64,000 bases of DNA, taken from an uncultured Candidatus Rokubacteria bacterium. GTDB lineage: Bacteria; Methylomirabilota; Methylomirabilia; Rokubacteriales; CSP1-6. This document shows positions 1 through 64,000 of this stretch, piece by piece; positions within the stretch are counted from its first letter, which is position 1, and the number at the start of each line of letters is the position of its first letter. The position numbers were made by a program, and so were the translations under genes. The notes below the pieces were generated by a model that saw only the letters and a list, made by a program, of their open reading frames with translations, did not search any database and was not told where the DNA came from. The stretch spans positions 32,001 through 96,000 of the forward strand of contig CAVXJS010000011.1 in NCBI GenBank assembly GCA_963762145.1, written 5' to 3'.

Positions 1-1
1 G

Positions 2-406
2 GCCGTCGACCCGGGCGCTCGCTCTGCGCTCGAGACGCTCGCCGCCGAGGGAACCCGCCTCGCGATCATCTCGAACACCATGCGCACTCCGGGCGAGGTG
101 GTGCGACAGGTGCTCGACAAGTCGGGACTCCTCCCGCTGTTCCGAGTGCTGACCTTTTCCGACGAATGCGGGATCAGGAAACCGGCCTCGGGGATCTTCC
201 TTCGCACGCTGAAGGATCTGGATGTGTTGCCCGAGGAGGCGGTGCACGTGGGTGACGACGCGATCCTCGATGTCGAGGGCGCCCGGGATGCCGGGATGCG
301 CGTGATCCAGGTGACCCACGACGGGCGCGCCACCGCCCCCGTGAAGCCGGACGCCGTCATCCGGCACCTCGGCGAGCTGCCGGCCGCGTTGCGGCGGCTC
401 CGCTGA
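2..406 (+). CDS. HAD-superfamily hydrolase (5' truncated by window edge)
   Basis: Frame open from position 2 (AVDPGARSALETL...LAIISNT); HAD motifs SN-T, RKP and HVGDDAILDVEGARDAGM. Confidence 0.85.
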   Translation, partial: AVDPGARSALETLAAEGTRLAIISNTMRTPGEVVRQVLDKSGLLPLFRVLTFSDECGIRKPASGIFLRTLKDLDVLPEEAVHVGDDAILDVEGARDAGMRVIQVTHDGRATAPVKPDAVIRHLGELPAALRRLR

Positions 407-2497
407 TGGCATTCCGCGCTGACCGGCCCGCGCGGGCGGGTCTACCTGATCGCCACCGCGGTCATCGTGCTGGTGCTGGCCCTCTTTCTCTGGGCGCCCG
501 ACTTCCTGCAGGCGGTGGAGGTGCGGCTCTACGACCTCCACTTCAAGCTGCGGGGCACCCAGCCGCAGACGGCGGAGCGCATCGTCATCGCCGCCATCGA
601 CGAGAAGAGCCTGGCCGCGCTCGGTCGCTGGCCCTGGCCGCGCTCGCTCATGGCCGATCTCATCCGGAAGCTCTCGGCGGACGGCGCCAAGGTGATCGCG
701 GTCGATATCCTGCTGAGCGAGCCGGAGGTGAGTGGCGAGCTCCGGGCGGCCGCGCAGCTCTCGGAGCGCCTCCGGACGCTGGGGCTCGCCGGGAGCTCCG
801 CAGGGTCGGCGGTCCAGCGCGAGCTCGACGCCTACACGCGCGAGGCTGATCGCGACCGCCAGCTGGCCGAGGCCGTGCGCGACAGCGGCCGCGTGGTCCT
901 GCCGATCGTGTTCGAGGTCGGGCCGGATCGGACCGGGCCGCCTCCCGAGCCGGCCGGCGCGGCCTTCAAGTCGGCCCTGGTAAGCTTCCGTCACTGCGAC
1001 GAGCGGGGAGTGTATCCGCCGCCGGCAGGCCGCAGCGCCACGCCTGCCCATCCCGCGTGCTCGCGGCGCGGCGCCAAGGACGCTCGGGCACGTGACGATG
1101 CTGGCCGACCGCGATGGCACGACGCGCTGGGAAGCGGTGGCCTTCGAGCACCAGGGCCACTACTATCCCTCGTTGGCGGTCCAGGCGGTGCGCCTCGCCA
1201 TGGCGGTGGAGCCGACACAGCTGACGCTCGACTTCGGCCGGAACCTCACGGTCGGATCGGTTTCTGTCCCGCTCGATCCCCGCGACCGGATGCTGATCAA
1301 CTACGCGGGGCCCGGGGGGACCTTCCGGCACCTGTCCGCGGTGGATCTGCTGACCGGGAAAGTGGCGCCGGATGCGGTGCGCGACCGCATCGTCTTCGTG
1401 GGGGCCACCGCGGCCGGGACGTACGATCTCCGCGTCACGCCCACGAGCCCGATCATGCCCGGAGTGGAGAAGCACGCCAACGTGGCGGCCAATATCCTGA
1501 CCGGGCAGTTCCTCCGGCGTCCGGACTGGGTGGAGCTCGTCGAGCTGGCCGGCATTCTGGTCTTCCCGCTGGTGCTCGCGTGGCTGCTGCCCCGGTTGCG
1601 GCCCGCGGTGAGCGTGGGCGCCGTGGCGCTCGTCTGGGTGATCCTCTTCGGCGCCGTGCATCTCGCGTTCCGCGGCGGGCTCTGGCTGCCCGTGGTGTAT
1701 CCGACGCTCGCTCTGGGACTCGACCTTCCTCGGGATCACGGTGTACCGTCTGCTCACCGAGGAGCGACAGCGCCTGTGGACGAAGCGCGCGTTCCAGCAG
1801 TTCGTCAGTCCGGAAGTCGTCGAGCAGCTCATGGACAATCCCGCCGCGCTGCAGTTCGGGGGCGAGATGCGGAACCTCACCGTGCTCTTCTCGGATATCC
1901 GCGACTTCACCCCCTACACGGAGCGCCACCCGCCCCACGAAGTGGTCCAGATGCTGCGGGAGTACCTCACGAAGATGGTGGACCAGGTCCTGGCCCAGCA
2001 GGGCACGCTCGACAAGTTCATCGGCGACGGGGTCATGGCGATCTTCGGGGCCCCGGTGCCGCTGCCCGATCACGCCGAGCGGGCGTGCCGGGCCGCGCTC
2101 GGCATGAACCGGGAGCTGGAGGCGCTCCAGGCCCGATGGGTCGCCGAGGGCCGGGAGCCCTTCAAGATCGGCATCGGGATCAACACCGGCGACATGATGG
2201 TCGGCAACCTCGGCTCGGAGCAGCTCTTCGATTACACGGTGGCCGGCGACGGGGTCAACGTCGGGGCCCGGGTGGAGTCGCTCAACAAGGAATACCAGAC
2301 CGAGACGTCCATCATCATCAGCGAGACGACGTACCTGGCGGCCCAGGACGTCCTGGACGTCCGGCGGCTCGGCGAGGCGACGGTCAAGGGCAAGACGCCG
2401 CCCTATCGTGGTCTACGAGCTGCGCGGGATCCGTGAGACAGTGGAGCGCGTGCCCATTCCGGCTCCCTTGACAAAGGAGCCAGCGAGGGCCTATTGA
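406..2497 (+). CDS. CHASE2-domain membrane adenylate/guanylate cyclase (split by about 4 indels, probably assembly errors)
   Basis: CHASE2 motifs IAAIDEKSL..GRWPWPRS, RDRIVFVGAT and MPGVEKHAN; TM helices; class III cyclase TVLFSDIRDFT, DKFIGDGVMAIF, GIGINTG, DYTVAGDGVNVGARVE, VKGK. Pieces lie in ORFs 467-, 1092- and 1741-; the corrected frame ends at TGA 2495-2497. Confidence 0.85.
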
Positions 2498-2537
2498 TGC
2501 GGTACACCGAACACTTGAGCACGAGGGGGGAGTAGGC

Positions 2538-3464
2538 ATGGGCGGACGGCGAAGGAACGGCTCGCTCCGGCTCGGGGCAGCGGCTCTCCTCGGAGCCCTG
2601 CTCTCGCTGGTGTTCGCGCCTCCCGCCCTCGCGCAGCAGGCCCCGCCCAGCGCGGAGCTCAAGCGCGTGATCGGCCGCGTCGAGCTCCTCCGCAAGGGTC
2701 AGACGCAATGGATCCCGGCCGTGATCGGGGCCCGGCTCGTGGAGGGAGACGACATCCGGGCCTTCGCGGGCGCCCAGGCCGAGCTGGAGATGCCCGACAC
2801 CAGCACGGTGCTGCTCGCCGAGAACAGCCGCCTCCTGATGACCAAGATCGAGTACGACCAGCAGAATCAGAGCCGCATCGTCCTCCTGCATCTGGTGGTC
2901 GGCAAGGTGCGGGCCGTGATCGCCCAGACCGCAATCACGCTGGTACGGGCCCGCCAGTCCAACTTCGGCATCTCGACCCCGACTGCGGTGGCGGCGGCGA
3001 GGGGCACGATCGTGTGGGTGTACACCGACGGGACGCGGACGCTCATGGCCGTCGAGCCCCAGCCGGGGCTCCGGATCCAGCCCCGGATCGAGTGCATCAC
3101 CGTGGCCACCCCCCAGCCGAAGCGCCAGATGGTCCTCGCCGGGTACGCGACGACGGATTGCGGGCCGACCGTGACCGCCACGCAGCAGTTCATGTCACCG
3201 TCGAATCCCCTGACGGCCGGCACGCCCCTGCTGAACGCGCCCGTGGCCATGCCGGGGAATATCGAACAACTGGTCACCGGCATCGGGGACCTCCAGGCGG
3301 GTGCGCCGGTGAGCTTCTTCACATCCGGCCCCCCGTTCGGCACTACCTCGCCCCCCTCCTTTGGTAACGACGCCTTCGTCAATCAGCAAAACCAGAACCA
3401 GAACCAAGGGAACAAGGGCTGCGCGAGCGCCGGAGGTCAACAGGAGAACTGCCAGGGCCAGTAA
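2538..3464 (+). CDS. Exported FecR-domain protein with low-complexity S/T/P- and N/Q-rich tail
   Basis: Signal peptide (ALA-QQ); FecR motifs L.EGDDIR, LLAENS, LVVGKVRA and TPTAVAAARGT; GGGGGAG RBS upstream. Confidence 0.8.
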   Translation: MGGRRRNGSLRLGAAALLGALLSLVFAPPALAQQAPPSAELKRVIGRVELLRKGQTQWIPAVIGARLVEGDDIRAFAGAQAELEMPDTSTVLLAENSRLLMTKIEYDQQNQSRIVLLHLVVGKVRAVIAQTAITLVRARQSNFGISTPTAVAAARGTIVWVYTDGTRTLMAVEPQPGLRIQPRIECITVATPQPKRQMVLAGYATTDCGPTVTATQQFMSPSNPLTAGTPLLNAPVAMPGNIEQLVTGIGDLQAGAPVSFFTSGPPFGTTSPPSFGNDAFVNQQNQNQNQGNKGCASAGGQQENCQGQ

Positions 3465-3610
3465 GGCCAGCAGTGAGATAGAGAATTCCCGGTTCTGCAT
3501 CTGACCGTCTAGATCGTCTCGGTCGCGCCTGCCTTTACGCACTTCTCCTCTGGGCTCCTCTGGCCTCCGGCGCCGATCGCGGCTGGCCGCTGGCCGTTGC
3601 CGAGCTTCTG

Positions 3611-6478
3611 ATGCTGCTCGGTCTGCTCTGCTGGCTGCTCGGGATGGTGGTCGAGCGCCGCCTCGTATGGCGGTGCTCGGCCCTCGATTGGCCACTCGTC
3701 CTGCTGATCGTCCTCGTCCTGGTCCAGCTCGCCCTCGGCAACCGCCCGCTGGCGGCCTGGGCGCTGGCTCCTACCGGCAGTCTGGACGCCCCCCCAGCCC
3801 TGCCCTTGCTCGTTCTCGCCCTCGGTACCATCGCTCCGTCCCATACGGTCCAGGCGCTCATGCTCTTCCTGACCTACGCGGGCGCCTACGTGCTGGTGAT
3901 CCATCTGATCCGGACGCGGGCGCAGCTCGACCGGCTGCTGAGAACCCTGCTGATCCTGGGCGGCCTCCTCGCGTTTTTCGGACTGCTCGACTACCTCGGT
4001 CGCGAGGCGTGGCTGTTGCGGTGGCGAAATACTCCCGTCACGGGGCGGCTGTCCGGAACCTTTGCCAATCCGGATCATTTCGGCGCCTGGCTGGCGATGC
4101 TGATCTTTCTCGGCATTGGCTACCTGCTGGCACGCCGCGGACTGGCGGGTAGGGCGCCAGCGCTCCGCGGCCTGTTCCGCTCCCCCGGAAGGCGTGAGGA
4201 GGCCGTCCGCCAGTACTTGCCCTCCATCGCCGTGGTCACCATGGCGGTCGCCCTGATCTTCACGCTGAGCCGGGGGGCGGTGGTGAGCGCCCTGGTCGCG
4301 GTCCTGCTGCTCTTGCCGCTGCTCCGCGCCTTGAACCGGATTCGCCGAAGCCTGGCGCTGGTCGGCACCCTCCTGGTTGCGACTCTGGGCTACGGCGCCT
4401 GGATCGGCTTCGACCCGTTTCTGCAGCGCGTCTGGCACGCAGACTATGCCGGGCGCTGGATCCAGACCCTGAGCAGTCTGCCGATCCTTCGGTCATTCCC
4501 GCTGCTCGGGGTGGGGCTCGGGACGTATCAGGACATCTATCTCCGCTACCAGCCCGCGGCGCTCGACCCTGGCCACGTCTACTACACCTATGCCCACAAC
4601 GATCTCCTCCAGCTGGTGCTGGAGCTGGGGCTCATCGGAGCGGCGCTGTGCCTCGCGCTGTTCTGGAGGACCACTCAGGATCTGCTCGGGGCCCATCTTC
4701 TGGGTCGCGCCACCTGCCCAGCCGGCGCGGGGGAAGCCGAGGGGGCCCGCCGGAACGATCCCTTCAGCGTCGGTATCGGCATCGGAGCCATGGGCGGCGT
4801 GCTGGCCCTCCTGGTCCACAGCGTCTTCGACTTCGGGGCCCGGATCGCCGCCAACGGCATCCTTGCCGCGACCTGTCTCGGCATCGCCACGGTCGCCCTG
4901 CACACGCGCTTCAGCCCGACCGGCGAGCGGCTACTGGCGAGGGTTCGGGTCTGGCCCCTGGGGAATGGCCGGCTGTTTCCCGTCACGCTGGCAGCCACGG
5001 CGGTCATCCTGTCGCTCGCCCTCACGGTGTGGATGGTACGGCCCCCCCTAATCGCCGCGCGACTCGCAGAGGCCACGCGACCCGGCGTCGATCCCCGGAC
5101 TGCGATCCAGCGGGCGGAGGCCGCGCTCGCGCTGAGTCCAAGTGACGAGCGCGCCCTGGCCGTGCGCGGGCGGCTGCGGCGGCAGGCCGCGATGGACATC
5201 TGGACCACCGGGGCGACACGCGAGGGACGGGTCCTGCTCTCCTGGGAGGAGCGGCAGCAGGCGGCCCTGCCGCTTGCGACGGGTGCCGTCCAGGATTTCC
5301 AGAACGCCATCCGGGGGGTTCCGTCGGAGCCGACCTACCACCGCGACCTGGCGCGTGCCGAGTGGACGCTGGCCCTGCTCGACCCTCGAGACGGGCCGCA
5401 GCGCCAGGCGGCCGCGCTGGCGGCGTTCTCACGGGCCGCCACGCTCGCCCCGAACGATCCATTCATCCAGCAGGCGCTGGCGAGCTTCGCGGTGCCGCAA
5501 GGCGGCCGCGCGACCGAGATCGGGCTGCGCGCGGCACGAGCAGCCGTCGAGCTTGATCCCGGGCTGCTGCCGGACCTCGTTGACCAGTTCCTCCTCCAGG
5601 GCTTGACCGGCGATCAATGGGTCGCCATGGTCCCCGAATCTGCGCTCGACCGGGCCGATCTCGGCACCCTCCTGGAACAGCGCGCGCTTGTTGCAGAGGC
5701 GGCCCACGCCTACCAGCGCGCCATCGAAGTGGCCCCGACGGAGCAGCGCGTGCTGCCGCGCTGGCTGCACGCCCGGCTCCTGCTCCGGCAGGCGCACGCG
5801 CGTGAGGCGCTGGGGGACATCGAGATGGCTCTGGCCGGAGACCGCGACAACTCGGAGCTCTATCTCACCAGGGGACAGGCGCTGACCGCCCTCGGCGATC
5901 CCGGTGCCCTGGACGCCTATCGCCTGGCCGTGCTCAACGCGAAGGTGAAGCCCTTCGGGCCTCTACCCCTACGAACCAGTGCCCTCGTCGCCCGTGTGAT
6001 CCGCGACCAGGTCGGGGCTGGCCGCTACCGTCGTGCCCTGGCTCGATACCTGACCGACCGTCACCTCTGGTATCAGGCGCTCCCCGAATGGCAGGCGGTG
6101 CTCGCCGAGGTGCCCGCAGATGCGGAGGCCCATTTCTTGCTCGGGGTCGTGCACGACGGCCTCGGGGTCAGGGAGCGCGCCCTTCAGGCCTACCGGCAGG
6201 CCGTGGCCCTCGACGGGACGCGCAGCGCCTTCCGGCTGCGGCTAGCTCAGCGCCTCTGGGAGACCGAACAGTATTACCAGGCGATGAACGAGTGGCGGGC
6301 GGTCCTTGGACAGGATCCGGGCAATCTCGAAGCGCGTCTCGGTCTCGCGCGCGCATACGTGAAGGCGGGAGACCGCCGCGAGGCCGCGCAGGAATACGTG
6401 CGGATCCTCCAGATTGTTCCCGACCAGCCTGAGGCCCGGCGGGAGCTGGCCCGCCTGGGTCGAGCCGCGGGCACCTAG
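3611..6478 (+). CDS. O-antigen ligase (Wzy_C)-family membrane protein fused to C-terminal TPR repeats
   Basis: RLSGTFANPDHFG, TLSRGA, GVGLGTY, AHNDLLQ..ELGLIG and LVHSVFDF, followed by TPR-like helices. The frame is open upstream to ~3482, so the true start may be earlier. Confidence 0.85.
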   Translation: MLLGLLCWLLGMVVERRLVWRCSALDWPLVLLIVLVLVQLALGNRPLAAWALAPTGSLDAPPALPLLVLALGTIAPSHTVQALMLFLTYAGAYVLVIHLIRTRAQLDRLLRTLLILGGLLAFFGLLDYLGREAWLLRWRNTPVTGRLSGTFANPDHFGAWLAMLIFLGIGYLLARRGLAGRAPALRGLFRSPGRREEAVRQYLPSIAVVTMAVALIFTLSRGAVVSALVAVLLLLPLLRALNRIRRSLALVGTLLVATLGYGAWIGFDPFLQRVWHADYAGRWIQTLSSLPILRSFPLLGVGLGTYQDIYLRYQPAALDPGHVYYTYAHNDLLQLVLELGLIGAALCLALFWRTTQDLLGAHLLGRATCPAGAGEAEGARRNDPFSVGIGIGAMGGVLALLVHSVFDFGARIAANGILAATCLGIATVALHTRFSPTGERLLARVRVWPLGNGRLFPVTLAATAVILSLALTVWMVRPPLIAARLAEATRPGVDPRTAIQRAEAALALSPSDERALAVRGRLRRQAAMDIWTTGATREGRVLLSWEERQQAALPLATGAVQDFQNAIRGVPSEPTYHRDLARAEWTLALLDPRDGPQRQAAALAAFSRAATLAPNDPFIQQALASFAVPQGGRATEIGLRAARAAVELDPGLLPDLVDQFLLQGLTGDQWVAMVPESALDRADLGTLLEQRALVAEAAHAYQRAIEVAPTEQRVLPRWLHARLLLRQAHAREALGDIEMALAGDRDNSELYLTRGQALTALGDPGALDAYRLAVLNAKVKPFGPLPLRTSALVARVIRDQVGAGRYRRALARYLTDRHLWYQALPEWQAVLAEVPADAEAHFLLGVVHDGLGVRERALQAYRQAVALDGTRSAFRLRLAQRLWETEQYYQAMNEWRAVLGQDPGNLEARLGLARAYVKAGDRREAAQEYVRILQIVPDQPEARRELARLGRAAGT

Positions 6479-6638
6479 CTGGTTGCGCCACCGTGTCCTT
6501 ATACGGGAGGCCGGGAATGGCGAGGCTCGTCTGGGACTTACCTCCCGATCGGTCCCGATCAACCCCAGGGCACGATCCCGGCGGGTCCGCCAAATTCCCC
6601 TCACGGGCTCGCACGTGACTCGGGTAGTATCAGCCTCC

Positions 6639-7796
6639 ATGCTCGATGTCGTCGTGGTGGGTGGGGGCCCGGCCGGCCTCTACACGGCTTTGCTCCTGGC
6701 CGAGGAGGGCTTCGACGTCGTCGTCCTCGAGGAGCACGAGACGCTCGGCGCGCCGACTCACTGCACCGGGGTCGTTTCGGACGAGCTGTCCGAGCTCTTC
6801 AAGATCCCGGAGAGCCTGGTCCTCAGTCGTCCGACGGCCTGCCTGATTCACTCGCCGGCCGGCCGCGTCTTTCCCTTCGCGTCCAACGGCGAGGGCATCG
6901 CCGTCATCGATCGCGGCGAGTTCGACCGTGAGCTCGCCACCGCCGCCCAGCGGGCCGGCGTCGAGATCAGGACGGGGTTCAGGGTGGAGCGCCTGCGCCC
7001 GGGGCCCCGCGGCATGCAGATCGAGGGCGCAGTCGGGGTCGTGAGCGCGCGGGTATGCGTGCTCGCGTGCGGAGTCGGGTATGGGCTGCAGCGTCAGCTC
7101 GGGCTCGAGCTCCCGTCGCTCTTTCTCCACTCGGCCCAGATCGAAGTGGACACGCGCGCCGTCTCCTCCGCGGTCGAGCTCTATCTCGGTCGAGAGGTCG
7201 CCCCCGAGGGCTTCGCGTGGATGGTCCCGTTGACCCGGGGGGAGCGCCCCAGAATGAAGATCGGCGTGGTCACGCGCGGCGACGCCACGCAGCGCCTACG
7301 AGGAGTTCTGGCCACGCCTGGCGTGACCGAACGTATGGCCTCGCCTCCCGGGATACCCCTCCGGCGCGTGCTCCCTCTTGCCCCGGCCCGACGCAGCTAT
7401 GGCCATCGCGTCCTCACGGTCGGGGATGCCGCGGGTCTGACCAAGCCGACGACGGGAGGCGGGATCTTCTACAGCCTCCTGTCAGGGCGGTTCGCGGCCG
7501 AAACGCTGACCAGGGCCCTGCGACGCGACCGACTCGCGGCGCGCGACCTTCGTGTCTATGAAGGGCGCTGGCGGGCCCGCCTCGGTCCCCACCTGTGGAT
7601 CTCGAGCAGCGTCCGTTCCCTGTTCGCGCGGCTCGGCGATCAGGAGCTGGAGACGCTGCTGGAGGCGATCGCGTCGGAAGACGTCCAGCGTGTCATCCGG
7701 GACACCGCTCGCTTCAACTGGCACGGCGAGCTGATCAGGACCCTGCTCGCCCAGCCCGGCGTCAAGTCGACGCTGCTCCAGACCTTTCTCAGGTAG
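6639..7796 (+). CDS. Geranylgeranyl-reductase-family FAD oxidoreductase
   Basis: DVVVVGGGPAG, HCTG, DRGEFDREL, GFAWMVP and VGDAAGLTKPTTGGGI. Confidence 0.85.
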   Translation: MLDVVVVGGGPAGLYTALLLAEEGFDVVVLEEHETLGAPTHCTGVVSDELSELFKIPESLVLSRPTACLIHSPAGRVFPFASNGEGIAVIDRGEFDRELATAAQRAGVEIRTGFRVERLRPGPRGMQIEGAVGVVSARVCVLACGVGYGLQRQLGLELPSLFLHSAQIEVDTRAVSSAVELYLGREVAPEGFAWMVPLTRGERPRMKIGVVTRGDATQRLRGVLATPGVTERMASPPGIPLRRVLPLAPARRSYGHRVLTVGDAAGLTKPTTGGGIFYSLLSGRFAAETLTRALRRDRLAARDLRVYEGRWRARLGPHLWISSSVRSLFARLGDQELETLLEAIASEDVQRVIRDTARFNWHGELIRTLLAQPGVKSTLLQTFLR

Positions 7797-10700
7797 ACGC
7801 GGCCGCGGGCTCGGCCGCCACCACGACGGCAAAGCCGCGCGCGCGCAGGGTTTCGTCGAAGGCCGCCTGACGTCGCCGGTCACCCACGCGTCGCTCCGGC
7901 GCCTCCTCCTGCGCGCGTCGCCGGCGCTCTCCCTCGCGCCGGTCCAGGATGACCGTGACCGGCCGAGCGCCCAGCTCTCGCTTGAGGTCGTCGAAGAGCG
8001 CAGGCTTCGATCGGGCCACGACGAACAGATGGCCGAGGATCTGAAGCTCGTCGAGGGTGTTCGCCAGCCAGGGCCGCATGCCCATGTCATGCAAGAGCAT
8101 GAAGGCGTCGGCGAGCCGGTCCGCCGCCTGGGCCGGCCGACCGGTCCGTTTGTAGAGCTGGCCGAGACCCAGGAGAATCTGGGCGGTGAGCGGGCGCATC
8201 GCGAGCTCGTCGGCCAGCGCGAGGGCCTGCTGGTAGCTGTCTTCTGCCGCGGCCGGATCGGCGGGGCTCGCAGCCGCCATGACATCGCCGAGAAGCTTGA
8301 GGCCCCGCGCGTGATGGCCGCGCTCCTTGTGCGCGAGGGCCAGCTCCAGCACCTGTTGCACCGTGGCTCTGGCGCGTTCGATCTGCCCCGCGGCCAGGAG
8401 GCCTTCGGCGAGCTGGGCGGTCCAGAGGGCGAGATAGGCCCGGATGCCCAGCGCCTCCGAGCGGCTCACGCTCTCCTCGAGGAGGGCCAGTCCCTCGGCA
8501 ACCTGGCCCAGTCGGACCCGGGTGAGCCCGAGCAACGAGGCCGGGATGGGACGCCAGACGTCCAGACCCTTCTCACGACAGGCGTCGACGCTCTGCTCGA
8601 GGAACGGGAGGGCCTCCTCGAGCTGACCGCGCCGGAGGTGAACGAGGCCGGCCAGGGTCTGCGCGATCGCCTGCGGATAGGGATGCCCGCTGGCCTTGGC
8701 GGCTCCGGCCGCCTGGTCGAGGTAATCGATCGCGGCGTCGAACTCACCACGGTCCGCACAGGTGAACGCCACCCACGCCGCCGACGTCACGAACGAGATG
8801 CGATTCTGGATGCTCACGTCGCCGGCCGGCGTCGCGGCGAGCGCGTCGAGGTTCTGGCGCAGGACGCGTTCGGCCTCCCGGAACTTTCCCTGGGCATGAT
8901 AGCTGGAGCCCAGGTAACCGCGCGCCAGCGCCTGGAGTGAGCGGTCGGCGGCGGCTTCGCCGATCCGCAGGCAGCGCTCGCCGTATTCGATGGCCAGGTC
9001 GGGCTCGCCCTTGAGGTAGTGATAGTTGATCAGATACGTGTAGACCCGCGCGAGGCGTGGTGCGTCTCCGAGTTTCTCGGCGATCACCTCGGCTTCCTGC
9101 GAGAGCGCCAGCACGCGCTCGATCTGTCCCATCTGGATCAACGGAGGCCGCAGGTCGAGCCGCAGATCGATCGACTGCTCGGATCGCTCCGGGCTGTCCG
9201 GAAGATGCGACAGGCCCGCCAGCGCCTGCTCGAGGAAGGCGACGGCTTCACGGTTGGCCCCGCGCGCGGCGGCCTTGGCGCCGGCCTGTCGCAGATAGAG
9301 CACCGCCTTGTGCCATACCTCGCCGCGCAGCGCGTGGTGGGCCAGGGACTCCACCTGATCGCCCGGGCGGTCGGCCTCCAGGTGCTCCAGCGCTTCCAGC
9401 ACCCGCGCGTGCAGCGCCCGGCGACGCCCCCTGAGCACAGTATCGTAGGCGACTTCCTGGGTCAGGGTGTGGCGAAAGGTGTACTCCATGCTCGGAAAGA
9501 GTCGGAGCTCGTGGAGGAAATCGCCGGCCTGGAGGATGGCGAGATTGCGGCGGACCTCATCCTCCGACATGTCGGCGATGGCCTGGAGCAGTACCAGCGG
9601 CACGTCCTTGCCGATGACGGCGGCCGCCTGCAGCAGACGCTTCCCCTCCGGGGGCAGCCGATCGATGCGTGGGGCCAGGACGGCGTGGATCGTGGCCGGC
9701 AGCTGGATGCTCTCGATGGGCTTGACCAGTCGATACGCGCCCCGCTCGCCCGTGAGCGTCTGGGTCTCCACGAGCGTGCGGATGCTCTCCTGGATGAAGA
9801 AGGGGTTGCCCTCCGTCCGGTTGATCAGCCAGGTCTTGAGTGCCTGGAGAGTCGGGTCGCTGCCGAGCAGAGGGTCCAGGAGCTGCTCGGCATTGGCGGG
9901 CGGCAGCGACTTCAGGAGGAGTCCGGTGTAGTGGCTCGCGTCGGCCCAGGGGTGTTGATACTCGGGGCGGTGGGTGACGAGGAGGAAGACCCGGGCGCCC
10001 GGCAAGCCCTGGACGAGGGCGTCGAGGAACGCGTGGGTCTCCGAGTCCATCCAGTGCAGGCTATCGAAGAGCAGGAGCAGCGGCTGGATCCGGCTCTCGC
10101 GCAGGAGCAGGCGCCGCAGCACGTCCAGCACGTGCTGGCGGCGGCGGAGCGGGTCGAGGAGCGACCACGGCGGATCATCCGTCGGCGCGTCGAGCACCTG
10201 GAGGATCGCAGACGCGGTGGGCCAGGCGCTCTCCTGCAGCGTGTCGAGCTGGGCCGCGACCTTGTCGCGGATCGCGGGCTGGTCGTCGCGCGCGTCGATC
10301 TGGAAATAGGTCCTGAGCAGCTCGACGAGTGGCAGGTACGCGGTGGTCTTGCGGGTTGCGACGCCGATGGCCTCCAGGATGCGCCACCCGTGCGCGGCGT
10401 CCGCATGCAGGAACTCGCGGATCAGCCGCGACTTGCCCACCCCCGGCTCGGCCGCGATCGCCACGACCTGCCCGTATCCCCCGGCGGCGCGCTCGAGGGC
10501 CTGCAGCAGGGTCGCCATCTCGGCGTCCCGCCCGACGAAGCGCGTGACGTCTCGCGCCGTTGCGGCCTGCCGCCGCGAGCCCGTCGTGCTCGCCCCGGTC
10601 ACCTCATAGACATCGATCGGAGTCGCGAGGCCCTTCATCGACCGCGGGCCGAGCGGGCTCACGGCGACGGCATCGCGGGTGAGGCTCAGCATGGTCCCGG

Positions 10701-11376
10701 GGATGAGGATCGTGTCCGGCAGGGCCGTCTGCTCCATCCGTGCCGCGAGGTGGGTCGTCTGGCCCACCGCCGTGTAGTCCATGTGCAGGTCGTTCCCGAT
10801 CGACCGCACGACCACTTCGCCGCAGTTGAGCCCGACGCGGATGTGGATCGGCACGCCCGTGGACTTGGCGACCTCCTCCGCGTACCGCTTCACCGACTCC
10901 TGCATCCGGAGGGCCGCATAGCAGCCGCGCACGGCGTGGTCCTCGTGCGCCAGCGGCGCGCCAAAGAGCGCCATGATCCCGTCGCCCATCACCTGGTTGA
11001 CGGTGCCCTCGTAGTAGTGCACGGCCTCCATCATGCGATCGAGCACCGGATCCAGGAGCTTCCGTGATTCCTCCGGATCGCGGTCGACGAGGAGCTCGGT
11101 GGATCCCTTGAGGTCTGCGAAGAGGACCGTCACCTGCTTCCGCTCGCCTTCGAGCGCGGCCTTCGAGGTGATAATTCGCTCGGCGAGGTGTCGGGGGATG
11201 TGACTGCCAGGAGTGCCGGTCGTGGCGGCGAGTCGCGTGCCACACTCCCAGCAGAAGTTCTGGCCAGGGCCGTGGGGCGTTTCGCAGCCGGGGCACGTCG
11301 GGGTATGGCGAGCCCCGCACTCGCCGCAGAACCGGGCGCCAGCCGGGTTTTCCTGCTGGCACTTCGCACAGAGCAT
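7789..11376 (-). CDS. Double zinc-ribbon / class III cyclase / AAA ATPase / TPR protein with C-terminal DRR-ERR domain
   Basis: Four CxxC motifs; ERKQVTVLFADLKGST and GDGIMALFGAP.AHEDHA; Walker A AEPGVGKS; GNPFF; TPR repeats; tail VILDRREGERRR...ERRVGDRR. Confidence 0.9.
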   Translation of the reverse strand: MLCAKCQQENPAGARFCGECGARHTPTCPGCETPHGPGQNFCWECGTRLAATTGTPGSHIPRHLAERIITSKAALEGERKQVTVLFADLKGSTELLVDRDPEESRKLLDPVLDRMMEAVHYYEGTVNQVMGDGIMALFGAPLAHEDHAVRGCYAALRMQESVKRYAEEVAKSTGVPIHIRVGLNCGEVVVRSIGNDLHMDYTAVGQTTHLAARMEQTALPDTILIPGTMLSLTRDAVAVSPLGPRSMKGLATPIDVYEVTGASTTGSRRQAATARDVTRFVGRDAEMATLLQALERAAGGYGQVVAIAAEPGVGKSRLIREFLHADAAHGWRILEAIGVATRKTTAYLPLVELLRTYFQIDARDDQPAIRDKVAAQLDTLQESAWPTASAILQVLDAPTDDPPWSLLDPLRRRQHVLDVLRRLLLRESRIQPLLLLFDSLHWMDSETHAFLDALVQGLPGARVFLLVTHRPEYQHPWADASHYTGLLLKSLPPANAEQLLDPLLGSDPTLQALKTWLINRTEGNPFFIQESIRTLVETQTLTGERGAYRLVKPIESIQLPATIHAVLAPRIDRLPPEGKRLLQAAAVIGKDVPLVLLQAIADMSEDEVRRNLAILQAGDFLHELRLFPSMEYTFRHTLTQEVAYDTVLRGRRRALHARVLEALEHLEADRPGDQVESLAHHALRGEVWHKAVLYLRQAGAKAAARGANREAVAFLEQALAGLSHLPDSPERSEQSIDLRLDLRPPLIQMGQIERVLALSQEAEVIAEKLGDAPRLARVYTYLINYHYLKGEPDLAIEYGERCLRIGEAAADRSLQALARGYLGSSYHAQGKFREAERVLRQNLDALAATPAGDVSIQNRISFVTSAAWVAFTCADRGEFDAAIDYLDQAAGAAKASGHPYPQAIAQTLAGLVHLRRGQLEEALPFLEQSVDACREKGLDVWRPIPASLLGLTRVRLGQVAEGLALLEESVSRSEALGIRAYLALWTAQLAEGLLAAGQIERARATVQQVLELALAHKERGHHARGLKLLGDVMAAASPADPAAAEDSYQQALALADELAMRPLTAQILLGLGQLYKRTGRPAQAADRLADAFMLLHDMGMRPWLANTLDELQILGHLFVVARSKPALFDDLKRELGARPVTVILDRREGERRRRAQEEAPERRVGDRRRQAAFDETLRARGFAVVVAAEPAAAST

Positions 11377-11425
11377 CCAGGGGCCTCCACTCGCTTGCGC
11401 GACATGGTCGCGAAGCGATGCTCGG

Positions 11426-11458
11426 AGCGTAGCCCCTTGACGACTGGCGCGTCAAGGG
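11426..11458 (-). promoter_or_regulatory. Putative sigma70 promoter (TTGACG-N18-TACGCT) overlapped by a 9-bp inverted repeat (candidate operator)
   Basis: Perfect inverted repeat CCCTTGACG(11434-11442)-N7-CGTCAAGGG(11450-11458), about 60 nt upstream of the cyclase start. Confidence 0.5.
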
Positions 11459-11563
11459 AATCGGCATGGCACACTGGCCCGACGGCGTGCGCAATGGTTG
11501 CACCCCGTGCCATCGTTCGATTCGGGGTCGCTAGGACGATGGTGTCGGGCGGGCGGGAGGCGC

Positions 11564-11680
11564 CATCCCGCCGTCCTCGAGACGGCGGTGGAACACGCGG
11601 ATAACGACGAGCTGATCAAGCCGAAGGCCTACGTGGTGGTGAAGGATGGACACGCGGGCTCCTACAAGCTGCGGCAGTGA
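11564..11680 (+). pseudogene. Relic fragment of an acyl/aryl-CoA ligase C-terminal domain
   Basis: HPAVLETAV...DELIKPKAYVVVKDG matches the AMP-binding C-terminal consensus (benzoate-CoA ligase-like); the rest of the enzyme is absent. Confidence 0.6.
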
Positions 11681-12800
11681 CCACCTCGTCGAGGACGTTC
11701 ATCACGTCGGCGGTGTGGCGTGCCACCGAGAACGTGGCCCGCGCCCATTCCTGAGCGTTGCACCCGAGCCGCTCCCTGAGCGCGGGGTCCCGGTAGAGAC
11801 GGTCGATCCGCTCCGCGAGATCGGACGGATCGCCGTGAGCATAGAGCAGGCCGGTCACCTCATCCCGGATGAGCTCGCGGGTGGCGGCGCGGTTGGCGCC
11901 GATGACGGGCAGCCCGAGCTTCATCGCCTCCACGGTCACGCGCCCGAACGCTTCCGATCTCGAGCACATGAGGGCGACGTGGGCCTGCTGGAGGTAGGGG
12001 AAGCGGTCCTCGGTGAAGTCGACGAAATCGACCACGTCGTCGGCCCGCACCTCTCGGGCCAGCCGGGCGAGCCAGGGCGCGTAGTCCGGTGCGCTGTGCC
12101 CGACGAGCGCCAGCCGGATGTCGCGCCCGCGCTCCCGCAGGAGCCCGACCGCCCGGATCGCATCCTCCTGGCCCTTGGAGGGCGCCTTGAGCCCGACGAG
12201 GACCAGCCGGAACGGACGCTCCGGCTGGGGACAGGCGCGGGCCAGCCCGTCCGGCACGTGGACCCCGCAGTACGCGACGCGCAGCTTCTCGGAGGGGATG
12301 TGCCGCGAGAATTCATCGTACGTGGCTCGCGAGTTGACGATGACCCGGGCCGACAGCCGGTTCACCAGCCGGACACTGCGCCGCAGGCCCAGGTCGAAGT
12401 GCAGGCCGTGGTCCTTCTCTCCGAACTCGTGCAGATACCACACGTGAGGAATCCGGAGCACCTTCGCCGCGACCGCCGCGGACGGAATGGTGAGGGTGTT
12501 GGTCACCACCACGTCGGGCTCGAGCCGTCTGAGCAGAGGCAGCATCGACACCGCGGCCAGGAGGTTGCGGCCGGCCCTTCGCCGCGCGTCCGCGCGTGAC
12601 CGTCGAAGCGCCGCCCACCACTCGTACCGGACGCTCCACCGCCGCGCGCCGGCGGCCGCCAGCCGGTCCCCGAGCACGCCCGGGCCGGGCAGGAGAACGT
12701 TCACCGCCACGCCCCGGGCGATGAGCCCCGTGACGAGCTCCAGCAGGACGAGCTCGGCACCGGCGATCTGCCCGGAGTGTGAGGCGAGGACGACCTTCAT
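11616..12800 (-). CDS. Glycosyltransferase family 4
   Basis: MKVVLASH..IAGAE, PDVVVTNT, KGQEDAI and SRSEAFGRVTVEAMKLGLPVIG. Confidence 0.9.
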   Translation of the reverse strand: MKVVLASHSGQIAGAELVLLELVTGLIARGVAVNVLLPGPGVLGDRLAAAGARRWSVRYEWWAALRRSRADARRRAGRNLLAAVSMLPLLRRLEPDVVVTNTLTIPSAAVAAKVLRIPHVWYLHEFGEKDHGLHFDLGLRRSVRLVNRLSARVIVNSRATYDEFSRHIPSEKLRVAYCGVHVPDGLARACPQPERPFRLVLVGLKAPSKGQEDAIRAVGLLRERGRDIRLALVGHSAPDYAPWLARLAREVRADDVVDFVDFTEDRFPYLQQAHVALMCSRSEAFGRVTVEAMKLGLPVIGANRAATRELIRDEVTGLLYAHGDPSDLAERIDRLYRDPALRERLGCNAQEWARATFSVARHTADVMNVLDEVVTAAACRSPRVHPSPPRRPSA

Positions 12801-12825
12801 GGCGTGGGCGGACCGCCCCACGCCC

Positions 12826-13830
12826 TCATTCGTGGCGTCGATTCGACGCTCGCGGGGTCGGGCGGTCGCGCACGAACCACCGGCCGAGGGGCTCCTCGAT
12901 GCGCGACAGCGAGTGGGCCAGCTTCGGGCCGAGACGAGATCGCAGGGCACGCGCGAGGAGGGAATCGGGCGGGACCAGCGCCTGACGACGCCAGCGGGTC
13001 CACTCCGTGAACTGGCGGGTGAGGTTCGGATCGTCATCCGGCAGATCCCACTTCTCCCGGAATCGCTCGAGGGAGGCCCGGTTCCAGGCGGTGCTCCATC
13101 GCCGGAGGAAATAGGGCAGGTCCGACCACGCGAGCGGCGGGGGAGGCAGATAGGTGACGAGCGACGTCGGCTCGAAGTAGACCTCGCCGCCGGACCGGCG
13201 CACGCTCATGCAGAAGTCCGGGTTCTCCAGCGCGCTCTTCAGCCCCTCGTCGAGCGGCCCGAGCTGCTGAAAGACGCGGGACGCCACCAGCATGCAGTGG
13301 AATTCCACCATCTCGCAGGGCTCCCGGCGGAGGCCGGGAAGGACCTCGGGCAGCGGTCGGCTCCAGAAGCGGTGATCCTCCTGGAAGCGGCGCTTGCCGT
13401 CCTTTTCGAAGATGTGGGCATGGCCGCCGGTCATGTGGACCGTCTGCTCCTCGAACTCCCCCATGCAGTAGAGGGGACCGACGACCGAGGCGCCGGTCTC
13501 TTTCGCGCACCGGAGCAACGCCTCGAGCCAGCCGGGCGTGACCAGCACGTCGTTATCCAGGAAGACGAGGTAGGGAGTCGTGACGTGGGCGATGCCGAGG
13601 TTCCGGGCCTGGTTGGGCGTCAGATAGGCATCGGTGCGGAGCAGGCGGAATCCGCGAGCGCTCGACTGGGCCGCGAGGTACCGTCGCGTCGCGGGCGGGG
13701 AGCCGCCGTCCACGTAGATCAGCGTGAACGGGGTATCAGTATTCGCGTAGATGCTCTCGAGCGACCGACGGCTCAGCCCAAAGCGCTCTCTTGGGACGAC
13801 CAGGAGCGTGACTTCGGCGGCGGCGGTCAT
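12826..13830 (-). CDS. Glycosyltransferase family 2
   Basis: YVDGGS, ARNLG, YLVFLDNDVLVTPGWL and ENPDFC. Confidence 0.88.
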   Translation of the reverse strand: MTAAAEVTLLVVPRERFGLSRRSLESIYANTDTPFTLIYVDGGSPPATRRYLAAQSSARGFRLLRTDAYLTPNQARNLGIAHVTTPYLVFLDNDVLVTPGWLEALLRCAKETGASVVGPLYCMGEFEEQTVHMTGGHAHIFEKDGKRRFQEDHRFWSRPLPEVLPGLRREPCEMVEFHCMLVASRVFQQLGPLDEGLKSALENPDFCMSVRRSGGEVYFEPTSLVTYLPPPPLAWSDLPYFLRRWSTAWNRASLERFREKWDLPDDDPNLTRQFTEWTRWRRQALVPPDSLLARALRSRLGPKLAHSLSRIEEPLGRWFVRDRPTPRASNRRHE

Positions 13831-13882
13831 GGTTGAGGTGGCGTTCGACTTTGCTAAGATAGCACTCCACGTGACGCGTCCG

Positions 13883-14260
13883 CTAGGCTGGCCGGCTGGG
13901 ACGCGCGAACGGGGAGGACTGCTGCAGGATCTGGCGAACACGGTCGTTGAGGCTCTGCACGCTGAACGGCTTGCTGATGAAGGCCCACCCCGACGTGGCC
14001 ACCTCCGACATCGGGTATGCCGACATGAGGAGGATCTTGGTCGACGGGCTCACCGCGAGCAGGTTGGTCGCGAGCTCCGGCCCTTTCATGAGCGGCATCA
14101 CCACGTCGGTGACCAGCAGATGAATCGGCTGCTCTCGCGCGAGGCGGAGCGCGTGCATCGGGTCGCCGGTGTCGAGGATGGCGAAACCATCCGACTCCAG
14201 CATGTCGCGCACCACGCTGCGCACCACCTCTTCGTCGTCCACCACCAGGATCGTGTGCAC
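13883..14260 (-). CDS. Single-domain response regulator
   Basis: ILVVDDE, LLVTDVVMP.M.G, LMSAY and FISKPF; GTG start with GGAGG RBS. Confidence 0.85.
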   Translation of the reverse strand: MHTILVVDDEEVVRSVVRDMLESDGFAILDTGDPMHALRLAREQPIHLLVTDVVMPLMKGPELATNLLAVSPSTKILLMSAYPMSEVATSGWAFISKPFSVQSLNDRVRQILQQSSPFARPSRPA

Positions 14261-14288
14261 CGGGCGGCCTCCGCGATCGAGTGTACGG

Positions 14289-15599
14289 ATGAGCGACGCT
14301 TTCGCCGCGTTCCTGGACCGGCGCCTCGAGACGCTCGATCCGGAGGCGCTCCGCCGGCACCAGTGGGCCCGCGTCGAGGCTCTGGCGCGCGCCGCGGTGC
14401 CCGCCAACGCTTTCGTCACCGCCCAGTGGACGCGCGCCGGCCTCGCCGGCCCGGCCGATCTCCGGAGCTGGGACGACTTCCGGCGGCTGCCCTTCACGCG
14501 CAAGAGCGATCTGGTGGCGGATCAGGCCGCGCATCCGCCGTTCGGCCGCAACCTGAGCTATCCGCTCGATCGCTACGTGCGCGTGCACCAGACGTCGGGC
14601 ACCACCGGCGCGCCGCTCCGCTGGCTCGACACCGAGGAGTCCTGGGCGTGGTGGGCGCGCTGCTGGGGCTTCGTCTTCCGTGGCGCGGGCCTGGGTCCGG
14701 GCGACCGGATCTTCTTCCCGTTCTCCTTCGGGCTCTTCGTCGGATTCTGGGCCGGCTTCGAGGGGGCCCGCGCGCTCGGCGCCCTCGCGATCCCCGGCGG
14801 CGGCCAGGACTCCGCGCAGCGGCTGGCCGCGATGGAGACGCTCGGCGCTACCGCGGTGTGCTGCACGCCGTCCTACGCGCTGCACCTGGCCGAGACCGCG
14901 CGCGAGCGCGGCGTCGCCCTCCACCGGCTGGGCATCCGGGCCACCGTGCACGCGGGCGAGCCCGGCGCGGGGATTCCCGCGGTGCGCGCGCGCATCGAGG
15001 AGGCGTGGGGCGCCCGCGCCTACGACCACGCGGGCATGACCGAGATGGGCGCCTACGGCTTCGAGTGCGCGGCCCGGTCCGGCCTCCACGTGAACGAGGC
15101 CGAGTTCATCGCGGAGGTGATCGATCCCGCCACCGAGGCGCCCGCGGACGAGGGCGAGCTGGTGCTGACGAACCTGGGCCGGCTCGGCTCGCCACTGCTC
15201 CGCTACCGGACCGGCGATCGGGTGCGCGCGGCCCGGACGCCGTGTCCGTGCGGCCGGACCTTCCTGCGCCTCGAGGGCGGCATCCTGGGGCGCGTGGACG
15301 ACATGCTCATCGTCCGCGGCGTCAACGTCTTCCCCTCGGCGCTCGAGGGCATCGTGCGGCGCTTCCCGGACGTCGACGAGTTCGTGATCGAGGTCTACCG
15401 GCGCGGGCAGCTCGACGAGGTACGCCTGCTGCTCGAGGTCAGCGGTCACGCGCCGGCGCCCCACATGACGATCGCGGCGGTGCAGGAGGCGGTGCGGGTG
15501 GACCTCGGCATCCGCGTCGAGGCCGTGCCGGTGCCCGGGCAGAGCCTGCCGCGCTACGAGCTCAAGGCCCGGCGCCTGATCCGCCGCGCGAGCGAGTAG
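14289..15599 (+). CDS. Phenylacetate--CoA ligase family protein
   Basis: LPFTRKSDL, HQTSGTTG, TPSYA, AGEPG, GMTEMG, RYRTGD and GRVDDMLIVRGVNVFP. Confidence 0.9.
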   Translation: MSDAFAAFLDRRLETLDPEALRRHQWARVEALARAAVPANAFVTAQWTRAGLAGPADLRSWDDFRRLPFTRKSDLVADQAAHPPFGRNLSYPLDRYVRVHQTSGTTGAPLRWLDTEESWAWWARCWGFVFRGAGLGPGDRIFFPFSFGLFVGFWAGFEGARALGALAIPGGGQDSAQRLAAMETLGATAVCCTPSYALHLAETARERGVALHRLGIRATVHAGEPGAGIPAVRARIEEAWGARAYDHAGMTEMGAYGFECAARSGLHVNEAEFIAEVIDPATEAPADEGELVLTNLGRLGSPLLRYRTGDRVRAARTPCPCGRTFLRLEGGILGRVDDMLIVRGVNVFPSALEGIVRRFPDVDEFVIEVYRRGQLDEVRLLLEVSGHAPAPHMTIAAVQEAVRVDLGIRVEAVPVPGQSLPRYELKARRLIRRASE

Positions 15600-15604
15600 T
15601 CGGC

Positions 15605-16624
15605 ATGCGCCCTATCCGCTCGCCCGAGGTGTCGCGACGCGCGTTCATGGCGGTCATCGCGGGCGGCCTCCTCGCCGCGCGTCGCGCCGCCGAGGCGCAG
15701 CCGGCAGGAAGGATCTGGCGGATCGGTTATCTGTCGCTCGTCTCGGAAAAGCTCGAGCAGTACAAGCCCTGGATCGCCGCTTTTCGGGATGGACTGCGGG
15801 AGCTTGGATACGTCGAGGGTGAGAACGTCGTCATCGAGCAGCGTTACGCGGCGGGGCATGTCGAGCGGCTCCCCGCGCTGGCCGCCGAGCTCGTCCGTCT
15901 CAAGGTCGATATTCTCGTTGCGGCGCCGTCCGGCAGCGCACTCTCGGCCAGGAGCGCCACGAGCACGATCCCGATCGTGTTCATGGGCGAACCCGACCCC
16001 GTCGGCACCGGACTCGTGGCCAGTCTGGCCCGTCCCGGTGGGAACGTCACGGGTCTGGCGGACGCGCACGCCGATCTGATCGCTAAGAGACTCGACCTCC
16101 TCAGAGAGGTCGTGCCATCGGCGTCTCGAGTCGGTGTCCTGTGGACTCCGTCCAACGCCAGCACCGCACCCCAGCTGAAGATGGTCCAGGCCGCGGCTCC
16201 GGCGCTGGGGCTGACCGTGGTCCCGGTCGAGGTCAAGGGACCGGGACGTGGCGATCTGGACCGGGCCTTCGCGACGATCGGGAGCGAGCGCCTGGGGGGC
16301 CTGTTCGTCATCGCCGATCCCACCCTCGGGAATCTGCGCACCCGGATTGCCGAGCTCTCGATCGCGCACCGACTCCCTGCGTCCGGCACCCACCGGGGAT
16401 GGGCCGAGGGAGGCCTGCTGATGTCCTACGGCACGGACTTCATCGCTCTGTTCCGGCACGGCGCCGTGCTCGTCGACAAGATCCTGAAGGGAGCCAAGCC
16501 CGCCGCCCTCCCGGTCGAGCAGCCGACCAAGTTCGAGATGGCGATCAACCTCAAGACCGCGAAGGCCCTCGGCCTGAAGATCCCGCCGGCGCTGCTGCAG
16601 CGAGCCGACCAGGTGATCGAATAG
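15605..16624 (+). CDS. ABC_sub_bind family substrate-binding protein (orphan, Tat-like signal)
   Basis: SRRAF signal; GLRELGYVEGENV, DPVGTGLVASLARPGGNVTG and LPVEQPTKFEMAINLKTAKALG. Confidence 0.9.
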   Translation: MRPIRSPEVSRRAFMAVIAGGLLAARRAAEAQPAGRIWRIGYLSLVSEKLEQYKPWIAAFRDGLRELGYVEGENVVIEQRYAAGHVERLPALAAELVRLKVDILVAAPSGSALSARSATSTIPIVFMGEPDPVGTGLVASLARPGGNVTGLADAHADLIAKRLDLLREVVPSASRVGVLWTPSNASTAPQLKMVQAAAPALGLTVVPVEVKGPGRGDLDRAFATIGSERLGGLFVIADPTLGNLRTRIAELSIAHRLPASGTHRGWAEGGLLMSYGTDFIALFRHGAVLVDKILKGAKPAALPVEQPTKFEMAINLKTAKALGLKIPPALLQRADQVIE

Positions 16625-16687
16625 CTCTACGCGCGAGACCCCCGGTCTGGATGTATTGACCGGCTCCGAGCGGGCTGGTAGTGATGA

Positions 16688-17272
16688 GTGAGCATGGCGT
16701 CCGCGGGAGCCGGCTCCGAGACCTCCACGCTCATCACGCGCATCGCCGCGGGTGATCGCGACGCGTTCAGCCGCTTCTACGATCTCCTGGCCCCCACCGC
16801 CTTCGGCCTGATCCGCCGCGTGCTCCGCGACCCGGAGGCCGCCGCCGAGGTGCTGCAGGAGGTGTTCTGGCAGGTGTGGCGCGAGGCCCCCCAGTACGAT
16901 CCCACGCGCGGCAGCCCCGAGGCGTGGCTCGTCATGCGGGCCAAGACTCGAGCAATCGATCGGCTCCGGTCCATACGTAGAAGAGATAGGACCTTCGTGG
17001 CGCCGGTGGACGAGTCCGTCGCGCGAAGCAGCGATGAGCCCGCCGAGAACCCGGCGGTGGTGGCGGAGGATCGGAGCCTGGTGCAGACCGCGCTGGCGCA
17101 GCTCCCGGAGCCGCAGCGCCGCGTCATCGAGCTGGCGTTCTACGACGGCCTGACCCAGTCGGAGATCGCGATCCGGCTGGGCGAGCCGCTCGGCACCGTG
17201 AAGACGCGCGCGCGCCTCGGCCTCGAGCGGCTGCGGGGAGCCCTGCGGGGAGAGAGGGTGTCGGCCACATGA
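16688..17272 (+). CDS. ECF sigma factor (SigK-like)
   Basis: AAEVLQEVFWQVW, RAIDRLR and LAFYDGLTQSEIA..LGEPLGTVKTR. Confidence 0.9.
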   Translation: MSMASAGAGSETSTLITRIAAGDRDAFSRFYDLLAPTAFGLIRRVLRDPEAAAEVLQEVFWQVWREAPQYDPTRGSPEAWLVMRAKTRAIDRLRSIRRRDRTFVAPVDESVARSSDEPAENPAVVAEDRSLVQTALAQLPEPQRRVIELAFYDGLTQSEIAIRLGEPLGTVKTRARLGLERLRGALRGERVSAT

Positions 17273-18042
17273 ATCGCGAAGAGATCGACGAGCTGGCGGC
17301 GGCGTACGCGCTCGGGGGCCTCGAGGCCGACGATCGCGCGCGCTTCGAGACGCTGCTCCGCGCGGGCGACCCCGAGACGGTGACCGCCCTCCGCGAGTTC
17401 GAGGCCACCCTCGCGGACCTGGCCGCCGCGGCCCCCGAGCCGCCCCCGGCCGCGGTCAAGGCCGCGCTCATGGAGCGCATCGCGGCGGCCCCGCCGGCCG
17501 CGCGCGAGCCGGTGCGTCCGCGGCCGCGAGCCCGCCGAGCCATCTGGCCGGCGATCCTGACCGGGGCCATGGCCGCCGGCCTCGCCGCGATCGTGGTCGG
17601 CTGGTCGGTCTCGTCCACTTACGAGAAGCGGCTCGACGCGCTGGCCCGCGATGCCGAGGAGCTCAAGGCCGAGCTGCGGGGCCAGCAGACCGTGATCGCG
17701 ATCCTGCGCGACCCGGCCACCCAGGTGGTCGTGCTCGCCGGCCAGGCGCCCGCGCCGACCGCGCGCGCCCGCATGATGTGGCACGCGAAGGCCGGCGGAG
17801 TCTTCGTCGCCGCCGGGCTCCCGGAGGCGCCCACGGGCAAGGCCTACCAGCTCTGGGCCATCGCGGGCAACAACGCGCCGGTCTCGGCCGGGGTGTTCAG
17901 CGTGGACCCGTCGGGGACCGGGAGCCTCTCGGTGCGGCCACTGCCCGGCGTGGCGACGGTCGATGCGTTCGCGGTGACGCTCGAGCCGGCGGGCGGTCTC
18001 CCCGCGCCGAGCGGCGCGATGTATCTTCTCGGCAAGTCCTGA
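17269..18042 (+). CDS. rskA: Anti-sigma factor, RskA family
   Basis: LAAAYALGGL, one TM helix, YQLWAI, PVSAG and FAVTLEPAGG..P; ATGA overlap with the sigma gene. Confidence 0.88.
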   Translation: MNREEIDELAAAYALGGLEADDRARFETLLRAGDPETVTALREFEATLADLAAAAPEPPPAAVKAALMERIAAAPPAAREPVRPRPRARRAIWPAILTGAMAAGLAAIVVGWSVSSTYEKRLDALARDAEELKAELRGQQTVIAILRDPATQVVVLAGQAPAPTARARMMWHAKAGGVFVAAGLPEAPTGKAYQLWAIAGNNAPVSAGVFSVDPSGTGSLSVRPLPGVATVDAFAVTLEPAGGLPAPSGAMYLLGKS

Positions 18043-18065
18043 GCGGCCGGCGCCGCCTGACCCGC

Positions 18066-18647
18066 CTAGCTCCCGCGCAGCCGCGCGGCGCGCAGCACCG
18101 CGATGATGGTCATCGCGTCCTTGATCTCCGCCCGCTCCACCATGCCGAGCACCTCGGTGAAGGGGAAGGCCCGGCGCTCGATGAACTCGGTCGGGTCGGC
18201 CGGGCGCGACGCGGGCCGCAGGTCGTGGGCCACGTAGAGATGGGCGACCTCGCGCAGGATGCTCTTCGAGGTGTGGAAGTCGCCCAGCGCGACGAGGCGT
18301 CCGGCCTCGTGCCCCGCCTCCTCGGCCAGCTCACGCTGCGCGGCCTCCACGGAGGTCTCGCCGGCGTGCTGGCCGCCCGTCGGGATCTCCCAGAAGAAAT
18401 CGCCCGCCACGTAGCGGTACTGCCCCACCAGGAGCACGGTGTCGCGGTCGAGGAACGGGAGAATTCCGACGCACTCGCTGCATTGCACCACGCCGTAGAG
18501 CGTGTGGCGGCCGTCCGGCAGCTCGACCATGTCCTCGCGGACGGAGATCCACTGGTTGGAGTAGACCGGCCGGGTGGACGTCCGGCGCCAGGGCGTGCGG
18601 GACCACGACGAACCGGCCGGCGGAGTACCAGTGGGCTCGCTCATCAT
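18066..18647 (-). CDS. NUDIX hydrolase (ADP-ribose pyrophosphatase-like)
   Basis: QYRY, WEIPTGG...EAAQRELAEEAG and IKDAMT. Confidence 0.9.
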   Translation of the reverse strand: MMSEPTGTPPAGSSWSRTPWRRTSTRPVYSNQWISVREDMVELPDGRHTLYGVVQCSECVGILPFLDRDTVLLVGQYRYVAGDFFWEIPTGGQHAGETSVEAAQRELAEEAGHEAGRLVALGDFHTSKSILREVAHLYVAHDLRPASRPADPTEFIERRAFPFTEVLGMVERAEIKDAMTIIAVLRAARLRGS

Positions 18648-18680
18648 CCGGTTGTATCATGTGGGCCGGGAGGAAACGTG

Positions 18681-19220
18681 ATGGCCTGGCCGGTCCCCGT
18701 CGAAACGCTGTGGAACGAGCTGCAGAGCGTCCGCTCCGCGCTGCTCAAGGAGACGGAAGGGCTCAGCCAGACCCAGGCCGACTGGCGCCCGGCCGAGCAG
18801 GAGTGGTCCGTCGGGGAGATTCTCCACCACCTGACCCTGGCCGAGGTGGGCACCGGGAAGCTGACCTCCAAGCTCTTCAAGGACGCGCCGCAGCCGCTGC
18901 CGGTGTTCCCCGCGGATCTCAAGACCTTCGCGCCGGTCCCGCCCTCGCCTCCCGGCCCGGCGAAGGCGCCGGAAGTGGTCTACCCGGAGCGAGGCCACGC
19001 GCTGGACCGGCTGGTCGCCGACCTCCAGGCGATCCGGGAGCGCAGCCGGCAGTCCATCGAGCGGCTGGCCGCGGTGGATCCGCGCGGGCTCAGGTGGCGG
19101 CACTTCACGCTGGGCGAGATGGACCTCGCGCAGTGGTGGCAGCTCCACGCACGCCACGAGGCGGACCACCTCGAGCAGCTCCGCGCCGTGAAGGCGGCAC
19201 CCGGGTTCCCCCGCTCGTGA
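18681..19220 (+). CDS. DinB family protein
   Basis: WSVGEILHHL, KAP and HARHEADHLEQL. Confidence 0.85.
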   Translation: MAWPVPVETLWNELQSVRSALLKETEGLSQTQADWRPAEQEWSVGEILHHLTLAEVGTGKLTSKLFKDAPQPLPVFPADLKTFAPVPPSPPGPAKAPEVVYPERGHALDRLVADLQAIRERSRQSIERLAAVDPRGLRWRHFTLGEMDLAQWWQLHARHEADHLEQLRAVKAAPGFPRS

Positions 19221-19426
19221 AGATCATCCTGCGCAATCCCCGGAAGGAGATCGAGGTCGACGGCAAGCGCCGGGTCAAGGAGCTGCTCGTCGAGCTCGAC
19301 ATCCTGCCCAGCACGGTGCTGGTCATCCGGGGCAACGAGCTCCTGACCGGGGATACCGTGGTGGGCGGCGACGACGTGCTCGAGGTGCGCCCGGTCATGT
19401 CCGGCGGCAGCGCGGGGACGCCATGA
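19217..19426 (+). CDS. ttuB: ThiS/MoaD-like sulfur carrier (TtuB-like)
   Basis: GTG start overlapping the dinB stop; KIILRNPRKEIEV...VLVIRGNELLT.D...LEVRPVMSGG; immediately upstream of ttuA. Confidence 0.8.
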   Translation: MKIILRNPRKEIEVDGKRRVKELLVELDILPSTVLVIRGNELLTGDTVVGGDDVLEVRPVMSGGSAGTP

Positions 19427-20328
19427 AGTGCCGCAAGTGCGGAGGGGCGGCCGCGCTCGAGCTGCGGCGCCACAACGCGGCCTTCTGCTCGCCGCACTTC
19501 CTCGAGTTCTTCCGCAAGCAGGTCGCGGAGGCGGTGCACCGGCACCAGATGTTCACCCGCGACGAGAAGATCATGGTGGCCGTCTCGGGCGGCAAGGACT
19601 CCCTCGCCCTCTGGGACGTGCTGATCGAGGACGGCTACCAGACCGCCGGCCTCTATCTCGACCTGGGCATCTTCGACTACTCGAAGGAGTCCCGGGCCAA
19701 GTGCGAGGCGTTCGCGGCCTCGCGCGGCCAGACCCTGCACATCGAGCGGGTGGCGGAAGCGGTGGGAGCGCCGATTCCGGTGGTGCAGCAGGCCACCCGG
19801 CGCCCGACGTGCTCGGCCTGCGGCCTCTCCAAGCGGTACCTGATGAATCGCGCCGCGCTCCAGCACGGCTACCCGGTGGTGGCCACCGGCCACAACCTCG
19901 ACGACGAGGCCGCCACGCTCTTCGGCTCCGTCATGCACTGGCAGACCGACGCGCTGCCGCGGCAGTCGCCCGCGCTGGCCTCGACGCATCCGAAGCTGGT
20001 TCGCCGCGTGAAGCCGCTCTACCGCCTGTCCGAGCTCGAGACCGCGGCGTTCGCGTTCCTGCGCGGCATCGACTACATCGTGGAGGAGTGCCCGTTCGCC
20101 AAGGGCGCCACGTCGATCGCCCACAAGCAGGTGCTGGACCGGCTCGAGGAGGCCTCGCCCGGCTCCAAGCACAACTTCCTGTTCGGCTTCCTCGAGAAGG
20201 CCCGCCCGGCCTTCGAGAAGATCGAGCACGTCGAGCTGCTCGAGTGCACCTCCTGCGGGCAGGTCACCACGGGCGCGATCTGCGCCTTCTGCAAGCTCGC
20301 CGATCTGGTCAAGCGTCGCACGTCGTGA
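19423..20328 (+). CDS. ttuA: tRNA 2-thiolation enzyme TtuA (TtcA/TtuA family)
   Basis: N- and C-terminal Zn-finger CxxC; PP-loop SGGKDS; CSACG, TGHNLDD, KPL and ECP. Confidence 0.88.
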   Translation: MKCRKCGGAAALELRRHNAAFCSPHFLEFFRKQVAEAVHRHQMFTRDEKIMVAVSGGKDSLALWDVLIEDGYQTAGLYLDLGIFDYSKESRAKCEAFAASRGQTLHIERVAEAVGAPIPVVQQATRRPTCSACGLSKRYLMNRAALQHGYPVVATGHNLDDEAATLFGSVMHWQTDALPRQSPALASTHPKLVRRVKPLYRLSELETAAFAFLRGIDYIVEECPFAKGATSIAHKQVLDRLEEASPGSKHNFLFGFLEKARPAFEKIEHVELLECTSCGQVTTGAICAFCKLADLVKRRTS

Positions 20329-20350
20329 ATCCTTCGAAGAGGAGATAGCC

Positions 20351-21496
20351 ATGCAGAACGCGGTGATCGTCGGCGCGGTCCGGACCGCCGTCGGCCGGAA
20401 GAACGGCAAGCTCGCGGGCTACCGCCCGGACGACCTCCTGGCCGACACGCTCAAGGCCCTGGTGGCGCGCGTGAAGATCGACCCGAGCGAGATCGAGGAC
20501 GTGGTGATGGGCTGCGTGGACCAGGTGGGCGAGCAGGGGTTCAACATCGCCCGCAACGCCGCCCTGATCGCCGGGTTGCCGCTGGACGTCTGCGGCACGA
20601 CGCTCGACCGCATGTGCGGCTCGGGCCAGCAGGCCGCCAACTTCGCGGCCATGGGCGTGATGTCCGGCCAGTACGAGTGCGTGATCGCGGGCGGGGTGGA
20701 GAACATGAGCCGCGTGCCGATGGGCTCGAACGGCATGGGGCCCGGCGACGGGCCGCTGTCCCCGCGGCTCCAGGCGCTCTACAACATCATCCCGCAGGGG
20801 CTCTCCGCCGAGATGATCGCCGAGCAGTGGGGCATCAAGCGCGAGGAGCTCGACGAGTTCGCGGCCCAGAGCCACGAGCGGGCGGGCCGGGCGATCGCGG
20901 AGGGGCGCTTCAAGCGGGAGATCGCCCCGCTCACGCTGGCCGACGGCAGCGTGTTCGACACCGACGAGGGCGTGCGGGTGCCCGTGAACCGCGAGAAGAT
21001 GGCGGCACTCGCGCCGTCCTTCAAGCCCGACGGGGTGGTCACCGCGGCCAACTCCTCGCAGATCTCGGACGGCGCCGCCGCGCTGCTGATCATGTCGGAG
21101 ACGCGGGCCAAGGCGCTGGGGCTCACCCCGCGCGCGCGCATCGTGGCCACGGCTCTGGCCGGGGTGGACCCGACCATCATGCTGACCGGCCCCATCCCGG
21201 CCACCCAGCGGGTGCTCAAGAAGGCGGGAATGAAGCTCGAGCAGATCGATCTGTTCGAGATCAACGAGGCCTTCGCCTCGGTGGTGCTGGCCTGGGAGCG
21301 GGAGCTGCACCCGGACATGACTCGCGTCAACGTCAACGGGGGCGCGATCGCGCTGGGCCACCCGCTCGGCTGCTCGGGCGGCAAGCTCATGACGACGCTG
21401 CTGCACGAGCTGGAGCGCAGCAAGAAGCGCTACGGGCTCCAGACCATGTGCATCGGCTTCGGGCAGGGGATCGCCACCATCATCGAGCGCGTGTAG
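20351..21496 (+). CDS. Thiolase (acetyl-CoA C-acyltransferase)
   Basis: RMCGSG, SQISDGAA, EINEAFA, NGGAIALGHPLG and TMCIGFGQG. Confidence 0.93.
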   Translation: MQNAVIVGAVRTAVGRKNGKLAGYRPDDLLADTLKALVARVKIDPSEIEDVVMGCVDQVGEQGFNIARNAALIAGLPLDVCGTTLDRMCGSGQQAANFAAMGVMSGQYECVIAGGVENMSRVPMGSNGMGPGDGPLSPRLQALYNIIPQGLSAEMIAEQWGIKREELDEFAAQSHERAGRAIAEGRFKREIAPLTLADGSVFDTDEGVRVPVNREKMAALAPSFKPDGVVTAANSSQISDGAAALLIMSETRAKALGLTPRARIVATALAGVDPTIMLTGPIPATQRVLKKAGMKLEQIDLFEINEAFASVVLAWERELHPDMTRVNVNGGAIALGHPLGCSGGKLMTTLLHELERSKKRYGLQTMCIGFGQGIATIIERV

Positions 21497-21533
21497 CGTC
21501 TCACGCCGCGCCGGCCGCATTCGCCGGATTGCC

Positions 21534-22739
21534 ATGAGCCAGCTCAACGCCAAGAAGCGGGCGAAGCTGCCCAAGAGCGCGTTTGCGTACGTGGATTCGC
21601 GCGGCCGACGACGCCTGCCGATCAACGACGAGTCGCACGTGCGAAACGCCCTGGCCCGCTTCACCCAGGTGGCCTTCGAGGACGAGGCGGCCCGGGAGGC
21701 GGCGCGCAAGAAGCTCCTCAACGCCGCCCGGAAGTACGGGATCGTCCCCGTCGGGTTCATCACCGGTCAGCTCGAATCCCGGACGAGCGAGGCCACCGCC
21801 GGACGGCTGGTGATCGAGCTCGGGCAGGGCGGGACCCCGGCCGAGTTCGAGCGAAGGCTACGCGCCGCCCTGCGTGATCCCACGCTGGCGGTCCTGCACT
21901 GGTCCGAGTCGGCGGGCGCGTACCTCGACGGTGCCGGGCAGCCGACCGTCCTGCCCGGCGCGGGCGTGGGTCGGGCGGTGACGCTCCTCGAGCACCAGGG
22001 GCGACCGATGACCGCGCTCGTGCACGATCCCGCCGTCTTGAAGAATCCGGATCTCGTGAAGACGGTGACCGCGGCGGTCAGGCTGACGGTCGAGAACGAG
22101 CGGCTCCGAGGCCAGGTCGAAGCCCAGGCCAGCGAGGTGCGAACCCTGCCGACCGGGAGCGTGACCTTTCTCCTTACCGACATCGAAGGCTCGACGAGCC
22201 TCCTCAATCGGCTCGGCGATCGGTACGCCGCGCTCCTGGCCGACGTGCGCGCCATCATCCGGGGCTGCACGCACCGGGCCGGTGGCCGCGAGGTCGACGC
22301 TCGCGCGGATGAGTTCTTCGCCGTCTTCGTCCGGGCGCCGGCGGCGCTGGAGGCCGCCCTGGCGATCGATCGGACCGTACGGGAACGCGCCTGGCCCGAT
22401 GGGGTCGAGGTCAGGGTCCGCGCGGGCATCCACAGCGGCCGGCCGACACTGACCGATGCGGGCTACGTCGGCCTCGCCGTGCACACCGTCGCCCGCATCT
22501 GCTCGGCGGGTCACGGCGGTCAGATCCTGCTCTCGGGCGCGGCCCGGGATGCTCTGGGCCGGTCACGGCCGGCCGGCATGCGCCTCCGGAGCCTGGGCTC
22601 TCATCGGTTCCGCGGCCTGCGCGAGCCTCAGGCGATCTTCCAGGTTCAGGTCCCACACCTGCAGGAGCGCTTTCCCCCGCTGCGGACCCTCATCGCGTCG
22701 GGCGAGGCGGACGATCGGGCGAGCGAGGCGACTCGGTAG
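21534..22739 (+). CDS. DUF6582-like / GAF-like / class III cyclase fusion protein
   Basis: N-terminal LPKSAFAY...LPINDESHVRNALARF; middle DPTL..HW...LVHDP...ENERL; cyclase LPTGSVTFLLTDIEGST, VRAGIHSG and GHGGQILLS. Confidence 0.8.
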   Translation: MSQLNAKKRAKLPKSAFAYVDSRGRRRLPINDESHVRNALARFTQVAFEDEAAREAARKKLLNAARKYGIVPVGFITGQLESRTSEATAGRLVIELGQGGTPAEFERRLRAALRDPTLAVLHWSESAGAYLDGAGQPTVLPGAGVGRAVTLLEHQGRPMTALVHDPAVLKNPDLVKTVTAAVRLTVENERLRGQVEAQASEVRTLPTGSVTFLLTDIEGSTSLLNRLGDRYAALLADVRAIIRGCTHRAGGREVDARADEFFAVFVRAPAALEAALAIDRTVRERAWPDGVEVRVRAGIHSGRPTLTDAGYVGLAVHTVARICSAGHGGQILLSGAARDALGRSRPAGMRLRSLGSHRFRGLREPQAIFQVQVPHLQERFPPLRTLIASGEADDRASEATR

Positions 22740-22906
22740 GCTTTCGCGAGCTCCGCTTCGAGCAATGCCGGCAAATAGGCATGCGCGAGGCAACCGCCTT
22801 GTGTAGATTCTACGCAGCACCGTCAGGTCTCATGCCAGCCCGATGCTCCTGATGTTTTAGCGATCGCCGGCGGAACCCAGTGGCGAGAGAGACTCATCAA
22901 ACAGAT

Positions 22907-24223
22907 ATGACGTATCTTGTCCGTCTCCTAGCGGGCACGGCGCTGTTCGCGGTCCTGTCGGGGCTGGTGGCCTGCGATCGGTCTCCCCAGGTGAGTGCCG
23001 CCCCCAAGCCGCCCGCGGTCACGGTGGTCGCGGTGGGGCAGCGCTCGGTCCCGGTGTACGGCCAGTACGTGGGCCAGACGGAAGCCGTGAAGACCGTCGA
23101 GGTGCGCGCCCGGGTCGAGGGGTTCATCGAGCGCCAGGTGGCGGCCGACGGCGCCGACGTCAAGGCGGGGGATCTGCTCTTCGTCATCGATCCGCGTCCC
23201 TTCGAGGCCGCCCTCCGCCAGGCGGAGGCCAACGTCTCCCGCGACACCGCCCAGCTTCGCCAGGCCGAGGCCGCCCTCACCCAGCGCGAGGCCGACGTGC
23301 GGCAGGCGCAGGCCAACGTCGACCGCGATCTGGCCCAGGTCGAGAACGCCCGGACCCAGGAAGAGCGCTATCGCTCGCTGCTCCAGCAGCAGCTGATCGC
23401 CCGGGAGCAGTACGACCAGATCCGGACCAACATGACGTCGCTCGAGGCCACCGTGAATGCCGACCGCGCCGCTCTCGAGAACGCGCGGGCCGCGCTGACC
23501 GCGGGGCACGCGGCCATCGAGAACGCGCGCGCCGCCGTCCGCGCCGACGAGGCCGCGGCCGACACCGCCCGGCTCCAGCTCGGGTACACGTCGGTCAGGT
23601 CGCCGCTGGATGGGCGCATGGGCCGAGCCGAGGTCCGGGTGGGCGCCTTCGTGGGCAAGGGCGAGGCGACGCTCCTGGCCACCGTGTCCACCATCGATCC
23701 GATGTACGTCATCTTCAGCGTGAGCGAGCGCGAGTCTCTGGCGGTGTGGGCGCGCCGGCGCGCGGAGATGCAGGCGCGGTCTGGCCACTCCGGCATCACG
23801 ATGACGCTGCCGGACGACAGCCCCTATCCCCAGGACGGCCGGCTCGACTTCGTCGACCGCGTGGTCGATCCTCGCACCGGCACCCTCGCCCTGCGCGCCG
23901 CATTTCCGAATCCGGCCCGGACGCTTCAGCCCGGGCAGTACGTGCGGCTCCGGATTCTCCTCGCGGAGCGTCCCGACGCGCTCGTGGTGCCGCAGGCCGC
24001 GATCCAGGAGAGTCAGGGGTCGGCCTCTCTCTTCGTGGTGGCGCCGGACCAGACGGTGCAGGCGCGCGCCGTCCGGATGGGGCCGCGCGTGGGGCCGTTG
24101 TGGGTGGTCGAGGAGGGCGTGAAGGCCGGCGAGCACGTCGTGGTCAAGGGTCTCCAGCAGATCCGGGCCGGGATCCGCGTGGAGCCGACCCTGGAGGCGC
24201 TGCCGGCCACCCCCGGAAGCTGA
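22907..24223 (+). CDS. RND efflux periplasmic adaptor (lipoprotein)
   Basis: LVAC lipobox; VEVRARVEG, LFVIDPRPF, coiled coil, SPLDGRMG, VDPRTGT and PGQYV. Confidence 0.92.
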   Translation: MTYLVRLLAGTALFAVLSGLVACDRSPQVSAAPKPPAVTVVAVGQRSVPVYGQYVGQTEAVKTVEVRARVEGFIERQVAADGADVKAGDLLFVIDPRPFEAALRQAEANVSRDTAQLRQAEAALTQREADVRQAQANVDRDLAQVENARTQEERYRSLLQQQLIAREQYDQIRTNMTSLEATVNADRAALENARAALTAGHAAIENARAAVRADEAAADTARLQLGYTSVRSPLDGRMGRAEVRVGAFVGKGEATLLATVSTIDPMYVIFSVSERESLAVWARRRAEMQARSGHSGITMTLPDDSPYPQDGRLDFVDRVVDPRTGTLALRAAFPNPARTLQPGQYVRLRILLAERPDALVVPQAAIQESQGSASLFVVAPDQTVQARAVRMGPRVGPLWVVEEGVKAGEHVVVKGLQQIRAGIRVEPTLEALPATPGS

Positions 24224-24229
24224 CGCCCG

Positions 24230-27200
24230 GTGTTCGTCAATTTCTTCATCGACCGTCCGATCTTCGCCTCCGTGCTCGCCATCGTCATCGTGGTGGCCGG
24301 CGCGGTGGCGATCCCGTTCCTGCCGATCGCGATGTTCCCGGAGATCACGCCCCCGCAGGTGGTGGTGACCGCCACCTATCCCGGGGCCAGCGCCGAGGTC
24401 GTCGAGCAGACGGTGGCCACGCCCATCGAGCAGCAGGTCAACGGCGTCGAGGACATGATCTACATGTCCTCCCGCAGCGGCAGCGACGGGACCATGACGC
24501 TCACCGTGACGTTCAAGGTGGGCGCCGATCTCGACATCGCCGCGGTGAACGTGCAGAACCGCGTCTCGATCGCGCAGGCGAAGCTCCCGGCGGAGGTGAC
24601 CCGGCAGGGGCTCACCATCACCAAGCAGCGCCCCGATCTGGTCGAGATCGTCGCCCTGATCTCGCCCGACGGCAGTCGCGACGAGCTCTTCCTGTCCAAC
24701 TACGCCACGCTCCAGCTGGTGGACGTGCTGGCGCGCGTGCCCGGCGTCGGGCAGGTGACCGTGTTCAACGGGCGCGACTACGGGATGCGGCTCTGGCTGA
24801 ATCCCGACCGGCTCGCCAGTCTCGGGCTCACCGCCGGCGACGTGGCCGATGCGGTCCGGGAGCAGAACCTGCAGGCCGCCGCCGGGCAGATCGGCCAGCC
24901 CCGGCGCTGCCCGGCCAGCAGTTCCAGTACACCGTCACCACGCGCGGACGGCTGACGACCCCGGCCGAGTTCGAGGACATCATCCTCCGCACCCGGTCCG
25001 ACGGCTCGGTGCTGCGCGTCAGCGACGTCGCGCGCGTGGAGCTGGGCGCCCAGAGCTACGGGTCCTTCGGCCGGGTCGGCGGCACGCCGGCCGCGCTCAT
25101 CGGCATCTTCCAGCTCCCCGGCGCCAATGCCCTCGACGTGTCGCGGGGCGTGCAGGCGGCGGTGGCCCGGCTCGCCCCCAGCTTTCCCAGCGGGGTCACC
25201 CACACGCGCCCGTACAACACCACCGAGTTCGTGCGGGTCTCGATCGAGGAGGTCGTGCTGACCCTCCTCATCGCCATCGGGCTCGTCGTCCTCACCGTCT
25301 ACGTCTTCCTCCAGGACTGGCGGGCGACGCTGATCCCGACCCTGACGATCCCGGTGTCGCTCGTCGGCACCTTCGCGGTCATCAGCGTGTTCGGGTTCTC
25401 GATCAACACGCTGACGCTCTTCGGGCTCGTCCTCGCCATCGGGATCGTGGTGGACGACGCCATCGTGGTCGTGGAGAACACCCAGCGGCACCTCGACGAG
25501 GAGGGGCTGGGCGCCGCGCGAGGCCGCGCGCCGCGCGACCGCGGAGGTGGTGGGGCCGGTCATCGCCACCGCGCTCGTCCTCATGGCGGTGTTCATCCCC
25601 ATCGCCTTCCTGCCCGGCATCACCGGTCGGCTCTACCGGCAGTTCGCGCTGACCATCGCGGTCTCGGTGGCGCTGTCCGCGCTGAACGCCCTGACCCTGA
25701 CGCCGGCGCTCTGCGCGCTCCTCCTCCGGCCGCCGGGCACGACCCGGAAGCGCTGGCTGGCGCGAACCTGGAACGCGGCATTCCTCCGGCTCACGAACGG
25801 CTACGATCGCACGGTCCGGCGCATCGTCCGGCGGTCCGCCCTCGCGGTGGTGGTCTTGCTCGCTCCTGAGCGGGGCCGCCTACGGGCTGCTCCGCACGGT
25901 GCCCACCGGCTTCGCGCCCGACCGAGGATCAGGGCTATCTCCTGGTCAACGTCCAGCTTCCCGACGCCGCCTCGCTCGAGCGGACCGACGCGGTGGTGCG
26001 TCAGATCGAGAAGATCCTGCTGGAGACGCCCGGGGTCGAGACCGTGGTGGCCATCGGCGGGCGCAGCTTCATCACGGGTGTCAACGGCCCGAACGTGGCC
26101 TCCCTCTTTCCGCGATTGACGCCCTGGTCGAAGCGGAAGGCGTCCGATCTCCAGGCCGGAGCGATCCTGGGGCGCCTGCGCGCGCGTCTCGGCCACCATC
26201 CAGGAGGCCTCCATTGTGGTCTTTCCGCCGCCTCCCATCCGGGGCATCAGCTCCGGCGGCGGGTTCCAGTTCGAGCTGCAGAGCGTGGCCGGTGGCTCGC
26301 TGGAGGAGCTGGACGCGACCGCCCGCAAGATCATGGACGCGGCCCGCCAGCGGCCGGAGCTGGCCGCGACCTTCACCGGCTTCCGGCCGGGGTGCCCCAG
26401 CTCGACGCGCAGGTGGACCGCGCCAAGGCCAAGGCGCTCGGCGTCCCGCTGTCCGACGTGTTCTCTAGCCTGCAGATCTTCCTCGGCTCACTCTACGTCA
26501 ACGACTTCAACGCGTTCGGACGCGTGTACCGGGTCCAGCTCCAGGCGGAGCCGAGCTTCCGCGCCTCGCCCGGCGACGTCGGGCGGCTCTACGTCCGGAG
26601 CCAGCCGGGGGCGGGCGGCCAGCCCCCGCAGATGGTGCCGCTGAGCACGCTCGTCACCGTGAAGCCGATCACCGGGCCCGACACGATCTCGCACTACAAT
26701 CTCTATCGGACGGCCGAGATCGCGGGTGACACCGCCCCGGGCGCCAGCTCCGGTCAGGCCATCGCGGCCATGCAGGACGTGGCGCGCAGTGTCATGCCGG
26801 CGGGCATGTCCTACGAGTGGACGGGCCTCGCGTACCAGGAGCTCGAAGCGGGCAGCCGGGCGGGACTCGTCTTCGCGCTCTCCGCGCTCTTCGTGTTCCT
26901 CGTCCTGGCCGCGCAGTACGAGAGCTGGCTCGTCCCCCTCGCGGTGCTCCTGGCGGTCCCCCTGGGCGTCCTCGGGGCGCTGGGCGCCCTGTGGCTGGGC
27001 GGGCTCGCGAACGACGTGTACGCCCAGATCGGCCTCGCGCTCCTCATGGGACTCGCGAGCAAGAACGCCATCCTGATCGTGGAATTCGCCAAGGAGCGCC
27101 GCGAGCACGGGGCCGAGATCCAGGAGGCGGCGCGCGAGGCCGCCCGGCTCCGCTTCCGCCCCATCCTGATGACGTCGTTCGCCTTCATCCTGGGCTCGCT

Positions 27201-27411
27201 GCCGCTGGTCTTCGCGACGGGCGCGGGCGCGGCCAGCCGGAACTCGATGGGCACCACGGTGGTGGGGGGGATGCTCGCGGTGACCGTGATCGGCGTGCTG
27301 CTGGTGCCCGCGTTCTACGTGGCGGTGGAGCGGCTCGCGGAATCGCGCCGGCGGCCCATCAGGAAGGGCACCGAGGCTGTCGATCTGGCCCCTCCTCGTT
27401 CGACTGTCTAG
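24230..27411 (+). CDS. RND (HAE1/AcrB-like) efflux permease (split by about 6 indels, probably assembly errors)
   Basis: FFIDRPIFA, YPGASAE, GIVVDDAIVVVEN, LAAQYESW, KNAILIVEFA and RFRPILMTSFAF spread over successive frames; breaks near 24900, 25510, 25865, 25920, 26192 and 26390. Confidence 0.9.
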
Positions 27412-27442
27412 CAGAGGCACCACCACCGGGGAGGAGAGGACG

Positions 27443-27805
27443 ATGATCCAAGGGCTGCGCGGCGCGACGATCTGGAGCGAGGACCTGGCCAAGCTACTGC
27501 CGTTCTACCGAGACCTGCTGGGCCTGTCGGTCGCGATCCAGATCCCGGGCTTCGTGGTGCTGGGGGAGCGGGGCGCGCCGTCGCTCGCGCTGGGTACCCA
27601 CAGCGAGGTGCGCGGCCGCAACCTGGACCCCGCGCGGCACATGGTGGGCCTCGGCAGCGACGACGTCGACGCCGACTGGACGCGGCTCGCGGCCGCCGGC
27701 GTGGAGTTCGTCGAGCGCCCGACGGATTACGGTCAGCTCCGGATCGCGACGCTGAAGGATCCCGAGGGTAACCTCATCCAGCTCCTGCAGCCCATCGCGG
27801 GGTGA
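27443..27805 (+). CDS. VOC/glyoxalase family protein
   Basis: FYRDLLGL, DDVDA...GVEF and LKDPEGNLIQL. Confidence 0.85.
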   Translation: MIQGLRGATIWSEDLAKLLPFYRDLLGLSVAIQIPGFVVLGERGAPSLALGTHSEVRGRNLDPARHMVGLGSDDVDADWTRLAAAGVEFVERPTDYGQLRIATLKDPEGNLIQLLQPIAG

Positions 27806-27809
27806 GGCG

Positions 27810-29027
27810 ATGAAGATCTTCTACGGCTGGGTCATCGTCGCGGTGGGGATCGTCGTCACCTGCGTCGGGTTCGGCGCGATGCTCACGCTGAGCGTCTTCC
27901 TGCAGCCCATGGCCGAGGCGATGGGGTGGTCGCGCTCGGGGATCGCCACCGCCGCGATGGTCAACTTCCTCTGCATGGGCCTCGGCGCGTTCATGTGGGG
28001 CGCGCTCTCCGACCGGCTCGGTACGCGCGCGGTCATCCTGTGCGGCGGCGCCCTGCTGGGGCTCGGGATGGTCCTGGCCAGCCAGGCGACCACGCTCCTG
28101 CAGTTCCAGCTCCTGTACGGCGCGATCGTCGGTGTCGCCACCGGGAGCTTCTACGCGCCGCTGATCTCGACCACGACCCGCTGGTTCACGCAGCATCGCA
28201 GCCTCGCGGTCGCCCTCGTCTCCGCCGGATTGAGCGTCGGCTCGACGGTGATGGCGCCGCTCTCGCGCTGGCTGATCACCAGCTACGACTGGCGCACCGC
28301 GATGTGGGTCATCGGCGATCTCGTGTGGCTCGTGATCATCCCGGCCGCCTTCCTGGTGCGCAATCCGCCGGGCGCCACGGCGGCCGCCGCGCCCCTGACC
28401 GCCGCCGGCCCGGACCTGACGATCGGGCAGGTGGTGCGCACGCCGCAGTTCGCGGCCATCGCGCTCACCCACTTCGCCTGCTGCGCGGCGCACTCCGGGC
28501 CGATCTTCCACATGGTCACCCACGCGATCGACCGGGGGGTGCCGGCGATGGCCGCCGCCACCGTGCTGAGCGTGGCCGGCCTCGCCTCGCTCAGCGGCAA
28601 GATCGGCTGCGGCCTCTTCGCGGACCGCGTCGGGGCGAAGCGAACGCTCGTGGCCGGCCTCGCGCTGCAGGCCGCCGCGATCAGCCTCTACCTCTTCACG
28701 GGCGGCCTGGGGGGCTTCTACGCGGCGGCGCTGGTGTTCGGCTTCGCCTACGGCGGCGTCATGCCGCTCTACGCCATCCTGGTGCGCGAGTACTTCGGGG
28801 AGCGGGTCATGGGCAGCGCGTTCGGGGCGGTATCGCTGGCGGCCACCCTCGGCATGGCGGTCGGGCCGTGGATCGGCGCCTACCTGTACGATTCGCTGGG
28901 CAGCTACGCGTGGATGTTCATCGGCTCGTCCGCGATCGGCATCGGGGCGGTGGCCATCGCGCTCACGTTCCGGCCGCCGGGGGCGGCGGCACCGCCGCGG
29001 CTCACGCCGCGCGCGGCGACGTCCTGA
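27810..29027 (+). CDS. MFS transporter (OFA/MCT-like)
   Basis: FYGW start, 12 hydrophobic segments, GALSDRLG and GLFADRVG. Confidence 0.9.
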   Translation: MKIFYGWVIVAVGIVVTCVGFGAMLTLSVFLQPMAEAMGWSRSGIATAAMVNFLCMGLGAFMWGALSDRLGTRAVILCGGALLGLGMVLASQATTLLQFQLLYGAIVGVATGSFYAPLISTTTRWFTQHRSLAVALVSAGLSVGSTVMAPLSRWLITSYDWRTAMWVIGDLVWLVIIPAAFLVRNPPGATAAAAPLTAAGPDLTIGQVVRTPQFAAIALTHFACCAAHSGPIFHMVTHAIDRGVPAMAAATVLSVAGLASLSGKIGCGLFADRVGAKRTLVAGLALQAAAISLYLFTGGLGGFYAAALVFGFAYGGVMPLYAILVREYFGERVMGSAFGAVSLAATLGMAVGPWIGAYLYDSLGSYAWMFIGSSAIGIGAVAIALTFRPPGAAAPPRLTPRAATS

Positions 29028-29119
29028 CCGGCCGGCGATTCTCGCTCAACGCCGGGGACCGGGAGCCCGGACAAGCTGAGAACCGGCGCAGGCTCTCGAT
29101 ACGTGTTTCACTGGTGGCT

Positions 29120-29866
29120 ATGGTGACGACCCTCAGCGGAAAAGTGGCGCTCGTAACCGGCGCCTCGCGCGGGATCGGCCGCGCGTGCGCGATCAAGCTG
29201 GGAACGCTGGGAGCCAGGATCGCGGTCAACTACAACAAGAGCGCCGCCGCGGCTGATGACGTCGTCGCCCGCATCAAGGCCGGCGGCGGGGAGGCCACGG
29301 CCGTGCAAGGCGACGTGAGCGACTTCGCCACCGCGCAGGCCGTCGTCAACACCGCCATCGGCGCTTACGGTCGGCTCGACATCCTCGTCAACAACGCCGG
29401 AACGACCCGCGACGGCCTGCTCGCGACGATGAAGGAAGAAGACTTCGACGTCATCATCCAGCAGAACCTCAAGAGCGTATTCAACTGTAGCCGCGCCACC
29501 CTCCGTCAGATGCTCAAGCAACGATACGGCCGCATCGTCAACATCACCTCGCTCGCGGGAGTGATTGGCGGCGCGGGCCAGACGAACTACGCGGCCGCAA
29601 AAGCCGGGATCATCGGCTTCACGAGGGCGATGGCGAAGGAGTATGGCGGGCGGAATATCGCGGTCAACGCCGTCGCGCCGGGCTACATCCCCACCGACCT
29701 GACGAGCGGTCTGCCGCCGGAGATCACGGAGAGCATCATCAAGCTGACGGCATACGGTCGGGCGGGAACCCCGGAAGAGGTGGCCAACGCCGTAGCGTTC
29801 CTCGCATCCGACGAGGCCAGCTACATCACGGGGCAGGTCCTGGCCGTCGACGGCGGAGTGGCGTAG
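29120..29866 (+). CDS. fabG: 3-oxoacyl-ACP reductase
   Basis: TGASRGIG, NNAG.TRD, GQTNYAAAKAG, NAVAPGYI and YITGQVLAVDGG. Confidence 0.9.
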   Translation: MVTTLSGKVALVTGASRGIGRACAIKLGTLGARIAVNYNKSAAAADDVVARIKAGGGEATAVQGDVSDFATAQAVVNTAIGAYGRLDILVNNAGTTRDGLLATMKEEDFDVIIQQNLKSVFNCSRATLRQMLKQRYGRIVNITSLAGVIGGAGQTNYAAAKAGIIGFTRAMAKEYGGRNIAVNAVAPGYIPTDLTSGLPPEITESIIKLTAYGRAGTPEEVANAVAFLASDEASYITGQVLAVDGGVA

Positions 29867-29936
29867 CTAGCCGGCGCACGAGAGCTCCATTGAGCCCTCT
29901 ACGCGGATCATGCTAGGCTTGCGCGTGGCTGCACGA

Positions 29937-30830
29937 ATGCCGTCGAGCATCGATAGGGCAGCGTTCCGCTGGTACTCGCACTCCTACAATCGGCCGAATT
30001 TTTATCGGCTCGCGGCGGCGTTGGGCTGGGTGCCACGCCGGTGGCGGCTTGCACTCGCACGGCGTATCGGGCGTCTCGCCCCGTCGCTCATGCCAACCGA
30101 ACGGGCCGCAATCGAGAAGGCCATGATGCGCTTCACCGGGGTCACCGGATCCCAGCTGGACACGCTCACCGTCCGCGTGTTCACTGATTTCGCCATGTGT
30201 TTCAGTGACTTGGTCTCGACAAACCGACAGCTCGCGGCGGTTCGCACCTTCCCGGTCGACAACGTGGAGGGCGTCGAACGGCTGGCCAGCCTGTCGGGGG
30301 GACTCATCTCGCTGACTGCGCACGTGGGCAACTGGGAGCTGGCCGGGCGGCTCCTCGCCGGAAGGAGTGCCCGGCCGACGCACGTGGTCGTCACTCCAGA
30401 CGAGGCGCGGGAGCTGCAACGCTGGGTGCGGCGGGATGGCGAAGGGGTGCGCTTCGTCTCGCGCTCGCGTCCCACCGTGTCGCTGGAACTGCTCGCCGCA
30501 CTCCGACGCGGCGAGGTGGTGGGTGTGCAAGGGGACCGGGCGCTCGGTACCAAGGGAGACGTTGAGATTCCCTTCTTTGGGCGCCCGGCACGGTTCCCGC
30601 TCGGGCCGTTCCTGCTGTCCAGCCGGGTCGGGGTCCCACTCTTGCCGGCCTTCTGCGTCCTGGACGCGCAGTATCGGTACAGGGTTAAAATAGCCGAGCC
30701 GTTCATCGCCGTGCGCGGCGAGGAGGAAGCCGCCGCGCGCACCTGGGTGGCGGCCCTCGAGGCCATCGTGCGGGAGTACCCGACTCAGTGGTTCAATTTC
30801 TTTGACATCTGGGCGCCGTTCGACCAGTAG
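29937..30830 (+). CDS. Lipid A lauroyl/lysophospholipid acyltransferase-family protein
   Basis: TAHVGNWE (HxxxxE), QGDR, PFFG..A.FP.GPF and YPTQWFNF. Confidence 0.88.
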   Translation: MPSSIDRAAFRWYSHSYNRPNFYRLAAALGWVPRRWRLALARRIGRLAPSLMPTERAAIEKAMMRFTGVTGSQLDTLTVRVFTDFAMCFSDLVSTNRQLAAVRTFPVDNVEGVERLASLSGGLISLTAHVGNWELAGRLLAGRSARPTHVVVTPDEARELQRWVRRDGEGVRFVSRSRPTVSLELLAALRRGEVVGVQGDRALGTKGDVEIPFFGRPARFPLGPFLLSSRVGVPLLPAFCVLDAQYRYRVKIAEPFIAVRGEEEAAARTWVAALEAIVREYPTQWFNFFDIWAPFDQ

Positions 30831-30857
30831 GACCACTTTCGGTTCAGGGGAGATGGG

Positions 30858-31133
30858 GTGGAGATCGACAAGGTGCTCGAGGAGCTCAAGGACCTCATGG
30901 TAGAGCGGCTCAAGTTCGAGCCGGGCCGCCTCCCAGAGCTGTCCCTGGCCACCGTGCTACCCAAGGACATAGAGGGATCGCTCGGGCTTGATTCGCTCGA
31001 CTTCATCGAGCTGTCGATTGGCATCGAGGAGCGCTTCGGGTTCGTAATCGACGAGTCGCAAGAGCTCGAGGCACACTTTCAGTCGTTAGGTACGTTGGTC
31101 GAGTACATCAAATCGCGCATGGCCGACCGCTGA
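30858..31133 (+). CDS. Acyl carrier protein
   Basis: LGLDSLDFIEL phosphopantetheine motif, IEERFG; 91 aa and acidic. Confidence 0.9.
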   Translation: MEIDKVLEELKDLMVERLKFEPGRLPELSLATVLPKDIEGSLGLDSLDFIELSIGIEERFGFVIDESQELEAHFQSLGTLVEYIKSRMADR

Positions 31134-31135
31134 CC

Positions 31136-32362
31136 ATGGATGAGGTCGGGGCCACGCAAGCAATCAGTGGCATAGGACAAGCCAAAGCCGACGCGGACGC
31201 CGCGTTGCTCCGGGAGATGCTCCCTCCGTATCTCCTGCCGGTTATCAACCGCTCGTTCCTCCGGTCGCACAATCTATACGACGAGTTCGTCTGCCGCTTG
31301 GTTCTCAAGGTCATCCGCGAGATGGGGCTTGAATCGGCGATCCGGGAGGGGGGCAGCGCAGAGGTGATCGCCGCGCGGGAGAGACTCGACGTCGGCCAAG
31401 CTGTCGTGCCACTCGACTGGATGCTGCGGCTATTGGCCGCGCATGGGGTACTGGAGCATCTCCCCGGCGGGTCGGCGCATGAGTTCCGTGCGCGTGGTCC
31501 CTTGCCTACGGCAGATCCTGCCGCCGTGCGCGATGTGCAGCTTCAACACGATCCGTCGTGGCTGCCTTCCTATGTCCTCGCGGAAACGGTCGCCCAGGAC
31601 TATCCCGCGTTTCTGCGGGGAGACGTCGTCGGTGAGGAGGTGTTGTTCTCGCCGCGCCGGCTTCGGCTCTGGGTCGACTTCTTTTCGAACCAGAACGGCT
31701 TGTACGCCGTGAACAACCGGATTGGAGCGGCGGCCGTCGAGCAGTGGCTCCCTCTGGACGGTGGGGTGCTTGTTGAGCTCGGCGGAGGGTTAGGTAGCGG
31801 TGCCATCGCAGTGCTGGAGCGCCTGGGGGTGGCGGGCCGGCTTGGAGCGATCCAAGAGTATCGGTTCACCGAGCTCGTACCCGCGTTCCTGCGGCGCGGC
31901 GAGCAGGCGTTGCGGGCGCGTCGGCCTGAAAGCGTGCCCATCAGATTCGACATCCTCGATATGAATCGCCCCTTCGAGGCGCAGGGTATCGCACCGTCCA
32001 GCGTCACCGCGGTCTATGCGGTGAACACACTCCACGTGGCAGAGGATCTTGATTTCACGCTGGGCCAGATCCTGCGCACGCTCCGTCCAGGCGGCTGGTT
32101 GATCGTATCCGAGTGCGTACGGCCGTACCCGCGCCAGACCATCTATGCCGAGTTCATTTTCAATCTGATCCGGACATTTCGATCTCCGCGCCTGCACCCG
32201 GTCTACCGCCCGAATGGTGGATTTCTCACCCCCGACCAGTGGAAGGGGGCGATCGAGTCCGCTGGGTTCGCGGACACGCGGTTCGTCCCGGATCTCATGC
32301 AGATCCGCCAGAAGGTTCCCGATTTCTTGGCCGGCGCGATCGGAGCGATCCGCCCGAACTGA
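31136..32362 (+). CDS. Stand-alone SAM-dependent methyltransferase resembling PKS C-methyltransferase domains
   Basis: LRGD..GEEVLF, VELGGGLGSG, YRFTE, LDMNRPFEAQG, AVNTLHVA and LRPGGWLIVSE. Confidence 0.8.
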   Translation: MDEVGATQAISGIGQAKADADAALLREMLPPYLLPVINRSFLRSHNLYDEFVCRLVLKVIREMGLESAIREGGSAEVIAARERLDVGQAVVPLDWMLRLLAAHGVLEHLPGGSAHEFRARGPLPTADPAAVRDVQLQHDPSWLPSYVLAETVAQDYPAFLRGDVVGEEVLFSPRRLRLWVDFFSNQNGLYAVNNRIGAAAVEQWLPLDGGVLVELGGGLGSGAIAVLERLGVAGRLGAIQEYRFTELVPAFLRRGEQALRARRPESVPIRFDILDMNRPFEAQGIAPSSVTAVYAVNTLHVAEDLDFTLGQILRTLRPGGWLIVSECVRPYPRQTIYAEFIFNLIRTFRSPRLHPVYRPNGGFLTPDQWKGAIESAGFADTRFVPDLMQIRQKVPDFLAGAIGAIRPN

Positions 32363-32430
32363 GCTCGGAAATCGGGGATGCTCTGCGGTCGGCTCGTGGG
32401 GCGGCCGGCCGGCGCCGCCGCGCCGCGGCT

Positions 32431-34727
<2,297 letters not shown>

Positions 34728-34731
<4 letters not shown>

Positions 34732-36770
34732 GGCTGCCCCGCGGCCGGCAGCGAGGCGGTGAAGCTGACCTCGCCGCGGCCCTGTTTGGCTTCGAGCCGG
34801 CCTCCCTGGCTCTCGAAGATCCGCTGGCTCACGCTTGGTCCCACGTCGATGAGATTCTCCTGCACGACCTGGATCGGATCGAAGATCGCCTGCAGCTCCT
34901 CGGCCCGCACCTCCGTGGTACGGGAGGCCACCGTGAGGCGCACGCGTTCGTCGCTCGGCAGATGGGAGATCGATACCGAGATCTTGGCCTCGGGCGCAGG
35001 CGTCTTGCGCAGGAGGTACCAGACCAGGTAGGACAGGGCCTTCTTGAACATCGCGTGATCACCGCGGACCAGCAAGGGCGAGCCCTCGTGGGACAGGGTC
35101 GCGGTGACGTGCTTCTGGGTGGACTCGTCGGTGAAGGTGAGGAGGCGCGCCTGCCCCTCGCCGTCGGGAAGGGCCTGCGCGCCCAGCTCGGCCAGGCACT
35201 CTTCCGCCACTTGCCGCAAGTCGAGCGTCTCGCGCTTGTAGTCGCCGTCGTTCACGAGGGCGGCGAGCTTGTCGAAGATCTGCACGAGCCGGCGCACGTC
35301 CCGGCCGACCACCGACGAGAACTGGTTGCGGAACGTCGCGTCGTCGTAGCGCTCGCCGATCAGCTCCATGAAGGCGTTGATGGAGACGAGCGGGTTCTTG
35401 ATCTCGTCCGCGATACGGGCCACCACCTGGGTGAGGAGCTGGAGCTGCTCGGCGCCGCGCCGCTCCTGGGCGAGCAGGCGCTGGGCGGTCAGATCCTCGA
35501 ACATCAGCACCGCCCCCATCGGCTCGGGGCTATCGCCCATCACCGGGTAGGTCGAGACCTCCAGCGGCAGATTGCGGAGAGCGAGCTGCACCTCGACCCG
35601 CGTCACCGAGCGTCCTCGGGACAGGGCCTCGAAGAGCATGTCGCCGAGCGGGGAGGGCAGCACGCGCAGGTCGCGATTCAGCGCTTCGCGCGCCGGCAGC
35701 GCGAGGATCTCCGACGCGCGGCTATTGATCCCGACGACCTTCTGGTCGGTGTCGATGGTGATGACGCCACTCGACATGCGCGCGAGGATCCGCTCGGTGA
35801 AATCCTTCTCGTACTGGAGCAGGTGATGCACCCGGATGTCGCGGATGGCGGTGGCCAGGTGAGCGCCGATGTTGAACAAGGTCTCGGTCTCGTCGCGCCG
35901 GTACCCGCCGCCGGTGATCCGCTGGCCCAAGGAGAGAATGCCCACCAGCTCCCCGTGCGAGCTGAGCGGAATCGCCACTACCGATTGCAGGACGGCCAGC
36001 TCGCGGGCGATCTCGCGAGTTTCAGGATCCGTGGCGCGGCTCTGAGCCTCTTCGATCTGGATGAGTCGACCCTCGGTGGCCAGCCACCGAGGCAGGCCGC
36101 CGTCCGCGCTCAGGGCGAGCGACTCCACGACGTGAGGCGCGAGGGCGCGATACGCGGCGACGCGGTAGAGGCGAGTGACGGGATCCGCGAGCAGGATCGC
36201 GCAGCGGCTCGGACGCGCCAGCTCCGCGACCCCGTCGAGGAACTGGTCCAGCACGCGCGGCAGATCGAAGCCGGCCGCGAGGGCCTTCGCGAACTCCTTC
36301 GCCATCTGGGTGAGCGCGTGCGAGGACGCGGGCGGGGCCGGCACCGCGGCGTCGTGCGCGCTCTCCGCGACCGGGCGCCGCGTCGACCGCAGGGCGGCCA
36401 CTTCCTGCAGCAGGCGGAGCTTGTCCTCGGCCTGCTTGAGCAGGGCCTGCAAGTGCCGGGTCGTGAACGGCTGGAGTAGCACGAAGTCGGCCGCCTCCGC
36501 CGCGCTCTCGTCCTCGGAGCTCGTGGAGCTCGGATTGAGTACGCACACGATGACCCCGGTGGGGCATAGGTGCCGCGCCCGCGTGATGAACGGGGCGAGA
36601 TGTTTGAGAGGTGGCGTGGCCTCCTTGATGATCAGCTCCATCTCGGTGAGGCGCAGGGTTCGCAGCGCCTCGTCATCCGAGGTGGCGGTGAAGACGGAGC
36701 TGTCCTCCAAGGCCCGAAGCAGCTTGGGGCGGAGCGACTCGCTCGCCGAGACCAGGAGGACGGTCTTCAC
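34728..36770 (-). CDS. Pseudo-histidine kinase REC*-GAF-PAS-HisKA*-HATPase*
   Basis: Degenerate receiver; GAF (VAIPLSSHGELVGILSLG); PAS (SGVITID); H-box IADEIKNPL; N, G1 and G2 boxes missing. Confidence 0.82.
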
Positions 36771-39271
36771 GGCGTGGCGTGCGCGGGCCGGCCCGAGGGG
36801 ACGGGGAACTCGACGGTGAACGTGCAGCCGGGCCGCCCGACGTTGTTCCGGGCGTGGATTCGCGCGCGGTGGGCGTCGGCGATGCTCCGGCAGATGGCGA
36901 GGCCCAGCCCCGTGCCCTGGGGCTTAGTGGTCACGAAGGGGTCGAAGATGGTCCCGAGGAGGTGGTCGGGGATGCCGGGACCGGTGTCCGCGACCTCGAC
37001 GAGCAGCGTGCTACCGCCTCCCTCGGAGAGGTCGGCTACACGTACGGTCAACTCGCCGCCGGGTTCCATTGCTTGGATGGCATTTAAGCACAGGTTCAGA
37101 AAAAGCTGCTGCAACTGTGAGGCATTGCCGAGCACCGGCCGTCGCGTCTGCTCGCCGACCCGCCGGAGCTGAATCTTGCGGTCGACGAGCTCGGCGTGGA
37201 GGGTCTCCAGGGTGTCGCGCAGCGGGTCCGAGACGTCGACCATCTCCATGGGATGCTGGGAGGCCCGCGACATCGTGCGGAACCGGCTCAGCAGATCGTC
37301 GATGCGCCCGATCTCCCGGCCGGCCGACCGGGAGAACATCTCGCGGAACTCCTCGTTCGCGCCGCGTGTGGGCAGGAGCTGCGCGTAGGTCTTGATCCCG
37401 ACGAGGGGATTGCGGATCTCGTGGATCAGGCCCGACGCGATCGCCTCGATCGAGGCCAGGCGCTCCGCCCGCCGCTTCTCCTGCTCCAGCTCCTTGAGCC
37501 GCGACATGTCGGCGAGCACCGCGACCGCACCCAGCGGCGCCCCGTCCGGCCCGCGCAGCGGCGACGTGGAGCACATGAGCGGCACCATCTGGCCCGCCGC
37601 GTCGGGTAGCGAGAACTCGATCTGGGACCGCGGCTCGCCATCGAGTGCGGTGGCGTGGAGCGCGCCGCCGAGCGGATTGGGCAGGCATTCGGGTGACTGG
37701 CCGCGCGCCACCTGGGCCGCCGTCCCGGTGAGCTGCTCGGCCGCCCGATTGAACAGGGTGATACGCCCGCGCGGCCCCACGGCCACGACCCCACTCTCGA
37801 TGGTCTCGAGGACCTTCCGCATCTCCTCGTTGACCTGGACCACGCGCGCGTGAGTCTGCGCGTTCCGCACCGCGACCGCTGCCTGGTTGGCGAGCGTTGT
37901 GAGCAAGTCGGCATCATTACTGAAATATGGATCGCCCGACCGCTTGGGGCCGAGGACGAGGAAGCCTATTAGTTCGTTCTCCTCGACGATCGGTCCGACT
38001 ACCTCTGCCCGGAGCTCATCCAACTCTCGAAGTAAGTGGTCGGTGTCGGTTGCTCGTGTAGAAACGATCTCGTCCCGAAAGACAAGCAGACGATTCTTGT
38101 CTAAAGTCAGTATCAAGGCTGAAGTTATCGGCAAAGCTGCTCCGAGACTTCCTGAGTAGAGGTTCCACTCCAACCTAAACTCATGATCTTCATGGTCGAG
38201 CAAGTATATGGACATCCCGTCTGGACGCAGCGTCGATGCTAGAGCGCGCCCTACGTGACCAAGAATTGCCTGCAGGTCTATCGTCGCGGTAAGCGCGCGA
38301 CTTGCTTCCCGGACTGTACGTGGATAGTCATACGGTTCCCGGTACAGGTAGAGGTCCAGTAAATGCTGGACCCGAGACTTTACGGATTGAAACGCCAAGG
38401 CAACGATCAGAGACAGTGCGATGTCGCGGAGCGAGAATCCGTGCTCGAGAGGCAGCAGGAAATTTGAGCTGAACAGGAGAGCGACGAAGAGTGCGGCGCT
38501 GCTAAGGAACGTGACGAGATAGACCACGCCTCGTCTGATGACCACGCGAATGTCCATGAATCGGTGCCGAATTATCGCGTGAGCAACCATCGCGATCATG
38601 ATCAGCGAAAATACTGGACCGAGCCCATTATAGGCTGATGTTCCAGCTACCAGAGGCACGAAGACATTCGTGGTTGTTGCCAATACTCCCGGAACGATGA
38701 ACGCGACAAACAAGTAGCCGGCTTGGGTCTTCTGAAACCCAGTGAGACGCTTGTACTGTCGAGCTAGCGTCGAGGCGGCAAGGGCAAAGCAAACGATCGT
38801 GTAACTCGCAAAGAGCGGATGCAAGAAACCATAGATAGGTCGCATCCCATACGCTTCGCGCGTGACTCCGCTGACCATCCAAGGTGAGAACGAGAGCGCC
38901 GACAGGCCGATCGCAACAGCGGCCAGTAGACGAAGCCGCCGCCTTTGGACAGTCTCTGGTGCTCCGAAGTGCACTACGAAGAGAAGGACGCCGAAAGGAC
39001 AGAGACTTCCTGCCCCGAAGGCGGCCCGGATGGCGAGTTCGAAGGAATCTGGCTGGAACCGTCCCCAGGACAATGCCATCGTCCACAAACCAATCGTCAG
39101 GGCAGTGAACGCGAATGCGCGGTTTAGTGACACGGATGGATTTCGACGATAAACATACAGACCAATGCCAACATTTAGGATGGCAATCCAGGCGAGCAAC
39201 AACGCGGCAATCGGCACCTGGCTCAGTTCAGTCGTCTCCTTGCATTGCTCGGGGCGCCGTTGGGCCGACAA
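36767..39271 (-). CDS. Membrane sensor histidine kinase (HisKA_7TM-like multi-TM, GAF, PAS); exact start uncertain
   Basis: YRRNP...NRAF TM region, HAIIRHRFMDI, YDY, LGPKRSGDPY, HEIRNPL, NLCLNAIQAM, DTGPGI and GTGLGL. Confidence 0.9.
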   Translation of the reverse strand: MSAQRRPEQCKETTELSQVPIAALLLAWIAILNVGIGLYVYRRNPSVSLNRAFAFTALTIGLWTMALSWGRFQPDSFELAIRAAFGAGSLCPFGVLLFVVHFGAPETVQRRRLRLLAAVAIGLSALSFSPWMVSGVTREAYGMRPIYGFLHPLFASYTIVCFALAASTLARQYKRLTGFQKTQAGYLFVAFIVPGVLATTTNVFVPLVAGTSAYNGLGPVFSLIMIAMVAHAIIRHRFMDIRVVIRRGVVYLVTFLSSAALFVALLFSSNFLLPLEHGFSLRDIALSLIVALAFQSVKSRVQHLLDLYLYREPYDYPRTVREASRALTATIDLQAILGHVGRALASTLRPDGMSIYLLDHEDHEFRLEWNLYSGSLGAALPITSALILTLDKNRLLVFRDEIVSTRATDTDHLLRELDELRAEVVGPIVEENELIGFLVLGPKRSGDPYFSNDADLLTTLANQAAVAVRNAQTHARVVQVNEEMRKVLETIESGVVAVGPRGRITLFNRAAEQLTGTAAQVARGQSPECLPNPLGGALHATALDGEPRSQIEFSLPDAAGQMVPLMCSTSPLRGPDGAPLGAVAVLADMSRLKELEQEKRRAERLASIEAIASGLIHEIRNPLVGIKTYAQLLPTRGANEEFREMFSRSAGREIGRIDDLLSRFRTMSRASQHPMEMVDVSDPLRDTLETLHAELVDRKIQLRRVGEQTRRPVLGNASQLQQLFLNLCLNAIQAMEPGGELTVRVADLSEGGGSTLLVEVADTGPGIPDHLLGTIFDPFVTTKPQGTGLGLAICRSIADAHRARIHARNNVGRPGCTFTVEFPVPSGRPAHATP

Positions 39272-39286
39272 TCCACGCGAGTGAGC

Positions 39287-41782
39287 CTAGCTGCGAAGTG
39301 CTGTCTTCTGTAGTAACTCAGCAGCCGCAGTAGGTACGGGTAGTTCTACGATCATCGTAGTACCCCGGCCAGTCAGGTTGCGCTCGACACGAATGGTTCC
39401 GCGATGCGCGTCTGTAATGCCACGGCAGATGGTCAACCCGAGGCCCGAGCCACGAGACTTAGTGGTAAAGAACGGATCGAAGATGTTGGCGGCAACTGCA
39501 TCGGATATCCCCGGTCCGGTGTCAGAGACATCGACAACAATCAGTGGCATGCCTTGCGAGTGCCGTCGTGTGATCCTAACGGTCAGTGCACCATCGGTGC
39601 CCATAGCTTCAATTGCATTGAGAAACAAGTTGAGGAAGAGTTGCTTGAGCTGACTTTCCTCGATGCTCACAAACGGTGCTGGGTCCTCGAACTCGCGCAC
39701 AACTGCCGTGCGGGTTTGCTCCAATTGACCTCTCAACAATGTCAGAGTGTCGTTGATCGGATCCCGGAGATCGACGGCGCCAACCTGCTGAGGTGCCGTT
39801 GTGGCAAGGCCTCGCAATCGAGCGACGAGATCGTCGATGCGGGAGATCTCTTTAATTACAACCTTGGAAAAGTCTTCCCGAAATTCGACGTCACCGAATC
39901 GCTCCGGAAGCAGCTCAGCAAAGGTGCGTATGGCGACGAGAGGATTCTTGATCTCGTGTGCAATGCCCGCCGCAAGGGCTCCGAAAGAAGCTAGGCGCTC
40001 GGCACGCTGCTTCTCCCGTTCGAGGTCCTTGAGCCGGGTCAGGTCAGTGAAGACTATGAGCGCCCCGTGTGTTGTTCCGTCCTTGTCTTGGAGCTTAGTT
40101 GTTGAGTACACGAGGGGCAGACCCGATCCATCACGTTGATGTAGAACCGTCTCGAGTTGGGAATGGGCGGACCCTTCGAGGAGAGTGCTCCGAAGCGGCC
40201 CAGCCAGCGGTGTGGGTAGGTCGTTGTAGGAGAGACCGGCGGACGATGAAAACCGCATATTGGTTAGCCGGTCCGCCGCGGGATTAAACAGGGAGATGTG
40301 TCCGGTGGCGTCTACCGCGATTACGCCGCTTTCCATAGTCGAGAGGATGTTATCGACGTATTCATTGGCTACGACAACTTGACTGTAGAGGTGGGCGTTC
40401 TTCACTGCGACGGCAGCCTGACTGGCCAATGTTGAGAGGAGGTCGATGTCGCGGGAGTAAAACGGGTCGCCGGAGCGTTTTTCGCCAATGATGATGAAGC
40501 CGGCCAGCACTTCATCCTGAAATAGAGGGAATAGAATCTCGCCGCCAACACGCTCCAACATGTTGGCGGCGTCAGATAGCAGGGCGTGATCAGTGTCGAG
40601 TACATCATCTCGGGTGAGGGTGCGCTTGTGGATGCTCAGATAGGAAGGCAGTGCCGAAGCGTAGGGGATGGGGGCAATGGAATAACCGGCTGGTCGTTGA
40701 TCAGATGTAGCAATCTCCGGCGCGGAGAAGGCGCGGAGAGCGTCGTTTCGAAGGTAGATTTGAACAAGTTCGACTTTAAACGTCCTGCGGACGGTGTCAG
40801 CGAGGTAGCCGAGAAGCGACTGTAGATCGAGCATGGTGCTCAAGCGAAGCGTAGTCTCGCGAAGTGTTCGCTGGTAGTCGTACGTATGCCGATACACGTA
40901 TCTGTTTAGCGTCGCCTGCAGCCAGTCCTTTAGGGGCCCGAAGAATACGGAGACCGCTATAGCGAGCAGCAGTGCTTCAAGGATCGGAATCGTTGTTCTT
41001 TGGAATCCGGTTACGTGATGTAGCGCTTCAACGAGAGCGAAGAACGTCGATGCGGTTACTACGATGGCCCCCACATAGACGACACCATTGCGAATCACCA
41101 ACTGGATGTCCAGGAGACGGTGTCGAATGATTGCGTGTGCAATGATCGCAATCATTAACATCCCGAAGAGCGGCCCATAGGGACTGAATCGCGACGTCTC
41201 GAAGACGAGCGGAATGAGGAGATTGGTGACGGTCGCTCCGAGAGCGGCAATCAAGACGGCAGCGAACAGGTAGCGAACCTGAAGTTTCTCCAGGCCGGTC
41301 AGAGATCGGAGTTTCCGGACGAGAATAAAGAGACTTGTTCCGAAGCAACAAATGAGATACACCGCGAACGGCAAATGGAGTGGTCCGTGGAGTACCTGAA
41401 GAGTGCCGTCCTTCGATGCAGTATTGCGGACCATCAAAGACGTGAACGAGACGATGAACGAGATGGCCGCTACTATCGAGAACAAGTTCAGAAGGCGCCG
41501 AGAGGCATGCGGCTGGAAGGTTGGAAAGACATCAGCGAACCGTAGGAAGGTTATCGGAATAAGCGAGGCGGAGGCGAACGCGAGTCGGGCCCAGACGGTC
41601 CCTGAGTCGTATCCAGCGTACGATGACACGAGGCCGTTACTGAGCGTCCAAGCAGCGACAGCAAGAGAGAAGAAGGCGAAATGCCGATTGATTGCCTTAA
41701 GTGGATTCTTCAGATAGACGAAGAGGCCAAGCCCGAAGTTGGCGATGGCAGCTATGACAATAAATGTGAGGCGGCCCGTCAT
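39287..41782 (-). CDS. Membrane sensor histidine kinase, paralogue of the 36767-39271 kinase
   Basis: YLKNP...NRHF, HAIIRHRLLDI, YDY, GEKRSGDPF, IAHEIKNPL, NLFLNAIEAM, DTGPGI and GSGLGL; ATG overlaps the ketosynthase stop (ATGA). Confidence 0.9.
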   Translation of the reverse strand: MTGRLTFIVIAAIANFGLGLFVYLKNPLKAINRHFAFFSLAVAAWTLSNGLVSSYAGYDSGTVWARLAFASASLIPITFLRFADVFPTFQPHASRRLLNLFSIVAAISFIVSFTSLMVRNTASKDGTLQVLHGPLHLPFAVYLICCFGTSLFILVRKLRSLTGLEKLQVRYLFAAVLIAALGATVTNLLIPLVFETSRFSPYGPLFGMLMIAIIAHAIIRHRLLDIQLVIRNGVVYVGAIVVTASTFFALVEALHHVTGFQRTTIPILEALLLAIAVSVFFGPLKDWLQATLNRYVYRHTYDYQRTLRETTLRLSTMLDLQSLLGYLADTVRRTFKVELVQIYLRNDALRAFSAPEIATSDQRPAGYSIAPIPYASALPSYLSIHKRTLTRDDVLDTDHALLSDAANMLERVGGEILFPLFQDEVLAGFIIIGEKRSGDPFYSRDIDLLSTLASQAAVAVKNAHLYSQVVVANEYVDNILSTMESGVIAVDATGHISLFNPAADRLTNMRFSSSAGLSYNDLPTPLAGPLRSTLLEGSAHSQLETVLHQRDGSGLPLVYSTTKLQDKDGTTHGALIVFTDLTRLKDLEREKQRAERLASFGALAAGIAHEIKNPLVAIRTFAELLPERFGDVEFREDFSKVVIKEISRIDDLVARLRGLATTAPQQVGAVDLRDPINDTLTLLRGQLEQTRTAVVREFEDPAPFVSIEESQLKQLFLNLFLNAIEAMGTDGALTVRITRRHSQGMPLIVVDVSDTGPGISDAVAANIFDPFFTTKSRGSGLGLTICRGITDAHRGTIRVERNLTGRGTTMIVELPVPTAAAELLQKTALRS

Positions 41783-43032
41783 CGGAGGTTCGACTTCCCC
41801 AGGATGAGAACTGAATGAGTGCCGCCCATCGCGTGTGCATTGATCAACACAGTCCGGACTCGAGAGATACGGGCTTCGTTCGGGACGTAGTCGAGATCGC
41901 ACTCAGGGTCGGGGACTTCGTAGTTGATCGTCGGGGGAAGTATGGAGTGTTCGAGAGTAAGGCAGCTGGCGACCGTCTGGAACGCGCTCGCAGCTCCCAT
42001 TGCATGGCCGATCATGGACTTGATCGAGCTCACCGGGATGGAGTAGGCTCTCTTGCCAAAAACCTGATGGAATGCGCGCGTTTCGATTAGGTCGTAGTCG
42101 GGCAAGGAATTGCCGTGGGCATTTATGTAGTCAATGTCCTCGGGTCTGAGGCTCGCAGCCTCGAGGGCAGAGTTAATTGCCTCGGCGAGCGCAAGCTCCG
42201 CTGCGTTCATCCTATTGCCAAACCCGCCCTCATTTCCGCTTCCGAACCCCAGTACCTCAGCGTAGATATTTGCACCTCGGTCGAGAGCGTGGCCGAGTTC
42301 CTCGAGAATGCAGATCGCTGCTCCTTCTCCGAGTACGAGCCCGTCTCTGCGCCTGTCGTAGGGGCGCGAAGCCTTGAGCGGCGGGTCATCGAACTTGGAT
42401 AGTGCCCCCAGCGCACAAAGAGTCGCAAAGCAGAACTCGGAAATTGGGGCCTCGGTGCTGCCTGCGAAAACTACGTCTGCCTCGTTCTCTCGGATCCGAT
42501 CGGCCGCCCACTGGATTGCGTCGACGCCGGTAGCGCAGGCAGATGCGATGGTCATTCCTTGCCCGCGGATGCCAAGTTCCGACGACACGTGACTAACGGG
42601 AGCATGAGCAGCGAACTCGATCCCGCTCATCGTCGGAATACCCTTCATGCCCTCGCGATCGAAGCCAAGGCGAGCGGTCTCGTACACGTCGCCCGAGCCA
42701 TTCATGGAATTGCCTAGGCAAGCGAAAACCCGCCTGGCCGGCTCAATCCCGAGATCAATACCTGCATCGGCCTGCGCGAGCTTTGCGGCGCCGACAGCAA
42801 ACTGGGAAAATCTGCCGCGATGCTTCGTCCTTCGCACGTGCATGAACGCCTTCGGGTCGAAGTCTCGTATCTCGCCGGCAACCTGGCAGGGGTAGGGCGA
42901 AGCATCGAACGCGGTGATGTAATCGATGGCGGACTTGCCCGCGATCAGGTTCTGCCAGAAGGTTTCCTTGCCGATGCCGTTGGGGGCAACGACACCCAAC
43001 CCCGTAATAACTACTCGCCGGGAGTTCTTCAT
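41779..43032 (-). CDS. fabF: FabF-like beta-ketoacyl-ACP synthase with atypical motifs
   Basis: RRVVITGLG, SACATG (Cys), RPYD.RRDG.VLGEGA, INAHGNS (His) and SIKSMIGHAMG (His). Confidence 0.85.
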   Translation of the reverse strand: MKNSRRVVITGLGVVAPNGIGKETFWQNLIAGKSAIDYITAFDASPYPCQVAGEIRDFDPKAFMHVRRTKHRGRFSQFAVGAAKLAQADAGIDLGIEPARRVFACLGNSMNGSGDVYETARLGFDREGMKGIPTMSGIEFAAHAPVSHVSSELGIRGQGMTIASACATGVDAIQWAADRIRENEADVVFAGSTEAPISEFCFATLCALGALSKFDDPPLKASRPYDRRRDGLVLGEGAAICILEELGHALDRGANIYAEVLGFGSGNEGGFGNRMNAAELALAEAINSALEAASLRPEDIDYINAHGNSLPDYDLIETRAFHQVFGKRAYSIPVSSIKSMIGHAMGAASAFQTVASCLTLEHSILPPTINYEVPDPECDLDYVPNEARISRVRTVLINAHAMGGTHSVLILGKSNLR

Positions 43033-43082
43033 CAGGCCCGTGCCCCCTAAGGGTGCGTGATAAAAGGTGGGATAGAGCCTAT

Positions 43083-43141
43083 AAAGTAGCAGGAAATAAA
43101 TCTAAAACCAAATCCCGTCGTCCGGGTGCGTCGAGTAGAAT
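43083..43141. promoter_or_regulatory. AT-rich divergent promoter region
   Basis: Minus strand TTGGTT(43111-43106)-N17-TACTTT(43088-43083) with a TG extension, pointing to the ketosynthase; plus strand TAGAAT(43136-43141) 8 nt before ATG 43150. Confidence 0.45.
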
Positions 43142-43149
43142 GCCACCAT

Positions 43150-43953
43150 ATGGAGCACTTGCTGAGCCGACGGCAGCTGCTGGTCGCCCTGCCGCTCGGG
43201 CTGTTGTTCGGCCTCCGCCGGGCCCAGGCCTTGGAAGACGGCCGATCCGCCTTCAACTACAAGCTTGATCTATCTGTTCTCTTTAGCTTTTTGACTCTTT
43301 CCGTGACCGGCACCGCGGTTCAGGAGATTGACCGCCGGGCCGGGAAGTATCGGATGACGATGGAGGGGCAGGGCACGGGGATCAGCACCCGCACGGAGGC
43401 CAATGGCATCATCCGGGACGGCCGCTTCAAGCCGGTCGAGACGAAGGCGGTCCACCACTTCAGGAACCGCCAGAACACCTCTATCACCACCTACGACTAC
43501 ACTCGGCAGCGAGCCGAGATCCACGCGGTCAGCCACACACTGCTGCTGGGCCGCCGCCGGCAGATAGACGACGTCTTGGCCATTCCCCCGGAGCGCCACG
43601 TGGACGATCTCATCTCGGCCGCGCTGAACTTTGCCGAGGACTTGCTCGACCGCGAACCGGATGGCACGTACCACACCTGGGTGGTCCGTCGGGCCCGCGC
43701 CGCCAACGAAGGGCCGGACGACGTCTCGCCGGACGGTTACCGTGCCGAGCTGGTCCCGCTGCGCTTCCGCCCGACCCCCGACCCGGCCACCGGGGGTCTC
43801 ACCACGCAGATCGACATCACCCGCTTCTCGTCCTGGGCCCGCCCCGACCAGCCCGCCCGGGTCACGTTCGCGCCGGACCGGCAGCTCTCGTCCGTCCAAT
43901 CGGTCCTGCAGTACGGGACGACCCTCAACGTGCGTGTGACAGGCACCGCGTGA
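43150..43953 (+). CDS. Tat-exported beta-rich protein (DUF3108-like)
   Basis: SRRQLL twin-arginine signal; alternating beta-strand pattern; DDLISA motif. Confidence 0.6.
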   Translation: MEHLLSRRQLLVALPLGLLFGLRRAQALEDGRSAFNYKLDLSVLFSFLTLSVTGTAVQEIDRRAGKYRMTMEGQGTGISTRTEANGIIRDGRFKPVETKAVHHFRNRQNTSITTYDYTRQRAEIHAVSHTLLLGRRRQIDDVLAIPPERHVDDLISAALNFAEDLLDREPDGTYHTWVVRRARAANEGPDDVSPDGYRAELVPLRFRPTPDPATGGLTTQIDITRFSSWARPDQPARVTFAPDRQLSSVQSVLQYGTTLNVRVTGTA

Positions 43954-44930
43954 GCCGGCCCGAGCCGCAGCACGATCTGGTCGGCCTCGGCGAGGTGATG
44001 CTACGGCTCGCCGCCCGCCCGCCCCAGCGTCTCGAGCAGGCCCAGGACCTGGACGTGCAGATCGGCGGCACCGAGGCCAATGTGGCCGCGGCCTGCGCCC
44101 GGCTCGGCCTGCGCACCGCCTTCATCTCGGTGCTGCCGTCCGAGCACGCGTGGGGCGACCGCACGATCCGCGAGCTGTCGGGACACGGGGTGGACTGCCG
44201 TGGCGTGCTCCGCCGCGCGGGCCAGCGCATGGGTCTCTACTTCATCGAGTACGGCATGACGCCGCGGCCGGTCCGCATCCTCTACGATCGGCGCGACTCT
44301 GCGTTCAGTCGCCTCGTGGCGGACGACGTGGACTGGTCGCTGATCCGGAGCGCCCGGCTCGTCCATCTCACCGGGGTGACCGCCGCGCTCGGGGACAACG
44401 TCCGCGACGTCGTGCGGCGCGCGATCGCGGAGGCGGCGGCGGCGGGCGTGCCGGTATCCTTTGACGTGAACTATCGCTCCCGTCTGTGGAGCCCGAAGGA
44501 GGCGCGGGATTTCCTCGGGGAGATCCTGCCGCGTCTCGGGTATCTCTTCATCGGCGGAGACGACGCGGCCACCGTGCTTGAGCTGGAGGGTACGCCCGAG
44601 CAGGTGCTCGCCGGGCTGCGCCGCCTCGCGCCCACGGCCACCATCGCGCTCACGCTGGGGGAGGCCGGGTCCGCGGTGCTCACCGAGCGCGGCGTCCACC
44701 GGCCGTCCAAGCTCTACACGGTCTCGGTGGTGGACCGGGTGGGGGCGGGGGACGCCTTCGCGGCGGGGTTTCTCTGGGCCACGTTGACCGGCCGCGATGC
44801 GCAGCAGGCGGTGGACGCCGGGACTGCCTTGGCCGCGCTCAAGTGCACGATCTGGGGCGACGTGCCCGTGGTGAGCCGGGCCGAGCTCGACGAGCTGCTG
44901 GCCACGGATAGCACCGAGATCCGCCGCTAG
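43950..44930 (+). CDS. PfkB-family sugar kinase (2-keto-3-deoxygluconate kinase-like)
   Basis: GEVMLRL, GGTEANVA, YDRRDSA, FDVNYR..LW and DRVGAGDAFAAG. Confidence 0.9.
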   Translation: MSRPEPQHDLVGLGEVMLRLAARPPQRLEQAQDLDVQIGGTEANVAAACARLGLRTAFISVLPSEHAWGDRTIRELSGHGVDCRGVLRRAGQRMGLYFIEYGMTPRPVRILYDRRDSAFSRLVADDVDWSLIRSARLVHLTGVTAALGDNVRDVVRRAIAEAAAAGVPVSFDVNYRSRLWSPKEARDFLGEILPRLGYLFIGGDDAATVLELEGTPEQVLAGLRRLAPTATIALTLGEAGSAVLTERGVHRPSKLYTVSVVDRVGAGDAFAAGFLWATLTGRDAQQAVDAGTALAALKCTIWGDVPVVSRAELDELLATDSTEIRR

Positions 44931-44939
44931 CGAGGGGCC

Positions 44940-45815
44940 GTGGCGCGCTCCGCCGTCCTCGTCCACAATCCCGGCTCCGGTCAGCGCCGCGATCGCTTCC
45001 ACTCGATCACGCGGATGGTGGATGCCCTCCGCGCGCGCGGCGTCACGGTCACCCCGCAGGTCACCACCGGCCCCGCCGACGCCACCCGGCTCACCGCGGC
45101 CGCATTGCTGGCGCGCACGGACCTGATCATCGTGCACGGCGGCGACGGCACCGTGAACGAGGCGATGCAGGTTGTGGTCGGCACGGCCACCCCGCTCGCG
45201 GTGTGGCCGGGCGGCACGTCCAACGTGCTGGCCCGCGAGCTCGGGCTGCCGGGCGGCATCGAGCTCCTCGCCGACGTGTTCGCGGCAGAGCGGATCCGGC
45301 GGGTGTCGGTGGGCCGGGCGGGGGAGCGCTACTTCCTCCTCATGGCCGGGGTCGGCCTCGATGCCGACGTCGTGCGGGCAATCCACCCGGGGCTCAAGCG
45401 CCTGACGGGCGAAGGGGCTTACTGGATGGCCGGGCTCCGCCAGCTCGCGGACTGGCACCCCGTGCACTTCGTGCTGGAGACCGACGCCGGCCAGCACCGC
45501 GCCACCTTCGCCGTGGTGGCCAACGCGGCGTCCTACGGCGGGGGCCTGCGCTTCGCCCCGGACGCGCGCATGGACGACGACCTGCTCGACATCTGCCTGT
45601 TCGACTCCACCCAGCGCCACCGCTTCGCCCGCTACCTGGCCGCGGCCTTCACGGGCTCGCATCTGGGCATGCCCGGCGTGACGTACCTGAAGGCCCGTCG
45701 CGTGGTGGTGCACGGCGACCCCGGCCGCTTCGTGCAGGTCGACGGCGAGCTGCTCGGCCCGCTGCCCGTCACCTTCGAATGCGTGCCCGACGCCCTATCC
45801 CTGGTGGTGCCGTAG
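44940..45815 (+). CDS. Diacylglycerol kinase (YegS/DAGK) family lipid kinase
   Basis: NPGSG, GGDGTVNE, PGGTSNVLA, GVGLDA, YGGG and QVDGE. Confidence 0.9.
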   Translation: MARSAVLVHNPGSGQRRDRFHSITRMVDALRARGVTVTPQVTTGPADATRLTAAALLARTDLIIVHGGDGTVNEAMQVVVGTATPLAVWPGGTSNVLARELGLPGGIELLADVFAAERIRRVSVGRAGERYFLLMAGVGLDADVVRAIHPGLKRLTGEGAYWMAGLRQLADWHPVHFVLETDAGQHRATFAVVANAASYGGGLRFAPDARMDDDLLDICLFDSTQRHRFARYLAAAFTGSHLGMPGVTYLKARRVVVHGDPGRFVQVDGELLGPLPVTFECVPDALSLVVP

Positions 45816-45849
45816 AAGCGGAGGCTCCAGCGGTGGTATAGTTCGCCTG

Positions 45850-48759
45850 ATGGCGGAGGGAGGGCGGGGCGCCGAGCGGATCCTCGAAGGGCTGAACGCG
45901 CCCCAGGCGGCGGCCGTCACCCACGAGGCCGGGCCGTTGCTCATCATCGCGGGCGCGGGCACCGGCAAGACCACCGTCATCACCCGCCGGATCGCCTACC
46001 TCATCGCGACCCGCGCCGCGCGCCCCTCCGAGATCCTCGCGCTGACCTTCACCGACAAGGCGGCGGCCGAGATGGAAGAGCGCGTCGACACCCTGGTGCC
46101 CTACGGCTACGCCGACGTGCAGATCGCCACCTTCCACGCCTTCGGCGACCGCCTCATCAAGGAGAACGCGCTCGAGCTGGGGCTCACCCCGGAGTTCCGC
46201 GTGCTGACCCGCGCCGAGCAGATCATCTTCCTGCGCGACCACCTCTTCGAGTTCCCGCTCAAGCACTACCGGCCCCTCGGCGACCCCACGCGGCACCTCC
46301 ACGCGATCCTCACCCAGTTCAGCCGCCTGAAGGACGAGGACGTGGGCCCGGACGAGTACCTCGGCGCACGCCGAGGAGCTGCTCGCCGCCGCCGCCGATG
46401 ACGAGGCCCGCCTCGCCGCCGAACAGCACCTCGAGCTCGCGCGCACTTACGCGCAGTACCAGACGCTGATGGCCCGGCTCGGGCAGATCGACTTCGGCGA
46501 CCAGATCGTGGAGGCCCTGCGCCTCTTCCGTACCCGCCCGCACGTCCTGCGGCGCTACCAGAGCCGCTACCGGTACATCCTGGTGGACGAGTTCCAGGAC
46601 ACCAACTACGCGCAGTTCGAGCTGGTCAAGCTGCTGGCGGCCCGGCATCGCAACGTGGCGGTGGTGGGCGACGACGACCAGGCCATCTTCCGCTTCCGCG
46701 GGGCGTCGATGAGCAACATCCTCGACTTCGACCGCACGTATCCGGACGCGCGGCAGGTCGTGCTGCAGGAGAATCGCCGCTCGCCGCAGGCGGTGCTCGA
46801 CGCGGCCTACCGGCTCATCCAGCACAACAACCCCGACCGCCTCGAGGTGGCCCAGAAGATCGACAAGCGGCTCATCTCCACTGTGGGGCACGGCGGAGGC
46901 GCCGCGGCACCTGCCGTTCGACACCGTCTCCACCGAGTCCGACCAGGTGGCCGAGCTGATCCGGGAGGAGCACGCGCGCGGCCGGCCCTATCGCGACATC
47001 GCGGTGCTGGTGCGGGCCAACAACGACGCCGACCACTACCTGCGCGCGCTCAACATGCGGGGGATCCCGTGGACCTTCTCGGGCAACGCGGGGCTCTACG
47101 GCCGGCCCGAGGTGCGCCTGCTCATCGCGTTCCTGCGCAGCGTGGTGTACACCGACGACTCGGTCAGCCTCCACTACCTGGCGTCCTCCGACGTCTACCA
47201 GGTCCCGATCGTGGACCTCACGAACTGCGCGACGTACGCGACCCGGAAGAACCGCCACCTCTTCGACGTGCTGCACGACGCTGCCCGCCGACCTGGCGGT
47301 GAGCGACGAGGGGCGCCTGGCGATCGCCCGGCTGGTGGCCGATCTGAGCCGATACATGGAGCTCGGCCGCGAGCATCCGACCGGCGAGGTGCTCTACCAG
47401 TTCCTCGTCGACTCCGGGCTCATGACCCGCTACGCGAAGGCGCCCGCGGAGCTCGAGCAGGAGGTGCAGAACGTCAGCAAGTTCTTCACCCGGGTCAAGG
47501 ACGCGGCGCGGGTGCTCAAGTACGACAACGTGCGCGAGTTCGTGAGCCACCTGGACGCGCTCATGGACGCGGGCGACGATCCGGCGGTGGCCGAGGCCGA
47601 TACCGAGACGCCCGCGGTGCACGTGCTCACCGTGCACAAGTCCAAGGGCCTCGAGTGGCCGATCGTGTTCATGGTGGACTGCGTGCAGAACAAGTTCCCG
47701 TCCACCCGGCGCTCCGATCCGCTCGAGATGCCGCCCGGGCTGATCAAGGACCTGCTGCCCACCGGGGACTTCCACGAGCAGGAGGAGCGGCGCCTCTTCT
47801 ACGTGGGCATGACCCGCGCCAAGGAGCGCCTCTACCTCACCAGCGCGGAGGACATGGGGGGCAAGCGCAAGTGGAAGGTGAGCCAGTTCGTGGTGGAGGC
47901 GCTCGACCTGCCGAAGGACGCGGCGCGCCCGTTCCGGGCGAAGGCCATCGAGGGGCTGCGGCGCCAGGCGCCCGCCCCGGATCTGGCGGGCCTCGGGCTC
48001 GCCCCGATCCCGGACGACGAGCCGCTCGCGGTGAGCCACCGGCAGGTGGACGACTACGAGACGTGCCCGCTCAAGTACCAGTTCATCCACATCCTGCGCA
48101 TCCCGCTGCGGCAGCACCACGCGGTGGTCTACGGCAACGCGCTCCACCAGGCGGTCGAGTTCTACCTGCGCCGGCGCGCGGCGGGCAACTACACCTCGCT
48201 CGAGGACTTCCTCACCGCCTTCGACAAGGCGTGGCGCAACGAGGGCTTCCTCACGCGCGACCACGAGGAGCAGCGCAAGCGCGCGGGGATCGCGGCGCTG
48301 ACGCGCTTCTATCACGAGGAGGAGGCCTCGGGGCAGAAGCCCACCGACGTGGAGCGGGAATTCGGCTTCACCCTGGGTCTCGACCGGGTGCGCGGGCGCT
48401 TCGACCGGGTGGACGAGACGCCCGACGGTCTCGTGATCGTGGACTACAAGTCGAGCGACGTCACCGACCAGAAGAAGGCCGATCAGCGCGCCCGGGAGAG
48501 CCTCCAGCTCAAGATCTACGCCCTGGCGCAGCACGCGATGACGGGCCGACTGCCCGCCCGCGTGGAGCTGCGCTTCCTCGAATCGGGGCTGATCGGGCGG
48601 CACACGCCGACCGAGCTGGACCTGGCGAAGGCCCGCGAGGCCATCGCGGAGGCGGCGCGCGGCATCCGCCAGCGCGAGTTCGAGGCGACGCCCGAGTACC
48701 AGGCCTGCCGCTATTGCCCCTACAATCAGATCTGCCCGAGCACCGCCACCCAGGAGTGA
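45850..48759 (+). CDS. UvrD/PcrA-like helicase fused to a PD-(D/E)XK nuclease (AdnAB/AddA-like; 3 indels, probably assembly errors)
   Basis: [44 protein letters not shown] and [13 protein letters not shown]; nuclease GRFDRVD, VDYKS, QLKIY; Cys motif C...[11 protein letters not shown]. Confidence 0.9.
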
Positions 48760-48773
48760 ATTCGATATATCCT

Positions 48774-48873
48774 CCCTCACCCTCCCCTCTCCCCGGCGGG
48801 GAGAGGGTGCTCGGAACCCTCGCCCCCGAAGGGGGAGAGGGGAGGGTGAGGGGGAGATGGGTGAGGGGGAGAT
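48774..48873. repeat. REP-like branched palindromic element plus 15-bp tandem duplication
   Basis: Outer arms CCCTCACCCTCC/GGAGGGTGAGGG enclose two hairpins (CCCTCTCCCC-GGC-GGGGAGAGGG and CCCTCGCCCCC-GAA-GGGGGAGAGGG); GGGTGAGGGGGAGAT occurs twice (48844-48858 and 48859-48873). Confidence 0.8.
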
Positions 48874-48888
48874 CTCACGGGGGGGACC

Positions 48889-49689
48889 ATGAAACTCAAC
48901 GCGAACGGCATCGAGATCAACTACGAGATCGAGGGCGAGGGCCCGGTGGTGACGTTCAGCCACTCGCTCGCCTGCAACCTCTCCATGTGGGACGAACAGG
49001 TGCGCGCCCTCAAGAGCCGCTATCGCGTCCTGCGCTACGACACGCGCGGCCACGGGCAGACCGCCGCGCCGACGGGCGCCTACTCGCTCGACCAGCTCGC
49101 GGACGATCTGAAGGGGCTCCTCGACGGCCTCGGCATTCGCGAGACCCACGTCGTGGGGCTCTCGATGGGCGGCATGATCGGCCAGGTCTTCGCGCTGAAG
49201 CGCCCCGCGATGGTCCAGAGCCTCGCGCTCTGCGACACCACGAGCCGGTACGCCCAAGGGGCCGCCGCGATCTGGGAGGAGCGCATCAAGACGGTGGGCG
49301 CCAAGGGCATGGAGCCGATGGTGGCCCCCACGCTCGACCGCTGGTTCACCGCGCCGTTCCGCGCGCGTCGCAAGGATCTGATGGAGCGCGTGGGCGCCAT
49401 GATCCGCGCCACGCCCGCCGCGGGCTACATCGGCTGCTGCCACGCGCTCCCGAAGATCAACGTCACCGAGAAGCTGCGGAACGTGCGCTGCCCGGCGCTG
49501 GTGATCGTCGGCGAGGAGGATCCCGGCACGCCGGTGGAGATGGCGCGCGACATCCACGCGGCGCTGCCCACCGCGGAGCTGGCGGTGCTGTGCCGCGCCT
49601 CGCACCTGTCGAATCTCGAGCAGCCCGAGGAGTTCAATCGGGTGCTCGGAGGCTTCCTCGACAAGCTGAGCGGCCGGACGAAGCTCTAG
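48889..49689 (+). CDS. pcaD: 3-oxoadipate enol-lactonase-like alpha/beta hydrolase
   Basis: SHSL, RYDTRGHG, GLSMGG, RWFT, GYIGCC and SHLSNLEQP. Confidence 0.8.
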   Translation: MKLNANGIEINYEIEGEGPVVTFSHSLACNLSMWDEQVRALKSRYRVLRYDTRGHGQTAAPTGAYSLDQLADDLKGLLDGLGIRETHVVGLSMGGMIGQVFALKRPAMVQSLALCDTTSRYAQGAAAIWEERIKTVGAKGMEPMVAPTLDRWFTAPFRARRKDLMERVGAMIRATPAAGYIGCCHALPKINVTEKLRNVRCPALVIVGEEDPGTPVEMARDIHAALPTAELAVLCRASHLSNLEQPEEFNRVLGGFLDKLSGRTKL

Positions 49690-49704
49690 GGCGCGACCCG
49701 CGTC

Positions 49705-51406
49705 ATGCCCCCGGCCCGTTCCGCGGCGGCGGTCGTCCGGCAGATCCGCCTCTGGACGGGCCTCGTGCTCTTCGCCTATCTGACGACCCACTTCCTCAAC
49801 CACGCCCTCGGGCTCGTGTCGCTCGAGGCCATGGCGGCCGGGCAGGAGTGGTTCGTCCTGGTCTGGCGCAGCCTCCCGGGCACCGTGGCGCTCTACGGCT
49901 CGTTCGCCATCCACAACCTGCTCGCCCTCTGGGCGCTCTACCGCCGGCGCACGCTCCGCATGCCCGCCTGGGAGGCGAGCCAGCTCACGCTGGGCCTGCT
50001 CGTGCCGCCCCTCCTCGTGTGGCACGTGGTGGGCACGAGGCTGGCGCACGAGGTGGCCGGAACGCTGACGAGCTACACGCTCGTGGTGCTCGTGCTCTCG
50101 CAGCTCGATCCGATCGCGGGCCTCCGCCAGGTCGTCGTCCTCATCGTCGCCTGGATCCACGGCTGCATCGGGCTGCACTTCTGGCTGAGGCTCCGGCCCT
50201 GGTATCCGCGCCTCGCGCGAATGCTCTACAGCGGGTTTCTGCTCGTGCCGGTCCTGGCCCTGCTCGGGTTCGCCGCCGCGGGCCAGGAGGTGGCCCGGCG
50301 GGCGCGCGAGCCCGGCTTCGTGCAGACCGTGATCCGCGAGGCCCGACTGCCGAGCCCGGCGCAGCGGGAGGCGCTGGGACGGGTGGCCCGCGCGATCTTC
50401 TGGGGGGATCTCGGCGCGATCGCGCTGGTGCTGGCGGCGCGCGCGGTCCGGGAGCATGTCCGCCGGCGGCAGGGCGTGCGCATCGAGTATCCGGCCGGCC
50501 GCGAGGTGCTCGTCCCCGCCGGGTTCACGCATCCTCGAGGCCAGCCGGTTCGCGGGGATCCCGCACGCCTCGGTCTGCGGCGGACGCGGCCGCTGCTCGA
50601 CGTGCCGGGTGCGCGTGATCCGGGGCGAGGCGCTGCTGCCCGCGGCCACCACGGACGAGCTGCGCGTGCTCGGACGCGTGGGAGCGCCGGCTCACGTGCG
50701 CCTGGCCTGCCAGGTGCGGCCCCGGCGCGATCTCGCGGTGGTGCCGCTCGTGCCCGCGGGGGCGGGGCCGGCCGAGGCCCTCCCGAGCGAGCATCGCGAC
50801 GGCGAGGAGCTGACCATCGCGGTGCTCTTCGCCGACCTGCGCGGGTTCACCCGGCTGGCCGAGCGCAAGCTCCCGTACGACGTCGTCTTCATCCTCAACC
50901 GCTACTTCGAGGCGGTCGGGGGAGCCATCACGGACGCCGGCGGCATCGTCAATCAGTTCACGGGCGACGGCGTCATGGCGCTCTTCGGCGTGGACGGGGC
51001 AGGCCCGGAGGAGGGCTCCCGGCAGGCGGTGCGCGCGGCGGCGGCGATGGTGGCCCGCGTGCAGGAGCTGAGTCGCACCCTCGCCGACGACCTGGACACC
51101 GCGCTGCGCCTCGGGATCGGCATTCACACCGGCCCCACCGTGGTCGGCCAGATGGGCTACGCGTCCACCACCTACCTGACCGCGGTGGGCGACACGGTGC
51201 ACGTCGCGGCCCGTCTGGAGGCCCTGACGAAGGACTACGCGTGCGAGCTGGTGCTCTCCGAGGAGGTCGCGGTGCAGGCGGGGCTCGACGTCTCGGATCA
51301 CGCGCGCCACGAGCTGACGGTGCGCAATCGCGAGGCGCCGCTGGCCATCTTCGTGGCGCCGAGCGCGGGGCGCCTCGCCGAGCGGCTCGCCCGCGTGCCC
51401 GCATGA
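49705..51406 (+). CDS. Membrane (heme-b type) / 2Fe-2S ferredoxin / class III cyclase, CyaC-like (one indel near 50530)
   Basis: TM histidines (THFLNHALG, IHGCIGLH); CGGRGRCSTC...RLACQ; LFADLRGFT, GDGVMALFG and GIGIHTG. Confidence 0.85.
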
Positions 51407-52194
51407 GCCGCCACGGCCAGGGCGGCGGGCCCGCGGGGCCGGGCGCCCCCGAGCCTGCGTTCGCGGAGCAGGCACGCACGCTGGTGCACCTGGGGCGCGC
51501 CGGCACCCTCGGCACCCTCTCCCGGCGTCACCCGGGCCACCCGTTCGTCTCGGTCATGCCCTACGCGCCGGACGAGCGGGGCCGGCCGCTGCTGCTCATC
51601 AGCACGCTCGCGATGCACACCCAGAACCTGGCCGCCGATCCGCGCGCGAGCCTGCTCGTGGCCCAGCCCGGCGACGACCCGCTCGCGCTCGCCCGCCTCA
51701 CCCTCATGGGCACTGCGAGCCGCGTGGCGCCTGGCGAGCGGCCCGTGGCGCGTGACGCATACCTCGTCCGCCACCCGAACGCGATCCACTGGGTGGACTT
51801 CGACGACTTCGCCTTCTGGCGCCTCGACCTGACCGACGTCTACTTCGTGGGCGGCTTTGGCGCGATGGACTGGCTCACCGTCCCCGGCTACGAGGCGGCC
51901 CGCCCCGATCCGCTGGCCGACGCGGCCCCCGGGATCATCGAGCACATGAACCGTGACCACGCCGACGCCCTCGTTCTGTACGCTCGCGTTCTCGGCAACC
52001 TCGCCCTGGAGGCGGCCGGGATAGTCGCGGCCGAGATGGTCGCGGTGGACCGCCTCGGCTTCAAGCTGCGCGTCCGCGCGGCGGGCGGCCTGCACGGGTG
52101 CCGGATCGGCTTTCCGCGCGAGGTCACCAGCGCCGAGCAGTGCCGGGCGGCGCTGATCGAGATGCTCGCCGACTTGCGCAGCCGCCCGCGGTGA
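51403..52194 (+). CDS. HugZ/PNPOx-like protein with C-terminal DUF2470 domain
   Basis: GHPFVS, LISTLAMHTQNL..DPRASLL, FDDF, VGGFG and IIEHMNRDH; ATGA overlap with the cyclase. Confidence 0.85.
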   Translation: MSRHGQGGGPAGPGAPEPAFAEQARTLVHLGRAGTLGTLSRRHPGHPFVSVMPYAPDERGRPLLLISTLAMHTQNLAADPRASLLVAQPGDDPLALARLTLMGTASRVAPGERPVARDAYLVRHPNAIHWVDFDDFAFWRLDLTDVYFVGGFGAMDWLTVPGYEAARPDPLADAAPGIIEHMNRDHADALVLYARVLGNLALEAAGIVAAEMVAVDRLGFKLRVRAAGGLHGCRIGFPREVTSAEQCRAALIEMLADLRSRPR

Positions 52195-52222
52195 CGTATG
52201 TAACTCCCCAAAGGAGAGATCC

Positions 52223-53095
52223 ATGGCACGCCACATCAAGGTCGCCGCCGCGCAGATGGGCCCCAACAACGAAGGCACGAGCCGGGAGGAGATCGTCGAG
52301 CGCATGCTGGCGCTCCTCGATCAGGCCGTCCGGGAGGGCGTCGAGATCATCGCCTATCCGGAGATGGCGCTCACGACCTACTTCCCCAAGCGCGTGCGCG
52401 ACGACTTCGACCAGTTCTTCGAGACCGAGATGCCGCCCAAGGCGCTGGCCCCGTTGCTCCAGCGGGCGCGCGAGGCGCGCATCGCGTGCCACGTGGGCTT
52501 CTGCGAGAAGGACCAGGGCCGCTACTTCAACACCGCGCTCCTGACCGACGAGGCCGGTAAACTCGCAGGGACGTTCCGGAAGATTCACCTCCCGGGCGTC
52601 AAGGTCGCGGACGGCCACGCGCAGGTCTACGAGCCGCACTTCTTCGAGTCGGGCAATAGCGGCTACCGGGTCTTCGACGCCGCCCGCGCCAAGGTCGGCA
52701 TCGCGATCTGCCAGGACCGGCGCTTCCCGGAGTCGTACCGCAGCCTCGGCCTGCTCGGCGCCGAGATCGTGCTGATCGGCTACAACACGCCGCTGTCTCC
52801 GCTGGCGCTGGACCTGAACGAGCTCTGCCTGCGGGCGGGCGCCTACCAGAACAACCTCTTCGTGGTCGGCATCGCCAAGGCCGGCATCGAGGACGGCATG
52901 GAGCTGATCGGCGGCTCGTGCATCGTGAACCCGATGGGGCAGGTGGTCGCCAAGGCCGCCACCACCGGCGACGAGCTCATCGCGGCCCGGATCGACCTCG
53001 ACCAGATGATCCCGGCCCGCAAGCGCTGGGACTTCCTCGGCCGCCGCCACCCCGAGCACTACGGGCTGCTCACCCAGCCCACCCGGCGGAGCTAG
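52223..53095 (+). CDS. N-carbamoyl-D-amino-acid amidohydrolase-like (nitrilase superfamily)
   Basis: E-K-C triad: [26 protein letters not shown]; also GYNTP. Confidence 0.85.
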
Positions 53096-53097
53096 CG

Positions 53098-54519
53098 GTG
53101 GCGGCCGCGAAGCTCGACCTGCTGGTGCGCGGCGGACGCGTCGTGACCCCGACCGAGGTGCTCGAGACCGCGGTGGGCGTGAGCGACGGCCGGATCGTCG
53201 CGCTCGGCGCCGAGGACGTGCTGCCTCCCGCCGGGCGCACGATCGACGCGACGGGCAAGTACGTGCTGCCCGGCCTCATCGACTGCCACGTGCACCTCGG
53301 CGCGGTCTACGACGACTGGCACACCGGGCCGGTGGCGGCCGCGCACGCCGGCCTCACGACGCTGCTCTCGTTCGTGGAGTACGACGACCAGGCGCGGGAG
53401 ACGCTGCCCCAGGCGCTCAAGCGCCTGCGCGACGAGGCGGGCTCGCAGTCGGTGATCGACTTCGGCTTCCACTTCATCCTGAACAACCAGCCGTACATCC
53501 TGGACGGGCTGGCCGAGGCCTTCGAGCAGGGCGTGACGTCCTACAAGATCTTCATGACCTACAAGCGCCGCCCGAACCGCATGTGCTCGGACGAGTACAT
53601 CGCCCAGGTCATGGAGAAGATCGCGGCGCTGGGCGGCATCTGCCAGCTCCACTGCGAGAACGGCGACATCCTGTACCACCTCGAGAACAAGTCCATCGCG
53701 GCCGGGCTGGTGAAGCCCACCGACTTCCCGGCTACCTGCCCACCGTGGACCGAGGAGGAGGCGATCAACCGCGCCATCCTCATCGGCGAGATGACCAAGT
53801 GCCCGGTCTACGTCGTGCACCTCTCGACCAAGGGAGGGCTCGAGCGAATCAAGGAAGCGCAGGCGCGCGGCCAGCGCGTGTGGACCGAGACCTGCCCGCA
53901 GTACCTGTTGCTCACCGAGAAGGAGATGGAGGCGTGGGGCCCGCTCGCCAAGATCGGGCCGCCGTTGCGGCCGGTCGGCGGCGGGGACGGCGACGCGCTC
54001 TGGGACGGCAGCCGCGAAGGCTACATCGCGACCGTCGCCAGCGACCACTCGCCCCGGCGCAAGGAGCTGAAGGAGCCGGGCTGGAAGAACATCTTCGTGG
54101 ACGGCAAGGGCAATCCGGTTCCGTTCGGCAGCCCGTCCATCGAGACGCTGGTGCCGCTCATGTGGAGCGAGGGCGTGGTGAAGCGCGGCCTTCCGGTGAC
54201 GTGGCTGGCGCGCGTGATGGCCGAGAATCCGGCGCGGATCTTCGGCCTCTACCCGAGGAAGGGCGCGATCCGCGTGGGCGCCGACGCCGATCTCACCATC
54301 ATCGACCCCGAGCCCGACGGGACCATCAAGGTGGCCGATCATCACGGGATCGCGGGCTGGACGCTCTACGAGGGCTGGAAGTCCCACGGACGGCCCTGGA
54401 TGACGGTGCTGCGCGGCCAGGTGCTGCTGAATCAGGGCCGGCTCGAGCAGAAGCCGGGCTACGGCCGGTATCTCGCGCGCACGGGGCCGGTGGCGCCCAT
54501 CGCGGGCGGCGCGGGGTAG
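53098..54519 (+). CDS. Dihydropyrimidinase / D-hydantoinase
   Basis: [37 protein letters not shown] and [13 protein letters not shown]. Confidence 0.88.
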
Positions 54520-54528
54520 GCGCCCGCG

Positions 54529-55872
54529 ATGACGGATTACCTCGACCGGCTCGCCGCGTTCGTCGAGGCGGTGGACGTCGAGCGGCTGACCGATGCCGCG
54601 ATGGGGGGCGCCCGGCTCGTGCTCCTCGACACGATCGGGGCGATGGTGGCGGGCAGCGCGCTGCCCGAGAACCGCCGCCTCGCGGAGGCCATGCACGAGC
54701 GGCGCTCGCGCGCGACCGCCACCCTGCTGGGCCACGGCGGCAAGGCCGACCCGCTGCTCGCGACCTTCGTGAACGCGACCGCCGGAGTGGCGCTCGAGGT
54801 GGACGAGGGGAGCCGCCTGGGCGGCGGGCACCCGGCCATCCACGTGGTCCCGGGCGCGCTCGCGATGGCGGAGGACGTCGGCGCCGACGGCGGCCGGCTG
54901 CTCGCGAGCATCATCGCCGGCTACGAGGTCTGCTCGCGCCTCGGCAGCGCCACGACGCCCCGGCCCAATGTCCACTCCCACGGCACCTGGGGCACCATCG
55001 GCACCGCGGTGGCCGCGGCCAAGCTGGCCGGCCTCGACGCGGCGGGTGTCCGATCGGTGATCAACCTGGCCGCGAGCATGAGCCCGGCCAACACCTGGAC
55101 CACCGCGCTCGAGGGCGTGACGATTCGCAACGCCTATCCGGGACGCTCCGGGCTCGAAGGTCTCCTGGCGGTGGATCTCCATCGCGCGGGGTTCACCGGC
55201 CTGACCGACGCGCCGAGCGACGTGTACGGCACGATCCTGGCCGATCGCTTCGAGCCCGCGCGGGCCCTGGATGGCCTCGGCGGTCCACTGCGGATCGAGC
55301 AGAACTACTTCAAGCTGTACGCCTGCTGCCGCTACAACCACTTCGCGCTCGACGCGCTGCTCGCGATGGCCCGGGCCGAGCGGCTCGAGCCCGCTCAGGT
55401 CGAGCGCGTGATCGTGACCACGATCCCGTTCGGGCCGCGCATGGCCGACCCCGCGCCCGCGTCCATGCTCGGCGCGAAGTTCTCGATCCCCTACGCGGTC
55501 GCGGCCGCGCTCGTGCTCGGCCGGGCCGACGTGGGCGCGTTCGAGGAGCCGGCGCTCGGCGATCCGCGCATCCGCGCCCTCGCCGCCCGGGTGGAGGTGC
55601 GGGTGGACCCGGAGATGTCGCCGCGTCGCTCGGACTATCCGACCGCGCTCGTCGAGCTCGTGCTCACGGATGGTCGCACCCTGTCCGGCTCCACGACCCT
55701 GGTGCGCGGCGACTTCGAGCGGCCCGTCCCGGCCGCCGAGGTGGTCGAGAAGTTCATCGCGCTCACCGCGGGCCCCCTGGGCGCGGATCGGTCGCGCGAG
55801 GTGGCCGCGCTCGTGGAGCGGACCGAGACGCTCAAGGACGTGCGAGACCTCACCGGGCTGCTCGCCCCGTAA
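54529..55872 (+). CDS. MmgE/PrpD family protein
   Basis: LLDTIG, LEVDEG...GHP, AGYEV, FKLYACCRYNH and AKFSIPY. Confidence 0.9.
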   Translation: MTDYLDRLAAFVEAVDVERLTDAAMGGARLVLLDTIGAMVAGSALPENRRLAEAMHERRSRATATLLGHGGKADPLLATFVNATAGVALEVDEGSRLGGGHPAIHVVPGALAMAEDVGADGGRLLASIIAGYEVCSRLGSATTPRPNVHSHGTWGTIGTAVAAAKLAGLDAAGVRSVINLAASMSPANTWTTALEGVTIRNAYPGRSGLEGLLAVDLHRAGFTGLTDAPSDVYGTILADRFEPARALDGLGGPLRIEQNYFKLYACCRYNHFALDALLAMARAERLEPAQVERVIVTTIPFGPRMADPAPASMLGAKFSIPYAVAAALVLGRADVGAFEEPALGDPRIRALAARVEVRVDPEMSPRRSDYPTALVELVLTDGRTLSGSTTLVRGDFERPVPAAEVVEKFIALTAGPLGADRSREVAALVERTETLKDVRDLTGLLAP

Positions 55873-55893
55873 CCGCGGCAATCGCGCCGGCGT

Positions 55894-56778
55894 ATGGCCA
55901 GGCCGAGCACGGATCCCGCCGCCTCCCTTCGCCACGTGCCGCCGCGGGAGTTCATCGCGGCCCGCAAGGCGCTCGCGGAGCGGCTCAGCCAAAGCGGGCG
56001 GAGTGGCGAGGCGCGCCAGGTCAGCCGCCTCCCGCGACCGAGTCCGGTGGTCTGGGCGCTCAACCAGGCGGCGCTGGGCAAGGCTCGGATGTTGACCGAC
56101 CTGGTCAATGCCGTCGACCGGCTCCGTCGGGCCCAGCTCGGACAGGGAGATCCGCGAGCCGCCACGGCCGCCTACCGGACCGTCTTCGACGCGGTGATGG
56201 AGGCGGCTCGGGGGGTGCTGCGAGAGCAGGGGATGAAGGCGTCGCCGGCGGTGGAGCGCCGGCTGCGCAGCTCATTGCTGACGGCGGTCACCGATCGCCG
56301 ACTCCGGGGAGAGCTGGCCGCGGGACGGCTGGCCGTCGAATCCGTCGAGCCGGGATTCTCGGTTCTCTCCGGGGGGCCGATCCCGGCCGAGTTTCTGAAA
56401 CCGTCGGCCACCGGCCGGCCGGCTTCTCGTCCCGCGCCGCTCGACCGGGGCGTGGCCAATCGCGGGCGCGCGCGACGGCCGGCGGCCGAGCGGCGGGCCC
56501 GGAAGCAGGCGGCGGCGGCGGCGCGCCGGGCGGCGAGGGACGCCGCGCGGGCCGCGCAGCGGGCCGCGCGGGAGGCGACCCGCGCCGTGACCGCGCTGGA
56601 CCGCGCCGCCCGCGGAAAGGAGCGCGCCGCGCAGGCCGCCGCGGCGCGCGTCGAAGCCCTGCGCACGACGCTCCGGGAGCGGGAAGCGCGGAGCGCGGCG
56701 CTGCGCACCGCCGCCGCGGCGGCGCGGGCCGACCACGCGCGGGCGGTGGCCGCGGCGCGCCGATCGGAGACTCAGTAG
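55894..56778 (+). CDS. Conserved hypothetical protein with Ala/Arg-rich coiled-coil tail
   Basis: PPREFIAARKALA...RPSPVVWALNQ...LRRAQ and AGRL...EPGF; helical tail. Confidence 0.65.
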   Translation: MARPSTDPAASLRHVPPREFIAARKALAERLSQSGRSGEARQVSRLPRPSPVVWALNQAALGKARMLTDLVNAVDRLRRAQLGQGDPRAATAAYRTVFDAVMEAARGVLREQGMKASPAVERRLRSSLLTAVTDRRLRGELAAGRLAVESVEPGFSVLSGGPIPAEFLKPSATGRPASRPAPLDRGVANRGRARRPAAERRARKQAAAAARRAARDAARAAQRAAREATRAVTALDRAARGKERAAQAAAARVEALRTTLREREARSAALRTAAAAARADHARAVAAARRSETQ

Positions 56779-57614
56779 TCCTTCGGGTCCAGCAGATCGC
56801 GCAGGCCGTCGCCCGCGAGGTTGAACGAGAGCGTGAGCGAGAAGATGGCCAGGCCCGGCCACCACGCCATCCACGGGGCCGTCTCCAGGAACTGCTGGGC
56901 GGTGGCGAGCATCGTGCCCCAGCTCGGCGTCGGCGGCTGCACGCCCAGTCCCAGGAAGGACAGGATGGCCTCGGCGATGATGGCGGCGGGGATCGACACG
57001 GTGGCCTGCACGAGCAGCGCGCTCGTGATGTTGGGCAGGACGTGGCGGAGGATCGTGCGCAGGCCGCCCGCGCCGAGGGCCCGGGCGGCCTGCACGTAGT
57101 CCTCCTCCTGGGTGGACAGCACGAGCCCGCGCGTCAGCCGGATGTAGGTCGGCGTGGCCGCCAGCCCGATCGCCACGGTGGCGTTGGTGAGCGAGGCGCC
57201 CATGATGGTCACGAGGCCGATGGCCAGGATGAGGAAGGGGAAGGCCAGCCACGCGTCGGTCAGCCGCATGATGAGCTGGTCGATCGTGCCGCGCTGGGAG
57301 CCGGCCACGAGGCCGGCGGGGACGCCGATCGAGATCGCGAGCAGGATCGAGAAGACGCCGGCCTGCATGGAGACGCGGGTGCCCCACACCACCCGCGAGA
57401 AGGTGTCGCGCCCGAGGTCGTCGGTGCCGAACGGGTTCGCCCCGGTGGGCGCCTTGCGGACCTTGCCGTAGTCGGAGCGCTGCGGGTCGGCGGTCGCGAT
57501 CCAGGGGGCGCCCACCGCGAGGACCACGAAGAAGAGCACGACCATCGCCCCCACCACCGCGGGGGGTCGCCGCCACAGCCGCCGCCAGAGGCGCCCGCGC
57601 GCGCTAGCCGCCAC
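56772..57614 (-). CDS. Peptide/nickel ABC transporter permease (DppC-like)
   Basis: FGTDDLGRD, YVQAARALGA, RHVLPN and LSFLGLG..PP.PSWG. Confidence 0.92.
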   Translation of the reverse strand: MAASARGRLWRRLWRRPPAVVGAMVVLFFVVLAVGAPWIATADPQRSDYGKVRKAPTGANPFGTDDLGRDTFSRVVWGTRVSMQAGVFSILLAISIGVPAGLVAGSQRGTIDQLIMRLTDAWLAFPFLILAIGLVTIMGASLTNATVAIGLAATPTYIRLTRGLVLSTQEEDYVQAARALGAGGLRTILRHVLPNITSALLVQATVSIPAAIIAEAILSFLGLGVQPPTPSWGTMLATAQQFLETAPWMAWWPGLAIFSLTLSFNLAGDGLRDLLDPKDY

Positions 57615-58566
57615 CGGCCGCCCCTCCGATGCGGATCCGGGGGTTCAGCAGCGAGTAGGAGAGATCCACCAGCAGGTTGATGAAGACGTAGACCGAGGCG
57701 GTGATCAGCACCACGCCCTGCACGAGCGGGTAGTCGCGGGTGAACACCGCCTCCACGATCAGCCGGCCGAAGCCGGGCACCACGAAGATCTGCTCGGTGA
57801 CGACCGCGCCTCCCATGAGGGCGCCCGTCTGCAGGCCCAGGATGGTCACGACCGGGATCAGCCCGTTGCGGAAGGCGTGGCGGAAGATGACCGCGCGGCC
57901 GGCCAGGCCCTTGCTCCACGCGGTGCGGATGTAGTCCGCGCTCAGGATCTCGATCATGCTGTTGCGCGTCTGGCGCATCAGCACCGCGGCGAGCCCGGCG
58001 CCCAGCACGAAGGCGGGCATGATCATGCGCTGGAGGTTGCCCAGGGGGCTCTCCCACAGCGACACGAAGCCGGAGGCGGGCAGCCAGTGCAGGCGCACCG
58101 AGAGGAACAGGATCAGCATGATCCCGAGCCAGAAGCTCGGCACCGAGAGACCGCAGAGCGAGACCGCGTTGGCCAGGAGGTCCCACACCGTGTTGCGGCG
58201 CGCCGCCGAGAAGACCCCGGCCGGGATGGCGATGGTCAGCGCGATCAGGAGGGACAGGCCGGCGAGCTCGATCGTGATCGGGAGCTTGCGCGCGACGGTC
58301 CACACCACGGACTCGCGTGTGCGGATGGACTCCCCGAGATCACCCCGCAGGGCCAGGCCGATCCAGCGCAGGTACTGGAGCGGGATCGGGTCGTCGAGCC
58401 CGTACTTCTGGCGGATCTCGGCGAGCCCGGCCGCGTCGGCGTCGGTGCCGCCCATGACCCGGGCCGGGTCGCCCGGAATCATCCGCACCCCGGTGAAGAC
58501 GATCAGGCTGATCACGAACAGGGTCACGATCGAGATCGCGACCCGCCGGACCAGGAATTCAGCCAC
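57604..58566 (-). CDS. Peptide/nickel ABC transporter permease (DppB-like)
   Basis: PGDPA, GDLGES, PSFWLG, DYIRTA.SKGL and TEQIFVVPGFG. Confidence 0.92.
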   Translation of the reverse strand: MAEFLVRRVAISIVTLFVISLIVFTGVRMIPGDPARVMGGTDADAAGLAEIRQKYGLDDPIPLQYLRWIGLALRGDLGESIRTRESVVWTVARKLPITIELAGLSLLIALTIAIPAGVFSAARRNTVWDLLANAVSLCGLSVPSFWLGIMLILFLSVRLHWLPASGFVSLWESPLGNLQRMIMPAFVLGAGLAAVLMRQTRNSMIEILSADYIRTAWSKGLAGRAVIFRHAFRNGLIPVVTILGLQTGALMGGAVVTEQIFVVPGFGRLIVEAVFTRDYPLVQGVVLITASVYVFINLLVDLSYSLLNPRIRIGGAAGGG

Positions 58567-58575
58567 CGAGCCGCG

Positions 58576-60129
58576 CTAGTTCCAGGACGCTCCCTTGATG
58601 CGGATCAGCCCGTCCGGCACCGCCTTGTAGCCCTTGAGGTTCTTCGGGTACGCGACGATGTAGTTCGCGTGATACAGGTAGATGATGTTGCGCCGCCCGG
58701 TCGTGATCTTCTCGATCGCGTCGCGGTAGAGCTGGACGCGCTGGCCCTGGTCGCTGACCTCGCGCGCCTTGTTCAGCAGGGAGTCGATCGTCTCGTCGCA
58801 GACGTGTGTCGTGTTCAGGCTGCCGCCGCAGGTGTGGAACTGGTGCATGTTGCCGTCCGGATCCACGCGGCCGCTCCAGCCGATGGAGAAGGCCTGGAGC
58901 TTGCCGTTGTCGTCGTCGGTGAGGGCGGAGGCGAACTCCGACGGGCGCAATGAGATGTTGAAGCCCGCCTCCCGGGCCATGCCCTGGATCACCTCGCCGA
59001 CGCGGCGCGCCTGCGGGTCGTTCACGATCGTGAGCTCGAAGCTGTAGCCGCCCGCGAGGCCCGCCGCGGCGAGGAGCTGCTTGGCCTTCGCCACGTCGCG
59101 CCCGGGACACTTGCGACCCTTGTCGTGGAAGGGGCTCACCGGGGAGATCGGCGTGCAGCCCGGCGTGTACTGGCCGTCCCACGCCACCTGGTTGAGGGCG
59201 TCGCGGTCGATGCTCAGGTCGAAGGCCTCGCGCACCCGGGGGTCGTTGGCCAGCGGCGTGCCCAGATCGCCGGCGGGCTGGGTCTTGCCGGTCTTGTTGC
59301 GCTGGTTGATGGTGATGCCGCTGTAGGCGATACCGGTGACGCTCGAGACGTCGAAGCGCCCCTCCTTCTTCAAGTTCACCGAGTCGGTGGGCGCCACCTG
59401 GTGCATGAAGTCGATGTCCCCCGACCGCAGGTTGGCCACCCGAACGTTGTCGTCGGGGATGATCCGGAACACGAGCCGGTCGAAGCGCGCCTGGCCGGGA
59501 TCGAAGTAATGGGTGGACTTCTCCAGCACGATGCGATCCTGCGGCACGCGCTCCACGAAGGACCACGGGCCCACGCACACCGGCCCGGTCGCGAACTTGT
59601 CGCCGAGCTTGTTCACCGCGGCGGGCGACACGGGCATGCCGGACCGGTCGGCGAGGGTGGCCACCAGCGGGGCGAAGGCGCTCTTGAGCCGGAGCCGCAC
59701 CGTCAGCGGGTCCACCACCTCGACCGCGGTGACCGGGTCGAGCTCGCTGCGCCGGTTGGAGCCCTTCATCTCACGGTGCCGGTCGAGGGAGAACTTGACC
59801 GCCTCCGCGTTCATCGCGGTGCCGTCGTTGAATTTCACCCCGGGGCGCAGCTTGATGGTGACCGTCTTGCCCGCGTCCGAGACGGTGGGCAGCGCGGCGG
59901 CGAGCTGAGGCGAGATGCGGAGGTTCTCGTCGATCTCGAAGAGCTTCTCGCACATGTGCGCGAAGATGATGCGGCCGACGTAGGTGCGTGACAGGGTCGG
60001 GTCCAGGAGATCGGGATCCTGGTTCAGGGCCACGACCAGCGTCTTCTTCTGGGCCGCGGCCGGGGCCGCCGAGACGAGCAGGCCGACCAGCGCGAGCATC
60101 AGCCACGAGACGATTCGCATCCTCCGCAT
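58576..60129 (-). CDS. ABC transporter substrate-binding protein, family 5
   Basis: Signal peptide; LDP, LRPGVKFNDGT, GPW and VREAFDLSIDR. Confidence 0.92.
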   Translation of the reverse strand: MRRMRIVSWLMLALVGLLVSAAPAAAQKKTLVVALNQDPDLLDPTLSRTYVGRIIFAHMCEKLFEIDENLRISPQLAAALPTVSDAGKTVTIKLRPGVKFNDGTAMNAEAVKFSLDRHREMKGSNRRSELDPVTAVEVVDPLTVRLRLKSAFAPLVATLADRSGMPVSPAAVNKLGDKFATGPVCVGPWSFVERVPQDRIVLEKSTHYFDPGQARFDRLVFRIIPDDNVRVANLRSGDIDFMHQVAPTDSVNLKKEGRFDVSSVTGIAYSGITINQRNKTGKTQPAGDLGTPLANDPRVREAFDLSIDRDALNQVAWDGQYTPGCTPISPVSPFHDKGRKCPGRDVAKAKQLLAAAGLAGGYSFELTIVNDPQARRVGEVIQGMAREAGFNISLRPSEFASALTDDDNGKLQAFSIGWSGRVDPDGNMHQFHTCGGSLNTTHVCDETIDSLLNKAREVSDQGQRVQLYRDAIEKITTGRRNIIYLYHANYIVAYPKNLKGYKAVPDGLIRIKGASWN

Positions 60130-60186
60130 AGGTTCTCCTCTCTGGGGGCTGGTACCCTGGGACGCGGAACATAGTATCCTCCCGGC

Positions 60187-60339
60187 ATGAGCGAGACCAC
60201 GAACAAGTTCCAGCAGGCCGAGCTGGCCGACCTCCTCGGCCTGATCGAGCGCCTCGCCGGCGAGCTGTCCCTGGCCGAGGAGCCCGCGCGCTTCATCGCC
60301 GCCCTCGAGCAGACGGAGCCGCCCGGAGCCGCGACCTGA
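60187..60339 (+). CDS. Small (50 aa) putative amidase partner subunit (GatC/AtzG-like); below the ORF-track cutoff
   Basis: MSETTNKFQQAELADLLGLIERLAGELSLAEEPARFIAALEQTEPPGAAT; host-like codon usage; TATCCT 6 nt before ATG; abuts the amidase. Confidence 0.6.
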   Translation: MSETTNKFQQAELADLLGLIERLAGELSLAEEPARFIAALEQTEPPGAAT

Positions 60340-61739
60340 CCGAGTTCCCGACCATCGCCGCGCTCGCCGCCGCGATCGGCGCCGGCAAGATCTCCCCGGT
60401 CGAGGCGACCCGCGAGTGCCTGGCGCGCGTCGAGCGGCTCGACGGCCGGCTGCGGGCGTTCGTCACGGTGGACGCGGAGGGGGCGCTCACGGCCGCCCGG
60501 CGCCGCGAGGCGGCGGGGCGGAGCGAGACCCGCGGCCCGCTCCACGGCGTGCCGCTGGCGTTCAAGGATCTGTGCTTCATCCGCGGGCTCCCTACCTGCT
60601 GCGGCACCCGGACCGCCGAGTATTTCACCGCCGACCAGGATTGCACCGCGGTGGCCCGGCTCGCCGGCGCGGGCGCGGTCACCCTGGGCAAGCTCAACAT
60701 GACCGAGCTGGCCATGGGGGCGCTCGGCGACAACCCGCATCACGGCCACGCCCGCAATCCGTGGAATCTCGAGCGCTGCACGGGCGGCTCGTCGAGCGGG
60801 TCGGGGGTGGCGGTGGCCGCCGGGCTCGCCCTGGGTGCGATCGGCACGGACACCGGCGGATCCATCCGGCTGCCCGCGGCCGCCTGCGGCATCACCGGGC
60901 TCAAGCCGACCTATGGCCGGGTGAGCCGCGCGGGCGGCATGACGCTGTCGTGGTCGAACGATCACCTGGGGCCGATGGCGCGCACCGCGCGGGACTGCGC
61001 GCTCATGCTGCAGGTGATGGCGGGAGCGGATCCGCTGGACGCGACCGCGAGCGCGCAGCCGGTGCCCGACTATCTCGCGGAGCTCGACGCGCCGGTCGCC
61101 GGGCTGCGGGTCGGCGTCCCCGAGAACTTCTTCTTCCAGGGGATCGACGCGGAGATGGAGGCGGGCGTGCGCGCGGCGCTCGCCACCCTCTCGTCCCTCG
61201 GGGCGCGGGTCATCCCGCTGCGCCTGCCCGATCCGCAGGTGACGAACGACGTGACGGGGATCATCTCGCGCAGCGAGTCCTCCGCGCTGCACGCGGGCCT
61301 GCTGCGGGAGAATCCGGACGCGCTGGGCGCCTTCACGCGGGCCCGCCTCGAGCTTGGCCTGCGCGTGCCCGCCTACGACTACCTGCAGGCGCTGCGCCTG
61401 CGCGCGCGCCTGGCCCGCGCGTTCGCGCGCGAGATCTGGCCCGAGGCGGACGTGCTGGCCGCGCCGGTGATCCCGGAGCCCGCGCCCCCGCTGAGCGCGG
61501 CCCTGGACGGGCCGCTCGAGGACATCATCGTGCGCCACGGGCGCTTCTCGCGGTTCACGCGCCCGTTCAACGGTCTCGGCCTGCCCGCGCTGAGTCTGCC
61601 GTGCGGCTTCTCCCGGGCCGGCCTCCCGCTCGCCTTCCAGCTCGTGGGTCGCCCGTTCGACGAGGCTACCGTCCTGCGGGTCGGCCACGCCTACCAGCAG
61701 GCGACCGCCTGGCACACGCACCGGCCGGCCCTGAGCTGA
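60336..61739 (+). CDS. Amidase-signature (GatA/AtzE-like) amidase; start codon uncertain
   Basis: GKISPVE, GPLHGVPLAFKD, GKLNMTE, GGSSSGS, GTDTGGSIRLPA and GLKPTYGRVS; homology extends upstream of the 60468 GTG to ~60336. Confidence 0.88.
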   Translation: MTEFPTIAALAAAIGAGKISPVEATRECLARVERLDGRLRAFVTVDAEGALTAARRREAAGRSETRGPLHGVPLAFKDLCFIRGLPTCCGTRTAEYFTADQDCTAVARLAGAGAVTLGKLNMTELAMGALGDNPHHGHARNPWNLERCTGGSSSGSGVAVAAGLALGAIGTDTGGSIRLPAAACGITGLKPTYGRVSRAGGMTLSWSNDHLGPMARTARDCALMLQVMAGADPLDATASAQPVPDYLAELDAPVAGLRVGVPENFFFQGIDAEMEAGVRAALATLSSLGARVIPLRLPDPQVTNDVTGIISRSESSALHAGLLRENPDALGAFTRARLELGLRVPAYDYLQALRLRARLARAFAREIWPEADVLAAPVIPEPAPPLSAALDGPLEDIIVRHGRFSRFTRPFNGLGLPALSLPCGFSRAGLPLAFQLVGRPFDEATVLRVGHAYQQATAWHTHRPALS

Positions 61740-61752
61740 CCGGACGCTGCGG

Positions 61753-62487
61753 CTAGAGTCCGTGGTAGTCGTAGAAGGCCTCGACCGGAGCCTCGACCTC
61801 GAGGGGCTGGAGCGGGAAGCACCGCTCGAGGCCCTCGGGGCTCGACTGGCGCTCGAGACGCGCCAGGAACTGCCGCGTCGCCGGCGCCTTCATCGCCCCA
61901 TGCCGATCCACGAACTGTCCCCAGAGCGGCATGTGCCGGAATCTCGGGGCCGCCGCGCGCGCGGTGTCCAGGTACGAGATCGGGAACAGCCGACGATACG
62001 CGTCGAGGTTGTAGAGCCACGACACGCCGCGAACCTGGAGCGGCGCGCGCTGGGCTCGCTTCACGTGCGCGAAGAGGGCGGCCAGCTCGGACCGCCGCTC
62101 CCGCACGCGGTCGACGCCCAGCGGGGAGCGGCCGTCCGTCTCGGAGTTCTGGAAGTGCAGGCGGATCTGCGAAGGGGTCGGTCGCGCATAGGAGAAGCAG
62201 CCGAAGGTCGCCACGACCGATAGCGCCGCCATCGCGTCCGGGCGCCTCCGGTAGAAAGCATACGTCCATTCGCGCAGGTCCCCCGCCGCCTCCAGCCCGT
62301 CCAGGTATGTCCGCCAGGTCGGATGCGCGGGATCGAAGCCGTGGCCCAGGCCGAACCGGATGTAGAAGTTGGTGTAGTCGAGCAGTGCTCGGGTGAGGGG
62401 AAGGCTCGAGAGGAGCGCGACCTTCTCGGCGAATCGAAGCTGGAGGTCGAAGAACGCCTTCGGGTAGATCACGCCGCGACCGGACAA
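61753..62487 (-). CDS. Hypothetical protein (aromatic-rich, unknown family)
   Basis: 244-aa ORF with coherent codon usage and motif-like segments RLHF, GVSWLYNLDAYRRLFP and LWGQF. Confidence 0.7.
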   Translation of the reverse strand: MSGRGVIYPKAFFDLQLRFAEKVALLSSLPLTRALLDYTNFYIRFGLGHGFDPAHPTWRTYLDGLEAAGDLREWTYAFYRRRPDAMAALSVVATFGCFSYARPTPSQIRLHFQNSETDGRSPLGVDRVRERRSELAALFAHVKRAQRAPLQVRGVSWLYNLDAYRRLFPISYLDTARAAAPRFRHMPLWGQFVDRHGAMKAPATRQFLARLERQSSPEGLERCFPLQPLEVEAPVEAFYDYHGL

Positions 62488-62500
62488 CCCGAGCGCGCGC

Positions 62501-63181
62501 CTACTTCCCGAACACCAGCTGCAGGCGGTAGAACCCGAGGGTGACGTCGTCGGTCGCGCCGCGGCGGGCGATGGCCTCGGCGCCGAGCAGGTCCCGGCAG
62601 GTCCCCTCGACCGCAGCGTGGTCGATGCCCTCGACGAGCACGACCCAGCGCACGAGTGCGTCCGGCGTCGCGAGCAGCTTCTTCTCGTCGCTCTTCGCGG
62701 CGGTGCTCACGCCGGCGTCGCCTTCGAGCAGGTGGCCGGCCACGACGCCGGGATGCTGGGCGGCGGTGGGGAGCGCGGTGCCGGTGAGCCACGCCCGCAG
62801 CTCCTCCTCGTGCCCGGCCCGCGGCCCGAGCTCGAGCGTCGCGATCACGCCGCCCAGGCCGCCGCCCGCGCTCGCCACGAGACGACAGGCGGTGCGCTTG
62901 TTGTTCCGCACCAGCGGCAGGGTCTTCTTCGTCCACGGCGTCGGGTCGCCCAGGCGGGCCAGGTAGGCCGGGCTCTGCAGGGTGTCGAGCGACTCGGTCT
63001 CGTAGAAGTAGAAGTACCGGGGCGGCGCGCCGAGGGTCGCGTAGCGGCGACAGCGGAGAAACCCCGGCACCGCCACCCGCTCCGGGATGTGCTCGCGCAG
63101 GTGCCACTGGTCGAATTCCGCTTCGCCGCCCGGCGCCACGTCGTGCCAGAAGGCCAGGACGCCCTTGCCCGCGATGGTCAT
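62501..63181 (-). CDS. Dimeric alpha/beta-barrel (EthD/DUF4286-like) protein
   Basis: EFDQWHLREHIPERVAVPGFLRCRRY, YETES, SPAY and PTPWT. Confidence 0.75.
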   Translation of the reverse strand: MTIAGKGVLAFWHDVAPGGEAEFDQWHLREHIPERVAVPGFLRCRRYATLGAPPRYFYFYETESLDTLQSPAYLARLGDPTPWTKKTLPLVRNNKRTACRLVASAGGGLGGVIATLELGPRAGHEEELRAWLTGTALPTAAQHPGVVAGHLLEGDAGVSTAAKSDEKKLLATPDALVRWVVLVEGIDHAAVEGTCRDLLGAEAIARRGATDDVTLGFYRLQLVFGK

Positions 63182-63188
63182 GGCGCCG

Positions 63189-63217
63189 ACGGTAGCGGCC
63201 CGAAGGCCCCCCGTCAA
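63189..63217 (-). promoter_or_regulatory. Sigma70-type promoter, probably giving a leaderless mRNA
   Basis: TTGACG(63217-63212)-N17-TACCGT(63194-63189)-N7-ATG(63181). Confidence 0.6.
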
Positions 63218-63254
63218 GGGTCCGGCGCGCTCACAGTGCGCTAAACTGGGCGGC

Positions 63255-64000
63255 ATGCCCGAACCCATGATGCCGGAGCCGGTCGAGACCGCGACCGCGA
63301 CCGCGGCCGCGCCCGCGCGCGGCGCGGTCCTGCGCGGCCTCTTCGGAAGCGTGCGCCTGGCCTACCTCCCGGTGCTCGTCACGTACTTCTGCTACGGGGC
63401 GAGCGGGATCACGAGCATCGCGCTGCTCTACTTCCAGAAGGACACGCTCGGTGTCACGCCCGCCGAGGCCGCCGCCATCGCCTTCTGGGTCGCCCTGCCG
63501 TGGAGCACGAAGATGGTGGCCGGCGTGGCCTCCGACGTGCATCCCATCTTCGGTCGCCGCCGGGTCTCCTACCTGCTGCTCGGCGCCCTGCTGGCCTTCG
63601 CGGGCTACGGGTGGCTGGCCACCACCGCCTCGACCAAGGCCACCTACCTGGCCGCGATGGTGATCATCGCGGTGGGGTTCATGGTCCAGGATGTGGTCGC
63701 GGACGCGCTCACCGTGGAGCTCGCCCGCACCGAGGAGGAGATCAAGCAGATCCAGACGCTTGGCCGCATGGCCCTGCTCGCGGGCACGATCAGCGTGGGC
63801 TACCTGAGCGGGTGGCTCGCGGGGGCTCTCGGCCCGCGCCCGGTCTTCGCGATCGCGCTGCTGCTCCCCGCGCTGGTGATGGCGGCGGCCTGGCTGATCC
63901 CGCGCGAGACGCCGCGCGCGGTGGCGCCCGGAGAGGATGCCAATCCCCTCGGTGCGGGTAAGTCCCGCCTGGTGGTCCTGGTGGGGCTCGGCTACGCCGC
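63255..64000 (+). CDS. BT1/folate-biopterin-type MFS transporter (3' truncated)
   Basis: YLPVLVTYFCYG, PWSTKMVAGVASD..PIFGRRR..YL and VQDVVADAL.VE. Confidence 0.8.
   Translation, partial: MPEPMMPEPVETATATAAAPARGAVLRGLFGSVRLAYLPVLVTYFCYGASGITSIALLYFQKDTLGVTPAEAAAIAFWVALPWSTKMVAGVASDVHPIFGRRRVSYLLLGALLAFAGYGWLATTASTKATYLAAMVIIAVGFMVQDVVADALTVELARTEEEIKQIQTLGRMALLAGTISVGYLSGWLAGALGPRPVFAIALLLPALVMAAAWLIPRETPRAVAPGEDANPLGAGKSRLVVLVGLGYA

Follow-up and report, generated by a model that had tools for sequence, protein, structure and literature searches.

Positions 32431-43953 of the window, the 64,000-nucleotide stretch of DNA that was analysed, are a single conserved signalling unit in which a FabF-like ketosynthase gene heads a minus-strand operon of four kinase-like genes. 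The body of the ketosynthase, the first kinase and the sensor half of the second kinase form a variable low-GC allelic cassette (38015..42800, minus strand). An enzyme and sensor block that differs sharply among close relatives is the pattern of known bacterial signal-and-receptor pairs. It is quite possible, though short of probable, that the ketosynthase makes a lipid ligand for the 7TM/GAF sensors and that the cassette sets specificity, as in the agr and comQXP systems.

The ketosynthase operon

The first gene of the operon (KS, 41779..43032) matches the Pfam families ketoacyl-synt and Ketoacyl-synt_C. It is followed on the minus strand by HK1 (39287..41782), a sensor kinase with the Pfam architecture HisKA_7TM-GAF-PAS-HisKA-HATPase, and by HK2 (36767..39271), a mosaic gene with the same domain architecture. 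The next gene, psHK3 (34728..36770, minus strand), was assigned from its domains and motif boxes as a soluble GAF-PAS-DHp pseudokinase, and the last, HK4 (32431..34731, minus strand), encodes a soluble hybrid kinase with the architecture REC-GAF-PAS-HisKA-HATPase-REC. Divergent from KS lies orf275 (43126..43953, plus strand), which encodes an exported protein with a twin-arginine signal. The Pfam and NCBIfam domain matches and the ORF coordinates agree with the gene identities and positions given in an earlier note on this DNA. The three 4-base stop/start overlaps reported there are genuine (41782/41779, 36770/36767 and 34731/34728); the KS/HK1 overlap is an ATGA at 41782-41779, read directly in the sequence, and the other two were derived from the ORF coordinates. 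Among the recorded sequencing runs in which this stretch occurs, none is listed as RNA.

KS is distinct from the housekeeping FabF of the genome, as the earlier note had supposed. It scores 404 bits against TIGR03150, under the cut-off of 494, whereas the housekeeping FabF on contig C7 scores 669 bits, and the two proteins are 40% identical. They have the same fold and length, the Cys and first His are invariant, and KS retains the KSM-motif Lys. Unlike the housekeeping enzyme, KS has HGNSL or HGSSL in place of HGTST and is encoded outside any fab cluster. The Cys-His-His triad is present in the KS of this genome; most orthologs have Gln or Asn in place of the second His of the triad, the residue (His, Gln or Asn) varying by allele class. 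In families f1 and f4 the operon supplies KS with neither a dedicated ACP nor a thioesterase or release enzyme, and a lone FabF-type KS is a thin biosynthetic pathway. In our proposal the divergent KS would condense acyl thioesters, probably from the acyl-ACP pool of the cell, to give an acyl or beta-ketoacyl compound of an unusual kind. Either this compound itself or some lipid made from it would then be recognised as ligand by the 7TM/GAF sensor modules of HK1 and HK2.

All four motif boxes of HK1 (H, N, G1 and G2) are intact. The two sensors have about 7-8 TM segments and little extracytoplasmic mass, and the HisKA_7TM-GAF sensor type is exclusive to the operon within the 6.26-Mb genome, HK1 and HK2 being its only two copies. 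The earlier note was correct in calling psHK3 a pseudokinase, as its phospho-acceptor His is replaced by Asp and its N, G1 and G2 boxes are lost. All five orthologs that were checked, drawn from families f1, f4 and f5, show the same degeneration; orthologs in family f6 retain the His and the G boxes. HK4 contains no TM segments, is 84-94% identical across the genus and has CckA as its second-best NCBIfam match (266 bits, far under the cut-off). Caulobacter DivL has Tyr at the phospho-acceptor His site. The candidate pair of psHK3 and HK4 resembles DivL-CckA in that a His-less kinase-like protein is encoded with a hybrid kinase; psHK3 differs in having Asp and in having also lost the ATP-binding boxes. 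HK1 and HK2 may feed a cytoplasmic relay made up of the His-less psHK3 and the REC-flanked HK4. The relay output would be located outside the locus, and the domain search bears out the earlier statement that the locus lacks a DNA-binding output regulator (a DNA-binding domain in none of nine products).

Conservation and gene neighbourhood

Conserved synteny of KS, sensor kinase, pseudokinase and hybrid kinase had been predicted, and it is found across the group, in many genomes of related soil bacteria. We searched 251 genomes and paired the match tables of KS (E <= 1e-95) and the pseudokinase. Of the 138 genomes with the pseudokinase, 58 have both genes on one contig, 0.4-10.5 kb apart; these 58 are kin and represent families f1, f4, f5 and f6. 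The KS-kinase arrangement exceeds chance. In the examined loci of f1, f2, f4 and f5, KS is directly upstream of a 7TM kinase. Two loci are rearranged: in one (G218) KS and its kinase are divergent from psHK3-HK4 with KS still beside the kinase, and in the other (G190) the KS-kinase pair is separated by 6 kb and is itself intact.

Family f6 belongs to another order. In both of its genomes an ICMT/PEMT-family membrane methyltransferase is encoded between KS and the kinase, and the operon terminates with a REC-HD response regulator. A complete NAD-dependent reductase also lies between KS and the kinase in one f6 genome (G061); in the other (G062) it is reduced to a 51-residue match. Judged from gene content, the reductase and membrane methyltransferase further support the idea of a putative self-made lipid ligand.

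The methyltransferase, being PEMT-like, fits membrane-lipid remodelling equally well as signal synthesis. An explanation that we regard as somewhat unlikely is that KS remodels lipids by altering acyl chain length and that the 7TM kinases sense either the physical state of the membrane or its composition and regulate envelope functions. FabF changes acyl chain length in the thermal adaptation of Escherichia coli, and DesK senses the physical state of the membrane. A homeostatic role agrees with a FabF-like KS whose triad is intact or near-intact, with sensors consisting largely of TM segments, and with the f6 methyltransferase. It also agrees with a YegS-type lipid kinase gene near the operon (44940-45815), which is syntenic in the genus, and with the resemblance of orf275 to envelope lipid carriers and DUF1849.

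Fatty-acid-derived signals are sensed by multi-TM (hybrid) histidine kinases in the DSF/Rpf system of Xanthomonas and the Phc system of Ralstonia. The signal and the sensor proposed here are of the same kinds, and the f6 relatives recall RpfG, through the REC-HD protein at the end of the operon, and the methyl-ester chemistry of PhcB, through the methyltransferase. However, the conserved set includes neither an RpfF-type crotonase nor a PhcB-type enzyme, the signal would be made by a ketosynthase of the KAS II type, and in f1 and f4 a hybrid kinase replaces the REC-HD protein. The methyltransferase of the window is unlinked to the operon in relatives. The PpyS pyrones, the DarB dialkylresorcinols and the products of PqsBC/PqsD are signals made by condensing enzymes of the thiolase superfamily. 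These enzymes are FabH-like (KAS III), and the receptors are soluble LuxR-type or LysR-type regulators. Our proposal likewise has a thiolase-superfamily condensing enzyme as the key signal synthase; in contrast, KS matches the ketoacyl-synt and FabF models and the candidate receptors are membrane kinases.

Four plus-strand genes precede the end of HK4: fabG (29120-29866; 302 bits against TIGR01830, cut-off 298), an LpxL-family acyltransferase (29910-30830), an ACP (30858-31133) and a methyltransferase (31136-32362). The earlier note had them converging on the operon, which is true of this genome only. It further had their products and KS build one acyl signal sensed by the kinases, which we consider very doubtful. 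The adjacency of module and operon here speaks for this, as do module loci in seven relatives with no KS of their own nearby and a paralogous SDR-AT-KS-ACP-KS cluster on contig C7, which indicates that such modules work with a KS. The loci of relatives contradict a conserved system of this kind. The 13 relatives' loci that include at least 2.9 kb of sequence next to HK4 have none of these genes at that position, and in the same seven relatives the module lies on contigs without the operon. Of 60 relatives only 15 yielded the methyltransferase, and wherever both it and the operon could be placed they were on different contigs. The module sits within a 10.9-kb block that is absent at the same place from G020 and G005. 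In these two genomes the DNA behind HK4 matches positions 18066-21498 of the window, so the 10.9 kb bearing the module is specific to this genome. The earlier note merged two unrelated units, and the four genes are probably a separate neighbouring lipid module outside the kinase system.

The allelic cassette

The cassette has a GC content of 0.55, against 0.70 for the genome. Only 0.5% of the 2-kb windows of the genome fall under 0.60, and the cassette is among the four largest such islands. Its left edge lies inside KS (42763-42842), of which codons 1 to ~70-90 are conserved and the remainder is variable. The right edge lies inside HK2 (37959-38015), where the sensor half (codons 1 to ~440) is low in GC and variable, the PAS-kinase half is conserved, and GC3 jumps from ~0.6 to >0.9 at codons 426-476. 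HK1, between them, has a GC of 0.555 and a GC3 of 0.62. A chimeric metagenome-assembly join of two organisms is scarcely credible as the source of this stretch. The GC3 step within a single gene, the assembly contamination of 5.4% and several broken genes would be in keeping with a join; nevertheless, the trough has an identical position in at least 12 other genomes that were assembled independently, and G020 and G005 each have one contig (95 kb and 61 kb, respectively) that aligns colinearly across both edges.

Close relatives have flanks of 90-94% DNA identity and cassettes of only 52-55% protein identity. Alignments at the edges give 78-91% DNA identity in the flanks, with similarity in the cassette absent or patchy. 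HK1 is 52-53% identical to its counterparts in three congeneric genomes (G009, G002 and G007), and the N and C halves of HK2 are 44% and 82% identical to those of G009. A metagenome contig (L074) has flanks of 89.8% DNA and 89-93% protein identity, with KS at 54% and HK1 at 52%. G017 and G009 share 94% DNA identity until a point within KS, beyond which they are unalignable. The cassette is under purifying selection (dN/dS 0.05-0.10, G000 vs G020). Synonymous divergence is higher in it (dS 1.4-1.5 vs 0.26-0.5), an excess that may be partly due to extreme GC3 constraint on the flanks. Eight congeners in family f4 have the same genes without the GC trough and without excess divergence; diversification is therefore not intrinsic to the system.

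In the KS tree genus g1 is split into two clades that join other genera or families with support of 100/99 and 100/100, and its monophyly is rejected by the AU test (p 1.4e-91). The trees of psHK3, HK4 and the C half of HK2 recover g1 at 100/100. Co-phylogeny of KS and sensor, for which the earlier note suggested a test, is seen in part: the HK1 sensor tree repeats the link between KS class B and G037, but the match is incomplete. G035 and G030 fall within class A by KS and form a separate clade by HK1 sensor, and by HK2 sensor half class A and class B group together as sisters in the genus. Physical linkage by itself yields co-variation of KS and sensor, so a shared cassette is no proof of functional pairing.

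These patterns bear on the homeostatic explanation, under which co-variation would reflect TM helices matching a bilayer shaped by KS. It does not predict that nearly identical genomes should carry separate allele classes of deep divergence, or that allele trees should cross genera. Variability also extends beyond the TM helices to the cytoplasmic GAF domain, where identity is lowest at residues ~340-400. Another explanation is that the diversity has drivers other than ligand specificity, such as phages or contact-dependent toxins for which the 7TM proteins are inner-membrane receptors, or repeated horizontal replacement, with KS, in an unrelated metabolic role, as a linked passenger. We judge this quite unlikely. 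In its favour, the intragenic edges and discordant trees reveal that alleles were replaced but not why, imported DNA is typically low in GC (an integrase/primase element makes up the largest low-GC island of the genome), and the clades of the HK1 sensor coincide incompletely with clade A of KS. Against it, KS has kept its place beside a 7TM kinase in four families and despite rearrangements. A neutral passenger would be expected to be homogenised by recombination, yet the KS body has diverged as far as the sensors and is sharply delimited at codons 70-90. The cassette and the DNA beside it contain no integrase, transposase or phage gene. Its GC is ~0.55 in every examined f1 lineage except G035, a uniformity that speaks against recent import from diverse donors.

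The joining of KS to the sensors in one allelic cassette independently supports, at the level of sequence, the idea of a putative self-made lipid ligand. In f1 the whole cassette may be inherited and exchanged as one block, which would determine both the ligand produced and the ligand perceived. In agr, specificity groups comprise AgrB/D and the AgrC sensor, and in comQXP they comprise ComQ/X and the ComP sensor. As here, the signal-making gene adjoins the receptor kinase, the maker and membrane sensor half are variable with the kinase core and downstream genes conserved, and pherotypes, like our allele classes, cut across strain relatedness. In contrast, the agr and comQXPA signals are ribosomal peptides, and here the candidate maker is a FabF-type ketosynthase and no peptide precursor or processing gene is present at the locus. 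Four kinase-like proteins are encoded here instead of one, with no DNA-binding response regulator in the locus, and we found no documented counterpart of the strong GC trough for agr or com. A variable N-terminal sensor and a conserved cytoplasmic domain are described for ComP of comQXPA in the literature (PMC4008528).

The divergent exported protein

Homologs of 267 amino acids suggest that orf275 starts at 43150. The RR motif of the twin-arginine signal is invariant in 23 homologs. The protein matches PF11306 with an E-value of 0.0015, below the family cut-off. Its structure model (pLDDT 87) has a predicted half-barrel fold resembling DUF1849 and LolA, with structural matches to 6ntr (Z 12.3) and LolA (Z 7-9.8), and the protein may handle the KS product in the periplasm. 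In family f4 orf275 is kept with the operon, yet at the opposite end.

The ketosynthase-kinase operon and its conservation

The gene set described in the earlier note is present on both strands of the window (GC about 70%), as confirmed by ORF listing and by Pfam and NCBIfam scans. Five tightly packed genes on the minus strand encode a FabF-like ketosynthase (KS, 41779-43032), two kinases with the architecture HisKA_7TM-GAF-PAS-HisKA-HATPase (HK1, 39287-41782, and HK2, 36767-39271), a GAF-PAS-HisKA-like protein with no HATPase match (psHK3, 34728-36770) and a hybrid kinase, REC-GAF-PAS-HisKA-HATPase-REC (HK4, 32431-34731). The reported stop/start overlaps also hold; the ATGA joining the KS stop to the HK1 start was read directly and the other two 4-base overlaps were taken from the ORF coordinates. 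HK1 and HK2 match the HisKA_7TM domain (PF16927, cut-off 28.6 bits) with 59.2 and 42.1 bits. Each contains about 7-8 hydrophobic transmembrane segments, none being found in psHK3 and HK4, and an alignment shows that both have a HisKA/HATPase core with H, N, G1 and G2 boxes. The description of psHK3 as a pseudokinase is borne out, the phospho-acceptor His being replaced by Asp and the N, G1 and G2 boxes being lost. These changes are common to the window's genome (G000) and to the relatives G009, G040, G028, G046 and G047, which include members of families f4 and f5. No DNA-binding domain was found with Pfam among the products of the locus, in agreement with the claim that it lacks a DNA-binding output regulator. 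There is no match to an Rfam family across window positions 28000-46000, promoter-like and terminator-like sites occur about as often as chance predicts (4 observed, 2.3 expected, and 8 observed, 8.0 expected, respectively), and no RNA run is among the 22 runs listed for the stretch.

The KS is not the housekeeping FabF, a point on which the earlier reading was correct. It scores 403.7 bits against TIGR03150, below the curated cut-off of 493.75 bits, and its orthologs score 413 bits (class B, the allele class of G009) and 319 bits (f4). Contig C7 encodes the genome's own FabF, which scores 669 bits, adjoins a fabG homolog and is 40% identical to the window KS. The Cys-His-His catalytic triad of the window KS is intact. 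The residue at the position of the second catalytic His (window 41995-42009, codons about 342-346) is His in clade A and Gln in most other orthologs, including G009, G002, G007, G037, G040, G036, G028 and the second KS (KS2) of f4; it is Asn in G031. We know of no FabF-type enzyme with a Cys-His-Gln triad. Where FabF has the motif HGTST, the KS has HGNSL or HGSSL. Unlike the KAS III-type signal synthases PpyS, DarB and PqsD, which are FabH-like with a Cys-His-Asn triad, the KS matches ketoacyl-synt and FabF models and not ACP_syn_III.

The proposed synteny of ketosynthase, kinase, pseudokinase and hybrid kinase is kept in relatives. A 7TM kinase directly follows the KS in all 14 of the fetched KS loci, with psHK3 and HK4 coming next wherever the contig extends far enough, and the linkage of KS and kinase persists down to about 35-45% protein identity. 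psHK3 was found in 138 of 251 scanned genomes of the phylum. When its positions are paired with the KS matches, 58 genomes have a KS at a distance of 0.4-10.5 kb along the same contig; the genomes in these counts are related to one another, which makes the counts non-independent. By family, psHK3 is found in 115/158 genomes of f1, 18/21 of f4, 1/1 of f5, 1/1 of f2 and 2/2 of f6, and in 0/67 of f3 and f7-f13 (the psHK3 and KS tallies include the unpublished genomes G243 and G094, and no specific claim rests on either). Among the paired matches none had KS and psHK3 far apart on one contig. Ten psHK3 loci with no KS match on the contig were fetched; nine of these contigs end 0.8-5.4 kb upstream of psHK3, and in the tenth (G154) the KS is present and frameshifted. 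Frameshifted KS genes also occur in G008 and G023. The operon varies in composition, with a single kinase rather than two in G031, G040 and G203, and two tandem KS genes with one kinase in f4. In the rearranged loci of G218 and G190 the KS still lies beside a 7TM kinase.

The variable low-GC cassette

Between about 37950 and 43500 the GC content is 0.54-0.58, down from about 0.70. This region contains a variable block, here called the cassette (about 38015-42800), which consists of the KS body, HK1 and the sensor half of HK2. Within HK2, at codons 426-476, GC content at third codon positions jumps from about 0.6 to more than 0.9, so amino-acid composition cannot explain the drop, which lies at third positions and includes the soluble KS and the HK1 kinase core. 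GC below 0.60 is found in only 0.5% of the genome's 2-kb windows, and the cassette is among the four largest such islands. The others lie at G000:C22:100001-108000, C9:765501-771500 and C19:414001-420000. The largest, on C22, is an integrase/primase element with a phage-type integrase, a Prim-Pol primase and a DUF927 gene; those on C9 and C19 contain mixed genes. No integrase or transposase is present in the cassette, and a mobile element was therefore rejected. An assembly chimera was also rejected, as the trough is found again in assemblies made independently, and colinear alignments cross both edges in G020 and G005, which share the window's allele class (class A). Of the 14 relatives' loci, 12 have the trough at the same position; it is weaker in G040 and absent from G035.

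The cassette is also divergent. The flanking proteins are 79-87% identical to those of the congeneric genomes G009, G002 and G007; for these same congeners identity is 53-55% in KS, 52-53% in HK1, 40-45% in the N-terminal half of HK2 and 71-84% in its C-terminal half. The edges seen with blastn are sharp and recurrent, at 37959-38015 in HK2 and at 42763-42842 in KS (about codons 65-90). G017, which carries the window's class, is 94% identical to G009 at the DNA level up to a point inside KS, beyond which the two cannot be aligned. The flanks of metagenome contig L074 are as near to the window as those of any genome (89.8% DNA identity; protein identity 93% for the HK2 C-terminal half, 89% for psHK3 and 93% for HK4), and in the cassette its KS and HK1 are 54% and 52% identical to those of the window. 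Between G000 and G020, dS is 1.36-1.5 in the cassette against 0.26-0.5 in the flanks, a contrast that may partly reflect the GC3 constraint of the flanks. The cassette genes are under purifying selection, with dN/dS of 0.05-0.10 for the same pair; this value and the open reading frames led us to reject relaxed constraint or pseudogenes for this genome. The least conserved sensor stretch of HK1 and HK2, even inside one allele class, is the GAF domain at residues about 340-400, where identity is 38-52% between G000 and G020 or G005, and 14-21% for HK1 between classes.

The KS tree splits the window's genus, g1. Class A groups with G035 and G030, which belong to other genera (support 100/99), class B joins G037 from another family (100/100), and monophyly of g1 is rejected for this tree by the AU test (p 1.4e-91). 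The trees of psHK3, HK4 and the HK2 C-terminal half recover g1 at 100/100 and place G017 as sister of G009. The link between class B and G037 is seen again in the HK1 sensor tree. For the HK2 sensor half, classes A and B come out within the genus as sister groups on long branches. G035 and G030 have sensors that do not track their KS. Co-inheritance of KS and sensors, as judged from these trees, is therefore strong but imperfect. An enzyme and a sensor half thus form an exchangeable block, discordant with the strains, beside a conserved kinase core and relay. On these grounds we rate a self-made lipid ligand with cognate receptors as the most likely function; the reading is tentative and by analogy, at a little under an even chance. 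That the diversity results from another pressure, with the KS as a passenger, is ranked third and appears rather improbable.

As a control we compared eight f4 congeners of G046; in family f4 these genes have no trough and no excess divergence. Identities there are 86-90% for KS2, 79-83% for the sensor half, 90-92% for the kinase half and 78-84% for psHK3, with GC of 0.70-0.75 throughout. The 15-point GC trough and the allelic cassette coincide exactly, and where these genes lack polymorphism there is no trough, which makes the locus a clean test case for recombination shaping base composition. Conjecturally, the GC content may be low in alleles that are spared the GC enrichment linked to recombination.

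Many metagenome contigs stop at or just inside the cassette edge (window equivalent 37807-38015). Seventeen contigs end within the kinase adjoining psHK3, nine of them within about 55 codons of the edge; co-existing alleles have this effect on metagenome assemblies. Bins therefore often carry KS and psHK3 on separate contigs (G007, G017 and G036) or seemingly lack a KS, and because the locus is a common breakpoint of assemblies, the KS will be undercounted in surveys of gene content.

Lipid genes and a possible function

The plus strand encodes a fabG (29120-29866; TIGR01830, 302 bits, cut-off 298), an LpxL-family acyltransferase (29910-30830; PF03279, 83.8 bits against a cut-off of 22.3, with all NCBIfam equivalogs far under their cut-offs), an ACP (30858-31133) and a class I methyltransferase of 408 amino acids (31136-32362). 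The earlier note had joined these genes and the converging operon into one lipid-signal system. This part of its proposal is not supported; none of the four is matched in the 13 relatives' loci with at least 2.9 kb beyond HK4. The methyltransferase was found in 15 of 60 relatives, and in seven fetched relatives a module of the form (fabG)-acyltransferase-(ACP)-methyltransferase lies on a contig other than that of the operon, with no KS nearby. The neighbours of the module in G020 (an unknown 258-aa gene, HipA and an SNF2 helicase) give no clue to its pathway. In G020 and G005 the DNA behind HK4 corresponds to window 18066-21498 (88-94% DNA identity), so that the 10.9 kb between about 21500 and 32400 is specific to this genome at this position. 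The thiolase gene (window 20330-21496) adjoins HK4 in both; in G020 a DUF222-HNH gene, with at least four related copies in the window's genome, lies at the junction between the two. The 10.9-kb block contains a cyclase, HlyD, a broken AcrB, a glyoxalase, an MFS gene and the lipid module. A paralogous cluster (L059, G000:C7:170000-176200) encodes an SDR, an unknown domain with an LpxL-like acyltransferase, an apparently frameshifted KS, an ACP and a second KS. Its acyltransferase and ACP are 44% and 62% identical to those of the window, and it shows the form of a complete module of this kind.

Two f6 genomes, which belong to another order and have a GC content of about 0.55, contain a different operon. 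In G061 (L071, contig C4, 4331-13181) it encodes a KS, a NAD-dependent SDR-type reductase (Epimerase/NAD_binding_4), an ICMT/PEMT-family membrane methyltransferase, a 7TM kinase, a psHK3 ortholog and a REC-HD regulator; lipid-modifying enzymes therefore sit between KS and sensor. The methyltransferase and the REC-HD regulator are also matched in G062 (L070, contig C131), where the reductase match covers 51 residues only. The psHK3 orthologs of f6 retain the His and the G boxes. The f6 operon is the more basal version, and the pseudokinase and hybrid kinase arose later. A role in membrane-lipid remodelling coupled to membrane sensing ranks second among our explanations and is unlikely. Two known lipid-signal systems differ from the locus. 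In contrast to DSF/Rpf, which has an RpfF crotonase-type synthase and the REC-HD-GYP regulator RpfG, the locus contains no crotonase, and the two f6 relatives alone have a REC-HD regulator. In contrast to Phc, whose acyl methyl ester is made by a methyltransferase, the window methyltransferase is unlinked to the sensor kinases in relatives, and the f6 methyltransferase is of a different family, ICMT/PEMT.

The reading as a self-made ligand with cognate receptors draws on peptide systems. Specificity groups of agr show the same three-part signature as the cassette. The comQXPA specificity groups also carry it (PMC4008528). As in agr and comQXP, the variable block comprises a candidate signal-making gene and the sensor half of the receptor kinase, the kinase core is conserved, and the allele classes are discordant with strain relatedness. 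Unlike in these systems, there is no ribosomal peptide precursor or processing gene among the operon genes. By this analogy the locus may work like an agr/comQXP specificity locus, yet it is not a member of that group. A lipid counterpart of peptide pherotypes can be envisaged, in which the KS and its cognate 7TM/GAF domains would form an exchangeable specificity cassette, closely related soil Rokubacteria would use different lipid dialects, and the low GC would have been left by balanced alleles of long standing that escape the recombination-linked GC enrichment of the rest of the genome; we consider this fuller version possible but doubtful.

To our knowledge, peptide systems are the only cell-cell signalling systems with specificity groups. 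If a ketosynthase and membrane kinases do make up a lipid version, this would be a new class of signal-receptor pair, and it would sit in an uncultured, widespread soil phylum. Full-text searches of the literature turned up neither a HisKA_7TM kinase system linked to a KS nor a communication system described for this phylum. In the literature consulted, no ligand is named for the orphan sensor domain HisKA_7TM, for which the locus is a concrete candidate ligand source. The cassette is a source of natural class A and class B pairs for cross-talk tests.

Neighbouring genes

The gene orf275 (43126-43953) is divergent from KS and has no Pfam match above threshold. Its best match is DUF3108 (PF11306; 18.8 bits, cut-off 26, E 0.0015), for which some close homologs have a precomputed hit, and its twin-arginine motif is invariant. 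The predicted model is confident (pLDDT 87) and shows an open beta half-barrel. Its best solved match is a Brucella DUF1849 protein (6ntr, Z 12.3 over 193 residues); LolA carriers score Z 7-9.8 and porins and autotransporter barrels Z 8-10.6, a set of matches that points to a fold class but not to a function. In f4 orf275 stays with the operon though at its opposite end, which speaks for a functional tie. After orf275 (window 43950-45815) lie a PfkB-family sugar kinase, nearest to 2-dehydro-3-deoxygluconokinase models, and a YegS-type lipid kinase, which are syntenic with orf275 in most of the f1 loci examined.

Two further genes of the window are split into pieces that cover successive parts of their Pfam models. 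These are an AcrB-type pump (24230-24955 and 25993-27411) and a UvrD/PD-(D/E)XK helicase-nuclease (45850-46401, 46469-47302 and 47299-48759), and they are either assembly frameshift errors or pseudogenes. At 16688-18042 an ECF sigma factor gene is followed by a gene for an anti-sigma factor with an RskA-type C-terminal domain.
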